The notes under the pieces: generated by a model
What the model was told of the DNA's origin: nothing
Database searches by the model: none
Seen by the model: the letters and a program-made list of their open reading frames with translations, nothing else
IMG/VR virus record: IMGVR_UViG_3300005918_000015
Length of the DNA: 64,000 bases
Direction: 5' to 3' (one strand)
Origin: an uncultured virus (IMG/VR IMGVR_UViG_3300005918_000015)
Taxonomy: Duplodnaviria > Heunggongvirae > Uroviricota > Caudoviricetes
Program-made: the position numbers and the translations under genes
Shown: positions 1 to 64,000 of the stretch, piece by piece
Numbering within the stretch: the first letter of the stretch is position 1
Layout: each line of letters begins with the position of its first letter

Positions 1-1448
1 GGGTATGTGATGTTCTCAACAGGATCAACAGAGTTGTTCCTACCACCAGCATTCATATCTACGTCAAGTCTTCCACCTGTGCTAACTGAGCGTTTAGTAC
101 TGAAATGTATATGGTACCCACCAGCTTCTTTCATGTGGAGATCCAAATCGTCAGAGTTGAACCAACTCAGTGAACATCTGAGATCACCTGTAACATCTCC
201 TCCGGCCTTCTTAACTCTTTCTTTAATAGAGTCAGCTACTTCCCCTGCATAACTCCAGGAAAAAGCATTCGGCCATTTGAACATCAAAGGGGCATGTTCT
301 TGCTCTGGTGCAACCAAGCTGACAAAGTTTGGGTTGTGACGGTTTTCTACCAGAAGCTCAAGACTTTCAGCTTTAGGTAATACTTCTTTAAGGAAAATAT
401 CAATAGAAACCTCTTCCATTTTATCAGAGCTTTTGATCTTTTCAGAAGTTCCGGCAGCTACTTCATCAAACACGTCATTCATCAGTTCTTTTGCAGAACG
501 ATCAGCAAACAACACATCGGTAGCCGAGATGTCTTCCAGTACAGCAAGGCGTCTTTCGATGGATGGTAAGAAGCCAAGGTCTTCGATTGTTTTTTTGGCT
601 TTGGCTACCATAGTTTTGGTTACTAATGCCGTTGGACGTTTGTAGTTTTCAGGTGCAACTTTTGCTTCAAAAGAACCTACTGCATGATCCAATGCAACTT
701 CATTGGACAAGTCAACAAGCAGAGTACCTATTGAAGTGCTTCGGATTCTGAGTGTTGCTTCTGAACCAGACTGAACTTTTGACCAGCAGAAAAACGTCTT
801 GTTTTCAGCTTTATCAAACTCAGTTTTCAGCTTTTTGAAGGCTGTAACTATAGCCTTCTGCTCTTCACCACGGTAAAGGGAATTCTGGCCGATGAGTTCA
901 AGAACGGTATCAATAGCATCAACTTTGATTTCTTCCAAAGAACGGAACATCACATCAAAGGTTGAACGGTATCTGCCGAGCTTGGTTCCAATGTCTGATT
1001 TCTGGCATTGTAAACTTGCAGGGAGTTTGAGATAAAAGTGTTCCCATTGAATCCTGTCGGTGGTGCCTTCTTTTTCCTCAAAGTTCTTGTCCACTCCAAT
1101 AGCACTTTCACTGTGAAGGAAGACGTTTTCAATAGCACAGGACTTCACAAGAGCGGATAAAGCATCCGTAACAGGTTGATAACCCTCACCAACCTCTACA
1201 TCCCACAGGCTTACCAACTCACCCTTATGGATGACAACCATACCACCAGCTTGTTTAATGAACTGACGGCAGCAAGAACAATCGTGTTCCGTTCGTTCTC
1301 GGAAAATTGGGTTAGTGCCTTCTTCAAAAGAATTCAGGTAAGTTTCCCAGAGCAGGTCTCTGTCGACATTTACTCGAAAAACACTACCTAACTTTTGCAT
1401 TTTGCTAAAATGCACACTTATAGCTTTTTTAAAAATTGAAAAATTCAT
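1..1448 (-). CDS. Large phage protein, truncated at window edge; Cys-rich N-terminus, C-terminal YfaP/DUF2135-like segment
   Basis: Absent from the ORF track because it runs off the window. ATG at 1448 follows a GGAG RBS. Reads MNFSIFKKAISVHFSKMQKLGSVFRVNVDRDLLWETYLNSFEEGTNPIFRERTEHDCSCCRQFIK...; near the edge it reads DLDLHMKE...GRLDVDMNAGG...DPVENITY. Confidence 0.8.
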   Translation of the reverse strand, partial: MNFSIFKKAISVHFSKMQKLGSVFRVNVDRDLLWETYLNSFEEGTNPIFRERTEHDCSCCRQFIKQAGGMVVIHKGELVSLWDVEVGEGYQPVTDALSALVKSCAIENVFLHSESAIGVDKNFEEKEGTTDRIQWEHFYLKLPASLQCQKSDIGTKLGRYRSTFDVMFRSLEEIKVDAIDTVLELIGQNSLYRGEEQKAIVTAFKKLKTEFDKAENKTFFCWSKVQSGSEATLRIRSTSIGTLLVDLSNEVALDHAVGSFEAKVAPENYKRPTALVTKTMVAKAKKTIEDLGFLPSIERRLAVLEDISATDVLFADRSAKELMNDVFDEVAAGTSEKIKSSDKMEEVSIDIFLKEVLPKAESLELLVENRHNPNFVSLVAPEQEHAPLMFKWPNAFSWSYAGEVADSIKERVKKAGGDVTGDLRCSLSWFNSDDLDLHMKEAGGYHIHFSTKRSVSTGGRLDVDMNAGGRNNSVDPVENITY

Positions 1449-1526
1449 TTGTATTACTCCTTTGTGATGTCTGTTTATCTAAGTGGCTTTGACCACTAGC
1501 TCATTCAATATTACCCTAAAAAAGTT

Positions 1527-1656
1527 TGAATGCACCCCCAACGACCGATGGGCCGTACTCCTAATGTGAATTATAGAGACCCGTAAAGTTGCACCTAGGC
1601 ACCATGTCACATCACGGTGATTCCTAGTCAGGCTTCAACGACTGGGAGAACATTCA
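1527..1656 (-). ncRNA. Candidate structured RNA, 3-way junction with possible kissing loops
   Basis: Closing stem UGAAUG..CUCCCAG / UUGGGGG..CAUUCA encloses two hairpins whose loop regions AUGUGA and UCACAU are complementary. Confidence 0.45.
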
Positions 1657-1693
1657 GGCCGGTAATTAATCGGCCTCTTTCAAATTTAAAAGA

Positions 1694-1762
1694 ATACCCT
1701 ACTGGGTTTGCACCAGCATCTCCCTACTCCACGTAGGGCGGTCTTAATTAGACGAAGGGCTC
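1694..1762 (-). ncRNA. Aberrant tRNA-like RNA (5-nt anticodon loop, no CCA)
   Basis: GCCCU/AGGGU acceptor-like stem, D-like arm, CCCUAC-GUGGA-GUAGGG arm, GCUGG-UGCAAAC-CCAGU T-like arm. Confidence 0.55.
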
Positions 1763-1843
1763 TCGTAAAACAATCCAACTAATACCAAGTTCTTAAAAGG
1801 CTAAGACTGCCTCATGGTATTGTTTTCATGTCTCACTATTCAA

Positions 1844-1934
1844 ATTCTATGTTGGACAACACGACCTTTGCACCCTACGGGTCATCCTAAGATGTAACCT
1901 ACGGGTTATCTAGTCATGTCGTCTAACATAGAAT
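1844..1934 (-). ncRNA. Candidate ncRNA: 23-bp stem capped by three small hairpins
   Basis: AUUCUAUGUUAGACGACAUGACU pairs with GGUCGUGUUGUCCAACAUAGAAU (3 G-U, 1 mismatch on the minus strand). Internal hairpins are UAACC-CGUA-GGUUA, CAUC-UUAG-GAUG and ACCC-GUA-GGGU. Confidence 0.6.
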
Positions 1935-1941
1935 CGAAAAA

Positions 1942-2017
1942 TGGTGGAGCTGGCGGGAGTCGAACCCGCTACCTCTTGAATGCCATTCAAGCACTCTACC
2001 AGATGAGCTACAGCCCC
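1942..2017 (-). tRNA. tRNA-Ala(GGC)
   Basis: Cloverleaf GGGGCUG...CAGCUCC-A-CCA, anticodon arm CUUGA-AU-GGC-AU-UCAAG, G3-U70 pair. Confidence 0.95.
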
Positions 2018-2289
2018 AAAATATGTCGGTAGTAGTGACGATAAAACAGTCGTCCCATTTATAACCCCATGCGGGGTAACTACCTAAATTTTCAGACAAT
2101 AATGATAAACCTTGTTAGTTCCTAGCTCCATCTATCCAATAAGCATCCGGCTAAACGACCTATCCGGCAGGTATTTGTATTATCATTATCACCATATCAA
2201 GTTTCTTAAGATGGGCGTCGAAAGGCTTTAAGGAAACCGCGTCAACGACGAGATTCAATAAAGGTTGACCCCTTCAACTAACCCGCTTT

Positions 2290-2601
2290 CTATTTTCTTT
2301 TCAAAGGTTCAAACCAAGTGTTTTCTTCATTTTCATCAGCCCATTCGTTGGCTATGTGTTCTGCTTGGTAGGGATTAGTTCTCCCGTCTCCAAAGTAGAT
2401 AGCACCCCAATCAAGATCTCTACTACCCGCTTTACCACGGTTACGATCTTGACGATGAATGAAGTTGAAGTCCTCTTCTTCAATGTGAAGAAGTTGTCGT
2501 ATTTTACGACGAATTGCCCGACTTGTAACTTGCTTGCCTTTTTTGGAATGATTTCCACCAGTGGCAAAGCTAAATGCAGGCTTACGGTATGACCGTGACA
2601 T
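2290..2601 (-). CDS. Small basic hypothetical protein (MSRSYRKP...)
   Basis: AGGAGG RBS precedes the ATG at 2601, internal to the track ORF 2290..2691. Arg/Lys-rich. Confidence 0.75.
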   Translation of the reverse strand: MSRSYRKPAFSFATGGNHSKKGKQVTSRAIRRKIRQLLHIEEEDFNFIHRQDRNRGKAGSRDLDWGAIYFGDGRTNPYQAEHIANEWADENEENTWFEPLKRK

Positions 2602-2733
2602 TGTGACCTCCTTTTTAAAGGTTTCACAACATGACGGACCTCCTTCCTTGGTTAAAGATACTGAGCTGTAGGCCAAAAATACCCACACCATCTAATAGAT
2701 GCCTTCACTTAGGCAAAGGTACTCAGTAAGTCA

Positions 2734-2922
2734 TTCAGTATATTATGCCGAGCTATGAGTCATGAACTCATCAACCAATCTTTAAGTAAAACACACTCCC
2801 AAAGCTTAACTGAGAAGCTGATCAGCACTTGATACAGCTCGTAGGCAGCTACCTACAATGAATTACCAAACCAGATTAACCGCCCCTTACAGGAACAGGG
2901 ACTCTCGACATAATACACCGAA
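2734..2922 (-). ncRNA. Candidate ~190-nt ncRNA closed by a 19-bp terminal stem
   Basis: UUCGGUGUAUUAUGUCGAG pairs fully with CUCGGCAUAAUAUACUGAA (3 G-U pairs, consistent with minus-strand RNA). No ORF; internal hairpins present. Confidence 0.55.
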
Positions 2923-2935
2923 CAGTTTAAATTAT

Positions 2936-3006
2936 CAACCCTTAGCAGGGATTGAACCTGCATTCTCCACTATACGTGGCATCCTACCGTTAGAAGATAA
3001 GAGTTA
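2936..3006 (-). ncRNA. Aberrant tRNA-like RNA (shortened anticodon arm)
   Basis: 9-bp acceptor-like stem UAACUCUUA/UAAGGGUUG, D-loop AACGGUA, CCAC-GUAUA-GUGG arm, canonical T arm GCAGG-UUCAAUC-CCUGC. No CCA. Confidence 0.6.
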
Positions 3007-3088
3007 GATGTGCAATCCCCTAAACAATCAAAGCCTTTCCTAGGATGCTCTTCTTTAATCTAGGTTCTTACAATTATCAAAAAACCGG

Positions 3089-3230
3089 TGGGTAACAGAC
3101 AACCGTGAAAGGATTGTTACTTCCTATCTCGGCAAAGAGACAGATGAGTACCTTATGGTTGATGCCTTTAGTGAGGTTGGACTAGCTTTGCAGAGCATAC
3201 CAACTGAACTAATGCAGAGGTCTGAAACCC
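3089..3230 (-). ncRNA. Candidate structured RNA
   Basis: Ends pair (GGGU..CAGAC / GUCUG..ACCC), several internal hairpins, no ORF. Confidence 0.35.
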
Positions 3231-3240
3231 TAATTACCTT

Positions 3241-3368
3241 ATTCAATATCCTATCAGGAAATGCAGTTCCAGACAGTTAGATTTGAACCAACGTCCTCCT
3301 GCACTCTGGCAGGTGCTCTACCAGACTGAGCTACATCCAGATTTGCATGACCTGATACGATATTGAAT
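3241..3368 (-). ncRNA. tRNA-like cloverleaf mounted on a long extended stem
   Basis: AUUCAAUAUC-G-UAUCAGG..AUGCA / UGCAU..CCUGAUA-G-GAUAUUGAAU encloses a D arm (UAGCUCAGUCUGGUAGAGC), a 6-nt anticodon loop CAGAGU and a T arm GUUGG-UUCAAAU-CUAAC. Confidence 0.65.
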
Positions 3369-3398
3369 TGCTATTTAGTTTTCAATGAACGTCTTTCT

Positions 3399-3433
3399 TA
3401 CTACAACAACCCACGGGAATCCAAAACTAAGCC
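3399..3433 (-). promoter_or_regulatory. Conserved 35-bp phage promoter-like element (copy 1 of 18)
   Basis: GGCTTAGTTTT-N8-GTGGGTTGTTGTAGTA, upstream of the ncRNA block. Confidence 0.75.
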
Positions 3434-3445
3434 AAAGTTGTAAAA

Positions 3446-3520
3446 TGGAGACCCCGACGGGGATTGAACCCGCGTTACCGGATTGAGAGTCCAGCTTCCT
3501 AGCCACTAGAAGACAGGTCC
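3446..3520 (-). tRNA. tRNA-Glu(CUC)
   Basis: Anticodon arm CUGGA-CU-CUC-AA-UCCGG, T arm, CCA end; imperfect acceptor stem. Confidence 0.85.
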
Positions 3521-3772
3521 TTAATTTTTAGTTTCTTTTCTCCAAGTTACTGTTTTTAATTTGGGTTCTTGTGGTTTGTAGTTTTCCATACTATCACCAA
3601 ATACCCTTACAAGACCTACATTATTAACTGCTGCTGTTGAGTTTGTTGGTGTAGGGTTTGTTTTTATAACTTCTGGACAATGTTCACAATGAGGACATAA
3701 AGTCCAATCATTTGTGATTTCTTTTGAAGGAAACCATTCTAAACATTGCTGGCATTGTTTACGTTGTTCCAT
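3521..3772 (-). CDS. Small CxxC..CxxC zinc-finger protein
   Basis: AGGAG RBS then ATG at 3772; CQQC and CPHC motifs. The longer track ORF runs through tRNAs. Confidence 0.65.
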   Translation of the reverse strand: MEQRKQCQQCLEWFPSKEITNDWTLCPHCEHCPEVIKTNPTPTNSTAAVNNVGLVRVFGDSMENYKPQEPKLKTVTWRKETKN

Positions 3773-3798
3773 AGTAAAATAATCTCCTAAGTAAAAAA

Positions 3799-3872
3799 TG
3801 GAGCGGGTAACCGGACTCGAACCGGTATCTCCAACTTGGAAGGCTGGGGCCCAACCCTTAGACCATACCCGC
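3799..3872 (-). tRNA. tRNA-Gly(UCC)
   Basis: GCGGGUA...UACCCGC-U-CCA; anticodon arm CCAGC-CU-UCC-AA-GUUGG. Confidence 0.95.
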
Positions 3873-3909
3873 TTACATATACTGATTATCATACCCTTAA
3901 AATTAAAAA

Positions 3910-3984
3910 TGGTACGGGCGGAGGGGATCGAACCCTCGACAATTGGTTTATCAGACCAATCTTCTACCACTGAAATACACCCGT
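3910..3984 (-). tRNA. tRNA-Ile(GAU)
   Basis: Anticodon arm UUGGU-CU-GAU-AA-ACCAA; CCA end. Confidence 0.93.
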
Positions 3985-3990
3985 TTAAAA

Positions 3991-4066
3991 TGGTGGGACT
4001 GGGGCGGCTCGAACGCCCTACTTACGAATTAAAAGTTCGTTGCTCTACCTGTTGAGCTACAGTCCC
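3991..4066 (-). tRNA. tRNA-Lys(UUU)
   Basis: GGGACUG...CAGUCCC-A-CCA; anticodon arm ACGAA-CU-UUU-AA-UUCGU. Confidence 0.95.
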
Positions 4067-4749
4067 TAATGGTTTCTTAGGTGTTTCCGAATGGCATTAT
4101 CAGAAACCCCAAGTTTTTTTGCTACTTGTGTCATAGGCATACTGTTTACTAACACCATCAAGTCTTTATAGGATGGCCATTCTATTTTAGTGGGCCTTAC
4201 CCTTGACTTTTCTGCACAAATTTTACATTGTTGTGAAGTATGGAACTTTACTCTTCCACAAGAACAAATAGTTTTATCTGATTGAGGTTTTCGGTATTTA
4301 TTACGTCCTTTATAAGTAGGGAGTTGGGAATCACAATGAGGGCATATAATTCTTAAATTTTCTATCCTGTTATCAGAGCTATCCCCATTTATATGGTCTA
4401 AGTGTAAGATTAAAGGCTGACCTTTCCAGATTGGCTCCTGCCCACATAAGGAACATACATTATTTAAGAGTTTCTTTGACAACAACCGATGTTTTAAATT
4501 ATATGTTGATGTGTTTGGTGAATTAGAAACCAGTATCTCTGATAGTTTCCTTTTTTTATGATACCTACTAATATTATTTGATAAATGTGATACATCAACA
4601 CCATCATTAAGTGCTCTAGTTAATAATGTCATCCTGTTTGAACCTACAGGGCGTAACCCACATCTAGTGAGGGCTTCAGACATTGTTTTAGATACTTGGA
4701 TAATATCTCTAAATTCATCAATTGTTTTTTCATAAATAATACTAGGCAT
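4066..4749 (-). CDS. Free-standing HNH endonuclease with C-terminal HTH (probable homing endonuclease)
   Basis: CSLC...LHLDHINGDSSDNRIENLRIICPHCDS motif, C-terminal QVAKKLGVSDNAIRKH, GGAGG RBS before ATG 4749. Confidence 0.9.
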   Translation of the reverse strand: MPSIIYEKTIDEFRDIIQVSKTMSEALTRCGLRPVGSNRMTLLTRALNDGVDVSHLSNNISRYHKKRKLSEILVSNSPNTSTYNLKHRLLSKKLLNNVCSLCGQEPIWKGQPLILHLDHINGDSSDNRIENLRIICPHCDSQLPTYKGRNKYRKPQSDKTICSCGRVKFHTSQQCKICAEKSRVRPTKIEWPSYKDLMVLVNSMPMTQVAKKLGVSDNAIRKHLRNH

Positions 4750-4867
4750 TTGAACCTCCATTCTTAGTGCTTTACACACTTAGAGGGTTCAATAATACAA
4801 AAATTGAAAAAACACCCAAGAGGGTGCTCGGTGTCCTGTGTTAGACGAGAAGGTAATAATTATACGA

Positions 4868-4976
4868 TGGAGGGGAGGTTGGTAGATTCGAACTACCTCG
4901 ACCCCGTAAGACATGCAAAACAAAGAGGTCTTTCCCTATAGAGTTATTGCTGGCCATACAATAACCCCTTCTCCCC
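4868..4976 (-). ncRNA. Enlarged tRNA-like RNA with CCA end
   Basis: GGGGAG/CUCCCC-U-CCA acceptor and T arm GGUAG-UUCGAAU-CUACC, but the D and anticodon arms are replaced by a 10-bp hairpin and a hairpin with a 19-nt loop. Confidence 0.6.
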
Positions 4977-4981
4977 ATAAA

Positions 4982-5058
4982 TGGTCCGATACCCCAGATT
5001 TGAACTGGGAACCTCTTGATCCCGAACCAAGCACCCTACCAGATTGGGCCAGTATCGG
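4982..5058 (-). tRNA. tRNA-Pro(CGG)
   Basis: Anticodon arm CUUGG-UU-CGG-GA-UCAAG; C1-G72, A73, CCA. Confidence 0.93.
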
Positions 5059-5181
5059 TTAATTTGCCATGTACTAAAAAGTGTGGCCACACCTTCCAGT
5101 ATTTGGGTTTAGTTACCTTCTCAGAGGATCACCCTGATATACGTCTAAAACCCGTTGCCCATGGCCCAGCAGTATTCAAAA

Positions 5182-5258
5182 TGGTCGGAGTAGACAGATT
5201 TGAACTGTCGGCTTCTTGACCCCCAGTCAAGCGGTCTACCAGACTGACCTATACCCCG
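5182..5258 (-). tRNA. tRNA-Pro(GGG)
   Basis: Anticodon arm CUUGA-CU-GGG-GG-UCAAG; CCA. Confidence 0.93.
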
Positions 5259-5309
5259 GAAAATGTTAATACAATATTGTGTTACACACAGATTTGTGTA
5301 GTAAAACAT

Positions 5310-5410
5310 ACTCGGGCAGGAGTCGAACCTGCATTACCAAGTTAATCCCTGGCGTGTTTCCTAAACCAACACTCATGAGGTATTGGTGTTTTTTTTATCA
5401 CTACCGAGTA
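5310..5410 (-). ncRNA. Aberrant tRNA-like RNA (expanded D region, 6-nt anticodon loop)
   Basis: UACUCGG/CCGAGUA stem, CCAGG-GAUUAA-CUUGG arm, T arm GCAGG-UUCGACU-CCUGC. No CCA. Confidence 0.55.
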
Positions 5411-5415
5411 AAAAA

Positions 5416-5492
5416 TGGTCGAGGTACTCAGATTCGAACTGAGGACTTCCTGCTCCCAAAGCAGGCGGACTACCAGACTGTCCTATACCTCG
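5416..5492 (-). tRNA. tRNA-Pro(UGG)
   Basis: Anticodon arm CCUGC-UU-UGG-GA-GCAGG; CCA. Confidence 0.95.
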
Positions 5493-5726
5493 TTATTTGT
5501 GTTTTCGTTTCTTTAATCTTGGAACAGACCCCATCGGAGTCCATTCATATTCCCCATCAATAGGGAATTTTTGTATTTGTTTAGGATAATCTCCTACACC
5601 TTTGATGAGTATTCGTTTCTGTTCACCTGTCAGGTTTAAACATTCCTCAGAATCCAAGATCCATCGGATACGTTCCCAAACTTGGTACTTGTTCTCACGT
5701 TCGACCTGAATGGAGAACTGTCCCAT
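5493..5726 (-). CDS. Hypothetical protein, possibly a 5'-truncated remnant
   Basis: The frame stays open upstream toward tRNA-Asp (GGSYAPPGSYEVEV...) without a start codon. Confidence 0.5.
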   Translation of the reverse strand: MGQFSIQVERENKYQVWERIRWILDSEECLNLTGEQKRILIKGVGDYPKQIQKFPIDGEYEWTPMGSVPRLKKRKHK

Positions 5727-5801
5727 ATTAGGGTCGTACTGAGAAACTTCTACTTCATAGCTTCCTGGCGGTGCATAGCTTCCTCCTGATGTAAAAATAA
5801 A

Positions 5802-5879
5802 TGGCGGAACATATGGGATTTGAACCCATGATCTCTGCCTTGACAGGGCAGCGTCTTAAGCCAACTAGACTAATGCTCC
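5802..5879 (-). tRNA. tRNA-Asp(GUC)
   Basis: GGAGCAU...AUGUUCC-G-CCA; anticodon arm CUGCC-CU-GUC-AA-GGCAG. Confidence 0.95.
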
Positions 5880-5887
5880 ATATATAA

Positions 5888-6433
5888 TTAAGTTCCTTGT
5901 AGAGCTGGAACTTGTTCACATTCTTCTCTTAATAGGGAGTACATTTTGTAATCCCTATGCTCACCTCTATTGAAAGCACATTTCCTCATCGTTCCTTCGT
6001 GCCGATAGTGACATTTCTCAGCTACTTTCTGGCAACCGATGTTATCAACATCCATCATAACTTGTAAACGAGGAGTTTCAAAGTTCTGGAAAAGATAATT
6101 AGACATGATCTTTAGTGCCTCAGTCATGTATCCTTTACTTCTGTGTTCGGCCTTAAAGATATGGAATCCGATCTCATACCCATTTACATAAGCACCATTT
6201 GAGAAGTACCCAATACTTCCGATAATGTTCTCTTGGGTGTTGCAGATAAGTAACCAACCCTCATCATTGTCCCACAAGCCTGTGTCCTTGAACTCTTTTT
6301 CGAGCTGAGACAGACTTCGAAGATATGAAGGCCAGAACTTACCTCTTTCAGTGAGATCGTTATCTAACTGAAGGTATTCTTCAAGGCCTTCTTTTCTGAA
6401 AGTTCTTAAAATAACTTTTTCACCTGTAATCAT
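5888..6433 (-). CDS. GNAT N-acetyltransferase, RimJ/RimL family
   Basis: EIGFHIFKAEHRSKGYMTEA (acetyl-CoA loop), NIGCQKVAEKCHYRHEGTMR. Confidence 0.9.
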   Translation of the reverse strand: MITGEKVILRTFRKEGLEEYLQLDNDLTERGKFWPSYLRSLSQLEKEFKDTGLWDNDEGWLLICNTQENIIGSIGYFSNGAYVNGYEIGFHIFKAEHRSKGYMTEALKIMSNYLFQNFETPRLQVMMDVDNIGCQKVAEKCHYRHEGTMRKCAFNRGEHRDYKMYSLLREECEQVPALQGT

Positions 6434-6474
6434 TTTCTCACCTCTATATAATGAACTTATTATATGATACCCAA

Positions 6475-6580
6475 AATGACGGGTTTCTCGGGAAGGGATT
6501 TGAACCCTCTTTACACTGACCTTTGGCCAGCATCTTTACCAGTATGTTGCATCTCCGATAATTCCCTAACAGACTGTCAT
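6475..6580 (-). ncRNA. Aberrant tRNA-like RNA
   Basis: T arm GAGGG-UUCAAAU-CCCUU, GCUGGCC-AAA-GGUCAGU arm, CUGGUA D-like loop, irregular extended closing stem. Confidence 0.5.
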
Positions 6581-6596
6581 GACAGTCCATTAACAA

Positions 6597-6672
6597 TGGC
6601 GACCGTATAGGGGTTTGAACCCTAGTTGCCGAATTGAAAGTCCGGTGTCCTGACCAATTGGACGATACGGTC
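6597..6672 (-). tRNA. tRNA-Glu(UUC)
   Basis: GACCGUA...UACGGUC-G-CCA; anticodon arm CCGGA-CU-UUC-AA-UUCGG. Confidence 0.95.
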
Positions 6673-6720
6673 ATTAAATGTTTTTGTCAGAAAAACTATA
6701 CTTTTTTCTGACAAAATAAA

Positions 6721-6795
6721 TGGCTCCTGGAACAGGATTCGAACCTGTATTGAGACGGTTAACAGCCGTCGGCCTTACCAATCGGCCATCCAGGA
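6721..6795 (-). tRNA. tRNA-Asn(GUU)
   Basis: UCCUGGA...UCCAGGA-G-CCA; anticodon arm GACGG-CU-GUU-AA-CCGUC. Confidence 0.95.
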
Positions 6796-6843
6796 ATAAA
6801 ATTTCAATTTGTCAACATCCAATAAACTTGGACATTCAAAAAT

Positions 6844-6919
6844 TGGGGTGGATGACGAGAATTGAACTCGCCTAAACTTGGGCCACAACCAAGCGGTCAA
6901 CCACTGACCCACATCCACC
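6844..6919 (-). tRNA. tRNA-His(GUG)
   Basis: G-1:C73 pair; anticodon arm CUUGG-UU-GUG-GC-CCAAG; CCA. Confidence 0.95.
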
Positions 6920-6929
6920 ATAATAAGAA

Positions 6930-7024
6930 GGACCATGTAAGGAATCGAACCTTACACCAATTAACCGGCCTAGAGGGCCTATTTCTACGAGTACCAGTTA
7001 AACAGACTCACCACAGAGGGGTCC
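6930..7024 (-). ncRNA. Aberrant tRNA-like RNA
   Basis: GGACC/GGUCC closing stem, T arm GUAAGG-UUCGAUU-CCUUAC, long UUAACUGG/CCGGUUAA arm in place of the anticodon arm. Confidence 0.5.
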
Positions 7025-7138
7025 ATAATTTAACAAAAACAGTGGGGGGAATTTAACCACCCCCACTGGAAGTGTTATGCCATTTTCTCTATTATTTAAT
7101 TGTCAATGAACATGGGCAACGATTACCCATTAAAACAT

Positions 7139-7174
7139 AAAAAAAGCCGGACACCCTTTTGAGGTGTCCGGCTT
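7139..7174 (-). terminator. Intrinsic terminator (attenuator) upstream of the tRNA array
   Basis: AAGCCGGACACCU-CAAAA-GGGUGUCCGGCUU, ending in a run of 7 U. Confidence 0.9.
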
Positions 7175-7198
7175 GTAGCTTAAATTGCTGTTAGGCTG

Positions 7199-7354
7199 CT
7201 ACGTCACACCGGACACCTCAATATCATTATGACCATTTTCTTCTGGACGATTTGATGGTGCTGGGGCTGATCCCACGACTACACAAATCTGTCCAACGGC
7301 CATAATCTTGGCTGCTTGTTTGACTGATTGTTTGTTGTCGTGTCTGCGTATCAT
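7199..7354 (-). CDS. Putative attenuator leader peptide (51 aa)
   Basis: GGAG RBS 6 nt before ATG 7354. Sequence MIRRHDNKQSVKQAAKIMAVGQICVVVGSAPAPSNRPEENGHNDIEVSGVT. Its last codons contain the antiterminator. Confidence 0.7.
   Translation of the reverse strand: MIRRHDNKQSVKQAAKIMAVGQICVVVGSAPAPSNRPEENGHNDIEVSGVT
7209..7221 (-). promoter_or_regulatory. Antiterminator strand
   Basis: UUGAGGUGUCCGG is perfectly complementary (13/13) to the terminator 5' arm and loop CCGGACACCUCAA (7159-7171). Confidence 0.8.
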
Positions 7355-7411
7355 CTTCTTCTCCATAGTTGCTCTAATAGGAAATTTGATTTTCCTGAGC
7401 ATTAAGTATCC

Positions 7412-7440
7412 AAAATACAAGCTCTTTAAAAGAATGTCAA
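7412..7440 (-). promoter_or_regulatory. sigma70-type promoter for the leader/tRNA array
   Basis: TTGACA-17 nt-TATTTT. Confidence 0.65.
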
Positions 7441-7494
7441 GAACTTTTTTAAGTTATTTTCAATTTAATTACCAAGACTTTTTTTATCGTCTTG

Positions 7495-7529
7495 TAGTAC
7501 AACAACCCACAAGAAATCAAAACTAAGCC
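7495..7529 (-). promoter_or_regulatory. 35-bp phage promoter-like element
   Basis: GGCTTAGTTTT-N8-GTGGGTTGTTGTACTA. Confidence 0.75.
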
Positions 7530-7549
7530 AAAAAAGTTTTATTGCCTGT

Positions 7550-8509
7550 TTACTGGCCTCCTGCCAAGTCTTGTAGGTTTTTGAAACGGCTGATGTATTC
7601 TTCTATAGGGACGATTGCTGTTTCAGCTACGTCCAAGGTCTTGGCATAATCCACAGCTTTCTGAAGTTTCTCAAGACACTCTTGGATTTGGTCGATATCG
7701 AAACGGACATCGGAAATATCCTTGGGGATACTTGTTATTGGGTTATCTGTTTCATCCAAGTCAATCAGGATATTCATTAACCAAGGCATCTCTGTAGCTA
7801 AAGCCCCTACACATTTATTTCCAGCAGCCTTGAACATCCCCATATCCACCAACCCTTTCAAGAGTTTTGGAGTGTTGAATGTGTCTCGGGCAGCCCTGAT
7901 TGTCATCACATTATATCCATCACGCCCATAAGGGATTGCATAACCACTCAAGAAATCTTTTGGACTCATTGGCAATTGGTAGAAAACACTCGTGGCTTTG
8001 GGAGTTTTTAAACTTTCTTTACCGTTTAATGCTTTCTCTTTATCCCCAACTGCCTTATTAAGGTCGTATGGAGCCTTCGTTGCCATCATATCCAATAGGA
8101 TTAGGGAACGGATCGGATAATTGTGATTGGTCATATAGTCCTTAGCCAATTCCCAATCTTTCTCAGTTGTTGGGTGATTCCCTGAAAACTGTTTATAAGC
8201 TTCAACATTACTTTGCCATCCAAGGAATGGGACAAAGGGAGAATCTACAACGTAATCTCCAGGAACTTTATTACCATCATTCAGGGAAGATTCAGAATCA
8301 TTTTTTCCAGAGGGCAAAGTCATAAAACCTGAAGGCTTATTACCTTTGAAATCTACGTACAGGAAATAATCCAAACCGTCCACATTCCCTATCATGAGAG
8401 ACATGCCAGTGGCATCTCTTAATTCAGGGTTGGAGGTATCGGATGTGAACAGGCATGTGCCTCTTACGAAATAATTTCGTTTTTGTCCTTCAATCTTAAT
8501 AAGTCTCAT
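7550..8509 (-). CDS. Hypothetical protein, translationally coupled to nadD
   Basis: 319-aa ORF with an ATGA overlap with the nadD stop. Confidence 0.8.
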   Translation of the reverse strand: MRLIKIEGQKRNYFVRGTCLFTSDTSNPELRDATGMSLMIGNVDGLDYFLYVDFKGNKPSGFMTLPSGKNDSESSLNDGNKVPGDYVVDSPFVPFLGWQSNVEAYKQFSGNHPTTEKDWELAKDYMTNHNYPIRSLILLDMMATKAPYDLNKAVGDKEKALNGKESLKTPKATSVFYQLPMSPKDFLSGYAIPYGRDGYNVMTIRAARDTFNTPKLLKGLVDMGMFKAAGNKCVGALATEMPWLMNILIDLDETDNPITSIPKDISDVRFDIDQIQECLEKLQKAVDYAKTLDVAETAIVPIEEYISRFKNLQDLAGGQ

Positions 8510-9060
8510 AAGTATAGTCCTTTCTCGACTATGTAATCAAACACATTTTTTGGAATCATCTTCTCTACATAAGGCATATTAGTTTCGTGAGCTGCAATCA
8601 GCTCACGAATCCTGGTGGAACTGATATTAGGCATCTCCCATACCCAAATTGAATCAGAAGACCTTTCTCGTGGAACGACATGTAATCCTATCAGGTTCTC
8701 AAGGATGTTCCAATCTTTCCATCGGTGTTGCTCTAACACATTATCTGAACCTATAATGAAAGTGAAATCATTATCAGGATAGTCCCGTTGCAGGTTCGTT
8801 ACTAAGTGAATGGAGTATTTGGTCTGGTACATCTTCTCATAATGACGAACAATCACATTTGGCCATTGAGAGAAAGCTAACCGGCACATTTCCATCCGAG
8901 TCTCGAAAGGCAACAAGCTGTCATTCTTATCAAAAGCATGTTCCCAACATGGGAGCACCCAAACTTCATCAAATTTCCCAGAAGCTAATGCATCCGTAAC
9001 CATGAAAAGATGGGCTTTGTGTGGTGGGTTAAAACCACCACCGAGAATAGCAACTCTCAT
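8506..9060 (-). CDS. nadD: Nicotinate-mononucleotide adenylyltransferase
   Basis: GGGFNPPHKAH (HxGH-like), FIIGSDN, ISSTRIRE motifs. Confidence 0.92.
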   Translation of the reverse strand: MRVAILGGGFNPPHKAHLFMVTDALASGKFDEVWVLPCWEHAFDKNDSLLPFETRMEMCRLAFSQWPNVIVRHYEKMYQTKYSIHLVTNLQRDYPDNDFTFIIGSDNVLEQHRWKDWNILENLIGLHVVPRERSSDSIWVWEMPNISSTRIRELIAAHETNMPYVEKMIPKNVFDYIVEKGLYL

Positions 9061-9788
9061 TACTTCACCTCAAAATCAATCCCCTGCTCAAGCAGGGCTT
9101 CGTAGTTGGTTTTATCAAAACGATACTTGAGGGCTGGTCTGCCCCCACTCCGCTTCTGTCCGTCAGGAGTTAACACACCCAACTTCATTACTTTAGCTCG
9201 GAAATTCCGTTTATCAAGTTTCTGGCCGAGAATGGCCTCATAGACCTCCTGAAGCTCTGTAAGAGTAAAAGCCTCTGGTAGGACGTTAATACCTATCGGT
9301 TGCCACCTGACCTTAGATCTGAGCCTCTGAAGGCCCCTCTTAATGATCTTATTGTGGTCGAAAGCCAAGCTGGGTAATCCTGAGATAGGAAACCACTTAG
9401 CTTTGGCTGCATCGTCTCCAGCTTCGACGGTTACGTCAGCAGCACGGACGAGTGCCAGATAAGATGTGGAGATTACTCTGCCACGAGGATCTCGTCCAGG
9501 GTCTCCAAAGGTATAGAGCTGTTCCATCCAAGCCAGCTTCACGCTGGTTTCTTCTTCCAGTTCCCGAAGGACAGCTTGATCGATGGTTTCGTCTTCTTCA
9601 AGATAACCCCCGGGCAATGCCCACTGGCCTTTGAAAGGGTCGTCTTTTCGTTCAATCAGGAGAACATGGAGTTCATTCCTGTCTATGAACATCTTATCAG
9701 GCCCAATGCCGAACACCACTGCATCTACAGTATTGTCGGCCATTGGGTAATCGTATGTATATGATTGTTTTTTATTTCTCGACTTCAA
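9060..9788 (-). CDS. nrtR: NrtR-family Nudix + winged-HTH transcriptional regulator
   Basis: WALPGG..E..RELEEET Nudix box, QLYTFGDPGRDPRGR, LAFDH, C-terminal FTLTELQEVYEAIL..DKRNFR..GRPA. Confidence 0.92.
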   Translation of the reverse strand: MKSRNKKQSYTYDYPMADNTVDAVVFGIGPDKMFIDRNELHVLLIERKDDPFKGQWALPGGYLEEDETIDQAVLRELEEETSVKLAWMEQLYTFGDPGRDPRGRVISTSYLALVRAADVTVEAGDDAAKAKWFPISGLPSLAFDHNKIIKRGLQRLRSKVRWQPIGINVLPEAFTLTELQEVYEAILGQKLDKRNFRAKVMKLGVLTPDGQKRSGGRPALKYRFDKTNYEALLEQGIDFEVK

Positions 9789-9966
9789 CGGTTGGCCATC
9801 CTTTCAGAATTTTTCTAATCCCTAAAAAAGCCACTTTGTAAGCAGCATAATGTCCTTCAAGGTATTTTAAGCTATGATCGGAATCAATACATGCTTCGTT
9901 TTTTTCTTCAAGGAGCTTGGCCAAGGCCTGTAACTCCGTATGTGCCGTTTCTATTTTTGTTGACAT
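9772..9966 (-). CDS. Hypothetical protein
   Basis: GGAGG RBS before ATG 9966; fills the gap in the operon. Confidence 0.6.
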   Translation of the reverse strand: MSTKIETAHTELQALAKLLEEKNEACIDSDHSLKYLEGHYAAYKVAFLGIRKILKGWPTVEVEK

Positions 9967-9979
9967 CCCTACAACCCTC

Positions 9980-10906
9980 CTATTTAACAGGTACTTTAAT
10001 GATGTTTCCGTCAGCGTCACGTTTGATAGCAACGTACACCAAATTAGCAGCCGTCACATATTTCTCATCGTCTTCACGTCCTGGTCGTGAAGCTGTAACT
10101 TCTACCCGAACAGTGATGGAGGTTTTACCAATTTTGACCAGTGATGTCCAAAAACTGATTGCATCACCGATCTTCAAAGGCTTCTTAAACTCAATACCGT
10201 CCATTGCAATGGTAGCCACATCGTGGTTTGTGTGACGTTGAGCTTCCATAGCTCCTGCCAGATCAATCTCAGCCAGAACAGCCCCGCCAAAGACTTCTCC
10301 ACGGTGGTTAGTATCTCTTGGGAGCAGCATTCTACGAACTGCTAAATAACGGTCGATCTTGGAGTTAATGACAATTTTAGCAGTCTCCAATTCTTCATCG
10401 GTAAACATCACCAATGAAATTTCTTCAATGTGGTCCCATTTCCGGGAAGTGGCTGCTTTGTAAGCTATGTTGACACCCAGTTCCAGAGGACAACCATACA
10501 CACCACAAGAGATGGCAGGGAAAGCAATCGTTTTGCATTGGGTTGCATCGGCCAATTTAAGACTATTCAAGTAGGCTTCATACAAAAGTTTTTCTTTATC
10601 GGTACCATCCGGCAGAGTGATAGCATTATCAATTTCGATGTCTGCAAACAAAGGACCCACGGTATGAATGACGTAACGTGCAGGAAGATTGTACCCTGCT
10701 GTCAGAAAAGCCTCACCTGTATAACAACGGACACCAGGTTCTTTTTCAGGAAGTTGCTCACAAGCAAACTTGAGAGCCGAGCCAGCACCACGATGGATTG
10801 CACCATCTACACCACCACCCCCTAATAGGGAAGGACGGCCAGCATTAACGATGGCATCAACGATCATTTTGGTAATATCATCTTGAATAACAAGTATTTT
10901 GGTCAT
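9980..10906 (-). CDS. Macrodomain (YmdB/MacroD-type) fused to HotDog acyl-CoA thioesterase
   Basis: N-terminal DAIVNA..LLGGGGVDGAIH, HTVGP, AFPAISCGVYG; C-terminal LPRDTNHRGEVFGG..EIDLAG, GKTSITVRVEV. Confidence 0.88.
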   Translation of the reverse strand: MTKILVIQDDITKMIVDAIVNAGRPSLLGGGGVDGAIHRGAGSALKFACEQLPEKEPGVRCYTGEAFLTAGYNLPARYVIHTVGPLFADIEIDNAITLPDGTDKEKLLYEAYLNSLKLADATQCKTIAFPAISCGVYGCPLELGVNIAYKAATSRKWDHIEEISLVMFTDEELETAKIVINSKIDRYLAVRRMLLPRDTNHRGEVFGGAVLAEIDLAGAMEAQRHTNHDVATIAMDGIEFKKPLKIGDAISFWTSLVKIGKTSITVRVEVTASRPGREDDEKYVTAANLVYVAIKRDADGNIIKVPVK

Positions 10907-11125
10907 GATTTTTTTCCTTCAGTTTTTAGTGTATACGTTTGCAATGATGAGGCCATACTTCTCTGCCATGATGAGGCCATACTTCATCCGTTTTCAATTC
11001 ATGATCTGTAACCTCTAGTTTAGGGGCTAAGAGGACACGCCCCCAGAACTCCTTTACATTAATAGGTTCAGGAGGGTCTACGTGCGTGAAAGGATGAATT
11101 ACATCAATGATAATCAAATCTTTTT

Positions 11126-11449
11126 TCATGATTTTTCCTTTTTTCCTATGTGTTCGTGAAGGCCTCCGGCAATATCACCTTTGACATCACAGTCTGTGTT
11201 GGCAGGATACCAGTTTTCCCCTCTTTCCTCATGGAATTCCTTGTCGGATTCATGAGGGTTAGGAGCTACAATAAATCCAGGCAGTGAAGTCCCACCATCA
11301 AGACAGGTAAGAATACTGAAGGCCAGACCTTCCATCCGTTCTCGAGTGGTTTTGTCAGGAAGATCATGCCAGTATTCGGTCATCATACGAACGTGGTCAA
11401 GGAACATTTCCCTGACCTCGTCCGTGGTGTATTCTCGTGAATCAGACAT
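11126..11449 (-). CDS. Hypothetical protein
   Basis: AAGGA RBS; co-oriented, operon-like packing. Confidence 0.7.
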   Translation of the reverse strand: MSDSREYTTDEVREMFLDHVRMMTEYWHDLPDKTTRERMEGLAFSILTCLDGGTSLPGFIVAPNPHESDKEFHEERGENWYPANTDCDVKGDIAGGLHEHIGKKEKS

Positions 11450-11650
11450 GTTAATTTCCTTGGTAAAATTGTATAAGGCTGATATAATGTGTAATGGTAA
11501 CGGCAAGTGCTAAAACCATAGTAATAACAACATTGAATTTTTCTATAGATTTCTTTTTGGATAATTCAAATGTCCCAGAAAAAACAAAAACCAGAACCCC
11601 AAAAAACATCATAAACCAGTGGAAATACTCATGATTTATATAATCCGGCA

Positions 11651-12055
11651 TTAGTTAGCTCCTTTCTGACCAAGCTGCATCAGAACCATGCTGTTAGGGA
11701 TTTTGTAGCTTTTACCGGTTACACAATCCACAACTGAGATTGGGTACTTAGGACGACGAGTGTTGATTCCAGTGATTTTAGCCATGTTGCCGTTGTTGAG
11801 GCGGATTTCTTTGTTGTAGTCATCTTCGGTCATGTTATACAAAGGAGCAAGACGTTTGAAATCAGCAGGGATACCATCTTCGGTAACAATACAGAATTTC
11901 AGTTTAGGGCTGTAACTGGCAGCGGGGTCATACTTGCCACCGTTGATGCTCATAGTCAAGCCGTGTTTCTCTACAACCTCAGCTAAAGCAGCTTTGATCT
12001 CAGAGTCCAGTGTTGTCATAAATGCTTTTGTTACCTTGGTAATTTTCTGTGCCAT
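11651..12055 (-). CDS. Hypothetical phage protein
   Basis: AGGAG RBS; first gene after the promoter-like element at 12101-12135. Confidence 0.8.
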   Translation of the reverse strand: MAQKITKVTKAFMTTLDSEIKAALAEVVEKHGLTMSINGGKYDPAASYSPKLKFCIVTEDGIPADFKRLAPLYNMTEDDYNKEIRLNNGNMAKITGINTRRPKYPISVVDCVTGKSYKIPNSMVLMQLGQKGAN

Positions 12056-12100
12056 TGTTCATCTCCTTGGGTTAAGTTTTCAGTGTCGTTTTATCTTCTA

Positions 12101-12135
12101 CACTTCAACAACCCACGAGAATCCAAAACTAAGCC
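12101..12135 (-). promoter_or_regulatory. 35-bp phage promoter-like element
   Basis: GGCTTAGTTTT-N8-GTGGGTTGTTGAAGTG. Confidence 0.75.
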
Positions 12136-12136
12136 A

Positions 12137-12430
12137 TTATTTTTTCTTTTTAGCAGATTGTGCTGCTTCGATGAATCGGCCAAGGAATTTACTGTAGTAT
12201 GTTTCAGCAGTTTCAACGGCAGCTTTCTGTGTTTTAGCTGTGAAATCCTCAGCCCAAACAGCATCCTCTGGGTCAATGATATCATTTTCATCTTTAATCA
12301 TGAAGAACACTTGATATTTTTTCTTGTCGTAGTCAACAGTAAGTTCATCTCCTGGAGCATGAACTAATGCAGCTCCAAAAAAACCATCATCCGAGTACCA
12401 CAAGCCTTTTGATTTCTTCTTAAATTTCAT
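12137..12430 (-). CDS. Hypothetical protein
   Basis: ATGA overlap with the upstream gene; AGGAG RBS. Confidence 0.7.
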   Translation of the reverse strand: MKFKKKSKGLWYSDDGFFGAALVHAPGDELTVDYDKKKYQVFFMIKDENDIIDPEDAVWAEDFTAKTQKAAVETAETYYSKFLGRFIEAAQSAKKKK

Positions 12431-13380
12431 TCATCTTCTCCTAACTTCAAAAGTTTTCGAACCAACTCTTTCATATCCGTTGGCCATAACCATTCTGGTC
12501 GAGGGTACTGAGTATCTGGTGAACCGTACTGAGGTTCACAGTTCAATACGGTATCCTGCCATTTCTTAGGGATTGCTTCGATTCCATAGTAAGCTCCAAG
12601 GAGAGCCCCGACAATAGCACCGTTTGTATCGGTATCCCCACCACGTTGAATAGTGTCTACCAGACCTTCCTCAAAATTCTCAGCATGAAGCAACTGCCAG
12701 AAAGCATTCTGGAGAGCAATCAAGACCCAGCCCATCTGGTGAAAATACTCATCAGGAGGATTCTGTTTAGCATTTGTAAGAGCTTCAATAACAGAAGGAG
12801 AAATTCCCCGTTTCTTGGCCAGTCGTAGAATAAACTCATATATTTCCAAGGGGCTTTCGTCCCTTACCAAGCAGGTATAAAGTGCAAACACGAAAACACT
12901 GTTTGCATCGACACACACCTGATTGACATGAGTGATTCTACAATCGTGTGCAGCCCAACCCATAAATTTATTAGGGAAAGCCAGACCCAGAATGCCTAAC
13001 GGGGCAGCCCGCATCATGGCTCCATTAGCTTGGCTGCCTTTGTCAAATCTGTTGGACAGAGATTTGTTGATGGTCCCACCAATACCGAAAGGCATCGTGT
13101 TTCTCCACTCTATGTAAGCCCTCTTAACTTCGTTCGTTTTATACCTGCCGTTTTTCAGGACCGATCGAATCATAGCCAGAGCCATCTCAGAATCATCCGT
13201 AATCTGTCCAGGAGCTAATTTCCATACTCCAGGGTCACCAAACTCACGAACACCTTTAGGATACCTCCATTGGATGTCAGCAGGGTTCTCAAATTCCACG
13301 ATAGCTCCGAGAGCGTCTCCAACACACATTCCAATGAGACAGCCATCAGTTTTGTTAAGTTGTTTTTTTGTCGGTTTCAT
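12427..13380 (-). CDS. ADP-ribosylglycohydrolase (DraG/ARH family)
   Basis: GDALG..EF, TDDSE, ANGAMMR, ITH, GGDTDTNGAIVGALLGA motifs. Confidence 0.93.
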   Translation of the reverse strand: MKPTKKQLNKTDGCLIGMCVGDALGAIVEFENPADIQWRYPKGVREFGDPGVWKLAPGQITDDSEMALAMIRSVLKNGRYKTNEVKRAYIEWRNTMPFGIGGTINKSLSNRFDKGSQANGAMMRAAPLGILGLAFPNKFMGWAAHDCRITHVNQVCVDANSVFVFALYTCLVRDESPLEIYEFILRLAKKRGISPSVIEALTNAKQNPPDEYFHQMGWVLIALQNAFWQLLHAENFEEGLVDTIQRGGDTDTNGAIVGALLGAYYGIEAIPKKWQDTVLNCEPQYGSPDTQYPRPEWLWPTDMKELVRKLLKLGEDE

Positions 13381-14016
13381 CTGGTCTTTCTCCTAAATGT
13401 TTTCTTATATCTTTTGCATAAGTTTCTGCAAGCTCTCCAATTGTCAAAGCACCATGCATCAGATGCATGTCCATAAGTAGAGGACCTATTGACGGGACAC
13501 CGATATTATCAACTATCATCTCATAGTGCATAGTGATTTGAATATCCTTGTCAGGAAACATCTCCTTTAAAACACTCTGGACTTTTTCAGAAACACTCTG
13601 GGGTTTTTTCTCATCACTCATTTCATTACCTTTAGCCACCGACTTGGGAATTCTAATTCTCTCCAATAGGTTATTGTTGCCGTGTGTAACTCATCTAGGT
13701 CATAGGAATGGTCGCAGGAAATAGACCACGAATGGCTTCCCCATTCGGCCACAGCCTGGTATCTCTCCCCGTCCTTTTCGTAACATATCAGGACGGGAGT
13801 TCCCGTCTTGGGCATTTTCTTGGAAACCTCGATCCATTTTTTCATTTCATCCTCTTTCAATAATGTGCTGTCCAAGTTTTTTAAGGGTTTCCGATGCCTT
13901 CATAAAATCTTCTTTAGACATCTTATGCCCAGTTACTATGTCGTGTACCCCATCAAATTTCTTTAGGTTAACAGTTGGGCAACTTACTATCTCAAACTTA
14001 GGGACTTTAACTCTCT

Positions 14017-15741
14017 TCATTTCATCCTCACTTTGTACATTTTATTACCCTTGGACACAACGACAGCACCGGCATGTTTGCCGAGCTTCATATCACCACC
14101 GACCACAGGGTCATCAATAATTTTAATTGAGGATGCATTCTTCCGGCTACTGAAAGCCTCCATCTTCTCATCCTCAGTAATGGACACACAAACCCCAGAG
14201 TCCAACGTCACGAAGTTCAAGCCTGTAGGCTGAATATCTTTGACTTCTCGGACATCATAAGATTGGTCAGTCAAATCAAATCTGAAAACCAACCTGTTAT
14301 ACTTACCCTTAATTTGGCCGACGACCATCAAGACACCACCTTCAAATTTGGCATCCACGATTCGATAACCGTCCAGTTCCTTGATAGGGATCTGATATGA
14401 CTTTCCAGACTCTGGGAGCAGGGACACATAAACCGAACCCAACAGGTTCTGTATGGCCACACCCGGGTATAGCCTGGTTGCATGTTCCAACACTTGAGCT
14501 GCTTCCTTGGTGGAAGGGATAATGGTGTTCCCTACCTCAGTAAAGATAACTTCATGTATTCGATCAGCAGTACGGATATACATTCGACCATTTGTGTATG
14601 ACACTTCTTTAGTGGTCAGACCAAAAGGTAGGTTCTTTTTCAAGATCATATCCGTCATTGTAATAGGTTGAGTCGAACCATTTATCTGGACAGGACGGCT
14701 GCCACGGGGAGTGAATGTTGTTCCCGTAGCTTGGGTTGGTTGTCCAGACTTAATTTTATCTACGTACATGGCTTTGGTTGTGGCCACGACCAACTTATGA
14801 CCGTCACTCCAGAAATCCTTGATATCCCCATCGTACTCACCAATTTCAGTGATATCCAAATATTGAGTACCTGACAAGGTAACAATCTTGGGTACGAAAA
14901 TCATAGCTGCCCCGATGTCCATAGGCGGAGCACATCTCCTACCATTCTCGAATATTGCTTCATACCATTCACGGTATCCCTTGGGGATAACATCAAAGGG
15001 ATAGGCAGCTTTGGGAACTCCCACGTCCTGATTGAAAACACTAATGCCTTGTTGCATCCGTTCATCAAAGGACATTTTCTTTTTCTTATACCGGCCTTTA
15101 TAAGGATGAATCCCTGTAAACATTTGAAAAGTGACAATGCCGAAGCTGTACCAATCAGAATCAGTTGTGAATTTGTTTTTCTTAACCTTCCAGTCCTTGA
15201 CTGAAGGCATAATTGCCGTGGCAGGATAAGATTTGGTTTGATAGGAATCCACATCAATGAACATCACATCATCGAATTTCTTGGGGATGAGGAAATTCAT
15301 CTCGTTCAGGTCTACAATCAAGATACCTGACTTGTGGACGTTCTCCACGCCTTCATGCATTTTCTTGACGAGCTCTTGGATAGTATTAAAGGAAATACCA
15401 TTTCTATCCCTGAAAGCACGGGGGAAAATCTGGCATAAGGACCAAGCATCTTTAACAAACTTGTAAGTGTAACCAATAGGTTTGCCACGGTCGTCTGTCA
15501 ATACTCTCTCAGGCTTAATAACCCTGGGATCAGATATCTGGGAAAGTTCCTGAATCTTGCCGAGGGGGATGACTTTCTTGGGGTCGAAGTAAACTTTGAA
15601 GGCTACCCCACCCTTCTGATAAATCCGACCTTCACCACCCTCACCAACGTAATCACGTTGAGTCAGGCTAATGGCAGCAGATTGTCCTTTGGTATAAACT
15701 TTCATTTTTTTATCCAAGCCCAACCAACGACAGGATTCCAC
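14017..15741 (-). CDS. Ser/Thr-type protein kinase with C-terminal extension (TerY-P kinase-like); real start probably at the internal MKVYTK
   Basis: GEGGEG glycine loop, AFK, VDLNEMN catalytic loop, IDVDS, SDWYSFG, GIHPYKG. Confidence 0.88.
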   Translation of the reverse strand: MESCRWLGLDKKMKVYTKGQSAAISLTQRDYVGEGGEGRIYQKGGVAFKVYFDPKKVIPLGKIQELSQISDPRVIKPERVLTDDRGKPIGYTYKFVKDAWSLCQIFPRAFRDRNGISFNTIQELVKKMHEGVENVHKSGILIVDLNEMNFLIPKKFDDVMFIDVDSYQTKSYPATAIMPSVKDWKVKKNKFTTDSDWYSFGIVTFQMFTGIHPYKGRYKKKKMSFDERMQQGISVFNQDVGVPKAAYPFDVIPKGYREWYEAIFENGRRCAPPMDIGAAMIFVPKIVTLSGTQYLDITEIGEYDGDIKDFWSDGHKLVVATTKAMYVDKIKSGQPTQATGTTFTPRGSRPVQINGSTQPITMTDMILKKNLPFGLTTKEVSYTNGRMYIRTADRIHEVIFTEVGNTIIPSTKEAAQVLEHATRLYPGVAIQNLLGSVYVSLLPESGKSYQIPIKELDGYRIVDAKFEGGVLMVVGQIKGKYNRLVFRFDLTDQSYDVREVKDIQPTGLNFVTLDSGVCVSITEDEKMEAFSSRKNASSIKIIDDPVVGGDMKLGKHAGAVVVSKGNKMYKVRMK

Positions 15742-15992
15742 CCTTCACCTTTACCACTTGTTGACCGTCCAAGCCCCTTGAAGTTGTACCAATAGTCAGC
15801 AGATCCTGAACGATAGGTATTTACTACCTCTTTGTCATTTTCCAACTCCACCATGATAATCCATTGTCCGTCTTCCGAAGGGGTCGGGAGAGGGTCGGTT
15901 CTGTTAATTTTAATCTTCCACATTATTTTTTCCTCTGTTAAATTGTTTTTTTCCAGCACATCGGCAGATTGTCCTTTGATATGTACTTTCAT
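15702..15992 (-). CDS. Hypothetical protein
   Basis: Operon-packed; C-terminal WAWI is shared with the frameshifted gene 17962-18241. Confidence 0.65.
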   Translation of the reverse strand: MKVHIKGQSADVLEKNNLTEEKIMWKIKINRTDPLPTPSEDGQWIIMVELENDKEVVNTYRSGSADYWYNFKGLGRSTSGKGEGWNPVVGWAWIKK

Positions 15993-16378
15993 TTTATCAC
16001 CGATTTGTATTCGTTAAAAAGTTCAAGAAATCGAGTTTTAGCTTTATTTTCTGTTAGTCCATCACCAGGGTCATCAAAAACACCTATGGCAATGTTGGTA
16101 CCATATGTACCAGCTACTATCATTGGCCCATCAAAACACACAACTGCCAGATTATTTTGGTGTTTAGATGCTTGGTGGATAATGCTATGTATTTTTTCCC
16201 ACAAGGCATCTAAAGAATTTCGTTCCAAATACACTCTAGGGAGCAATACCAATTCCTCATCCTTTAATTCATCTTTAATACGACTATCCCCAGCATAGAC
16301 TGTAACAGCCTGACCTTTTGCTTTACTAAAAGCAGCTAGTGGAAACACGAGGGCTTGAATGTTATACAGGATGTTCAT
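15989..16378 (-). CDS. Hypothetical protein
   Basis: ATGA overlaps on both sides. Confidence 0.7.
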   Translation of the reverse strand: MNILYNIQALVFPLAAFSKAKGQAVTVYAGDSRIKDELKDEELVLLPRVYLERNSLDALWEKIHSIIHQASKHQNNLAVVCFDGPMIVAGTYGTNIAIGVFDDPGDGLTENKAKTRFLELFNEYKSVIK

Positions 16379-16610
16379 TTTGCTTCTTCTTCCAATAATA
16401 AATCTTCACCAAAGAGCTGGATAAATTCGGATCGGGTCATAGCCCTAAAACCATCCCCATCTTTAATTACTGCTGGGGTTTTCTCATCATCCACTTTGAA
16501 GCCTGCTTCGATGGCATCCTGCCTTGACATAACCACACGAGCTGATGTTAGTGGGTGTTTGTTTAAAAGCTCAAAGGCTTCATCTAAGGTTTTATTGTCG
16601 AGCTTATCCA

Positions 16611-17108
16611 TCAAATGCTTTCATAGAGTTGGAGGTAAAGTTTCACTTCACCTGTAATGCCCAGTTTGGTAGCTTCAGCAGTAATTTCATCAGCATGAGC
16701 CTGAAGTTCTGAGATTGTAAATCCTGTTTCTCCCCCACCACCTTCGGTACTGCTATAACCTAAGAGATGCCCGAACACTAAAGTGTCAGGATCTCCCTCA
16801 CCGATAGTTTTGGGGTCTGCATCATGGACACAGAATCCGTTCATACCTGATTGTTTCAGGTCTTCCCAAAGGCCATCAGAATCTTGAGCATCAAGAGTTT
16901 TCCCAAACCATGTCAATAATTTTGGTGTTGGAATTTCTTCCCATTCTTCCCGTACAGCTTTTCCACAGATAGGACAAAACTTAGGGACGGGAGCCTCATA
17001 GACATGACCATCCTCACACACGAAACGAGATTCAGTTGAAAATGTGAAAAACTGATCTTGTGTAACCTTGATCCCCATAATATGTCGAGCATATGCATCG
17101 TATCCCAT
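16611..17108 (-). CDS. Hypothetical zinc-ribbon protein
   Basis: CEDGH...FCPICG motif; GAGG RBS. Confidence 0.75.
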   Translation of the reverse strand: MGYDAYARHIMGIKVTQDQFFTFSTESRFVCEDGHVYEAPVPKFCPICGKAVREEWEEIPTPKLLTWFGKTLDAQDSDGLWEDLKQSGMNGFCVHDADPKTIGEGDPDTLVFGHLLGYSSTEGGGGETGFTISELQAHADEITAEATKLGITGEVKLYLQLYESI

Positions 17109-17111
17109 TGT

Positions 17112-17516
17112 TTACCTCATTCCTGAGTTGTCCGGAACCTGATCTCCGTTATTTATTGTTACAGTACGTCTGGAGAACATCCCTTTCAGGGCATCCAATA
17201 ATTTGTTTTTCATATCCTGAGTTCCATACAGATGGATTTCAGCAACCAAACTACCCTGCCGGATTACAGCAACTGTCACTCCATAACCTCCACAGATACC
17301 ACCTCCCTCTGAAGGGACAAAATCGTGGAGTGCTTCATTGTAAGAGAATGAATCAAATACACCTACCAATTCCATAATCCGCATAATTGGAACCCCAACT
17401 ATTAAGTTCCCTACCAGAGTGGGGATTGGAGTTCCTGAGTCTTCGTTTTTCCTGTGTGGTTTGGATGGGAAAGATATTGTGATGTCACTTTTTTCTAAAA
17501 GTCCTTGGTTATCCAT
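17112..17516 (-). CDS. Hypothetical protein
   Basis: AAGGAG RBS; operon-packed. Confidence 0.7.
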   Translation of the reverse strand: MDNQGLLEKSDITISFPSKPHRKNEDSGTPIPTLVGNLIVGVPIMRIMELVGVFDSFSYNEALHDFVPSEGGGICGGYGVTVAVIRQGSLVAEIHLYGTQDMKNKLLDALKGMFSRRTVTINNGDQVPDNSGMR

Positions 17517-17799
17517 AAGTTACTTCTCCTTCGTTTTCCCGTTCAAGTTCCAGAGCTGCCTCAGCATCTTTGAATTCTTCCAACATGTCGGCATCCAGGA
17601 TTTCTTTAATAGTTCGTCTCTTGGCATCAGGAAGGAAATCGGCTAGGAATTGTCGGTGGGTGGTCATTGACCCTGCAGAGGCTGTCATCTCCCACCCTGC
17701 CCCAGTTAAAGCCATCAGCTCTATACTTAACTCAGTGCCTTCTATTATAGACATGACTCCTGAGTACACATAAGGGGATTTTTGTCTCCAAATAATCAT
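17509..17799 (-). CDS. Hypothetical protein
   Basis: AGGAGG RBS before ATG 17799. Confidence 0.65.
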   Translation of the reverse strand: MIIWRQKSPYVYSGVMSIIEGTELSIELMALTGAGWEMTASAGSMTTHRQFLADFLPDAKRRTIKEILDADMLEEFKDAEAALELERENEGEVTYG

Positions 17800-17965
17800 T
17801 TTGATCCTCCTGAATATCGTTCTGCACCAGTTTCTGAATGCCATTCTGGCCAACGTCCGTCAGCTAAACTACCACCGATACACCGATACATCGATACCAA
17901 CCGGTATAGTCGTGGCCATCTATTTCATATTCGTATTTACCATCATATGAGTGCCAGTAAGTCAT
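17796..17965 (-). pseudogene. Small gene broken by an 8-bp tandem duplication
   Basis: caccgata is duplicated at 17873-17888. Removing one copy restores a 53-aa ORF with ATGA overlaps at both ends. Confidence 0.55.
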
Positions 17966-18241
17966 TTGGTTTCCTCTTTGATTTCTCGAATCCATGCCCA
18001 TTGTAGAACGGCACTTGCTTGAGGTCTACTTGCTCCTGATTCTATATCAGTCCAAATTACACCATCATAATCATGGAAAGCTGCTTCAAGGAAACCAATC
18101 ATCCCATTTTTGTTTCTCCACTGGACAATTATAATTGACCCATAGACAGGTTTCTCAGGGAGAGTTTACTCCTTTTTTCCATTTAACTACCCACCCTTCA
18201 TTAAAATGGTGAGCCTTTGGTTTTTCAAATTCTTTAGTCAT
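17962..18241 (-). pseudogene. Gene with a +1 frameshift, resembling 15702..15992
   Basis: GGAGGAGG RBS; MTKEFEK...WKKGV continues in the +1 frame as TLPEKPVYGSIIIVQW...VLQWAWIREIKEETK*; 280 nt = 93 codons + 1. Confidence 0.5.
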
Positions 18242-18255
18242 CGTCTTCCTCCTCC

Positions 18256-19038
18256 TTAAAATAAATTAAGTATATTAATTTCAACTTCTTGTTTGGAGAT
18301 ACGTTTTACAGCACCATCAAAGATTTCAGGATCTAATTCAATCCCTATAAAACCTCTGTTCAGTTCTATACAAGCAACCCCTGTTGTTCCTGATCCCATA
18401 GTGAAATCTAATACTAACTCATTTTCATTTGTGTAAGTTTTAACTAAATAAGTCATTAGTGCAACAGGCTTTTGGGTGGGGTGAAGTTTACTACCTTTTG
18501 GGGTGTTTGGAACACTTTTAAATTTTAACACCGTTTTGGGATTTACCTTTGTTTCATTATAAAATTTTGCTTTTTGGTTTCCCATTTTTATGTGATTAGA
18601 CTTGTTACTATTTCCCTGAAGTTTATATTTTGCTCTATCAAGGCTACTACTGTTTCTCTCGGCTAATTGCTTATTAAAAGTTGGCTTTCCTTTGTTTATA
18701 AAAATGCTTATTGTTTCATGATATTTCATAGGCATATATGAACTTTGTGCCATTCCTGTTGGCATTGATTTTTGCCATATCCAATCATATTTATAATTCT
18801 TAATATTGCTCATTCTCAAAGCACTTGAAAATGGTTCACTACCAAATAAAACAATAGCCCCATTTGGTTTTATTAATTTGTTTAACCGTTCCCACAGTTC
18901 ATCAAAAGGGATAATAAAATCCCATTTACATGCCGTGGTACCATAAGGGGGGTCCGTTATGATAGCATCTACTACAACCCCCTTTTTAATTAAAAAGTCC
19001 ATCTCTTTCAGACAATCCCCATTTATAAGATTAATCAT
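18256..19038 (-). CDS. DNA amino-methyltransferase (N6-A/N4-C, beta class)
   Basis: DPPY, HPTQKP, LDFTMGSGTTG motifs. Confidence 0.93.
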   Translation of the reverse strand: MINLINGDCLKEMDFLIKKGVVVDAIITDPPYGTTACKWDFIIPFDELWERLNKLIKPNGAIVLFGSEPFSSALRMSNIKNYKYDWIWQKSMPTGMAQSSYMPMKYHETISIFINKGKPTFNKQLAERNSSSLDRAKYKLQGNSNKSNHIKMGNQKAKFYNETKVNPKTVLKFKSVPNTPKGSKLHPTQKPVALMTYLVKTYTNENELVLDFTMGSGTTGVACIELNRGFIGIELDPEIFDGAVKRISKQEVEINILNLF

Positions 19039-19943
19039 TTTCCCTCTTCCTCAATGATCTCCTCAATGTAAATAGCTCCGACCCCCAAATCGTCGTAATG
19101 TTGCCATTGCTTTTTCGGGAGAGTTTTCTTCTCAAAGGCATTAAGCCTACGTTTTACAAAAGAACCCTTCAGGTTCTTAAAACCCACTATATGAGGAAGA
19201 ACTTCAGCCAGAGGAACAGGGACTGGGGAAAGGTCACTGATATCTTGAAAAGATTCAACTCCATCACTCATCAAAACTACCAAATCTGTGTCTCTGGGAT
19301 CTACAAGGAACGTGAAGTCTGGAAAACTTTCCAGTTCATCAGGAGTCCATTCCCAGATGGCTTTTTCTTCACCATCCACAATAACAGTTACTTTCCGGCC
19401 ACCGAAACCAGCCTTTTTCAGAGCTTCCATTCGGTCAGGGCTGCTAAAGTACGAAGGATAAGCTGGAGCACCCCCCTGGTCGATAATGTAAGTTTCAAGA
19501 GAACCATTCCGACGCCGGACTGACACCACACCATCTCCAAAGACCTGAACCTTGATGTAACCGGTAGGTGTGGAGTAAGCTGCCATCAATGTGGCATCCA
19601 AACACCCCTCCGATAATTCTCTCGGATGTTCTGCAAACCACATCAATCTTTGAACATCAATATTTTTGATCGGCCCTCCTTGAATACACCTTTGTGCTGA
19701 AAGAACCAAAGACCGAGACCCAAAATCGGTATCCTTAGAAGAAGAACATCCATCTGATACAAACACAGCTACAGAGGGTGTTATCTCTTTAAAATCAAAA
19801 CACCTTGAATAATCCTCACAGACGTGGTGGGAGGAACCAATGGTGAAATAATCATCCGTGTGAAAATGGAACTTCCGGCCATCCTCAATAGGTTTGCCCA
19901 ACGGGGGGAAAAACCTCAAATATCGTGAAATGTCAGGCTGCAT
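19035..19943 (-). CDS. PP2C-like protein phosphatase (TerY-P type)
   Basis: GSSH..CEDY, VSDGCSS, ATL, GDG, MSDG, DD motifs. Confidence 0.85.
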   Translation of the reverse strand: MQPDISRYLRFFPPLGKPIEDGRKFHFHTDDYFTIGSSHHVCEDYSRCFDFKEITPSVAVFVSDGCSSSKDTDFGSRSLVLSAQRCIQGGPIKNIDVQRLMWFAEHPRELSEGCLDATLMAAYSTPTGYIKVQVFGDGVVSVRRRNGSLETYIIDQGGAPAYPSYFSSPDRMEALKKAGFGGRKVTVIVDGEEKAIWEWTPDELESFPDFTFLVDPRDTDLVVLMSDGVESFQDISDLSPVPVPLAEVLPHIVGFKNLKGSFVKRRLNAFEKKTLPKKQWQHYDDLGVGAIYIEEIIEEEGK

Positions 19944-19960
19944 AGTAAAACTCCTTTGAA

Positions 19961-20704
19961 TCAGAAAGTGATGGACTGTGAAGGACCGCCGGTGCCCAGA
20001 GCTTGGGACTGGCTGGAAATCGACTTCGAGATGAAGTTGGCCAGCTTTGCCAGTTCGTTGGCTGTGGCATTGGCAATGGCCACATACTGCTGGAATCCAC
20101 CGTTGTCACGGTAATCTTCCAGGTAGTGATTCAGGCCATTTGCAGCATCGGTGTTGACACCAATAAGAACCGGCATGATGGACTCAACTGCTTCATCGGT
20201 CTTGGCTTCACGGATGGCATCAGCCACCATCTTCATCGAAACACTGGAGCAGTTGTCATCACCATCGGTAATAACGAACACAGCCGAATTGACAGCATAA
20301 TCCTGTTCGGTCAAGTCCCGACCAAAATCGGTCATTGCTTTGACCGCATTGTAAGTGGCATCAAACAGTGAAGTTCCACCACCGGGACGGATAGTGCCGT
20401 CATACAGGTTGTCATTGCAGTTGGAGAGGAGTTGGAACCCGTGGATTTCATCAACACGAGTGTTGAAATAAACCACACGTAACATCAGGTTATCCACACG
20501 TTTGTCCTTCTGACAGGCACGAGCGACGGTTTTGACAGCTTCTTCGATGTCCTTTCCGAACCCTGTTACGGAACCTGACACATCAACCACGAGGGTGACG
20601 AGGGTGTATTCGGAAGCTCCTGTCAGGGATTCAATCTTCTGGGCAGAAAATCCGTAGTTGGAACCGGCAATGGTTTTCATTTCCATGTCATCAGTAAATT
20701 TCAT
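19961..20704 (-). CDS. vWA-domain protein (TerY-like)
   Basis: MIDAS DVSGS, GGTSLFDA, VITDGDD. Confidence 0.88.
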   Translation of the reverse strand: MKFTDDMEMKTIAGSNYGFSAQKIESLTGASEYTLVTLVVDVSGSVTGFGKDIEEAVKTVARACQKDKRVDNLMLRVVYFNTRVDEIHGFQLLSNCNDNLYDGTIRPGGGTSLFDATYNAVKAMTDFGRDLTEQDYAVNSAVFVITDGDDNCSSVSMKMVADAIREAKTDEAVESIMPVLIGVNTDAANGLNHYLEDYRDNGGFQQYVAIANATANELAKLANFISKSISSQSQALGTGGPSQSITF

Positions 20705-20732
20705 AGCACAATATCCTTTCTTTGCTGGCAGT

Positions 20733-21578
20733 TTAGGCCAGGAAGTCCACCGTAGTGGAAAGTTTCATACCTTTAGCAACCATGTCTTTAACGAATGCAT
20801 CACCGAGGAAATCAAAACCAGGCACGTTTGATGAGGCATCTGTCAACAGAGTGATTTTCTGGATGTACTTCGGGTCACTAAAACTGTCAGCAATATCACG
20901 TCCAGAGTTAGCCAAGCAATGGCTGAGGGCTTCACCCGAAAGGGCAATGATGTCAGCTTCTTCCAGAGTCTGGATCAGGCCAGTGTTGATCTGAGTTGTA
21001 GGATCATCAGGATCTGGCACTTGAGCTTTAACAGCACCAAAATGCTCGGTGAAGATGTTGGAACCTTTAGTAACATAGTTAGTTACTGCAATCTGAGCTT
21101 CCCATTCGTGGATAGCATCCAGCAGTTCAGGAACGATACAAGCACCCCAACTACCGATCAAGCAATGAACTGGCCAGATGCAATGTGGGTAACGGCCTGT
21201 GGCATCCAGATCTTCCAAGTATTTAGTAACTTTTGGAAGGAAACTGAACTTGACTGTGGTGTATTCCTCAGTCGTCGGGATTTTTTGACCAGTGGCATCC
21301 ATATCACACTTGACGATTTTACCATTGTCAAGGCCAAGAATAGTGAAGGGGTCAGGAGCAGCACCATCACTGACACGTTTCCACATCGTGGGGTGGCTGA
21401 TGTCCAGATAATGGTGACTATCCAGAGTAACGTGGATATCGTCCAGTTTACCTTTGGTACGTTGAATCATGGTTGCCAGACGTTTCATATCTTCGTCTGC
21501 ACCTGGTACGGCCAAGGTTCCTTTTTTGGGGTGACAGAAATCGTTCTGCGGGTCAATGATAAGCAATTGAATGTTCAT
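20733..21578 (-). CDS. pncA: Nicotinamidase / isochorismatase-family cysteine hydrolase
   Basis: IIDPQNDFC, DSH, WPVHC, TKG, GEALSHC catalytic motifs; NAD-salvage context. Confidence 0.85.
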   Translation of the reverse strand: MNIQLLIIDPQNDFCHPKKGTLAVPGADEDMKRLATMIQRTKGKLDDIHVTLDSHHYLDISHPTMWKRVSDGAAPDPFTILGLDNGKIVKCDMDATGQKIPTTEEYTTVKFSFLPKVTKYLEDLDATGRYPHCIWPVHCLIGSWGACIVPELLDAIHEWEAQIAVTNYVTKGSNIFTEHFGAVKAQVPDPDDPTTQINTGLIQTLEEADIIALSGEALSHCLANSGRDIADSFSDPKYIQKITLLTDASSNVPGFDFLGDAFVKDMVAKGMKLSTTVDFLA

Positions 21579-21988
21579 GAGTTATCCTTTCGGGATAAAA
21601 TTGAAATTGAAGGATTAAGTTTTCCTTCTAAAATATCGTCAGCTAATGTAGAATTTAGAGATTCATCACGGATTCTTTGTGTACGTGCCTCCCTTTTCTT
21701 TTTTTCTTCCATTTGTTCGGTATAGGTATCATGAAACTGTTTATGATTATCCAGTTTCTCATCGGTTTCGTGAACGAGTGTCAAGAAAACATGATCCCCG
21801 TAATCCTCATTATGGATTTCCAAATCAATATCAACAAGACCCACTGAGGGAAACTTGCTGGGTGCAAAATCATAAATATCCACGATACTATCCACACCTT
21901 CAGGGATTATAACCGTGTATCGGTATTTTTTTGAGTGGCCAACCTGGACTTCCCGTTTGTGATATTCTTCGTTGTAATCACACATCAT
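21575..21988 (-). CDS. Hypothetical protein
   Basis: Operon-packed; AGGAG RBS. Confidence 0.65.
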   Translation of the reverse strand: MMCDYNEEYHKREVQVGHSKKYRYTVIIPEGVDSIVDIYDFAPSKFPSVGLVDIDLEIHNEDYGDHVFLTLVHETDEKLDNHKQFHDTYTEQMEEKKKREARTQRIRDESLNSTLADDILEGKLNPSISILSRKDNS

Positions 21989-22302
21989 TTATTATCTCCT
22001 GTTCGGCGTACCCGTAGCCATATGGCCAACCATTTATGTTTGTAAGAGAAATCATATTGTTTCTTTCGTACATGGGATGAGTAATCAGCAATAAACCCGT
22101 CTTTAAGCAATCGACCAAGAACCATCGATGCAATATTAATACTGATTCTGGCTGCCTTAGCAACTTCACGAGATGTTGCAATCCCGTTGATAGAGGCCAG
22201 GCTAGCCAGAACTTTACGTTTTTGGGGGGGCAACTCATCCATTGTAGCAGTGAATATAGGAGTCATTTCATCAAGAACTATTTTTTGGTTTTCTGTTAAC
22301 AT
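21985..22302 (-). CDS. Winged-HTH DNA-binding protein
   Basis: KVLASLA...ATSREVAKAARISINIASMVLGRLLKDGFI pattern. Confidence 0.7.
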   Translation of the reverse strand: MLTENQKIVLDEMTPIFTATMDELPPQKRKVLASLASINGIATSREVAKAARISINIASMVLGRLLKDGFIADYSSHVRKKQYDFSYKHKWLAIWLRVRRTGDNK

Positions 22303-23402
22303 TATATCTCCAAACCATTAGACAAAATACCTGCCTTAACCAACTCGGCACGAGTACCGAGACTTGGGATAGCTGGGTTTTCTTTGTGCCGAGTTATCTT
22401 CTCAGCTCTACGAGCAGCCCATAGGTAATCTGCAACTTTGGGTGGTTCCATATCTTTAGGGAAAATACCTTTATCTTTAGAAATCAATATCATATGGTCT
22501 ATTAAACCAGACAGGTTAGGGACATCATCCCGAAACAAAACATCACCTATAGTTAGTTTAGGGAAAGGGGGTTCCATACCTGGAGGGTATAGACCACTTG
22601 CCCAAGCATTAGCATACTTAAATTCCGTATCCAGCAGACGAGACATTCTTTCGATGGTCCCATATTCAATAATCTTGCCTGTTTCAGGATCAACTTTACC
22701 ATAGGTAAAAGATACTCCTGTCCAGCTTTTCAGTTCGTCCTCATCGTTATGGTCATCACCATCACCCCAAAGGTCGGGGGAAGGTTTGACGGAGATCAAT
22801 TCTTTGAAACACTCACCAAGAACTGAATCAGGGTGACGTTGTGAAATGCCCCAAGCCATCTGGAATACTTCTGTTTTGGTCAGCATTTCCATAGGGTTAG
22901 TGTCAACTTCTCCATCCCCACCTTTTTGGTAGAAGCGGAGGAATCGGTCTTCACATTCGTTGCCTGTACCATGACGAAGGCCACCACCATTCAGGCGGTT
23001 AAAGAAACGTCCGATAGGTGCTCGAAGTGTAGACTTAAAAGAACCTACGATAGTAGGGTCGAGTGCTATACGTTCATCAGCAGCCTTACCTAATTTCATT
23101 TTCATATCAAAAACCAGATCATTAAACAGTTCGGTTATATCGAAATCCACGAATTGAGCTTCAAGAGCATCCACTGCTAATTTTCTAGCCCGTTCGGTTT
23201 GTTCAGGGTTTGTATTGATTTTGGAATGAACTAATATAACATTTTCCACACCCAGAGCCTCTATCAACAGGTAAGCCATCACAGCGGAGTCGATGCCACC
23301 AGACAAGTCCAGTTCAGCTTTCTTTATACCACATTCTCTATGGTATGCTTGAATAGCAAAGATTCGGTTTTGTATTAAAAGTTCAATATTTGGTACACTC
23401 AT
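22302..23402 (-). CDS. nadE: NH3-dependent NAD+ synthetase
   Basis: LSGGIDSAV PP-loop, GTGNECE, FYQKGGDG, KPSPDL. Confidence 0.92.
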   Translation of the reverse strand: MSVPNIELLIQNRIFAIQAYHRECGIKKAELDLSGGIDSAVMAYLLIEALGVENVILVHSKINTNPEQTERARKLAVDALEAQFVDFDITELFNDLVFDMKMKLGKAADERIALDPTIVGSFKSTLRAPIGRFFNRLNGGGLRHGTGNECEDRFLRFYQKGGDGEVDTNPMEMLTKTEVFQMAWGISQRHPDSVLGECFKELISVKPSPDLWGDGDDHNDEDELKSWTGVSFTYGKVDPETGKIIEYGTIERMSRLLDTEFKYANAWASGLYPPGMEPPFPKLTIGDVLFRDDVPNLSGLIDHMILISKDKGIFPKDMEPPKVADYLWAARRAEKITRHKENPAIPSLGTRAELVKAGILSNGLEI

Positions 23403-23416
23403 TTTGGTTCTCCTTC

Positions 23417-23451
23417 TATATCAACAACCCACAACTTCGGGAAACTAAGCC
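23417..23451 (-). promoter_or_regulatory. 35-bp phage promoter-like element overlapping the pncB stop
   Basis: GGCTTAGTTTC-N8-GTGGGTTGTTGATATA. Confidence 0.7.
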
Positions 23452-24947
23452 AGTTTTTCAGACATCTCGTTAATTCTCATCACACACAAGGCTTGGTATG
23501 CTCTTGTAGTGGGGCTGAATGCCACATCTTTGTCCAGAGAAGGTCGATCCATCCCAGCCTCTAACAGACTGAATCCAATAGGAGGTTCTTCTCCTGCTTG
23601 GCCAATAATGCCAGTGATCTCAGTAAACTCTGTAAAGCCAGAGGTATTCTGACGGAAAATAACAGGGACACCTGGAAGTGATGCTTTAGCCGGTGCTGAA
23701 TCACAAGTCTTCATTACAGGAACATTGCTGGTCATGCTGAGTTTATAGACTGCCGAAACTCTATCACGGGTCAGATCGGTGAATTCGGGTTTAACGAAGA
23801 ACCCACCAGCACCATACAAACGGCGTTCTTTGATGATACCAAACTTATTACAGAGAGCCTCAAAGTGCAAAACTTTCTTATCGTTGATACTGTCCTCGAA
23901 AATGTAATCTCCATTATCCAAGTCTGCCTGTCCCACACACATTGCAAGCTGGACATCCTGATCTCCAGAATCAAACCTGATAAAGAAATCCCTGTTAGGA
24001 GTTTCTCTCATCACTTTGAAAGCAGCGGGGAGACCTAATTCTATAGGGCTAAAAGTATCTGGCAAACAAGAAGGTTTACCTGATCTCATATCTCTCATAG
24101 CACGACAGGCAGTTAAATCATCTCCCCATCTCAGGATATGTTCATGGCCTGTTGTTCCAACGGCTTTCATACCTAATTTCTCAGCCAGATAAACATTAGA
24201 GGTGCTGTTGATACCGAGATCCTTGAGGACTTGTAGAGCTATCTCGTGCATTTCCATACAGGAGCAAGCTCTCATACCGACTTCAAATAAACGGCTGGGG
24301 TCTTTATCGTCCAGAGCATCAATTAAGGACTGTGCTCTATCTGAAACATCCTGTTCATATCGTTCCTGTTCAACGGTGATGATTCGGGTACTGTCGTCTT
24401 TTCCGATAGCTTTAAGAGTAGCATGGACGATGTTTGCTTCATCCTCACAGGTACACCTGAACTCTTTTTTGTCGTTCAATAAAACTTCCGTAGCTACCTG
24501 AATGGGGAAATGAAGCATCAAGGCCAAAGGTTCCATAACCGAAACAGGAAACGATGGGCATGTGAGTGCAAAGAAAGGTTCTTTCTCACGGACCCATGAA
24601 CCCTTGGGGGCTGCATTGATAGTGACAGAATCTTTATCTTTCAACATCTCAATAGACTCTACCATTCCAGGTGTCAAACTATAACCCATTGAATCCAAAA
24701 AAGAGGCCTCGTGTTGCCGAGGTTGCCCTGTTGGAAGCAATCCTCTAATGACAGTTTCAACGTCAAACGGGACGTAATACATTCCTTTACGTCTGAATGA
24801 CATATAGAAGGTCTCCTCCCGCATTGGGAAACCAGCTTGTGCCATTGCAAATTTATACCCATCGGTCTTCAAAACTGAAGGACCAGAATATACATATCCA
24901 AGGATATGTTCAATCAGTTCTTGTTCGTATGTGAGTTCCATTTTCAT
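23445..24947 (-). CDS. pncB: Nicotinate phosphoribosyltransferase
   Basis: TDGYKFAM, FEVGMRA, TSNV, GTTGHE, PDT, IRFDSGD, AVYKL, KASLPG. Confidence 0.88.
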   Translation of the reverse strand: MKMELTYEQELIEHILGYVYSGPSVLKTDGYKFAMAQAGFPMREETFYMSFRRKGMYYVPFDVETVIRGLLPTGQPRQHEASFLDSMGYSLTPGMVESIEMLKDKDSVTINAAPKGSWVREKEPFFALTCPSFPVSVMEPLALMLHFPIQVATEVLLNDKKEFRCTCEDEANIVHATLKAIGKDDSTRIITVEQERYEQDVSDRAQSLIDALDDKDPSRLFEVGMRACSCMEMHEIALQVLKDLGINSTSNVYLAEKLGMKAVGTTGHEHILRWGDDLTACRAMRDMRSGKPSCLPDTFSPIELGLPAAFKVMRETPNRDFFIRFDSGDQDVQLAMCVGQADLDNGDYIFEDSINDKKVLHFEALCNKFGIIKERRLYGAGGFFVKPEFTDLTRDRVSAVYKLSMTSNVPVMKTCDSAPAKASLPGVPVIFRQNTSGFTEFTEITGIIGQAGEEPPIGFSLLEAGMDRPSLDKDVAFSPTTRAYQALCVMRINEMSEKLA

Positions 24948-24971
24948 ATTTTCAAACCTTCCTTACTTTAT

Positions 24972-25000
24972 AAGTTAGTGTGTCTTTCACACTAAGTCAA
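24972..25000 (-). promoter_or_regulatory. sigma70-like promoter containing an NrtR-type operator (24975-24995)
   Basis: TTGACT-17-TAACTT; the spacer is occupied by the 21-bp palindrome TTAGTGTG-TCTTT-CACACTAA with a GT-N7-AC core. Confidence 0.75.
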
Positions 25001-25029
25001 GCTGTTTCTCAAAAGAACTTCATATTTCT

Positions 25030-25113
25030 TACCCCAACAACCCACAAGAAATGAAAACTAAGCCGAATTTGATTTTTTAGCTTAGTTTCGGGTAGTAGTG
25101 GGTTGTTGTAGTA
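25030..25113. promoter_or_regulatory. Back-to-back pair of 35-bp promoter-like elements
   Basis: Minus copy at 25030-25064 and plus copy at 25079-25113, exactly at the strand switch. Confidence 0.8.
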
Positions 25114-25134
25114 GAACAAAGAAAGGAAAAGATT

Positions 25135-25821
25135 ATGGATCTTAGTTGCACGACCCCGAAATATAATAAAATATATGCTCCTTGGCTGGCTAATCCAGGT
25201 AAGCTGTTGGATCTGGCCGAATACAAAGTCGGTGATACCCTATTGGATTTGGCCGGTGGGACAGGAGCTATATCTGAAGAAGCTTTACGGCGTATCCATC
25301 AAGAACGAGCCATTCTCAGATTTGATGAAGGTTTGTCTCTTTTGGATATGAACCCTCGTACAAAACATAACAGCATCAAAGTATCAAAAGGATATGTTGA
25401 GAACGTAGACAATATTTACATCAAAGATTCCTTTAATATCGTTGTCTGCCGTCAGGCCGTTGGTTATATTTATATGGATCAAGCCATTCCAGGCATCTGG
25501 AAGGTTCTAAAGTCCGGTGGGCGTTTCGTTTTCAACTCCTTCGGTAAACCCTCACGAACTAGATTCCGATATCACAAAACAAAAAACGGGGTAAGATTTG
25601 CTGAGTTCAGCCTACGAATAGAAGACCATGTTTTCCATATCCAAGCTCGACTCAATCAAAGACCTGGGATAGATTTCTCATGGTTTAAATACTGGTCTGC
25701 TAAAGAACTTCACGATCTTTTAATGCCGTGGTTCAAAGTAGATATTTTTCAGAAACATAATTCATTTAACTGGGTTTGTACTAAAAGAGATTTAGGGCTG
25801 CCCGCAAGGAGAAAAACATGA
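25135..25821 (+). CDS. Class I SAM-dependent methyltransferase
   Basis: LLDLAGGTG motif I, FNIVVC, VLKSGGRF. Confidence 0.85.
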   Translation: MDLSCTTPKYNKIYAPWLANPGKLLDLAEYKVGDTLLDLAGGTGAISEEALRRIHQERAILRFDEGLSLLDMNPRTKHNSIKVSKGYVENVDNIYIKDSFNIVVCRQAVGYIYMDQAIPGIWKVLKSGGRFVFNSFGKPSRTRFRYHKTKNGVRFAEFSLRIEDHVFHIQARLNQRPGIDFSWFKYWSAKELHDLLMPWFKVDIFQKHNSFNWVCTKRDLGLPARRKT

Positions 25822-26417
25822 ATAGTAGTATTGTAATAGGTGTTTTAATAACACTTGGGGTTCTTTTTGTTTGTTTTGAAGGTTTTATGGATAACAATCC
25901 TAAAAATCAGGAGAGCTCCGGGAGAATGGTTCCAACTGGCAAAGATGTGCCGTTTGTTAACAAACGGAATTGTATCGGATTACAAGAAACAGAAAATTCA
26001 AAAGAATCTGGATATCCTTGAAAAAGAAAAGGGTCAGATTATCTGGAATAAAAACCACACCAAATACGAAGCTGAGGTAACTCTGGATGCTTTGAAAGAA
26101 CAATACGAGGCATGGGCTTCGGGTAAATAGCCTAAGAGAGGTACAAGTATGTTGTCCCGTATAAATATGGTTGGAATGTCCCAAGTAGTTTTAGGCATAG
26201 CATATGATAATGAACAGGCTAATGAGGCATCTGATAAAGCAAGGGATGCCCTGAGCCTTCTTGAAAATCCTATGAACAAAGGGAAAGTCATAGAGATGAC
26301 ATGCTTCAACCTGAAGGACGAGAACATACATCGGAAGGCTTTCCAGATGAGACTGTCTACAGAACAGATGGAACGAGTTTTCTTTATCCGATATTTTTGA
26401 AACTGAGGAGACCTTAA

Positions 26418-26750
26418 ATGATAATTAGAATTGAGAAGTCAGGTAATAACTATCGAGCCTATATGAAGGACCTACCAGGAAGTCCTCCTGTTGGGACAGC
26501 TCAGACCCCAGAAAAAGCAGTGGCTGATATGTTTTTCAGGGTACTCCATCCTAATAACCAGAACCCTTGGACACAATACATAGACTTCAAAACTTTAGAA
26601 ATTGAAATGGTTACAGACCCTGGTGAAGATCAACAAACCTTCTGCCACATTTGCGGAGCAGAATGGCACGATAAAAACCCAGCCTGTCCGAACGTAGGTT
26701 GTTCTGATAATCAAGATTTGGAGCAGAGCTTTGATGCAAAAACTAACTGA
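26418..26750 (+). CDS. Hypothetical protein with HicB-like N-terminus and C-terminal Cys cluster
   Basis: YRAYMKDLPG..GTAQTPEKA; CHIC...CPNVGC; GAGGAG RBS. Confidence 0.6.
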   Translation: MIIRIEKSGNNYRAYMKDLPGSPPVGTAQTPEKAVADMFFRVLHPNNQNPWTQYIDFKTLEIEMVTDPGEDQQTFCHICGAEWHDKNPACPNVGCSDNQDLEQSFDAKTN

Positions 26751-27351
26751 TTCAGACCTTGTTTTTCAGGAGCACAAAGAAGAGGTTGTAGAATATCTGG
26801 TACACCGAGGATTCACCGTCAGGGAGGGAGCTGATGCTCTTACCCTTGTGGTCAGTAAAAACGAGCTGGAAATCCTAACATTTTGGTGGGACACTGAGAA
26901 AGAAGCCTGGAGTCCTTGGTTTATGGGTCCTCCTATCAGAACCCTGAAAGATCTCGATGTAGTTATAAACTCAGCCAATGCTAATGAGGAGACTCTCAGA
27001 TTAGTTGATAAAACTTGGGAGGTGTATCTCAACCATGAAAACGATGAAAATTGGATGAGTTATCTCGGTTCTCAATGTCCTTTTTACCAGAAGGCTAATA
27101 CTTGGGGTAGTATACTGGATGAAATGTCGGAGGATCTTGAGGCAATAAAAAAACTGGCACTTAAAGCAGCCGATATGTTGTGGAATCGAGGAAAAGGACA
27201 TTTAGGTTATATATCCCTGAACGACCCCTCCATGTCAATAAAACCAAAGACTCAAGGATTCACGGTAGATGACCTATTCCAAATGAACCAGAAGATATAT
27301 GACCTACTAGGAAAGATTGGATACCCTGAGAAGGAAAAGAAAAATGATTGA
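26731..27351 (+). CDS. Hypothetical protein
   Basis: 206-aa ORF, operon-packed. Confidence 0.7.
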   Translation: MMQKLTDSDLVFQEHKEEVVEYLVHRGFTVREGADALTLVVSKNELEILTFWWDTEKEAWSPWFMGPPIRTLKDLDVVINSANANEETLRLVDKTWEVYLNHENDENWMSYLGSQCPFYQKANTWGSILDEMSEDLEAIKKLALKAADMLWNRGKGHLGYISLNDPSMSIKPKTQGFTVDDLFQMNQKIYDLLGKIGYPEKEKKND

Positions 27352-27583
27352 CTTAACTAAAGGACAAACCTTGTTTCTCGACCAAATGACTCGAAAACTC
27401 TTGGTAGGTTGGTGTGACAAATCTCTCCAAGGTGTTCGTTTTATGGAAGTGACTGAGATCGAAACTAAGAAAGAACATAAAGTTTATTTAGAATACGCTC
27501 AAAAGAAAGGTTTTGTCTCTGCTGATGGAACCCGTATTCTTGCCAAAGGGTGGCAAGCTGCCACCAGTTTTCTTAAACGATAG
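27344..27583 (+). CDS. Hypothetical protein
   Basis: AAGGA RBS before ATG 27344. Confidence 0.7.
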   Translation: MIDLTKGQTLFLDQMTRKLLVGWCDKSLQGVRFMEVTEIETKKEHKVYLEYAQKKGFVSADGTRILAKGWQAATSFLKR

Positions 27584-27593
27584 GAGAAGTACT

Positions 27594-27875
27594 ATGAACA
27601 AGATGCTTAAGAAAGACCTGTTAGCCGATCTGGCCACGACAACTAACATGAGCCAAACTCAAGTTGATGCCGTCCTGACCAGCTTGGCCAAACTTGTTGC
27701 CACGCAAACTCTCGAAAACGACACTGCCGTTGTTATCATGGGTTTGGGGACATTCACACCGAACTTCAAGAAAGCACGTACTGGCCGTAATCCTGCTACA
27801 GGAGCACCTCTGCAAATTGCAGCCAAGACCGTTATCAAGTTCAAGCCCGTTGCAAGTCTGGTCAAAGCCGGTTAA
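27594..27875 (+). CDS. hup: HU/IHF-family DNA-binding protein
   Basis: GLGTF..KKARTGRNPATGAPLQIAAKTVIKFKP; AGGAG RBS. Confidence 0.95.
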   Translation: MNKMLKKDLLADLATTTNMSQTQVDAVLTSLAKLVATQTLENDTAVVIMGLGTFTPNFKKARTGRNPATGAPLQIAAKTVIKFKPVASLVKAG

Positions 27876-27894
27876 CACGCCTTTCCAGTTCTAA

Positions 27895-27930
27895 ACCCAC
27901 AGGCAGTCTAATCTGCCTGTGGGTATTTTT
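27895..27930 (+). terminator. Intrinsic terminator after the HU gene
   Basis: ACCCACAGGCAG-TCTAAT-CTGCCTGTGGGT followed by ATTTTT. Confidence 0.85.
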
Positions 27931-28396
27931 GGAGAAAATGGTTATGATAGCCTTTATTACAGAAATACTTACGACAAAAATATACCCTTATGCCTTACCT
28001 TATCTATTGATCATTATGGCTATGGTTGTAGCCAAGATCATAATGTACAGATCCAAAAAACCCCAAACGGGTGTTGAATGCATTACAAAAGAACGGCAGT
28101 TTCAAAAGAACATTGGGTTTAATGATAAACATGATGATACTCAGATTCAAAGAGAACTTGTCCAGCTTGGGGTGGCATATGCATCCCACGGAGTCCCTAT
28201 GAAATCCTATGAGCCAGAGTTATGGGACGGGGTTGGGTTTTTCCCAAATGGTTGGGATTATTCCCTATGGAATCCCTCTGAAGTAGACCCTAAAGACATG
28301 ACTATCGATGGCCGTATCCGACATCTGACTATTGCAGGTGCTTTAATGGCAGCTGAAATTGATAGACTCGAACGCCAAAAGAAAAAACAAATCTAA
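27929..28396 (+). CDS. Hypothetical phage protein with N-terminal TM segment
   Basis: ERQFQ..HDD..GALMAAEIDRLER pattern. Confidence 0.7.
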   Translation: MEKMVMIAFITEILTTKIYPYALPYLLIIMAMVVAKIIMYRSKKPQTGVECITKERQFQKNIGFNDKHDDTQIQRELVQLGVAYASHGVPMKSYEPELWDGVGFFPNGWDYSLWNPSEVDPKDMTIDGRIRHLTIAGALMAAEIDRLERQKKKQI

Positions 28397-28430
28397 CACC
28401 AAACCTTCAGAAACGAAATAGGTTCATTAT

Positions 28431-28946
28431 ATGATTGACTTAGTAGTGATGGATCTTTCTGATGATAAAGTGTTAGACATAATGGCAACCTACAGTAAAA
28501 CCATTCTACATAAGATGTTCCGTAATGGAATGCAGTTGATGTCCGAACTTACCAGTGAACAATGCATTCAGGATAACTGTCCCGGACTCTGCTGTTCCCC
28601 AGAACAATGTGAAATTGTAAAAAATGATTTAGATGGCCAAGGGGTAAAGTATGAAACAGGCACCGACCCACGGATGCCCTTCTTGACCGAAACTGGTTGT
28701 ATCTTAGAACCTTGGCAAAGGCCAATATGCACTTTACATATTTGTGATAAGCTTCTTGTGGTTGATACAGAGTTCTACGACAGATATTTTCATCTTCGGT
28801 CAAACTTGGATCTTTTAATGTATTTGCTAGATGAGGATGATGAATGTCTGAAAAAACAAATATGCAGTTGGCCAAAGCCCTCCGAATCATCGGAAACCTC
28901 CTCAAAGGGAATTCAGGATCTGATAAAAAAGCTGAAGAATTTCTAA
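28431..28946 (+). CDS. Cys-rich putative Zn/Fe-chelating protein (CxxxCxxxCC)
   Basis: CIQDNCPGLCC...GCIL..RPICTLHIC. Confidence 0.7.
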   Translation: MIDLVVMDLSDDKVLDIMATYSKTILHKMFRNGMQLMSELTSEQCIQDNCPGLCCSPEQCEIVKNDLDGQGVKYETGTDPRMPFLTETGCILEPWQRPICTLHICDKLLVVDTEFYDRYFHLRSNLDLLMYLLDEDDECLKKQICSWPKPSESSETSSKGIQDLIKKLKNF

Positions 28947-29045
28947 AAAGTGTTGAATCTCACGAAATCTTATTGAATCCGCTGGAGACGACTACAACAG
29001 TAAAACCACACTGGTTCCAAAGCAATTCTATTTGGGGGAACACCG

Positions 29046-29411
29046 ATGGCAAATAAAGGATACTACACAATTATCCAATATATCCCTGACCAAGGACGAC
29101 TCGAATCTGTCAATATAGGTGTTGTCTTGGTTATTCCTGATCTGGAGTATGTTGGGGTTTCTTCAGGCTACCCAAATAGCTATCATAGAGCTCATGCATT
29201 TTTCCCTGATGTAGATTTAAGCTGGTTATCAACAGCTATGGACAGTTTGACTAATAGAATACGTATAACATCCCCCACAAAGCTCGAATTTGGCTCTCTA
29301 ATCAACACTAGAGCCAATGAACTCAGAATGACACCCCTTCGGGCTATGAAGGTCATAGAGAAGCCCTCAGAAGCTCTGAAGAAACTCAAAGCAGAACTCG
29401 TTGATGTCTAA
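29046..29411 (+). CDS. DUF3037-like protein
   Basis: YYTIIQYIPDQGRLESVNIGVVL N-terminal signature. Confidence 0.75.
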   Translation: MANKGYYTIIQYIPDQGRLESVNIGVVLVIPDLEYVGVSSGYPNSYHRAHAFFPDVDLSWLSTAMDSLTNRIRITSPTKLEFGSLINTRANELRMTPLRAMKVIEKPSEALKKLKAELVDV

Positions 29412-29456
29412 CCAATAAAAATATCTCTCCTTAAAATTTAGGGTAAATAACATCAC

Positions 29457-29491
29457 GGCTTAGTTTTCGTTTCCCGTGGGTTGTTGAAGTG
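29457..29491 (+). promoter_or_regulatory. 35-bp phage promoter-like element
   Basis: GGCTTAGTTTT-N8-GTGGGTTGTTGAAGTG. Confidence 0.75.
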
Positions 29492-29742
29492 TAAAGAGTT
29501 CAGTAACTCAAAAATAAGGTTTTGATATGAAAGACCCTTTTAAAATTAACCCTTTCGGAAATTTAACCGATCAGGAACAGAAAGCTTATAACAATATACG
29601 CCTATACCAAGAGAATGGTTGGTTTATAGCAAGCTGGATTCCCGGAGGTGTTAGTGGCCGATTGATTGATAACGGTAAAAATGAGACACAAACTATGAAA
29701 GATGCTATTAAAAAAGCCATTGATTTAGGATTAATATAGGAG

Positions 29743-30390
29743 ATGGACATGAGAAGTATAAAAATACGTGACCCTTTGGTATTGGAATGTATTGAATACA
29801 TGAAAAGAATGCACGAAGGACAGGTCAGAAGGGTTAACAAAACACCCTTCTATATTCATCCTCTCAGGGTCCTTGAGCTTCTGGAAGAAGCACCGTTCTT
29901 TTTCTCAGCCCGTGACAAATGTGCTGCCCTACTTCATGACGTGAAAGAAGACAGCCCCCTATTCTCGTGGGACGAGATTGTGGACAAATTCAGTCCGTGG
30001 GTGGCCGGTGTAGTTGCCCTGCTTTCCAAAGCAAAACTAGGTGAAACACAACCCGCTGTCTATTTCCATATGCTCCGGCATACCCATCCTAACATTATTG
30101 CAATCAAGATATGTGACCGTATCAGTAATACTGAGGATTTCAATATTATCACGGATGCTGTTTGGTTGGAGAAATACCTCTCTGAAACAATAGAACTCGT
30201 ACATCCCCTGATTCAACTACTGGTTGCCCGTGGAAGTATGATGTCTCCACAAGGTTACTTCAAATTGGGAGTCTGGCTTGAGAAAAAACTTCAACATAAC
30301 CTACACGGTATGCAAGTCCGACTCAGAGAACTCCAAGTTGTTGAAATGGAAAAAGAAATACAAAAAGCAGACCCTTCGGACAAGAAATAG
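29743..30390 (+). CDS. HD-domain hydrolase, RelA/SpoT small alarmone hydrolase (Mesh1-like)
   Basis: HEGQVRR..PFYIHPLRV, AALLHDVKED, IKICDRISN. Confidence 0.85.
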   Translation: MDMRSIKIRDPLVLECIEYMKRMHEGQVRRVNKTPFYIHPLRVLELLEEAPFFFSARDKCAALLHDVKEDSPLFSWDEIVDKFSPWVAGVVALLSKAKLGETQPAVYFHMLRHTHPNIIAIKICDRISNTEDFNIITDAVWLEKYLSETIELVHPLIQLLVARGSMMSPQGYFKLGVWLEKKLQHNLHGMQVRLRELQVVEMEKEIQKADPSDKK

Positions 30391-30615
30391 GACTCATTAT
30401 TGACCCTATAAGCTGCTTTTAGGAAAGGTTACGATAAACCTTTAGACTATAAATCTCTATTCAGGAGATATATTTATCTTAAACTCAACCCTTCACATTT
30501 CAATGCCGCATCCCCCAACATTGGGGGATGCCCATAGTTTTATGCTTGAGCCTCTTTTAACTACCGCCACTCAGGACCTCTCCAGAACCCCCACCGATCT
30601 CAACTGAGATTCACA

Positions 30616-30759
30616 ATGTATTGTTGGATACAAATGATGCCCTTATGGGTACAGGCCACTATTCTTATCGGGATCACCGGATTTTTATTCGGCTCGATTC
30701 GTTGGTTTTTTAACCTAATTACACCCCCAAAGAAAAAATCCGCAAGGGGTAAGAAATAA
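30616..30759 (+). CDS. Small single-TM peptide with basic tail (47 aa)
   Basis: MYCWIQMMPLWVQATILIGITGFLFGSIRWFFNLITPPKKKSARGKK; too short to appear in the ORF track. Confidence 0.45.
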   Translation: MYCWIQMMPLWVQATILIGITGFLFGSIRWFFNLITPPKKKSARGKK

Positions 30760-30880
30760 GAGTTAAATCTTATTTTGGCAGATTATCTGCCAATTGGGGA
30801 AAGCAAAGAGTTTTCAAAGACTTAGGTCTTCTCAGCTCTTAGTGTCCTGCCCACTCCTGGGCAGTGTGACTTTTAGGCAT

Positions 30881-30920
30881 AAAAAAACGGCCAAAACCCC
30901 CAGTTAGGGATTTTGACCGT
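30881..30920 (-). terminator. Intrinsic terminator
   Basis: ACGGTCAAAATCCC...GGGGTTTTGGCCGT followed by a T run, after gene 30942. Confidence 0.7.
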
Positions 30921-30941
30921 GTGTGTGTTAAGGAGTTTGGT

Positions 30942-31484
30942 TTACAGTACTTTACGAATGCTCCCGCCCGATATCTTCAAAGCCCCGGGTGCTATTTTCT
31001 TAATAGAAGCTAAGATGGAAACCACTACAGCATCATAAGGTTTTCGAGCAGTCTTACAAAAAGCAAAAGCATTGGTGGTTTCTTTTTGCATGTAGAAAGA
31101 CTCATGAGAAAGATCATCTGGACCATCTGGACCGATATATTTCTTATTACCGTTCAGAGAGATAAGTTTATTATTCAGGATAGGTTTGCCTGTACCGAAA
31201 GGTCCGAAAATCTGAATGCCATCAAGAGCAATTTCTTCATCGTAATAATCCCCAGAAGGTGCTTTCAATTTTGTTGTTCTAGCAGCTTTGGCAATGATCT
31301 GTTTTGACACCTGTATGATCTTAGACCATTCCTGATCGGTAAAAGGACGGAGGATATCCCAATAATGGGTGTAACCTGCCTGCTTGGTCGTTGAGGTTTC
31401 TTTCAAAATCGGGACTAAATGTTCCCGGATACCGTCAGGATTGTCGTTGGCTAATTTTACTAATTTGTTTCGTAAGTTACTCAT
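30942..31484 (-). CDS. Hypothetical protein, paralog of 31489..32397
   Basis: Starts MSNLRNKLVKLANDNPDGIREHLVPILK; shares GYTHY, FTDQEWSKII and FCKT..PYDAV. Confidence 0.8.
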   Translation of the reverse strand: MSNLRNKLVKLANDNPDGIREHLVPILKETSTTKQAGYTHYWDILRPFTDQEWSKIIQVSKQIIAKAARTTKLKAPSGDYYDEEIALDGIQIFGPFGTGKPILNNKLISLNGNKKYIGPDGPDDLSHESFYMQKETTNAFAFCKTARKPYDAVVVSILASIKKIAPGALKISGGSIRKVL

Positions 31485-31488
31485 AGTG

Positions 31489-32814
31489 TTACCCTTCCAA
31501 GGCTTTATCAAAAAATTTGGCAATATTTAAAGAAGTTGCTGCCTGTGTAGACAGTTTAACTTTTTCATCTACATATTTTCCAAATGCTGTTAGGTTCACA
31601 GTGTTATTATCATAATTGGGGAAAACACCCAATGTGATTTTCACAATATCAACCTTCGTATGGATATACAACCGAGGTATCCTGACTTCAATACTTAATA
31701 TTTTCACAGGAGTATGCATCTTGGTTATGATTGTTTTAGCCATGTCGTTCATCATTTTCTCATAAGAACCGAGAATTGTCTCACCACCAGCATAAATGCG
31801 TTTAATGGCACTCGATCCACCATCAGATGACACCCTCACTGACTTAGGAGCTATCTTCTTAATTGCTGCCAAAATAGAAACTATGACAGCATCATAAGGA
31901 CGCTGTTCAGTTTTGCAGAATTCATTCTGCTCTGTCGGGTACTTGGATACAAGAAAACCCTCATACTGGTCATCAGTAGAACGATCACCGTTTATTAAAA
32001 TCTCCTTATTCGTCAAGATCGGTGACCCTGTACCCATCCCATTACGAATGATAATCCCGTCTTTTTTAGCTTTTCCGATTATCTGTTTTGTAACCCGAAT
32101 AATCTTAGACCACTCTTGATCAGTGAAAGGCTCTGTCCAATGATGTTCTGGAGTTGTTTGATACTCCAAGTAGTGAGTGTAACCGGCCTGCTTGGCCATT
32201 GAAGCCTCTTTAGGCTCTCCTACAGGACCGTCACCGTTGGCATCTCCGTTGGCATCTCCCTTGCCTTTACCCTTGGATTTTGTTTTGTTGCCTGGATCGG
32301 CACATTCAGCACTCTTTAACAAAGGAACCAAATGCTCCCGAATACCATCAGGGTTATCGTTGGCTAATTTTACTAATTTTTCTCTTAAATTACTCATAGT
32401 GTTTCCTTCTTTTTGTCGAGGTCTTTTTAGAAAAATCTTTAAATGCTTTATCAAACCACGGGCAATCTTCTGACCTGTAGCATCTGTTAAATTATTAAAC
32501 GATAAAACATACTTATCTGATTTCTCAACCCCATACCGTTTATCAGCTATATTAGCATGTATCTCAATGTCATTAAGACTCAAATCCTGATGAAAAGAAT
32601 TCAAATGGTATGCAATGCTAAATAGAAAATGACCGTGAGTAGCATCATAACCCTTAGCTACCATCTGAAACATAATCTTATTCTCAAGATAATTGTTTGC
32701 AAAATCAAAATGAGTCACTTTACCATAGGAACGTAAAGCTTTCTGAACCTGTACCCAGACATGCTTCACAACCTGCTTTGTAACAAAATTCATTTTAAAA
32801 GCGGACCTATCCAT
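31489..32814 (-). CDS. Multi-module hypothetical protein with an internal RBS/ATG at 32397
   Basis: Internal MSNLREKLVKLANDNPDGIREHLVPLLK is preceded by AAGGAAACACT. Confidence 0.75.
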   Translation of the reverse strand: MDRSAFKMNFVTKQVVKHVWVQVQKALRSYGKVTHFDFANNYLENKIMFQMVAKGYDATHGHFLFSIAYHLNSFHQDLSLNDIEIHANIADKRYGVEKSDKYVLSFNNLTDATGQKIARGLIKHLKIFLKRPRQKEGNTMSNLREKLVKLANDNPDGIREHLVPLLKSAECADPGNKTKSKGKGKGDANGDANGDGPVGEPKEASMAKQAGYTHYLEYQTTPEHHWTEPFTDQEWSKIIRVTKQIIGKAKKDGIIIRNGMGTGSPILTNKEILINGDRSTDDQYEGFLVSKYPTEQNEFCKTEQRPYDAVIVSILAAIKKIAPKSVRVSSDGGSSAIKRIYAGGETILGSYEKMMNDMAKTIITKMHTPVKILSIEVRIPRLYIHTKVDIVKITLGVFPNYDNNTVNLTAFGKYVDEKVKLSTQAATSLNIAKFFDKALEG

Positions 32815-32817
32815 AAC

Positions 32818-33264
32818 TTATAAACCCCATACCTTTTTAGTTAACTGTCTGACTTGTAATCGAACCGCCTCAGATATATCAGCAAGACCCCAATTCTTAT
32901 CTATCAAATAAGACATCGGATAATTCTCAACATCTTCAACATTCCGGCCATGATGATAATCACGAATCCTAATGGTAATTTTGACACCCCTCCCATCAAA
33001 CAACCATGTGGCACTGATAATAGAAGGAATCTTACCGGTATCCAGCTCTAAACTCCAAATCCAACCATTAGCTAACTTGATAGTCTTCAAGTCATCAAAG
33101 CCAATGTCTTCAAATACCTTGAACAACATTCGATTATTAATTACAGAATACAAATCCTTCTCAGCCTTAACAAAACCACGGCTAAGGAGCTCTGATAAAT
33201 GATCTGACATACCATTAGAGGAAGAACTCAGGATAGTCTTGTAATCTTGTATAGATAAACTCAT
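32818..33264 (-). CDS. Hypothetical protein
   Basis: AAGGAG RBS; MSLSIQDYK start resembles the neighbour's MLPISEYQK. Confidence 0.7.
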   Translation of the reverse strand: MSLSIQDYKTILSSSSNGMSDHLSELLSRGFVKAEKDLYSVINNRMLFKVFEDIGFDDLKTIKLANGWIWSLELDTGKIPSIISATWLFDGRGVKITIRIRDYHHGRNVEDVENYPMSYLIDKNWGLADISEAVRLQVRQLTKKVWGL

Positions 33265-33268
33265 TTTA

Positions 33269-33649
33269 TTACTCCTTCAAAGCCTCTACAGTAGCACGTA
33301 TAACATGATTAACTATGGTCTCGGCCATAGCAGCCGGAGGGATATTATAATCAATCTTGAAGTCAGGAAGCTTCTCTTTGGAAATACCCTTAACTTCTCC
33401 CCGGAACTGGACGAACCCAGTTGCAGTAAAATAATGTAAAATAACATCAACAGACTCAGAACCCAATTTCAACGTGAAACCTAACCGGCTATTAAGCAGA
33501 GCCGTCAATTTCACAAGAGATACTTTACGGTCACGCCTGAGTTCCATTCCTATAAACGGCCATAGTGTCTTGTCAACAAACTCAGGATACATATCCACAA
33601 AAGGTGCATCCCGAACTGCCAGTTTTTGATATTCACTTATAGGTAACAT
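33269..33649 (-). CDS. Hypothetical protein
   Basis: AAGGAG RBS. Confidence 0.7.
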   Translation of the reverse strand: MLPISEYQKLAVRDAPFVDMYPEFVDKTLWPFIGMELRRDRKVSLVKLTALLNSRLGFTLKLGSESVDVILHYFTATGFVQFRGEVKGISKEKLPDFKIDYNIPPAAMAETIVNHVIRATVEALKE

Positions 33650-34349
33650 CTCAGGTTACTCCTTACAAAATATAAGACTTCCTACCAAAGGGTATCCTAT
33701 AAGGGAAAAATTGCCAATAGAATAATACACCAACCCTCATATTTATAGTTAGGGAAAAAACTCGTATTACAGGTATTCAAAGAAACACTCCGCCGCCGGG
33801 AAAAATTAGTTCAAAATAAAAATCGAATATACGATATCACAAATCCCGTTTCAAAAAAGCTCTCATATAAAGGGCCCTTCTCTAAGGGAACCTTAGTCTA
33901 TTGATTCTCTCCTGCAACTCATTCCATTCTTCTTCCTCAGTAGGGTCGTCAGGATTCCAAGGGTTCTCCATCCTACAGTATGCCTTCTCATATTCTTCTG
34001 GGGAACGGTCTGGTATCTTAAACATATCTACACCTCCTGTATAGTATACGATCATAGAACGGATTCGTGACAAACAAAGGGGATTCCAATACCCCATTTC
34101 AATGTTGGTCCTCCGTTTTCAATGCACATCCAATACGCGTTTTTGAGGGGGTCGGTACTTTCTTCGAAATTTACTAATCGGTTATACAGATGTGACCGGG
34201 TGGGGTCTCCAGAGAGGGGTGTTGTTATCACAGTTATAACTCAGAGGGATAGGTTGTTTTCAGGTTGTTTTCAGGTTGGTCACTTACAACTTGGGTTGAA
34301 GGACCGACCAACCTACGGATTTTTTCCCTAGCTATCAATGAGTGCTCCA

Positions 34350-34595
34350 TCACCACCCTGCTTGGTGTTCTTCACAAATGCAGTGACAGGAGCAAAACTC
34401 TCCTGCCCGTTCTTTCTTTACACAGTCTGTTATAGGATAGAACAAATGTTTACAGTGGGGACATGTCACACTGGTGTCCTCTGTAGCTTCGGTTACAGTG
34501 AACCACTGATTACACTCAGGACACTTGACCATGATGTTCCCAGTTTCTGATATTGCTGTCGGTACTAAGACTGTCTCTTGATCCATATTAATCAA
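34350..34595 (-). CDS. Small Cys-rich zinc-ribbon protein
   Basis: CPEC, CPHC, CSCHCIC. Confidence 0.6.
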   Translation of the reverse strand: MINMDQETVLVPTAISETGNIMVKCPECNQWFTVTEATEDTSVTCPHCKHLFYPITDCVKKERAGEFCSCHCICEEHQAGW

Positions 34596-34821
34596 CCCTC
34601 TCTGTTTCGACCTGGATACCGTGCTGTCTCATTTCTTCCTCCAAGGCTATGATGTTGTGGTACGGACACTGCTCCCCTGGACTCCATCCCATACAGGATC
34701 TGTTGGCTGCCTTGCATGGTGGGGTAGTCCCCCTGACTCCAAGGGTCTGCTACCCAATCGTTCGGTACATGTCCGCAATATTTACAGTTGTCTGCCAGTA
34801 GGCATTGATGCTTCGACATGG

Positions 34822-35811
34822 TTAGTGCGTCTCCAATTCTGATGGTGGATAGTAACCACATAGTCTGGCCACCTCTCGTATCGTGACCATAGCTTTACCT
34901 ATTGAGGTACGGCTGATGTCTAACATCTCAGCCATGTCTCCGTGTGTGTACCCTTGACCAAGCAGAGGGACAACTCGTAAGGCCAGACGATTCTCCCTGG
35001 TAGGTCTGCTCAATAGCATCAGGGACAGGTCGTCCGTCATAGTAGATTGTTTACGTGGGTCCTTGGTATGTTTCTCAGCTAATCCTTCCGCTGCATCAGC
35101 CTCTTTCCATACTCCGTCCTTCATCATCTTCATACCTACCATCTCAGCCTTGGCTCGACGAGACTCCTTACGATGATAGTTCGATAGAATACACCGGCAC
35201 ACCTGATGAACGTAATGACCAAAGGATGCCTTCCTCACATCGAAGGGACACGTACCCTTGTTACGGATCAAGATCCCTTTATATACTTCCTGCAACACTT
35301 CCTGCGGATCATACCCGGACCCAAAGATCCAATTCTTGAAACCTGCAAACAAAAGTTTAGCAACCTCGTGGCCTCTTTCGTCTAAATTTATCCCAAGTAT
35401 CGGCCCGTTAGGAAACTTCTGCATATCTATCAGTGCTTGTTCGGCACAAGTAAGTTTTAAGTTTCCCTTAGCTTGTAAACTTTTAGGGTTGATAGTTAGG
35501 TTCTGAGTTGATTTAGTTTTACCGGGGACGATTATCCCGGCATCTGTAACGATGCCACCGGGTTCAAAGAGGTCGAGTACGGGAACGATTGGTTGGATGT
35601 CACGTTGAGGCGGTGACCAGATTCCTTGTTTGAAGTACCGGTCGAAAGTCCAGTTACGAGCTTGGGGGTGACCGGTGAGATTAATGATTAGTTGACGAGC
35701 TGAGGAACAGATTACTTTTTCGTGAGGCTTGTGGATTTCGTACTGGCCGTCGTCTCTCATGTAAACTGGAAAACTGCCATCTTGATACCGACTGTATAAT
35801 AATCTCTCCAT
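34822..35811 (-). CDS. Sigma70/ECF-like RNA polymerase sigma factor with N-terminal extension
   Basis: Region-2-like DPQEVLQEVYKGIL..FDVRKASFGHYVHQVCRCILSNYHRK; region-4 HTH GYTHGDMAEMLDISRTSIGK; GAGGTG RBS. Confidence 0.7.
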   Translation of the reverse strand: MERLLYSRYQDGSFPVYMRDDGQYEIHKPHEKVICSSARQLIINLTGHPQARNWTFDRYFKQGIWSPPQRDIQPIVPVLDLFEPGGIVTDAGIIVPGKTKSTQNLTINPKSLQAKGNLKLTCAEQALIDMQKFPNGPILGINLDERGHEVAKLLFAGFKNWIFGSGYDPQEVLQEVYKGILIRNKGTCPFDVRKASFGHYVHQVCRCILSNYHRKESRRAKAEMVGMKMMKDGVWKEADAAEGLAEKHTKDPRKQSTMTDDLSLMLLSRPTRENRLALRVVPLLGQGYTHGDMAEMLDISRTSIGKAMVTIREVARLCGYYPPSELETH

Positions 35812-36295
35812 GCATCACCTCATTTTCAATAGGACTGGATAACTACATCTTCTACCCGAAAATCATTTTGATTTTCAAAATACATTCACAATTTTATTTT
35901 CAATGCGTGTTTGGATTTTTTCAAATATACACACTAAGTCCACACCTTTACTCCCACCTTTGAGAAAGGTTGGGGGGCTACGGGGTGGGTCGGTAATACC
36001 ATCATCAACAGGGTTCCCATATTTACGGGGGAGTATTTACAGCATGATTTCTTTTGTCTATATCAGGTCAGATACGATAAAGCAAGCAAAAAGGTATAAT
36101 AGGTTAAGAAAAGGGTTATCTCTGTAACTAGTATTGATGGGGGGGTCACTGAGATTTAGGGATTTATGAGCTCTTTTGTTTTACCAGCATCCTCTTTTAG
36201 GTTTAGGGTACATAGAGTCTACCTATGATTGTTTGATAAGCAGGGATAGTATTCTGTGTCCTTTACGAGTTGCTTGTATTTCGTAAGCCATTGTG

Positions 36296-36916
36296 TTAGT
36301 CCTCCTTTACTACTATGAAATAGGTCACCCATACGAAGTCCCCATTACTATTTTGTTTGGTAGTAACATCTGTAATTTCTATAATGAGGTCATCTGATAG
36401 TTTTTCAAACGATCCTGTACGGGTATAAGGGTAGAGTACGAAACGGAATGGACAATTAGTATACTCAGGGTCAAAGAAATGACCCCCGAAGAAGTGAGCT
36501 CCGAAGCCTTTAGACCCTTCATACACTTTTACTGTAACATCCTTGAGCTTCTTTTCAGGCTGGTTATCAAACAACCGTTCAGTGCGGGTTAAGGTTCCTT
36601 CACGGATATCCGAATAAACTGTACCTTTGTGGAGATTAGGGAACAGTTTCATAGTCTTGGGCGTGTCCTTAAAGTGTTCCTGTCCTGCTGGTGGTTCTTG
36701 AGGGGTATTTAAAGTTTTCTGGGCTTCTACTGTAATGCCTGCTGCCATTAGGAGGCTACTGGCTTGTTTAGCTCTGATATTGATATTATCAAAAATGTTG
36801 GCTGATGTTTCATTACCTAAAGATTTAGCTGTGTTAGAGGCTAATTCCAGGTCTTCTTGTACACGTAGGAGGTTATCTATACCTTCTTGTATTTGTTTTG
36901 CTTGTTCTTCATTCAT
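36296..36916 (-). CDS. Hypothetical protein
   Basis: ATGA overlap with the methyltransferase. Confidence 0.7.
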   Translation of the reverse strand: MNEEQAKQIQEGIDNLLRVQEDLELASNTAKSLGNETSANIFDNINIRAKQASSLLMAAGITVEAQKTLNTPQEPPAGQEHFKDTPKTMKLFPNLHKGTVYSDIREGTLTRTERLFDNQPEKKLKDVTVKVYEGSKGFGAHFFGGHFFDPEYTNCPFRFVLYPYTRTGSFEKLSDDLIIEITDVTTKQNSNGDFVWVTYFIVVKED

Positions 36917-37995
36917 TGTTTGTTCCGTTCTGTAAGGATGTTTTTAACTAACCGTGCTAAGAAAAAAGAAATCTTTGGTGGTACTGCATTCCCTATCTGT
37001 CTACTGATGGATCGTTTGCCGCCATAGAATACGAAGTCATCAGGGAAACTTTGAATCCTTGCTGCTTCTCTGGGTGATAGTGTTCTATTTTCAGTAGGGT
37101 GTATAAATCTACCACCTGTAGGTGTATCAAATCTTGTTGTTATTGTTACGGACTGTTTATGCCAATCCATCCTTCCATATGACCCACTGTGTACTGATTT
37201 GATTGTTTCATCTAATACTGTATAGTTTTCACCTGTCTTAATCAGTTTCATTCTTTCAACAGCCGTTTTTGAATGTTTTGCCTGCCAGTGGTTTTTTATT
37301 GTTTTGCCTGTACAGGCTAGGTATTTCTCATAATTTGTTTGAGGTGTTGGATTATCTACTACTCCGTCTTTGCTTACAGTAGGTAGATTCCCGATTGCAT
37401 TGTGTATGTTTACTGTATCGAAGTATGATGGGTTTAGTTCGTTCTTGGTTTGTTCCCAGAGTTTGTTTATGTCTGTATCCAGCGTTGTACCAATAACTAT
37501 GAGTCGTTCTCTTTTCTGTGGTATCCCGAAGTCTGATGTTTTGATTATTACGGAAAATAGTTGATAGGGTTCATTGAGTGTATTGAATGCTTGTTTTATT
37601 TCTTCGAAGATTTTACCTTTCTTCATTGTCAACATGCCTTTGACGTTTTCCATTACGAACACTTTTGGTTTCACCATTGATACTATGTTGAGGTAATGCT
37701 TGAACAGGTAGTTTCTGGGATCATTGGTAAAGTTTTGTCTTATTCTGGCTCCGGCCATTGAGAATCCTTGACATGGAGGTCCACCGATGATTACGTCTGC
37801 TTCACCTTGTTTAAAGGAGTTATCTACATTCTTGATATCATCTACGATCATCTTTATTTCTGGGTGGTTCAGTTTATAGGTATTGGCAATCATAGGGTCA
37901 AATTCCACAGCTTTCTCTATGATAAACCCTTCTTTTATGAAGCCGAGAGAAAACCCACCACATCCAGCAAATAGGTCAATTACTTTGATTGACAT
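36913..37995 (-). CDS. DNA (cytosine-5)-methyltransferase
   Basis: DLFAGCGG, GGPPCQGFS, ENV, QKRER, REAARIQSFP, QIGNAV. Confidence 0.95.
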   Translation of the reverse strand: MSIKVIDLFAGCGGFSLGFIKEGFIIEKAVEFDPMIANTYKLNHPEIKMIVDDIKNVDNSFKQGEADVIIGGPPCQGFSMAGARIRQNFTNDPRNYLFKHYLNIVSMVKPKVFVMENVKGMLTMKKGKIFEEIKQAFNTLNEPYQLFSVIIKTSDFGIPQKRERLIVIGTTLDTDINKLWEQTKNELNPSYFDTVNIHNAIGNLPTVSKDGVVDNPTPQTNYEKYLACTGKTIKNHWQAKHSKTAVERMKLIKTGENYTVLDETIKSVHSGSYGRMDWHKQSVTITTRFDTPTGGRFIHPTENRTLSPREAARIQSFPDDFVFYGGKRSISRQIGNAVPPKISFFLARLVKNILTERNKQ

Positions 37996-38001
37996 TATAC
38001 T

Positions 38002-39156
38002 TTATCCTTTGAGCTTTTTCTTTAAACGGTTCTGGTAAACTAGAACAGATTGGCAATCAAATCCTTTGTGGAACCCTGTCATAAACATTGATTTGAGAAG
38101 ATTCTCCCCGACATTGTTTGTTTTTAACTTGGGTAGGTGTTTGGTTTTAAAATGATTCTCAGACCGATCTTGATATGTAATATTGTACCGTATCTCAGGA
38201 TCATTGGGGGCATCTTTATCACATTCAGCTCTACCATCTTCGAATCCTGCAAGGAACATTTTTTCAGCTTGTTCTTCCCCTGTCTTTGTTCTGAGGAACT
38301 CTGGGACTTGTGGGTCTGGAGGGTTATCATTCTCAGTTATACTCTTATACAATCCAGCAAAGTGTTCATGCGGAAATGTGTCTAATGGTGGCAGCTTTAA
38401 CTCCAGTACCTCTTGTTCTTCTGTGGTAAGGACTACAGGAGCTTTCTTAGGGGCTTTTTGTTCCTTGGCTTTGTTACGTTCTCTGTATTGTTTGATACGT
38501 TCACTGTAACTGTCAAGGGAGTAGAAACTGATATCAAACTTCTTCAAGAGCTTTGTAAGTTTATCCCAGTCAGTAAGGGCATGAAGGAGCATCTTGGTTG
38601 CTTCCTCTGTAAAAGTGTAGCTCTTGGGATCTACATGGATATTCTTCTCCATGTAGCCTGGGTTATTTATATCCCATATTAGCCTTCGGGTACATCTATG
38701 AGTTCCATAGATATCGAGCCTACGTTCTTCTTCCTCTATCATTTTCCATTTTAACTCTTGGTGTATTCTTTCTTGGCAGTCTGCTATGAACTCTTGAAGG
38801 AACTTTTTACGGAATTTTCTGGTTAGGCTGGGGTGTCCTTGGTATTTGTCGTTGTTGGAGTCTTCTTCTGGTTTATAGTGGAAGTAGGAGACATCTGAAT
38901 AGCCATGATAGAAATTATGGAGTCCGACAGAGCCTATGGTTCCATTTTCTATAGGTAGATTCATCCAGCCTCTCCAACCACCTCTTCCTATTTCCTCTTG
39001 TCCTGTAAAAGCTACTTTATGGATATCACACATGTCCTCAAGTAGTCCTTGAACGGGTTGTATTTCTTTCTTGTATTCGGCTCGTTCTTCCGCTCTCCGT
39101 GCTGACCAGGCATCTTGTCTTTTCTCAGCTTGTTCTTGTGTTATGTAACAGGGCAT
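38002..39156 (-). CDS. Hypothetical protein
   Basis: 384-aa ORF; AAGGAG RBS. Confidence 0.75.
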   Translation of the reverse strand: MPCYITQEQAEKRQDAWSARRAEERAEYKKEIQPVQGLLEDMCDIHKVAFTGQEEIGRGGWRGWMNLPIENGTIGSVGLHNFYHGYSDVSYFHYKPEEDSNNDKYQGHPSLTRKFRKKFLQEFIADCQERIHQELKWKMIEEEERRLDIYGTHRCTRRLIWDINNPGYMEKNIHVDPKSYTFTEEATKMLLHALTDWDKLTKLLKKFDISFYSLDSYSERIKQYRERNKAKEQKAPKKAPVVLTTEEQEVLELKLPPLDTFPHEHFAGLYKSITENDNPPDPQVPEFLRTKTGEEQAEKMFLAGFEDGRAECDKDAPNDPEIRYNITYQDRSENHFKTKHLPKLKTNNVGENLLKSMFMTGFHKGFDCQSVLVYQNRLKKKLKG

Positions 39157-42100
39157 TATCTTCTCCTTTTATCACATTTTCTTTTCAGGTCATTTGGATG
39201 AATACATTTCAGTTCTTTCATGTGTTCCTGAGTACGGTCTCCATAGTCAATAACTTGATCCAGAAATTTTTTACCTTCTGGGGTTGAGAAAAGGGATTTG
39301 AGTGTTCTTTTCTTCATCCTAATCCTTGTGCTTGTTCGATGTATCTCCATTGTGTGACTGTGTAGCCCCATTTGTTTATTTTGCCATAGATACTAGAGAG
39401 CCATTGACCATCTTCATAGCAGCCGTGTTCTATTGATCTTGTATCAAGATCAATTTCGACCTTCATGTTCTCTGGCGGGGTCTTGTCATCTGGGTTGATC
39501 CATCCATCGTTGTCGTCTGGTATTCCCTTGGTTGTTTTACGATCACATTCAGGGCAATAGAGGTCTGTTTTACCTTGTGGTTCAAAGGAGCTGTTACATT
39601 TGACGCAGGTTCCTTTTGTCCAGTTGATATATTTCCAAAATTGTTCTTCTTTCATGTCTGATCCTATCCTTGATTATAGTTTTTAATAGCTGCTGATTCT
39701 TTTATTGTGTATGGGTCTTATATCAATGTTTTTCTTTTAGTTCCAGTCTGAAAACATTTGTTAGATGCTTGACACATTGGTAATTGCAAAGATCTCTATA
39801 AAATTTAACGGCACATCTTTTGTAACAGCATACCGGAATGGTATCCCAATTCTTTTCTTTTTCTACTTCGGTCTTACACAGAATAATTGAATCTTTACCA
39901 TACTGCTCGGCCTCTTTGTGCATTTCACCGCAGGAACACATTAGGAAAGCCATTATTAAAATCATAAAATATCTCATTGTTTTCGGTCCTTTCTTATCTA
40001 AATCCGGGGTATCGGTATCTCTTATGCTTCTTCACAGGGTTTGGGTGTCCTAAACAGCCTAGAAGGAATGTATCTGAGTTGTTTCTTTTACCCATTAGTT
40101 TTTTGTTATCTTCATAGAGGGCAGTTCCGATCCATACGCAGCATTGTTGTATTTCTTTATGTGAGCATTGGGTGCATTCTATGTCTTTGAGGGAGCTTTG
40201 GATCACTTCATACTCTGATGATCCTATGTCTGTGTATTGAGTTCCTGCACATATGTTACGTGTTATGACTCCCAAGTCATAATGCTTGTCTAATTCTCCT
40301 ACACGTAAGGTTGGCAGGTTTATTAAAAACAAGTATAATAGCCACATAACCCCTAAGACGATAAATAGGATAAGAAGGTTACCGAACCAGTCATTTTTTC
40401 TTTTCTTTTCAGTCATTGTTATTATATGTTTCATAACGTCCTTACCATTTTCTCATAGGAGTCCATAGTCACTGCCATGGTTTTTATTTCTTTTTGAAGG
40501 GCTTCTTCATTTGACTTTGCCTTTTTTCTTATTTTTTCAAGCCTTTTTATGTCATCAGACAGAGATTTCCCGTCGGTGTCATCTTGAATCATACTTTCAT
40601 ATTCCCATGAAATTACTTCATCGACTGCTATTTCTAATTCCTTAAGTCGTTGAAGTAACTCTTTATTTTTATTTTTTAATAAGTTTATCATTTGACCTTT
40701 ATCCCCTTGGATAATCGTCTTTCCAAGGTTAGAGTAGGAATATTAACATTATCCTTAACATCTATACAAATACGTCCTTTACCATCAGGAGTGTACAACC
40801 AAGCATTAAGCTTTAAATAACTATTGTTTTTATAACATACTTCTGTTGCTTGTTTAGAGAATAGCTCTTTCACGTTCCAAGGCTCTACAACTAACTGAGA
40901 AAACAGAAAACCAGCTATAAATATAACCACTACAACCATTACAGTACCTAATGGGCAGCATTTTTTATTATTTGTCATCATTTTCCCCATCGTTGATGAA
41001 CTCTGGACCTTCTGGGTGTACCAGAGGATTATAGAATCCGCACCTTGGCCCATCTATCTCATGACAGACACATTTTTCTGGAGTTTCCGTCCACATACAT
41101 CCGCCACAATCTCTTATATCAAGACAGGTCAGTTTAGTTTTCCAGTCCTTTGGTAATGTTTTATACCTCATAAGTAGCCTCTTTACTTTCACTAAATCAG
41201 AAAAAAATTCATTCCACTACTGACAAGAACCAGACTGCTATTTTTCCAGTTTGTAAAACGGGTCAGCATGTTGTCCCACAACGAGGACTTAGGTTCTGTT
41301 TGGGTCTTTTCTGGAAAAAAGATAATAGAACAAATATCTTCGTTAAACACTTTGGGTTTATTTATCATTGGCTTAATTGGTGTAGTTGGTTTAGGCCAAA
41401 TAACTTTTCTTTTTTCTTTTTCTCTCCATCGGAGGGTTCTAAGAAAACACTGTTCGGCTTTTCCGTAAACCTCACAGTGTTCTGCTGCAGAACCAGCCAC
41501 AGCAGCAGCATGGACGGCAGTTCCAGAGTCAGCTACTTCAAACACTTCAAGATATGTCCAGTCAATAGGGATGTCTCCATAAACGAAAATAGCCAAACCC
41601 CTATCCTTAGTACTCACGATCCAATTGTCAGATTGGATTTTCCTACCCCCTTTCAGACCCCTGACCATGTGGTTGTTGCCTACCTGTAGGAATGGGGTAG
41701 CTATGGGGATTCCGTGTTTAAGACCTCTCCAAATATGGTCTCCAACTTGAGGGATGTCTAAGAGTTCATAGGTTTTTGGTAGTCTGCATTTTATCATAGT
41801 TTGCTCCTTCTTACTACAACAACCCACAACTTTCAGAAACTAAGCTAATCCAAGTCTGGTGGTGTCCAGACCGTATGGGGATATAGTAGTCCTTCTGGCA
41901 AATGTATCAACTGTTCTCTCTTGATCGAACGAGACCAATCAAAATATTTCTTTTCAGGGTGTATCCAAGCTCTAGGGTACGAGACAAGTGTACTCCCTTC
42001 ATGTAAGACTTTACCCTTTGGTACTCCAAGGGAGGTTTTCGTTGGATTCAGGCAAACTGCCAGACCTTTAGGAATAATGACTCTGAATCCATTCATGCTG

Positions 42101-44100
42101 ATAACATACTCACAGGTTGTGAGCCACAGGCTGAAATGAACCAGTTCAGGGTCTTCATTTTCAGTTACTTCAAAGTAATCGTTCAGGAGTTTAACTCCAT
42201 AGATGTGAATGTCATCAGCAGGGTGTATTTTCTGGTCTCCCCATTGTTTAGCTGGTATTTTATCATAATAGATACCGAACTCCGGTGTAGGGGGTGCAGG
42301 ACGTTGAAAATAGACGTGGGTATGTGTGTGTGTGGATATAATGTTGATCGTCGTTCCTAGACCGTCTAAGACCCCTTTTGAGTGATTTGGGGCAGGGTAT
42401 GTCCAGTCCTTCGGATGAACCCATGGAAAGAAGGATTGGAATCCTGTTGGATCGTTATTTGACATGTTTTTCGGCCCCTCTGTTTAGTTCCAATCTTGAT
42501 CTCATTATGGCTCTCAGAGAGCTTTCGATACTTTTCGTAAAGAACTCAATCATAATTTCTGCTACTGCACCCCCTCTTATTTCCCAGAACTCCTGTTGTT
42601 TTTGGTACCTGATGATATCTTGTTCATTGTATCTGATAAAAGCATTGATTCTTTCTTCATCAGATTTGCTTGAGTCTTGAAACAGCAGGTAATCTTCAGA
42701 TAGTTGTGTTGTCATGACTGTTTCCTTTTGATTGAGGCTTCAGCAAACTCTACATCGTTAATAAGGTTTTTATAAGAAAATCTTATGTTGAAGTCAGATG
42801 TGAGGTGGATGTCTTCATGATCTATGTCAAAACTATTGCAGGTTAGTAAGAGCCAACCAAGGTCTTTTACCATGCTGCCTGTTCCTTTAAGGGCAAAGAC
42901 TCTAGCAGCTAATGCTGGGAGTTTTTTACCGATTGTTTTCATGCTGTCAAAGTATTTTATAATTCCTGCTTCGTTCATGATTGTTCTCCTTTTCTTACTT
43001 CAACAACCCACAATAAAGAGAAACTAAGCCAGAAAAGAAATTATTTGATTTCGTAAAGTTCCACCCATTCTGTTTTGATCCAGAATTTCCATTTAGGAAC
43101 ACGTTTAACGGCCATGAATAATATGTCTGAGTTGTTGTAGAGGTCATCAAAGACATCATAAGCTGCCTGGAATGCTGCCTCAGCATCGTTCATGGTGTCG
43201 TAGCGGGTTGCGTTATCAAGACCCCATATGAAATCATAGCCTTTCCTGTAAAAGTCGTTGGGGTGGTGATTTGGGTCGTATTTCAGGTATGTCGGAGTGT
43301 CATACCTGCCGGTTAAGCTCTTGATAATGATGGTTTCCTGTTTCATTATGATCTTTCCTTTTGCATTACTCAATCAGTTCAGCTTTTTCTTTTGTAATAG
43401 CTGCCAAACATTTGCTTTCACACATTTCCTGATCTTTTTTTGATGTATAGAGCAGCCATATATCTGAACATTCACCTTTACAGCATGAGGTAGTGTATTT
43501 AGATTCGAGGCATTGATATATAACTCGTGACATTTTCTGATTGATATTGTTTTCGAGCAGTTCATTAAACGTCTGGTCCATATCCAGACTATTTAGAGCT
43601 TTGCTGCATTTCTTGATGCCCACTGCTACCACAATTATCAGTGCTATAACTACAAGTATTGATGCAATAGTTACAACCCAGTCTTTTATTGATTTTTTTG
43701 TTTCTTTAGTCATTTTCTCTCTCCAAGATTAGGGTTAATGTTTCTTTCTTACTACAACAACCCACAGATTAAAGAAACTAATCCAAGCTGGTTCAATAGT
43801 CCAAATTAAAATCGTCTAGTTCGTGGTATTTATTACAAACCTCATCAACAGTTTTTAGTCTTTTTGTGATGTTGACACAAGCTATTATGCAGGCCGACCG
43901 CCTGGTGTTAGTGCAGCCTCAAGAACCAAAGAAGCATTGGCCTTTGCAGCATTCTAAAACACTTGGCTCTCCGGTACAGATTAAGCCGTTGGCACAAGCT
44001 TTCTCCTCACCTATTTGGACATTTTCTTCATCCGACTCAAAACAGCCTGTAAGACTTACCACAAGTACCAGTAAAATTAAATATTTCATCTTTATCTCCT

Positions 44101-44628
44101 TTATTGTTTATATTTCAACATTTCTTTTTGTTCAGATATTAATCGTTTTTCCTCTGCCTTATAAGACACTCCGAACTCAGGTGATTTTTCTTGTATTGTT
44201 TCAAGGATAACATCCGAGTCTATTAGTATCTGAATACCTTGATCGACAAACTGTAAGGATTGTTTGAGTGCTTCTGATGTAAAGTCGTTAAGCTCCATTT
44301 GAGCTGCTTTTATAAGTGCTGTTGTTTTAACAATGTCTTCTCCACAGAGGTCCTTATGAAGAATACAAATTTGTTTACCGTAGATTTGAAACTTATCTAA
44401 TAACAAGATAGCCTGTAATCCGCTGTTTCTTGGGACGGGGTCAATTTTATCCCCAAGACGGAGAATATTTATCAGAACCTCAATAGCACCCAGATTACGT
44501 CCGGCCATTTTATGTAACATGGATGGCATCCATTCACCATTATTATCAATTTGCAAGGCATCAAGTTTACAATATTCACTTATAGAGCCCATCACTTTCT
44601 CCCTATTAGTATTGCTTATTTGGTTCAA
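44101..44628 (-). CDS. Hypothetical protein, paralog of 45210..45653
   Basis: Shared MA..NLGA..VL.NIL.LGD.IDP..RN.G..AILLLD.F.IYG.QI..LHK..CGEDIVKT.ALI. Confidence 0.8.
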   Translation of the reverse strand: MNQISNTNREKVMGSISEYCKLDALQIDNNGEWMPSMLHKMAGRNLGAIEVLINILRLGDKIDPVPRNSGLQAILLLDKFQIYGKQICILHKDLCGEDIVKTTALIKAAQMELNDFTSEALKQSLQFVDQGIQILIDSDVILETIQEKSPEFGVSYKAEEKRLISEQKEMLKYKQ

Positions 44629-45209
44629 GAGAGAAGAATAAGCAGATGATTTTTAAGTTTGGTTTATTTTGTACGTGTTTGTCTAAAAGGGCCTGGTAGA
44701 CAGCTTCTCTTGTTTCATTTTTTACTTTGACTATCCCTCTGGCAGTGTGTGTGTATTCTTTCCAGCCATCATTTACTCTTAAAGTTATTATGTAGAACAA
44801 TTTAATTGGTTCTTTCATTTTTCTCTCCGTTTTTCGTCTTCACGTTTATCGTGGGCTTTATATTCCTCTTTGTCCACAAACCAAGGCACTATCCAACTCT
44901 GTGCAAGAGGCCGATTTTGTGAATCATAGGCTTGTTTACCACATCTCAGGGATGGTAGGTCTGGATGTTTCAGAGAATAATCTTTACCGGTCGGGTAGTT
45001 ACTGAAAAAGACTTCATTTTCCCTGCATTCCGGGTGTTGGCTATCGGTACGATCATTGTAATAATTATTACCATCACCCTTTATACTGAATAAGGGACGA
45101 GACTTATTTTTAGGTGTCCACTTTAGTTTAAACTCTTTTGTCATAATCTGTTCCTCTTTTTAAGGGTTGTCAATCACTTCTTACTACAACAACCCACAAA
45201 AGTTGGAAA

Positions 45210-45653
45210 CTAAGCCATTTTAGGCATGATTTCTCCAAGTTTTGGTAATCTCTCTTGAACTGTCTTAAGAACAGCATCTATATCCAGTGTGATTTCGATA
45301 CGTTGGCTAACAAACTGTACGGCTTGTTTAAGTGCCTCTCCGGTCATTTCTTCAAGATCCATCTGAGCCGAGCGTATGAGGGCTATTGTTTTTACAATAT
45401 CTTCTCCACAGATGCTTTTGTGGAGAACCCAAATTTGTTCACCATAGATCTCAAACCGGTCTAATAACAGAATAGCCAGTGAGCCCCCATTTCTTGCATC
45501 TGGGTCAATTCGATCACCAAGGTTAAGAATATTCACCAAAACCTTAGTAGCACCCAGATTTCCCTTGGCCATCCTTACGATAGCATTAGTTGACCAATCC
45601 CCAGTAATTTGTAAGTCGTTTAGTTCAGGCATTTTTCTCCATCCAATACACAT
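45210..45653 (-). CDS. Hypothetical protein, paralog of 44101..44628
   Basis: Same conserved pattern; its stop codon lies inside the promoter-like element. Confidence 0.8.
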   Translation of the reverse strand: MCIGWRKMPELNDLQITGDWSTNAIVRMAKGNLGATKVLVNILNLGDRIDPDARNGGSLAILLLDRFEIYGEQIWVLHKSICGEDIVKTIALIRSAQMDLEEMTGEALKQAVQFVSQRIEITLDIDAVLKTVQERLPKLGEIMPKMA

Positions 45654-48081
45654 TTCTTGAACCGTTTGACGGTTTGATTGAACCCGACAAGTTTGCCTGT
45701 TAGTTCTTCATCGTAGGCAGAACAAACCCATTTCTCATCTTCTTGAATAGTAAAGACACAAAACGGGCAAGTGATTCCGTTTATAGAGCAGTGTTTTTTG
45801 TCTGCCGGTTTGATTATAACAGAACCAGGTTTTTCAAATTGTATCATTGTTTTTTCCTATTAATTGATTAGTTAAAAAATATCTCTCTTACTACAACAAC
45901 CCACAACTTTTCAAAACTAAGCCAAAAAGCACAACCCCCGTAAGCAGGATTACTCACAGGGGTTGTTAAAGCTTCGGTCAGTCCTACAATTAAAACAGTC
46001 CCGACTCGAACAGACTGCAAAAGGAGTCTATATCAAATACAAGAACTATCTGGCAGCTTTTGATATAGACGGAAGGATCATAGAAACCTCAAAAACAACA
46101 CATGCTGCCAGCACCGCACCATTACTATATTATACCCTACTTCTCGTAATTATAGAATTTCTTTAAGGTCATACCGTAGGTTCTCCTTTCAAGGCCAACA
46201 GCCTTGGGCAATCATCTGGGATTCTGAGCCCACTTATCATATTGTCAGGTAATACTTTCTCTTGGCAGGCATAACCAACGAAATGTTCAGTAATGACCAT
46301 ATCATAGCAATCAGGGCAATCACTACACCATTCTATCGTCGTGGCTGGTATCAGAACGGTATTTTTCTTCTTTTCAGTCATTCTTTGGCCCTCTCAAGGC
46401 TGCATATAAAATTTCAAGAGTGTCTTCTTCAATGGTTCCTGGAAGACGGTCGATGGTGTACTCCAACTGATTAAGTTTATCCTGCATGATTCGTTGCCAC
46501 TCTCCGATATTCTGGAGATGCTCCATAGCATGTTTTGCCCAACCATCTGTCTCTGACAGGTAACCGTCTCGGCTACCGTGGTCTGGGATAGGTTCAGGAT
46601 GCATGTTCAGAGCTGATTGAGCACTGATAATCTCACTGGATATTGTTTCAAGGATGTCTTTCATTCCCTTGGTATTATCTGGTTTTACAGGTGTTCCCAT
46701 TATTCTACTCCTATTCCACTCCACAGTCAGGGTCGATGATAAATTCGGCATCAGCAAACAGTTCCGTGATATCAATCAACATTTTCTGGGTTTTGTTGTT
46801 TTCTTCTTGAAGGGCATACTCACGTTTGATACGTTCTAATTTCCATGCAAGCAAATGTATTCTCATACCTGCCGGTATGCCTTTGAGGGAGTCCACATTG
46901 AAGCTGATTCGTCCTACTACTAAATTACCGGGCTTGATGACTTCCAAGTCTATTTCCCAACCATCACTGTCTTTATTGGTTTTATTGTTGCCTTTCGGGG
47001 CATTGATGACACCTCTGATGGTCAAATCACCGACAGTGGTATTAAAGCCTCTGTTGTTGAATCCAGGTCTAGTTTTACCGATTTCTATTTTCATTATGCG
47101 TTTCCTTGTCCTTTCCAGTACCAGCAATGTTTTCCGATAGCTGCTAAGAGCTTGAGTTCCACGAGAACCCGACGAAAATGAGAGGTCATTTCATCATTGT
47201 GATCGAAAGCATTGTTGAAGGGGTATCCAATAATTTGGCATTTCTTCTGCCAATATTCTTTCATGACGGCTTTAAGGGTGGCATCAGGGATGTATTCGTC
47301 AAGTTGTGGCCCGACTTCACTCATAGCCTGTTGAAATTTCTTGGCTTGGGCTTGGTCATTTGATAGTAAGGTTTGTTCATAGTTTTTCATGGCCATACTC
47401 CTTATTTGAGGGGCTTACCGACTTCAACACGAATGACTGGTCCTGAGCCGATGGTGAAGTCTTCAATACCAACGGAAACTAGAACACCACCAGTATAAGA
47501 AAAGTCTCCACAGACAACGTAGGGTCGGAACATCTGGATACTGCCATCAGGGTTGATACATTTGACCGTAGCGTGGCCGTATGACCCCTCAAGGCTTATA
47601 TCAAGTACGTCACCAAGGTTGATGTCTTTCAAGTCTTGTAGTTTTTCAGGTTTCATTGTTCAACTCCTATTTTGAAGGTTTTGTTGCCGTTCTTACTACA
47701 ACAACCCACAAAAACTAGAAACTAAGCCACAACCTATTTATCTGGGAGGGGATGGATCATAGTGTCCATATTGAATCCTTTTAGGTTCTGTACTGGCTAC
47801 ATTGAGGGTAATTGATACAGACATCTATGGATTTCTCAAAATGTTTGTTCATAATTTAATCCTTTTCTGGGTAAACAGTTGTTTCAGCATCTGCCATAAA
47901 GTCCTCTTTTTCAATAATACCCTCATCCTTGGCACACTTGGGGCACAAGACAGTACTCTCATACCCTGAAGGTGTCCAACCAATCTCACCAATCAAACGA
48001 TTGACGGTGTACGCCGGAGTCGTTACATGTATTTCTTTAGTTCTCCCACAACCTTTACAGATTATATTCAGTTTCATAATT

Positions 48082-48768
48082 TTAATCCTTTTCATCCTTG
48101 TGTTCAAGGATATTTCCAAGTTTAACTGTAAGATCCTTTATAACAGCAATCCGGGCATCCTCATAAGAGGTAATGAGCCCTTTGCTTTCAGTGTTTTCGG
48201 CTGCCTTAACCACTTTAGTCAGACCTTGAAACAGGTCTTCCAACTTGAGTAGCCCAGCAACAGCATCCCAACCTTTCCGTACATCACCAAAGAAAGCATC
48301 TATGGCAAAGTCCATAACGTCTTCTGATAGTTTGTTGTCAAATCCCATGTAATCCTGAATATTTTTCCTTATGTTGAGGCCTTTATCATTAACAATGCCT
48401 GCTATGTTTCTTACATAGAATTCTATCAGAAATGAGATGATTTCCGGTTTCGGGATCATTTGAGGTTCATGGACCAAAGGACAGAACTTACTTAGTTCTC
48501 CGGGCGGAGTTGCTTTTTGTTCATCCGACAAGGGTGCATAGAATGTAGTCCGACCGATATGTTCAGGGTGTTTACAGGTAGTGTAGCCTCGGACAGGTGG
48601 GTCTGATAGGGGTCTTGATAGGGGTCTGTAGCCCGGCCCCGCTGGTTTTGATAGAGGGCAATCCTCACAACGGGTGATTTTCATCTGTAGAAGTCGAGGT
48701 GTTTCTTGTTTTTCTTGTTCAAGAAATAAAGTTTTGTTTGGGTCACCTAAAGTATGTTGTGGTTTCAT
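48082..48768 (-). CDS. Cys/His-motif hypothetical protein (family with 53480 and 61033)
   Basis: CEDCP..CKHP..CPL..PKPEIISFLIEFY..SYEDAR. Confidence 0.7.
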   Translation of the reverse strand: MKPQHTLGDPNKTLFLEQEKQETPRLLQMKITRCEDCPLSKPAGPGYRPLSRPLSDPPVRGYTTCKHPEHIGRTTFYAPLSDEQKATPPGELSKFCPLVHEPQMIPKPEIISFLIEFYVRNIAGIVNDKGLNIRKNIQDYMGFDNKLSEDVMDFAIDAFFGDVRKGWDAVAGLLKLEDLFQGLTKVVKAAENTESKGLITSYEDARIAVIKDLTVKLGNILEHKDEKD

Positions 48769-50301
48769 AATAGTTTTCCTTAGTGAATTATCTCCTTAGC
48801 AAGAGGGTCTACCTGTCTCATAACACTCGGCCCTTTACACATATCACGGGCAAATTCGTTAACTTTGATGATAAATTCAAGGGTGTTATACTCAGAGTCT
48901 TGGAAACAACCCCACTCTGTAATCAGATACTGGAGGAATACAACACCTTCGATATCCCCTCTCACAGATAAAAGATTAATGTAAGCAAAGGTGTCCCAAA
49001 AGGCATCCAGTAACTCATTCGTGGCTCTGGGGTCATTTATACTATAGCCTATTCGGGTTGCTGTTGCTTCTCTTCGTTTCTTTAGTTCTTCCCGTTTCAT
49101 TTTGGGAATACTCCTTTGGCACATTCCCCACCATACCGCATGAAGGATTTTTTCAGGATATCGTCTTCAAATTCTTGGTCTCGTTCGTCAGATTGTCTCA
49201 GGGCATTGGAAATGGCAGTTGCAATCAACAAAAGTCTGCTCTGAGGTACCATTGGGGCACCGTAGTATTCAGAACGCGTGTAACACTCCGGTAGGGAAAA
49301 CATACCCAGAGTGATTAGTTCTTCACGAGATACGTCAGGAGGAACTGTGATATAATTAATAATGTAGTTGTTAAGTGTAACTGTTCGGACTTCTGAACTA
49401 CCTTTAACATCAGTCTCCTCATCCCATTTGACCTCTAGGACAACTTTTTGAAGGACTGAATGCCGTCTGTCCAGTTCTCCGATCAATCCGTTGATCTTCA
49501 TTCTGGTTTTATTAGGTACGCTTTCCAGATCAAGGGTCTTGAAAGTGACTGTTTCATCCACATGGTAGGGTGGGTCACTTCGAGCAATATTATATTCTCC
49601 GATAATACGGGCTTCAACGTGATACCCAGCGTTATGTTGAATCACTGTGCCTACAATTTTGATTTTCTGAAACGCGGGTTCTGTGAAGTCCCAGCGTCTA
49701 GTAGTCCCAGGTGCTTGAATTAGTCTCATATTAAAAACTTTCTGTTTTGAGTAAGTCGTATCTTGCTTTTTCCTTATTTAGTCTCGTAAATTCTACCCCT
49801 ATAGAATCCAATTCCTTCATAGCCAAATGATGAGGCATTTGAGACTCTTTAAGAGTTTTCACTCTTGATTCCAACTTTTCCATATCTTGTCTTAGGAAAA
49901 AGGCACAAGTAAATGTTTCGATTATTCCATCTGTTGTCATCAAGCCCTCCTAAAAGACAGGGTTTTTCTTTATTGTCTCTTGAGTTTTTTTGGTTGTCTC
50001 TGTTTTACCACAGAGATTACAAATCCTTGTCCATTGAGGTGTTTCAGTACCAGAAACATAATGAGGCAATCGACGGTCAATTCCCATAGTGCCTACAGGA
50101 TCACCCTCGATTTGGTATCCTTTTGTAATGATCGGGTCATAGACGGGATCACTCCATTGGTGGTTGCAGTTATGCTCACAAGCATCAAGTTGTCGTTTGA
50201 GGCTTTCAAGATTATCCTCAGCTTTCGTTATTTGTTTTCGTAGGTAGCTTGCATCAATTATAGTCATCGGGTTCTCCTTTTCATAATATCTTACCCCATT
50301 T

Positions 50302-50616
50302 TTAGGCATCAGAAGTGAGTTTAGCTTGAATGAGTTTAATGTCCTCATCGGTCAGGTCTTCATTTTCACCAGTGTCCATGTTGCAACGGACAATAGCAAA
50401 ATCACCATGGATCATGTCTTGGAGTTCGGGGATAAAGCGGTTGGGGAGTAAATTAGTGAGCTTGCCTTCTTCATTACAGATAATAGCAAGGGGTTCATTC
50501 ATCTCGAACCCGACCATTTCAATGGGTCCACCAACGACGTTTTGCAGCCCTTCAAGGCTGTTCTCAATATCAGTGATTTTAGGTTCATTTCCTACAGGGA
50601 CAATTATAACTTTCAT
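50302..50616 (-). CDS. DUF3846-like protein
   Basis: LEGLQNVVGGPIE..IICNEEGKLTNLLPNR..IHGDF signature. Confidence 0.8.
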   Translation of the reverse strand: MKVIIVPVGNEPKITDIENSLEGLQNVVGGPIEMVGFEMNEPLAIICNEEGKLTNLLPNRFIPELQDMIHGDFAIVRCNMDTGENEDLTDEDIKLIQAKLTSDA

Positions 50617-50685
50617 AGTTTCTCTCCTTGGTTGTCAGTATTCTTACTACAACAACCCACAAAAAAGAGAAACTAAGCCGTAGGA

Positions 50686-51012
50686 TTATTTGAGTGTCTG
50701 TTTTACTGTTGCAAAGAACTTAGCATACAGACTTTTAACTATAGCATTATAAACAGGAGGTGAGAGATCAGTAAGGCCTATAACATCAGGATTCCCGTAT
50801 TTTTTGAGCTGTCTGAGAGCAATGTCTGCATCCCCTGTCAGGAATCGAACGAAAGCATCAAGAACCCAGATCATTTTCGTGTTGTTAAAGTGAATGTCAA
50901 AATTAGCCTGTTTCAAGATCGGAACGATGTGTTTCCGAGTCTCAGGGCGTTTATTGGCTATCTTGGTCAGTTTTTTAATAGAATCGGTCATAATATCCTC
51001 CAGTCGTTTCAA
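50686..51012 (-). CDS. Small protein carrying the shared N-terminal peptide
   Basis: KKLTKIANKRPETRKHIVPILKQA resembles KLVKLANDNPDGIREHLVPILK. Confidence 0.65.
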   Translation of the reverse strand: MKRLEDIMTDSIKKLTKIANKRPETRKHIVPILKQANFDIHFNNTKMIWVLDAFVRFLTGDADIALRQLKKYGNPDVIGLTDLSPPVYNAIVKSLYAKFFATVKQTLK

Positions 51013-53479
51013 CTACTAAGAGGGATTGATAGGCTGATTATTGCTTTAGACTCTTTCTATAACCTTGAGGCATTTCAAGGCTAATTGTCGTCCAAGCTGC
51101 TTTGCACCTGAAAGATTTCTGTTAACCCACATAATTTGTTCAGTGTAAATACTGGAACCTTCAGCTTTACTAGCTCCTGAGACACGAAGCCAAGTATGAG
51201 CGTCACAACCCTTCTGGTTAGTTCGTATATGTATTTTCACTAGTCCTTTCGGGGTGTTAACATCTGCCCAAACAGCACTGTCATGACGACGTTTCCAAGG
51301 TATTCTACCAAGAGATGTATTAGGGACGGCATCCTTCATATCCCACTCTTTATAGGTGTTCAGAGCCATTTGACGTGCAATCCTTTTGGCTTGGGCGTAG
51401 CTGCCTGTCGTGGCATAGTTCCTGATGACTTTCCGGCCATCTTCTCGTCGAGCAAAAACTCGGATATCAATAGCATCTTCACAAGTTTTATTATCACAAG
51501 TATGACTCAGATATAAATAAATTTTCACATCAGGTAAAGGGACAATGGCCTCTACTCTTGCATTGTGTGCAAGTACAGGATTGGTTTCTGCCCACGTAAT
51601 TCGTTTAGGGAATCCTTTAAGTGGTGTCATCTCTTACCTCTCTTATCATCAGATACCTTCTTACTTGTTAACGGTGATTAAACCATCCACATCTCGTAGG
51701 GGTTTCCGACGAGGTGTTCTGACAGGTTTGGATGTTATTTTTATACCGGACTCAGCTGCCATTTTTCTAATAGCAGCCAAAACTTCATCCAGTTCCTTTT
51801 GTCTTTCAGGAGTCGGCCTTGGTATCCAGAGCATTATTCTATCTCCAGGAAAATGAGGAACTTATCGAACATTTCCTTGTCTGTAGTGAAAAATACATCA
51901 TTTACAATATCCAACCATGCTACAGTCTTATATTTACCCTGTAAGGATTCCCGTATCATGGCGGGTGACCCTGATTTGGCCAGAGTTTGGATGTCTTCGA
52001 TACACTGGTCTATGACCTTTGACGGGGCAAAAATGTGAAAAGTTTTGCCACTGTATTCAACGGCTGATTTGGTGTAATCTTTCTGATTTCCGTTGATCCG
52101 AGTCAAGCATTCAGGCAGTGCTGACCACTCAAACTCAGATCGTCCCATATAATCAAAAGACAAGATTGGGATGAGTTCCTCCACGGCTTCCGGGGTCAGG
52201 CCGTGGCCACCTCCACCAAAAGGCATCTGGAATAGTCTGGGGGTCATATTAGCCTTGGGAGGCTCGATTCTTTGGATTCTCTCTGAATTTAATATCATGT
52301 TTTAAACTCCTGCCAGCCACGGTATGTAAGCTGAGAAATTGTGAGCAATGATGCTCCAACCTATTTCACAAAGGTTAAAAACCAGTAGCCCAAGAGCAAA
52401 GTTAGACAGGGCATTAAAGATCACGGCTGTTTTGTGAGTGAGTACAGGATCGTTTACAAAGAAACCTGTACAGAACTGACTGATGAATTTCAGGACAACA
52501 AACAGAGCAAATGCTTGAGGTACTGTGGAAAAAGTTGTTTCAATGGGCATTACATATCTCCTTATGTTTTTTGGACAATGTTATATTTCTTCAAGGTATC
52601 CAGCCGAACATCACAGGTTTTCTCTCATTTTTTTTTCATTTAATTCTCCTGTAAATGTTTATTCCTGACTGTCGTGACATGTGCCACAATGGAGTCAGTT
52701 CTTGTCATCCGTTTGTCTTTGGTGTGGTGTTCAAAGGTCATATCTGTGATAACGGCTTTTGGTTTATCCAATACTTCTTGCGGGATTGAATTCGGCCATA
52801 CCGGTTTTATAGTCTTAAACTCACAGGTAACTCGGAGAGTCACATTTTTCATGTTGGGGATGTGGATAGTTGAACCACTGAGTTTCCCACCGTGTCCGAC
52901 TGCTTTCAAGGCATCGTTGATGGGGCCTAAAAAATTATTTATTGCTTGGACTCTTGTATTTGTAGCCTTGTCAAAACAAGCCTTATGGTAAATACCGTTC
53001 AGCATTGGGTAATCGGTATTACCCAAACGTACCCAGTAGGCTTTAGTGCCTTTGTCTACAGGTTTTCCGCAGCAAGGGCAGCCATTTGTGGTTTGGTGGA
53101 TGAACACGAAGTCTGAGTTTTCTTTGAGGTATTCACCTTCTTCTTTGGTGTAAGTTTTCATTGCCATTGTTTTTCTCCTGTTAAAAAGTATCTCTCTTGT
53201 GCATAACCTATTCTTTAGTAGCTTGTTTATAACAGAATATGTGGTACATAGCAGCTTCAGAAGAACCATTGCCTTGTACCCAATAACTTTCAGAGTTAGC
53301 TTGAATGATTTCCCCACAACAAGAGCAAGTGGTTGCTTGGAGGATTTTTACTCTACGAGCCAGCTCTTTCATATTTTTGATTTCATCTTTGGTATAAGTT
53401 TTCATTTCCATTGTTTTCTCCTGTTAAAAAGTGTCTCTCTTTCTACTACAACAACCCACAATAAAGAGAAACTAAGCCA

Positions 53480-54553
53480 TTAAGATAATTTTTCCAAAAC
53501 TTCGTCTGCTATCTCACGGGTTAATCCTGTATCGGTGTCCGTTAGGACAAGACGATCCATCAAATGGGCCATGTCAGTTTCGTCATCAAGGATAACAAAA
53601 CGGGTGTATTGAGGATGCTCTTTTAACCAAGCAGCAATTTCGTCTCCACGTTGTTTCCCATCCAGTTCCGGGGTCATACCGATCATATCACCGGTTATCC
53701 CACGTCCAAAGAAAAAACTTAGTTCACGGCTGCTTTTCCTCCATGATGAAGAAATAACAATTTGAGCTCCTGTTTTATCAGTAATTTCATTAAGGAGTTT
53801 AACACACTGAGGTGCCATCCAGTAAATGATTTTGAGCATTAATTCTTGGTCGTCCGGCTCCATGTCTACAAGACGTTCTGTGGGTTCGGGTTTCCCAAGC
53901 TTGGCCCATTCTTTTTCAGGTTCCCAATCATCCATAGGGTTCATCACCCCATCCATGTCCAAGAATATGATCGGAGGTGGTTCCATAACGCCCCTGAGCA
54001 GCCCTACAACCTCTGTTAAGGTGTCAAAGCGAGCTTCGTCATAGGACGAGAACAAATCGTGACTCTGAGGCTTGTCAGGCGTTCCGTTTATTTCGGATTT
54101 CAGTTTTTTATAAACGGTGGCCAGTCGGCCCATTCCTAAGATGGGGTCCCAACTATTCGGGATACGTTTGACTATCTCCTGTTTCGTCAGGTCCATCATC
54201 TTCTGTTTGACTATTTCAAAAGCTAACATTGTTTTCCCACTACCTTGAGTGAGAGCTAACATTTTTTTCCCTTCGTCTTTGATTTTTTCTTTTGTGTATG
54301 CATTCATTAAGTCCTGATAAAACTCAGACAGGAATTTGATTGTATCAGGTTCAGGGAATAATGTGTGGTCAGAAAGTGGACAGGTTGAATCTGGAGTGTC
54401 ATTTTTGTAAGCTAGTTTGAGGAATTCCCCAGAAATTGGGTTATACATCCCTCGGGTGGATTTAGGGTGGTGGCAACAATCATGATGATTTTCACCCCTT
54501 CGGTTCCAAGGGCAGTCTTTACAAGATTCAATTTGAGCATATAGAGTTTTCAT
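53480..54553 (-). CDS. Cys/His-motif domain fused to a HAD-superfamily (HAD_SAK-like) domain
   Basis: C-terminal IIFLDMDGVM, IVISSSWR, RGDEIAAWL, FVILDD. Confidence 0.8.
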   Translation of the reverse strand: MKTLYAQIESCKDCPWNRRGENHHDCCHHPKSTRGMYNPISGEFLKLAYKNDTPDSTCPLSDHTLFPEPDTIKFLSEFYQDLMNAYTKEKIKDEGKKMLALTQGSGKTMLAFEIVKQKMMDLTKQEIVKRIPNSWDPILGMGRLATVYKKLKSEINGTPDKPQSHDLFSSYDEARFDTLTEVVGLLRGVMEPPPIIFLDMDGVMNPMDDWEPEKEWAKLGKPEPTERLVDMEPDDQELMLKIIYWMAPQCVKLLNEITDKTGAQIVISSSWRKSSRELSFFFGRGITGDMIGMTPELDGKQRGDEIAAWLKEHPQYTRFVILDDETDMAHLMDRLVLTDTDTGLTREIADEVLEKLS

Positions 54554-55172
54554 ACTTCAACAACCCACAACTTTCCAAAACTAAGCCGATTTTATTAAAC
54601 AGTCATCAGTTTCTTTGTTTGATGGAGTATTTTTGACAGCCTCTGAGCATAATTCCCATGCTTGGCTATCTTGGCCAAAGCCCCTCCAAGGATTTCATCA
54701 AGGGTGCTTACATTGTAATCGTATATCTCATAAACCTCAACTTTTTGTTTCCGGCCTTTCACCAAGGTTTTGCCTGATAATATGACACGTACTTCAATTA
54801 AATCAGGTGCTGGCCTAATTGCATTTCCCTTAAGCTGTGGTCCATTCTCAAGGGTTTTTTCAAAGGTCCAAACTCCATATGAAGTTTCTGTAATATCCAT
54901 ACTATCTCCTATCAGAACGGGCAGTCATCACAGGTCTCTATGAAATTAATTTTCTTTGTCATCCTTAAGCCTCTCAAATGTAATTGGAGTACTTGTCATC
55001 ACGTCATTGGATTCAGGCATCTCAGGGGCTGATACGAAACATACTTCTTCTGCATAGGTGATTGTTGCTCCACAACCCATACAGGTTTGAGGGAGATCCT
55101 TGATCGGGGTCACTGTAACTCCATATAAAGTGTCAATGTAGTGAGGGAATGGGCAATTTTTATCACTCATAG

Positions 55173-55796
55173 TTATTTCCTTTTAGGTGTAAACATTGAG
55201 GAAGGGGTCATCATTTTCTGAATTTCTTTTTGCATCATTTTCCGAGCCTCTTTTCCCATCATTTTCTGGTTATTCTGGGAGGTATTAATAAAAAGACCAG
55301 CCAATAGCGTATTTGAGTTATATAAATTCTCTTTACCCCAGTCCATAGTAGACAGCTTTGTTGTGAAACTGCCCGGGTCGATAGTTATCGTTTTACCTTC
55401 TTTTTCAATGCATTGAGGACACTTAACAGTGTCTTGTTGAGTATTATTATCATACCCTGATTTCCAACCAGCAAGCTCCAGAACCGATCCCGGCTGATAC
55501 CACTGACCCAACGGGAATGATTCTGTTCGGCCACATTGAGTACAAGTAGCCGAACAGCGGAACGGTGCTTCAGGATTTTGCTGGTATAAAGGCTTTAGAG
55601 GAATATTCAAGAACAAATCTTTAGCAGAATAACTCTTAGTGTGTATTTCGGAAGCTTGTTTACCACACCTCGGACAATCCACAATACCCTGAGCATAAAA
55701 CTCCAACCTGTGGTGAATTGTCTTAATCTGAAACAGCATCGGATCATCACAGTTTGGACATTTTCCGCTGTATGTTCTTGTCATTTCCTCTAGCAT
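55173..55796 (-). CDS. Multi-CxxC zinc-binding protein
   Basis: CPNC, CPRC, CTQC, CPQC. Confidence 0.7.
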   Translation of the reverse strand: MLEEMTRTYSGKCPNCDDPMLFQIKTIHHRLEFYAQGIVDCPRCGKQASEIHTKSYSAKDLFLNIPLKPLYQQNPEAPFRCSATCTQCGRTESFPLGQWYQPGSVLELAGWKSGYDNNTQQDTVKCPQCIEKEGKTITIDPGSFTTKLSTMDWGKENLYNSNTLLAGLFINTSQNNQKMMGKEARKMMQKEIQKMMTPSSMFTPKRK

Positions 55797-56187
55797 TAAA
55801 CCAAGCCTTCCCCCAACTCTTCTGAGAAAGTCCTGATCAGAGCTGTGGCCTCTTTTACCGGCAGACTTTTAACAGCTCTCTTAATCAGGGCTGTCCGTTC
55901 CATAATTGACAGGAAACCTGAACTCTTAGTAGAGAAATCGGGCGTCTCCTCAGATACCCGTGGGTTTCTGATTCTTAGGAGACAAGGGTGTTTCTCACTG
56001 AATTTAATAAGATCCACCCCTTCGTAACAGCTTCGTAACCCCCCGTTGACGGGCTCAGAATAGAAAGGGACATTATAACAACGTAGCCGGGAACCGACAG
56101 TATCAGAAGTTTTTTGGAATCCCAGTAACCTCGTTAGGCTAGATACATAGTATATCTTAGAGGGGTCTATTTTAAGATAAGTTGTTT

Positions 56188-56745
56188 TCATATTGTACCT
56201 TTTTCCAATCCTGTTGTAAAGCCTGTCAGCAATGCTTGTGCTGAATCTACACCCATACCTTCCACAGCTTTTTCAAGAAATCGGTTATTTACCGATTTTA
56301 CTGGTATGTCCTTTAATTTGTTGGGTTTTTTCACAAGCAAGGCTGCATCTTTCCCATAGTACCGTGTTATGGAAAGCTTGAACCCTGCTTGTTCTTGTTG
56401 TAGTGTTGTAGCGTTTCGAACTCCAGCTTGTATTAACCGATTTACGATAGTCGTTGTACCCATTCCGAGAATGTCTGAAATTTCAGAAAGAGTATAAAGC
56501 CTGTAAGGTTCAAAACCGTGAATCAACTCTTTTGGTTTTTCTTCCACTTTCTTAGGCATCTCGAAGCCTGGGTTAAGTATACCAAGGCCGGCACTAATAA
56601 CATCCTCTCCTTGATAACCACCACCGTCTATTTTATAACCACGGCTTTTCATCTCTTTTTTGACTTCTTTATAACTGATGCCCAAGAGAAACGATAGGTC
56701 TGACAAAGTGTATAGGGTGTTAGGGACTACGAGGGGTTGGTTCAT
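56188..56745 (-). CDS. Tandem HTH-repeat DNA-binding protein
   Basis: Two LYTLS(D/E)(L/I)S..LG...Y.G.D repeats. Confidence 0.65.
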   Translation of the reverse strand: MNQPLVVPNTLYTLSDLSFLLGISYKEVKKEMKSRGYKIDGGGYQGEDVISAGLGILNPGFEMPKKVEEKPKELIHGFEPYRLYTLSEISDILGMGTTTIVNRLIQAGVRNATTLQQEQAGFKLSITRYYGKDAALLVKKPNKLKDIPVKSVNNRFLEKAVEGMGVDSAQALLTGFTTGLEKGTI

Positions 56746-57338
56746 GATCTCCTCCCTGACTTTCCTGACAAAATTACCACCATGTTTTCAAACTGCTCAA
56801 TACCTTTTTTCCGTAAAGTTTTTTGGCCTCTAGGAATCCTGGAATTTTTCAAAGAATCCAAGATGTGAGCAGCTCTTTTTTTGCTAAAAGATGCCGTTAC
56901 GGTTGGAGCTGGTGGGACTCTGCCGAGATGTCTGTACACTTCAGACCTGAGATCTTGACATGTCCACGCATAAGCACCAAGCTCAATCAGGGATATGATT
57001 TCTGTTGCAGGCAACAGGCATAAAAGGTGGAAGTTGGTTTTGTGCATGTTAAGCATATGATCTTTGATTATTACATAATTACTACCTGTGAGACTGCGTA
57101 TTTCAGTCATCCGTTCATATGCTTGGATAGCCTTAGTAGCTAAGGCCGGTGAAATCAAAGAATACGTAAGGTATAGCCCCCATTTTTTGAAATATGGTTC
57201 CATATTCCGGAAATGGTTATTCTTTTTGATATCCAAAAGTACCCCACCCATTTTGATGAGGTCATTACGTCTGCCTGTTTTCAATTTATAAACGGCAGCT
57301 TGGAGTCGAAGTGCTTTTTTAGTGGTTTTCTGTTTCAT
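56742..57338 (-). CDS. Basic hypothetical protein, paralog of 57415..58005
   Basis: Shared RR.D.I..G..L..I......M.P.F.....YL and LC.LP...I..L.E. Confidence 0.7.
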   Translation of the reverse strand: MKQKTTKKALRLQAAVYKLKTGRRNDLIKMGGVLLDIKKNNHFRNMEPYFKKWGLYLTYSLISPALATKAIQAYERMTEIRSLTGSNYVIIKDHMLNMHKTNFHLLCLLPATEIISLIELGAYAWTCQDLRSEVYRHLGRVPPAPTVTASFSKKRAAHILDSLKNSRIPRGQKTLRKKGIEQFENMVVILSGKSGRRS

Positions 57339-57414
57339 AGCTCAAGTATCCTCCTTTAAGGATTGGTAAAAAAACTTACTTATATAATTATTACCCTAAA
57401 TTTGTTGGGTATCC

Positions 57415-58005
57415 TTACAAAGCTAATAAACGGCGTTGAAGCCTGAGTTGTAATTCTTTTTTGACAATTCCTTGGTTTCTAGGGGCTTTTAGTTTATCAA
57501 GTCCTTTTATGATCAGGATTAATTCTTGATCATACACAGATAAATTTATTTGCTTTTTCAGAGGGGAGTCTCCACATAGGTTTCTGACTTTTGATCGTAA
57601 TTGTCGTTCGTTTAGTTGATTTAGCTGATTGCTTTCCACTAACTCAGCAATATCTTTAACAGGTAATCGACATAGAGTATTCAAGTTTGCTTTAGACATT
57701 TGAAACAGTTGCTTCTGTATGGAATTAGCTCTTTCAGCACCAACAACTTTAAGAAGCCCTTCAAATTTCTCCCAAGTATTAATAGCTCTATAGGCATATG
57801 ACAGTGTGAATCCTTCACTGCCTAAGTATGCTTTCAAGCTGGAAAAACTGGGGGTCATATGTTTGTACAGTTTCTTTTCTCTGATGTTATTCAGCCACTG
57901 ACCGAGACCGATGTAATCTTTCCGTCTATTATTTCTTAGTTTCTGTACCTGATTTTTGGCTTTAGACGCTTGGGTCTTTAAATTTTTCATATTGAACTCC
58001 TTCAT
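57415..58005 (-). CDS. Basic hypothetical protein, paralog of 56742..57338
   Basis: Same conserved pattern as its paralog; AAGGAG RBS. Confidence 0.7.
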   Translation of the reverse strand: MKEFNMKNLKTQASKAKNQVQKLRNNRRKDYIGLGQWLNNIREKKLYKHMTPSFSSLKAYLGSEGFTLSYAYRAINTWEKFEGLLKVVGAERANSIQKQLFQMSKANLNTLCRLPVKDIAELVESNQLNQLNERQLRSKVRNLCGDSPLKKQINLSVYDQELILIIKGLDKLKAPRNQGIVKKELQLRLQRRLLAL

Positions 58006-58868
58006 TTGGATTGGGTGTGTGGCCCTCTTTTAAGAGGTTCCGCTAAATTATATTCTTTCACATAAAAATTGAGAGTTGGGCCTTCATACTTTAAGAATTG
58101 TGTACGTTCTTCGATCTGGAATGGGACACGAAGACGTTGAAGACGGAATCTAGCACTGTTACGTGTTAATCGAAGTATTGAATTGATTTCTCCAATACCG
58201 TACAGACGATCTTCAAAGAGATCATCTGTAAGAACAAGTGGCGTTAAAAGTCCAGGTTTAAGTGTTTCTTCTTCTAATAACATTTCCCCAGAATACATAA
58301 ATTTTTTATCTATTTTGAATTTGGGCAGTCTTCGTAAATGTATTTCTTCAATTGTATGCTCACCACAGATTTCTCTTATTTGCTTGAAGGAGTAGATTCG
58401 ATCTGCTCTGATTTTTTCAAGGGTTTCTTTTTTTGTGATGGGTTTGAGTTTCTGTAAGATTTTTGGTGCTTCTTCAGCAGCCTTTAAAAGAGTAAAACCA
58501 TAATAAAGACGGTCTTTCCCTTTCACTCCACAGGAAGGGATTTCCTGCCTATCAAACATTGTTTGTGTTTGATAAACTGACTTATTAAGCATGACTGATA
58601 CATTTTTAGCAGTGTATTTTTTATTTGATTCAAGAACAACTGAAAGTTTTCTGTCTGGGAAGGAACTTTTTTTTCCTAATACAATTTTGTTACTAAAAAA
58701 CCCCTCAGTCATAGCTTTTTTAATATCTGACCCTTGATACTTAACAGGTTTTGTTGTTTTTGGTATTTGGAATGCCAGGAGCCTGCTTTTTATGGTCCCT
58801 TTAGGTAATCCTGACATGTCGGTTAATTCTTGTAGTGAGTATCCTTGTTTTGCATTTATTTTAAGCAT
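58002..58868 (-). CDS. Four-repeat HTH DNA-binding protein
   Basis: Repeats YSLQEL..Y.G, YTAKNV..YYG, YSFKQI..YSG and YGIGEI..YEG. Start taken as MLKIN, downstream of the promoter-like element. Confidence 0.65.
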   Translation of the reverse strand: MLKINAKQGYSLQELTDMSGLPKGTIKSRLLAFQIPKTTKPVKYQGSDIKKAMTEGFFSNKIVLGKKSSFPDRKLSVVLESNKKYTAKNVSVMLNKSVYQTQTMFDRQEIPSCGVKGKDRLYYGFTLLKAAEEAPKILQKLKPITKKETLEKIRADRIYSFKQIREICGEHTIEEIHLRRLPKFKIDKKFMYSGEMLLEEETLKPGLLTPLVLTDDLFEDRLYGIGEINSILRLTRNSARFRLQRLRVPFQIEERTQFLKYEGPTLNFYVKEYNLAEPLKRGPHTQSK

Positions 58869-58911
58869 GATATTCTCTCTTTCTACTACAACAACCCACA
58901 ACTTTTCAAAA

Positions 58912-60315
58912 CTAAGCCGTGGATGATGGGAATGCTGGATTATCTACATCACCCTCAACCCATTGGATCGGTTCTGTCTGGCTAGGGCTATCAGGGTCTC
59001 TATATTTTACTAAAGTTCCTTGCTTGATCATATTATGGATAGCAAATTTATTCCAAGCATAAAACCATGGCTCCCCCTTATCAGCATCAATTGGCCATTT
59101 CATCGGGCCTCTGAGAGCTGTATGGTTTGGATTCAGGTACATGACCATCTGTCCAATCAGTCTTAAAGGGTGGTCATGGAACAAGGTTGTAAGAACTGTA
59201 GATGACGATTTTGGTGAATCATATTTGTACGGAGTAAACTTAGGATCGAAACGACCAGTACCCACCACATACCCCACCCCATTAAAATCTAACCCCTGAC
59301 ACGGATAATCCGAACGGATCACAGAAAGGCATCCAATGATATCACTTTCTCTTGGTCTGATAGTTTTCTGGGTAGCTACTTTTTTATTGACTTCGTATAC
59401 AATCAAGCAATGACGCACGGGATCACCGGAGGTTTCTGCTGCTTGAGAGTCATCGTATCCGTGTAGACGGATACTAATTTTGTGGGTATGATCAAGCCGA
59501 ACTTCCGATACCACTGATTTTCCCCCCAGAGTCAATGTGATATCATGTTTGGGATTGACCCATTCAAAGATGGCTCGGACAGATTTTAGAATGGTTGTCA
59601 TTACGCAAAGCAAAGCTTCTGACTCATTAGGAACAGAGATACCCATAATGTCTTCAAGGATCGTCTGTGTGGCCTGTAACAGTGGTGGGGTAGGCTTTAG
59701 TCCTGTCAGCTTGGGTGAAGGCACTACAATACGGTCTCCAAGTATATCCTGTTGAGTTACTTTATGATCTCCTGAGCTGAAAATAGAGTCTGGGATATTT
59801 AGAAGCAAATTTTTAACTGTCTCAGAAGGGATATCAATACCAATTGCTTGGTGGAAAGGTACCTTTCCTTTAATAATAAACGTAGATGGTTCACGCATCG
59901 TGTGTTTCAACTCAAAACTTGTTATTTCTGTGCAAAGCCCACGATGGATTGGTGCAACAGCTGCTGGGATTGGTGTTGGGACGTATGGAGAGTATCCTCC
60001 AGGGGATGGTAAAATTCTAGGAGTTTTATATTCTGAGGTTGTGAACCCTTTCAGCACCCCTTTTGGCTCATCGGGGTCGTCATCATCAAGTGCAGCTACA
60101 GTATCCCAGAGTTTTTTCATACCGTGGTAATCTTTTTCATTTCTTATACCGAGGTGCTCTTTAAAACTCTGAAGGTTTTTTTCATCCTTGAGATCTTCTT
60201 CAAATTCAGCCTTTGATGTCCGAGTAATGTTTTTGTTTTTTGCTACATCGTCAGAATCTTCTGAAATTATCTTGGGTGTCGATTTTCTAATTCCTAACCA
60301 GTTTCTAAAGCCCAT
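58912..60315 (-). CDS. Hypothetical protein
   Basis: 467-aa ORF; shares DIIGC(L/I)S with neighbour 60305..61036. Confidence 0.75.
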   Translation of the reverse strand: MGFRNWLGIRKSTPKIISEDSDDVAKNKNITRTSKAEFEEDLKDEKNLQSFKEHLGIRNEKDYHGMKKLWDTVAALDDDDPDEPKGVLKGFTTSEYKTPRILPSPGGYSPYVPTPIPAAVAPIHRGLCTEITSFELKHTMREPSTFIIKGKVPFHQAIGIDIPSETVKNLLLNIPDSIFSSGDHKVTQQDILGDRIVVPSPKLTGLKPTPPLLQATQTILEDIMGISVPNESEALLCVMTTILKSVRAIFEWVNPKHDITLTLGGKSVVSEVRLDHTHKISIRLHGYDDSQAAETSGDPVRHCLIVYEVNKKVATQKTIRPRESDIIGCLSVIRSDYPCQGLDFNGVGYVVGTGRFDPKFTPYKYDSPKSSSTVLTTLFHDHPLRLIGQMVMYLNPNHTALRGPMKWPIDADKGEPWFYAWNKFAIHNMIKQGTLVKYRDPDSPSQTEPIQWVEGDVDNPAFPSSTA

Positions 60316-61036
60316 GGTTCTTTTCCTTATCTAACGGATAACGCCGTTTAAACTCAGGGAGTTGTGCCCACCCTAAATTATTTTCATTAAGAGACACAAT
60401 GTTATGTTTTTTCACATACTCAATGTTTCTGTTTTTCGGGTGAACCCATTGTTGTGTTTCCAGATCATAAAAAGTTAATTCTGTGGGTGATAATATTATG
60501 TCATTAGATGGTCGGAAATGATATTCCAAGTCTTCATCAAATTCCCTACTTAACAACATATTATCTACCCCAAGTCCATGATGTCTCATAACAGAATACT
60601 GCCGGAAGAACTGTCGGACTCCAGTGCTAACTTCATGAATGTACACCCCAAGCATTTGAGAAATACAACCAATAATGTCAGCTTCTTCGGTAGATAACAC
60701 TGTCTTATCAAACAGTACCCTTTTGCTATAGTCCATTTCATCCAGTACCTGCAACATTACTTGCAGGGTGTTCTCTCCGTTAAGGGCTATAAACACTTGA
60801 ATACGAGGGGCTAGTACCCCTGATAACAACATGATATTTTTATTGACAATAATTTCCCATTCTTTAGTGATATGAACCCAAGGCAAGATTTCAGTAGCAT
60901 GTGGGATAATACGGACAATTGCTATTGTATTTCTTGGTCCAGCAGAATAGTCAGAGTTACGTTCAAGCTCCTGTTGTGTAAATGTGAGTTCTTCAACTTG
61001 TTTGAGGAACTCAGGGATTTTATGCCTGACAGTCAT
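60305..61036 (-). CDS. Hypothetical protein
   Basis: 243-aa ORF, operon-packed. Confidence 0.7.
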   Translation of the reverse strand: MTVRHKIPEFLKQVEELTFTQQELERNSDYSAGPRNTIAIVRIIPHATEILPWVHITKEWEIIVNKNIMLLSGVLAPRIQVFIALNGENTLQVMLQVLDEMDYSKRVLFDKTVLSTEEADIIGCISQMLGVYIHEVSTGVRQFFRQYSVMRHHGLGVDNMLLSREFDEDLEYHFRPSNDIILSPTELTFYDLETQQWVHPKNRNIEYVKKHNIVSLNENNLGWAQLPEFKRRYPLDKEKNHGL

Positions 61037-63021
61037 TTTAAATCCCCTGCCACCACTCCAAGTTTTTTATCTAATGCATTCAGTATTGCTATCAAGGCAT
61101 CGGAATAGCCTTCGTTGTAAGTAGAGTATGCTTCCTTTTCTATTTGCTTTTGAAGCTGATGAATCTTGGTCAGGAGTCCTTTTCGGATTCCAGCCAGACC
61201 ACCAATAATGTTCTGGGCATCATTCCCGATGGTCAGGATGTCTTTCAAAGCAATATTGACCCGTTCTTGAGCTTCCTCTTTGATTTGATCCTCTTTACCT
61301 GATGCAGTGAAATCAGCACTCCATGTTGAAAATGACATAGCATCTAGGGTACTACTATCAGGGAACTCAAGAAAACTTGTATCTAAAAGTGGCCTGTAAC
61401 CAGGGGCTTCTGTTGCAGCAAAATGACAGCCTTGAGGGAACGGTTTTTTCAGTTTGCTTAGGACTTTTACACACTCTGGGTGTGTGCAAGGCGGATCATG
61501 AATCGTCATCGGTGCATTCGGACACCCCTTACAAGTTGGGAAAAGCAGTGGGGGTTTCATTTTTCTGTTCCTGTCAGATCAAGTTCCATATTTTCACCAA
61601 GTTCCAAGTGAGCCTCTTCGGAAGTTGCAAATTTCTCTAGTCCTATGAGGGACTTACAGATAGGGCAGTGTTCCGTAGAAATTATGTACCACTGTTCCTT
61701 TTCATCTTGGATGTTGAGTTTCACCACCTGGAAATCCAGTTCTGTTTTACATTTGGGGCATTCTTTTATCATTAACAGTTTCCAGTTCTGAGTTTTAAAA
61801 CACTTTCACCAATCATAATTGCTATAGGGATAATTTTTTCTAATGCATTAGATGCTGAAAGAGCTTCTTCGGTGTCATTGATTATGGCATCAAGGCAGTC
61901 CATTACAAAGTCTCGGACGGCCTCAACGGAAATAGAAAATTCCCCAGTGGCTATTGGAGAGTCCATCTGGCCTATAGAACTACGTGGGTGCAGACTCCCA
62001 ATTATAATCTCTGGAGTGTCTGGGTCGAAGACAAATGCCAACATGAAAGGTCCGAGTTTTTCACTGGTAATAATAGATGTTTGACGGCCTTTTATCTGTC
62101 GAATAAAAGCATTTGGGATTGAGGCCTTTCTTAGGCCTTCGTGGATAGTCCACGCCCATAAATTCTCAGTGCCTTCTTTTACGAAGGATTCGAGAGATTG
62201 GTTGATTTTTAGGTCTGGTATCATTGATTAACACCATCTTTCTTTAGCTGCTTCGTAAAGCTCAACACCATATTCAAATTTACCCAGAGTCATGTTAAGT
62301 AAAGCAGTCAGGTAAGCAGCCGTGCTTTGGTCAGGTTTCAAACCAAACCTTGCAGCCACATAATCTATGGAGTGGTGTCCACCATCAATCATTGCCCATG
62401 AATGAGCCACTTGACCGTTATAGTAGGTCACCAAGAAATGAGCATTGGTGCCACCTACCAACTCTATCAAGGAGTCAGGGAGTTTGTTGAATAGGACGGC
62501 ATAACGATAGCCGTCCCCAGGTTCCCAGACGATTGCTTGGGAGTTGGGGTCTTCAATCCCAGCATTGGTAAGTGCTACCCGACCGATTTTTTGGTCCTGT
62601 ATTTTCATTGTAGTTTTGTTTAAGTCCATTATTTTGCTGCCTTTCTTACGAATATGTAACGATGAGTAGCATCACCAACAAACCAGCGTTTTGATGCTTC
62701 AAGAGCTTCTTCATACAACCAAGCCTCTTTTGAACCTGCCAGAATCAGGAACCCGTCCAAACCGGAGTCAGAACGAAGTACCCAGCCCTGATTGTTTTTG
62801 ACCAGTTCAGCACCACGATAGCCATCACGGAATAATTCTTCCTGAGTGTCTGTCAAAGTGGCACCGTTCGACATAGCTGCTTCGGTCAGTTCGTCTATCC
62901 AATCGACAGTTTTCTGGCCAGCGGTAATTTCAAAATGTTTAGGGTCTAACATGGTTTTTCTCCTATGATTGTTAGTCTTTCTACCCCAACAACCCACAAA
63001 AAATGAAAACTAAGCCAAAAC

Positions 63022-63696
63022 TTATAGAGTACCTTCGAGACCCATGTCCACAAACTGGAATCCTTGAGCACATTTGACGCAGTTATCATGGGAGAGTAGT
63101 GTGTGTGTTTTAGAATCTCGTCTCATAAATAAAACCCCATCACCACAGATAGGACAATAAACACTATAAGTATCTTCATCTGTAGATGTCATACCCTTGT
63201 ATTTGGTGAAAACTTGGTTGTGATGTTTTTGGGTTTTGTCAGTAATGAAACCAGAAAGGTATTTTTCTTCTCCGAATACAATAGCACCAGGAGCTCGGTG
63301 CAGCACACTCATATGATATACTTCAGGAAGTTCAACCTTCACTGTATTGTTTCCCAGATAGGAATTGAATAATTGTGAAGGATTCCCACTGAATCTCAAA
63401 GGCTTGCTGGGGTCATAAGAGGCAAAATAACAATCTTGATGGTTAGGTCCCCAAATGTGCCAGCCTCCACCAAATTCAGGCAAGAAAACACCAACTCCAA
63501 AACGAACAGTCCGACCTGTGGCGTCCACAAATCGAAGCTTATAAGGAGCCCCAAATTCCGGCGGGTATGATTCCCAAACACATTCTTCTTCACCAGAATA
63601 AATGATTTTGGTTATTTTTTCACTACGATTCTCATTGGCAGGTAGCTTAATGGCCAGCCAACGGGCATCAAGTTTTAGAGTTTCAATGGGAGTCAT
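63022..63696 (-). CDS. Hypothetical protein with C-terminal zinc ribbon
   Basis: CPIC...CVKC. Confidence 0.7.
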   Translation of the reverse strand: MTPIETLKLDARWLAIKLPANENRSEKITKIIYSGEEECVWESYPPEFGAPYKLRFVDATGRTVRFGVGVFLPEFGGGWHIWGPNHQDCYFASYDPSKPLRFSGNPSQLFNSYLGNNTVKVELPEVYHMSVLHRAPGAIVFGEEKYLSGFITDKTQKHHNQVFTKYKGMTSTDEDTYSVYCPICGDGVLFMRRDSKTHTLLSHDNCVKCAQGFQFVDMGLEGTL

Positions 63697-64000
63697 AAGG
63701 AATCCTTGGTATAGGGTTTCTCAACGTCTTACCATCCTCTGACAAAGCCAGTATGAGATGGTCTCCACAACAGAACGTGACAATCTGGCCATCATGTTCC
63801 CAATCAATAACGAAAGGAATATCTTTTTTAGTCAAATATGTTAACATTTCTTCTGCCGTTTTGGGGATTTCAGACTCTACCACAGGTATCCCTTTATTGC
63901 ATACTGCACAGGATACAATGACTTCCTCTGGAGATTTCTTAGGGGTGTGTTTGTGCTTATTTCGTTTCTTTTTTGTCATCTTAATCCCATTCAAACCCAC

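What the first reader, a model, noticed from the sequence alone, without database searches (positions are those of the whole stretch)
7139..7440. Ribosome-coupled attenuator (codon-sampling leader peptide) gating a phage tRNA/ncRNA array
Seen, on the minus strand in order: a sigma70-type promoter (TTGACA-17-TATTTT, 7412-7440), a GGAG RBS, a 51-codon ORF (7354-7199), a 13-bp terminator hairpin with a U run (7174-7139), then the tRNA array. Codons I-E-V-S-G just before the stop contain UUGAGGUGUCCGG (7221-7209), a perfect 13-nt complement of the terminator 5' arm and loop. Established: this is the logic of trp/his-type attenuators. A ribosome reaching the stop masks the antiterminator and transcription stops; a ribosome stalled upstream frees it and transcription reads through. 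Unlike those leaders there is no run of one amino acid. The leader samples many codons, including all four Val codons. All 9 amino acids served by the array tRNAs occur in it, 10 of the 12 tRNAs have a cognate codon in it, and 15 of the 17 residues in APAPSNRPEENGHNDIE belong to that set. Inference: the phage senses tRNA depletion or translation arrest, for example from host anticodon nucleases, and only then deploys replacement tRNAs and tRNA mimics. I know of no description of such a system.
Basis: partly seen in the sequence, partly recalled or inferred. Interest (0 to 1): 0.92.

Follow-up and report, generated by a model that had tools for sequence, protein, structure and literature searches.

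The report
Leader-ORF terminator switch before phage tRNAs
A giant salt-lake phage keeps a tiny translated gene whose last codons can pair with, and so disable, the transcription stop signal right behind it, which probably lets the state of translation decide whether RNA polymerase runs on toward the phage's tRNA genes.

Summary
The 13-nt complement between the ORF end (7221-7209) and the terminator 5' arm plus loop is beyond chance: 0 of 5000 shuffles reached 12 nt. The terminator and antiterminator folds are near-isoenergetic, -37.4 vs -36.0 kcal/mol, and the antiterminator forms first during transcription.

A natural variant about 10% divergent keeps the terminator through two double compensatory changes. 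It also keeps the reading frame, the stop codon and both alternative folds. The ORF belongs to an 11-member small-protein family known only from metagenomes. A Ser48-to-Phe variant sits exactly at the antiterminator partner of a changed terminator base, but that three-way covariation is inferred, not seen.

The "codon-sampling" statistics are at chance level. Only a local Pro/Glu/Asn/His/Asp block, matching the first five downstream tRNA genes, is suggestive, and that test was post hoc.

A second strong terminator-like hairpin (7069-7033) lies between the switch and the tRNAs. The variant diverges there, so "gating the array" is unproven.

The scan has noted similar leader-ORF switches before phage tRNA arrays on other DNA.

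Verdict: a real attenuator-like switch, a new variant of a known kind. Its role as a tRNA-depletion sensor remains speculative.

The parts
7490..7546 (-). Copy of a phage-specific promoter-like motif (GGCTTAGTTTy-N8-yGTGGGTTGTTG...), just after the stop of the 319-aa gene
   Evidence: 19 copies in the window, all oriented with the genes. Many unrelated contigs pile up here. This stretch is skipped in the variant haplotype (joint 7460>8528).
7412..7440 (-). Sigma70-like promoter TTGACA-17-TATTTT
   Evidence: 10 of 12 consensus positions. In the variant, 0 of 12 hexamer positions change, against 3 of 17 spacer positions and 10 substitutions in the 57 nt downstream.
7361..7364 (-). GGAG Shine-Dalgarno, 6 nt before ATG 7354
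   Evidence: Sequence. Unchanged in the variant, although 7358 and 7356 change.
7199..7354 (-). 51-codon ORF (P0001), a member of an 11-sequence small-protein family of 48-53-aa cores
   Evidence: Both indels inside the ORF in the variant are 3 nt; those outside are 1, 1, 2, 2 and 9 nt. The translation rebuilt equals database protein P0005 at 50 of 51 residues.
7223..7249 (-). Codons 36-44 (R-P-E-E-N-G-H-N-D), a conserved block placed where a stalled ribosome would leave the antiterminator strand free
   Evidence: No nucleotide change is listed in 7208-7250 between the haplotypes. R36, P37, N40, H42 and D44 are invariant in 11 of 11 sequences. 7 of 9 residues are in the set served by the first five downstream tRNA genes: P=0.003 at this fixed position, P=0.043 for the best window anywhere, post hoc.
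7208..7221 (-). Antiterminator 5' strand (codons 45-49, I-E-V-S-G)
   Evidence: 13 Watson-Crick pairs plus 1 G.U with 7159-7172. 0 of 5000 shuffles gave 12 nt or more.
7175..7202 (-). 5-bp hairpin (7202-7198 with 7179-7175) that closes the antiterminator loop and contains the UAG stop
   Evidence: Predicted in every fold. In the variant, 7198 C>U keeps the pair as U.G, and the indels fall in its loop.
7139..7174 (-). Intrinsic terminator T1: 13-bp stem, 5-nt loop, U7
   Evidence: -24.3 kcal/mol. In the variant, pairs 7172/7146 and 7168/7150 both go from G-C to A-U, and 7162/7156 goes from U.G to U-A.
7069..7130 (-). Spacer between T1 and T2, unusually conserved; holds a weak sigma70-like site TTGCCC-17-AATAAT (7119-7091)
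   Evidence: 1 substitution in 62 nt, against 5 in the 31-nt T1 stem-loop. The promoter-like site matches 9 of 12 consensus positions.
7033..7069 (-). Second terminator-like hairpin T2, followed by U5GUU
   Evidence: -19.3 kcal/mol. Variant contigs become unalignable exactly at 7069 (loose ends).
6930..7030 (-). Degenerate tRNA-like element with a canonical T-arm
   Evidence: Fold. Not found by ARAGORN at default settings or by Rfam. Called a weak tRNA-Arg(tct) only at the relaxed ARAGORN threshold ps80.
5416..6918 (-). The first five tRNA genes downstream: His(gtg), Asn(gtt), Glu(ttc), Asp(gtc), Pro(tgg), with a GNAT acetyltransferase gene (5888-6433) between Glu and Asp

Best explanation
The region is a conserved module of about 390 nt (7460-7069). 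It holds a host-type promoter, a translated 51-codon ORF, and an intrinsic terminator (T1) whose 5' arm can pair instead with the last codons of the ORF.

Proposed mechanism (inferred from the anatomy, not measured):
- As RNA polymerase transcribes 7171-7159, this stretch pairs with 7221-7208. That antiterminator helix forms before the terminator 3' arm exists.
- A ribosome that translates through codons 45-51 and sits on UAG (7201-7199) unwinds or masks this strand. T1 then folds and transcription stops at the U tract.
- If no ribosome arrives, or one is held up at or before about codon 41, the antiterminator persists. Polymerase then reads on into the conserved spacer, T2, a tRNA-like element and the tRNA genes (His, Asn, Glu, Asp, Pro and onward).

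On this reading the element is a leader-peptide-type, translation-sensing attenuator. Whether it specifically reports shortage of particular tRNAs, and how much read-through survives T2, remains open.
For: - Anatomy. The stop codon lies 8 nt after the antiterminator strand and 24 nt before the T1 stem. By recalled ribosome footprint sizes, a terminating ribosome would cover the antiterminator but not the terminator.
- Significance. A 13-nt perfect complement is observed; 0 of 5000 shuffles reached 12 nt. The 4 nt that pair with the terminator loop cannot be explained by a copy of the 3' arm.
- Energetics. The terminator state is -37.4 and the antiterminator state -36.0 kcal/mol. Every transcript prefix ending at 7159-7150 folds the antiterminator. 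For transcripts starting at 7420, 7354 or 7300, the minimum-energy fold of the full leader keeps the antiterminator.
- Natural variation (contigs of runs X8, X9 and X10).
  - T1 has two double compensatory changes and one U.G to U-A change. All 5 substitutions in the stem-loop preserve pairing.
  - The loop-closing hairpin keeps its pair as U.G.
  - The variant still has both folds, at -29.2 vs -30.3 kcal/mol.
- ORF reality.
  - In-frame 3-nt indels fall inside the ORF, and out-of-frame ones outside it.
  - GGAG, ATG and the stop codon are kept.
  - There are 11 family members, and all end 3-4 residues after the invariant Val47.
- Third strand.
  - Database proteins P0005 and P0002 carry Ser48Phe. 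A single change gives this only as UCC to UUC, at 7212, which is the antiterminator partner of the changed terminator base 7168.
  - P0005 otherwise equals the haplotype that carries 7168A and 7150U.
  - With that change, the antiterminator is 16 uninterrupted pairs at -23.3 kcal/mol.
- Position of the conserved codon block.
Against: - A second strong terminator-like hairpin (T2, -19.3 kcal/mol, U5GUU) lies between T1 and the tRNAs, with no room for a promoter after it. Read-through at T1 alone may therefore not deliver tRNAs.
- The variant haplotype keeps the module but diverges at 7069. Linkage of the switch to this tRNA array is not shown to be conserved.
- The peptide is conserved at the amino-acid level along its whole length: 16 invariant and 11 nearly invariant columns in 11 sequences. 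That fits a functional small protein as well as, or better than, a mere leader.
- Between the reference and the variant, 7 substitutions change the amino acid and 2 do not. This is too few to decide on selection.
- The three-way covariation rests on counting unlisted differences and on a protein match. No DNA of a Phe48 haplotype was seen. In X8, a contig covering 7174-7238 shows no change at 7212.
- The candidate 1:2 hairpin (7233-7203) loses 2 of its 6 outer pairs in the variant. The trp-type four-segment scheme is therefore not fully met.
- The codon-sampling statistics are at chance level.
- No expression or termination data of any kind were available.
Confidence: 0.5

Rival explanations
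1. It is an ordinary early phage gene. A host-type promoter, a small functional protein and a strong terminator form a self-contained unit. The upstream complement has no regulatory role for the tRNAs, which are transcribed from another promoter, such as the weak site at 7119-7091 or one not recognised here.
For: - The peptide family is conserved over its whole length.
- Five of the seven amino-acid changes between the haplotypes look chemically conservative by my own judgement: I>M, V>I, V>L, T>S, S>A.
- Two terminators in tandem (T1, T2) look like insulation.
- The spacer 7069-7130 is the best-conserved stretch and contains a promoter-like site matching 9 of 12 consensus positions.
- The variant has different DNA after 7069.
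Against: - A 13-14-nt complement that competes with the terminator is far beyond chance, and it is kept in balance with the terminator in the variant.
- T2 lies downstream of the candidate second promoter, so that promoter would face a terminator too.
- The peptide has no family match.
- The peptide has no confident fold: pLDDT 59.8 and no secondary structure.
Confidence: 0.27
2. The switch is real, but what it controls is not the tRNA array. It might set the 3' end or stability of the small gene's own mRNA, or expression of whatever lies in the conserved spacer (7130-7069). T2 then stops all read-through.
For: - The conserved module ends at 7069, not at the tRNAs.
- T2 is a canonical hairpin with a U tract.
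- The spacer has 1 substitution in 62 nt.
Against: - The spacer holds no ORF with a ribosome-binding site and no Rfam match.
- A switch whose only output is about 100 nt of extra RNA has no evident use.
- Tandem terminators are rarely 100% efficient (recalled knowledge, not tested here).
Confidence: 0.18
3. The terminator/antiterminator choice is made by a trans-acting factor, such as uncharged tRNA in a T-box or an RNA-binding protein, and not by the ribosome on the ORF.
For: Terminator/antiterminator pairs are also the expression platform of T-box and protein-dependent attenuators (recalled knowledge).
Against: - Neither T-box nor any other cis-regulatory family reached even E=1 in 1-9000 or E=10 in 6880-7560.
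- The antiterminator strand lies inside a conserved, framed ORF that ends 8 nt later.
Confidence: 0.04

Closest known systems
Leader-peptide transcription attenuators of enterobacterial amino-acid operons (trpL, hisL, the multivalent ilv and thr leaders) and the pheM leader of pheST (recalled knowledge, no paper read here)
   Same: Short translated leader ORF, an intrinsic terminator, a mutually exclusive antiterminator whose 5' strand is masked by a ribosome at the leader stop codon, and regulatory codons placed upstream of that strand. pheM shows that such leaders can control genes of the translation apparatus.
   Different: - There is no run of a single regulatory codon.
- The candidate 1:2 anti-antiterminator is weak and not conserved, so absence of translation should give read-through rather than super-attenuation.
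- The downstream genes are tRNA genes of a phage, not a biosynthetic operon.
- The leader is long (51 codons) and its peptide sequence is conserved.
- A second terminator follows.
bmrB-bmrCD ribosome-mediated attenuator of Bacillus subtilis (PMC4191407; abstract and section 15 read)
   Same: A leader ORF of about 50 codons (bmrB has 53) with alternative stem-loops and an intrinsic terminator. Slowed translation is proposed to favour the antitermination structure, so the ribosome acts as a general sensor of translation trouble rather than of one amino acid.
   Different: - In bmrB the terminator lies inside the coding region, and blocking translation lowered read-through. Here the terminator lies 24 nt after the stop codon, and folding predicts read-through without translation.
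- The bmrB target is a drug transporter, not tRNAs.
- The bmrB system belongs to a host, not a phage.
Phage tRNAs as counter-defence against tRNA-depleting host nucleases (PMC10264068, abstract read; PMC11464382 and PMC11555353, search listing only)
   Same: Gives a rationale for a phage to supply tRNAs when host tRNAs are being destroyed.
   Different: What I read (one abstract and two search-listing entries) mentions no regulatory leader or attenuator in front of phage tRNA genes. Four full-text searches for one found none.
T-box riboswitch
   Same: A terminator/antiterminator decision coupled to tRNA status.
   Different: No T-box match. The antiterminator strand here is coding sequence.

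Membership tests
Leader-peptide (ribosome-mediated) transcription attenuator | Short ORF with a ribosome-binding site upstream of the controlled genes, on the same strand | tested here: met
   GGAG, 6 nt, ATG 7354, 51 codons. Frame, start and stop are kept in the variant and in the family.
Leader-peptide (ribosome-mediated) transcription attenuator | Intrinsic terminator between the leader and the downstream genes | tested here: met
   T1 has 13 bp plus U7 at -24.3 kcal/mol. Two double compensatory changes in the variant.
Leader-peptide (ribosome-mediated) transcription attenuator | Antiterminator pairing that excludes the terminator and is comparably stable | tested here: met
   14 pairs; -36.0 vs -37.4 kcal/mol. 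0 of 5000 shuffles reached 12 nt. Retained in the variant. Covariation on the third strand is inferred only.
Leader-peptide (ribosome-mediated) transcription attenuator | Leader stop codon placed so that a terminating ribosome masks the antiterminator strand but not the terminator | tested here: met
   The stop is 8 nt after 7208 and 24 nt before 7174. 11 of 11 family members end 3-4 residues after Val47. Footprint size is recalled, not measured.
Leader-peptide (ribosome-mediated) transcription attenuator | Regulatory codons matched to the function of the controlled genes, upstream of the antiterminator strand | tested here: inconclusive
   There is no run of one codon, and the whole-leader statistics are at chance. 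In the block R-P-E-E-N-G-H-N-D, 7 of 9 residues are served by the first five downstream tRNA genes: P=0.003 at the fixed position, P=0.043 for the best window, post hoc.
Leader-peptide (ribosome-mediated) transcription attenuator | Anti-antiterminator (1:2) hairpin giving termination when the leader is not translated | tested here: not met
   Only a weak hairpin at 7233-7203. It is displaced by the antiterminator in all prefix folds, and 2 of its 6 outer pairs are broken in the variant.
Leader-peptide (ribosome-mediated) transcription attenuator | Read-through shown to respond to translation of the leader | not testable with these tools
   Needs reporters, Term-seq or Ribo-seq.
Leader-peptide (ribosome-mediated) transcription attenuator | Read-through reaches the controlled genes | tested here: inconclusive
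   T2 lies between T1 and the tRNAs. No recognised promoter lies between T2 and the tRNA-like element.
T-box riboswitch | Match to the T-box covariance model (Stem I, specifier, T-box sequence) | tested here: not met
   No match at E<=1 in 1-9000 or at E<=10 in 6880-7560.
Known protein family for the ORF product | Match to Pfam or PHROGs, or a confident fold | tested here: not met
   0 families in Pfam and PHROGs. AlphaFold2 gave pLDDT 59.8 with no secondary structure. All homologues are unnamed metagenome proteins.

The most novel reading that the evidence does not exclude
The switch is a multi-tRNA sensor. The invariant codon block Pro-Glu-(Glu)-Asn-Gly-His-(Asn)-Asp sits exactly where a stalled ribosome would leave the antiterminator free. 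Its codons are read by the same five tRNA species as the first five genes of the array downstream (His, Asn, Glu, Asp, Pro). His, Asn and Asp are three of the four tRNAs that colicin-E5-type anticodon nucleases cut (recalled knowledge). On this reading, the phage switches on replacement tRNAs only when those host tRNAs run short, for example after attack by a host tRNA nuclease. It would be one instance of a recurrent, unpublished class of leader-ORF valves in front of phage tRNA arrays.
Probability: 0.2. Interest if true: 0.9.

Novelty: new variant of a known kind. Interest (0 to 1): 0.68.

Why it matters
Why phages carry tRNA genes, and when they use them, is an open and active question; counter-defence against tRNA-cleaving immune nucleases is the current leading idea. 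A translation-sensing attenuator in front of a phage tRNA array would be the first regulatory link between the state of the host's translation and phage tRNA supply. It would extend leader-peptide attenuation from biosynthetic and resistance operons to viral tRNA genes. The element is small (about 300 nt) and its predictions are sharp: start-codon, stop-position and three-strand compensatory mutants. It can therefore be tested directly in reporter constructs. Four full-text searches found no description of such a control.

Tried and rejected
Searches for related DNA:
- INPHARED phages: blastn of 6900-7600 gave no match. tblastn of the 319-aa neighbour and of the leader peptide gave none.
- IMG/VR: no relative by the 319-aa protein, the leader peptide, alignment A1, or exact patterns from T1, the conserved codon block and the tRNA-like T-arm.
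- IMG/VR, promoter motif: the pattern found one 74.7-kb contig (L002). That contig holds no leader ORF.
- Species-representative genomes: the pattern and alignment A2 gave none.
No DNA of any variant or homologue could therefore be read. The tool that would fetch their contigs is closed.
- No whole genome is held for the window.

Other dead ends:
- The 319-aa neighbour has no homologue.
- No RNA holder was listed among the sequencing runs, so nothing can be said about expression.
- Rfam gave nothing above chance in the region, so the T-box reading is rejected.
- Pfam and PHROGs gave nothing for the ORF.
- The AlphaFold2 model has low confidence, so no fold search was run.
- The trp-type 1:2 hairpin was considered and rejected as not conserved.

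Rejected or set aside:
- 'Codon sampling' of all tRNAs, including the four Val codons, is rejected as chance.
- A joint in X8 that skips 7130-7313 (depth 2.6, one contig) might be a natural deletion of the switch. It is too weakly supported to use.
- Linkage of terminator type to residue 48 in X8 could not be resolved from the contig pieces.
Full report
**What the window is.** The window comes from an uncultured large phage.
- The DNA is held by 16 salt-lake or marine metagenome runs. The leader protein occurs on contigs up to 402 kb.
- Nothing close exists among GenBank phages or in IMG/VR.
- Nearly all genes lie on the minus strand.
- Upstream of the finding lie NAD/ADP-ribose genes: an NMN-adenylyltransferase-like gene at 8506-9060, a Nudix/NrtR gene at 9060-9788, a macro-domain/thioesterase gene at 9980-10906 and an ADP-ribosylglycohydrolase gene at 12427-13380.
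- Downstream lies an array of 13 ARAGORN tRNA calls, interrupted by a GNAT gene and an HNH endonuclease gene.

- TTGACA-17-TATTTT lies at 7440-7412. GGAG lies 6 nt before ATG 7354. The ORF has 51 codons and ends in UAG at 7201-7199.
- The terminator T1 has a 13-bp stem, a 5-nt loop and U7, at 7174-7139.
- UUGAGGUGUCCGG (7221-7209) is the perfect complement of 7171-7159.
- The complement is not chance. The 9-mer core occurs three times in 64 kb, all three here.
- 5000 dinucleotide-preserving shuffles of the upstream 246 nt never gave more than 11 nt. Three other strict terminators in the window have only 6-9 nt.
- Four of the 13 nt pair with the terminator loop, so a simple copy of the 3' arm does not explain the match.

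**Two states.**
- Over 7240-7136 the terminator fold is -37.4 kcal/mol and the best fold with the antiterminator is -36.0.
- The antiterminator has 14 pairs and is closed by a 5-bp hairpin that contains the stop codon.
- Transcript prefixes ending between 7159 and 7150 all fold the antiterminator (-31.4 to -31.9). With longer 5' context (from 7420, 7354 or 7300), the minimum-energy fold of the complete leader keeps the antiterminator.
- Naked RNA should therefore read through.
- The stop codon is 8 nt beyond the antiterminator strand and 24 nt before the T1 stem. By recalled footprint sizes, a ribosome that finishes the ORF covers the first and not the second.
- The weak local hairpin 7233-7203 could play the role of trp segment 1:2. 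However, it is displaced in all prefix folds, and 2 of its 6 outer pairs are broken in the variant.

**Natural variation.** I laid contigs of four runs on 6400-8600. A haplotype about 10% divergent is present in X8, X9 and X10.
- *Terminator:* pair 7172/7146 and pair 7168/7150 both change from G-C to A-U, and 7162/7156 goes from U.G to U-A. All five substitutions in the stem-loop keep or improve pairing.
- *Loop-closing hairpin:* 7198 C>U keeps a U.G pair, and the 1- and 2-nt deletions fall in its loop.
- *ORF:* the two indels are 3 nt each, while those outside the ORF are 1, 1, 2, 2 and 9 nt. GGAG, ATG and UAG are kept.
- *Promoter:* 0 of 12 hexamer positions change, against 3 of 17 in the spacer and 10 substitutions in the 57-nt 5' UTR.
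- *Conserved stretch:* no change is listed in 7208-7250.
- *Rebuilt variant:* rebuilding it by coordinates gives an intact ORF. The terminator has 13 Watson-Crick pairs. The antiterminator has 9 pairs, a C.A mismatch, then 6 pairs. The two states score -29.2 vs -30.3 kcal/mol.

**A third covarying strand (inferred).**
- The protein database holds the reference ORF (P0001) and relatives.
- P0005 is identical to my rebuilt variant at 50 of 51 residues. The one difference is Ser48Phe.
- From UCC, a single change gives Phe only as UUC. That is 7212 C>U, exactly the antiterminator partner of 7168, whose G>A change is compensated at 7150 in the terminator.
- Counting supports this. X9 record 27 (7208-7460) has 24 differences, of which 21 are listed. 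Two of the unlisted ones are matched by X8 record 21 beyond 7427, and X8 record 19 shows none unlisted in 7221-7343. One unlisted difference therefore falls in 7208-7220.
- Records 26 and 27 overlap by 30 nt, and record 26 carries 7168A and 7150U.
- With 7212U the antiterminator becomes 16 uninterrupted pairs at -23.3 kcal/mol.
- Caveat: this is an inference, and I saw no DNA of a Phe48 haplotype. An X8 contig over 7174-7238 shows no 7212 change, and its linkage to a terminator type is unresolved.

**The ORF is a conserved family.**
- HMMER against 1.84 billion representatives found 4 proteins at E<=0.001. A profile search found 10 at E<=0.01.
- Together with P0005, this gives 11 aligned sequences, with 16 invariant and 11 nearly invariant columns.
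- All 11 end 3-4 residues after the invariant Val47.
- Residue 48, in the middle of the antiterminator strand, is the most variable position of the C-terminal block: Ser in 5, Phe in 2, Pro in 4.
- The family has no Pfam or PHROG match and no confident fold.
- Conservation along the whole peptide argues that the peptide itself matters, either as a protein or as a nascent chain. Between the reference and the variant there are 7 replacement and 2 silent substitutions, too few to decide.

**Codon claims.** I compared the leader with 2156 windows of 51 codons drawn from 62 long ORFs of the window.

| Claim | P against random windows |
|---|---|
| All 9 amino acids present | 0.44 |
| 10 of 12 tRNAs served | 0.46 |
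| 30 of 51 residues in the set | 0.20 |
| 25 of 51 codons read by phage tRNAs | 0.30 |
| Four Val codons | 0.08 |
| 15-of-17 stretch | 0.014 |

- 'Codon sampling' is therefore not supported.
- A narrower, post-hoc observation is more interesting. Codons 36-44 (R-P-E-E-N-G-H-N-D) lie where a stalled ribosome would leave the antiterminator free.
- Seven of these 9 residues belong to the amino acids of the first five tRNA genes downstream (His, Asn, Glu, Asp, Pro). This gives P=0.003 at that fixed position and P=0.043 for the best 9-residue window anywhere.
- R36, P37, N40, H42 and D44 are invariant in the family.

**Does it gate the array?** This is not shown.
- After T1 comes a 62-nt spacer (7130-7069) with a single substitution in the variant, which makes it the best-conserved part. 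It holds a weak sigma70-like site.
- Next comes T2, a hairpin of -19.3 kcal/mol followed by U5GUU.
- T2 is followed within about 10 nt by a degenerate tRNA-like element and then by tRNA-His.
- No promoter fits between T2 and the tRNAs, so transcripts for them must cross T2 whatever their origin.
- Variant contigs become unalignable exactly at 7069. The conserved unit is 7460-7069, and its downstream partner differs between strains.
- The variant also lacks the 319-aa gene and the phage promoter-like motif at 7546-7490 (joint 7460>8528).
- Another copy of that motif lies inside the array at 3450-3394.

**Comparison with what is known.**
- The anatomy meets four defining features of leader-peptide attenuators: the leader ORF, the terminator, an exclusive antiterminator and the stop-codon placement.
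- It is inconclusive for matched regulatory codons and for reaching the target genes.
- It fails the anti-antiterminator feature.
- In working principle it is closest to general translation-sensing leaders such as bmrB (53 codons; abstract and section 15 read). In bmrB, though, loss of translation lowered read-through, whereas folding here predicts the opposite.
- No T-box or other Rfam family matches.
- Phage tRNAs as a counter to tRNA-depleting defences is a published hypothesis (abstract).
- Four full-text searches found no attenuator described for phage tRNA genes.
- The scan's own earlier notes list 17 findings, in at least 17 other genomes, of leader-ORF switches before phage tRNA arrays. 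These are unchecked AI notes on other DNA and are not independent evidence. They do suggest a recurrent architecture worth a joint test.

**Verdict.** I put 0.5 on it working as a ribosome-dependent attenuator. I put about 0.2 on the specific reading that it senses shortage of particular tRNAs and deploys replacements. The 'codon-sampling' argument should be dropped. T2 and the missing DNA of the family members are the main open points.

Noticed in passing
19 sites, e.g. 62997, 58899, 53459, 47709, 45197, 41827, 23432, 12116, 7510, 3414 (minus strand); 25098, 29476 (plus strand): A phage-specific promoter-like motif, GGCTTAGTTTy-N8-yGTGGGTTGTTG-tAGTAAGAA, always oriented with the gene that follows. 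It usually lies 4-55 nt before the start codon. It probably marks a phage-directed (middle or late) promoter class. One exact copy was found in a 74.7-kb IMG/VR contig (L002).
   Followed up: partly
window 7550-8509: A 319-aa ORF with no homologue in 5.8 billion proteins. It is absent from the variant haplotype, where a joint links 7460 to 8528. This is a strain-specific insertion or deletion next to the leader module.
   Followed up: partly
window 8506-13380 and 22302-24947: Cluster of NAD/ADP-ribose genes: an NMN-adenylyltransferase-like gene, Nudix/NrtR, macro domain fused to a thioesterase, ADP-ribosylglycohydrolase, NAD synthetase-like and nicotinamide phosphoribosyltransferase-like genes. 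This looks like phage NAD+ reconstitution against NAD-depleting defence (a recalled concept). It lies next to the tRNA array.
   Followed up: no
window 14017-15741: 574-aa protein with a weak eukaryotic-type protein kinase domain (Pkinase, E=2.6e-9).
   Followed up: no
window 1942-2017: ARAGORN calls tRNA-Ala(ggc). Rfam scores the same 76 nt as tmRNA at 42.1 bits, below the gathering score of 47. It may be a tRNA-like domain of a tmRNA-type molecule.
   Followed up: no
window 3266-3341 and 2937-3004: A tRNA with an odd anticodon loop (ARAGORN 'tRNA-???', anticodon 'ga'), placed directly after a phage promoter-like motif. Separately, a tRNA seen only by Rfam at 37 bits.
   Followed up: no
window 6930-7030: A tRNA-like element with a perfect T-arm but poor acceptor and D arms. 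ARAGORN calls it tRNA-Arg(tct) only at the relaxed threshold. A 151-nt contig of a marine run matches 6886-7036 with one difference.
   Followed up: partly
window 7039-7082 (variant haplotype): Where the reference has T2, the loose ends of the variant contigs (two contigs, agreement 0.72) carry the core TGGGTTGTT of the phage promoter-like motif. The spacing from TGGC at 7082-7079 is the usual one. T2 in the reference may occupy the place of a phage-type promoter in other strains.
   Followed up: no
window 30942-32814 and 44169-45532: Diverged tandem duplications of coding sequence, at 70-83% identity (repeat families D4, D7, D9, D10, D20).
   Followed up: no
window 4066-4779: An HNH homing-endonuclease gene (phrog_10822, E=2.7e-40) inserted within the tRNA array, between tRNA-Pro(cgg) and tRNA-Lys.
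   Followed up: no
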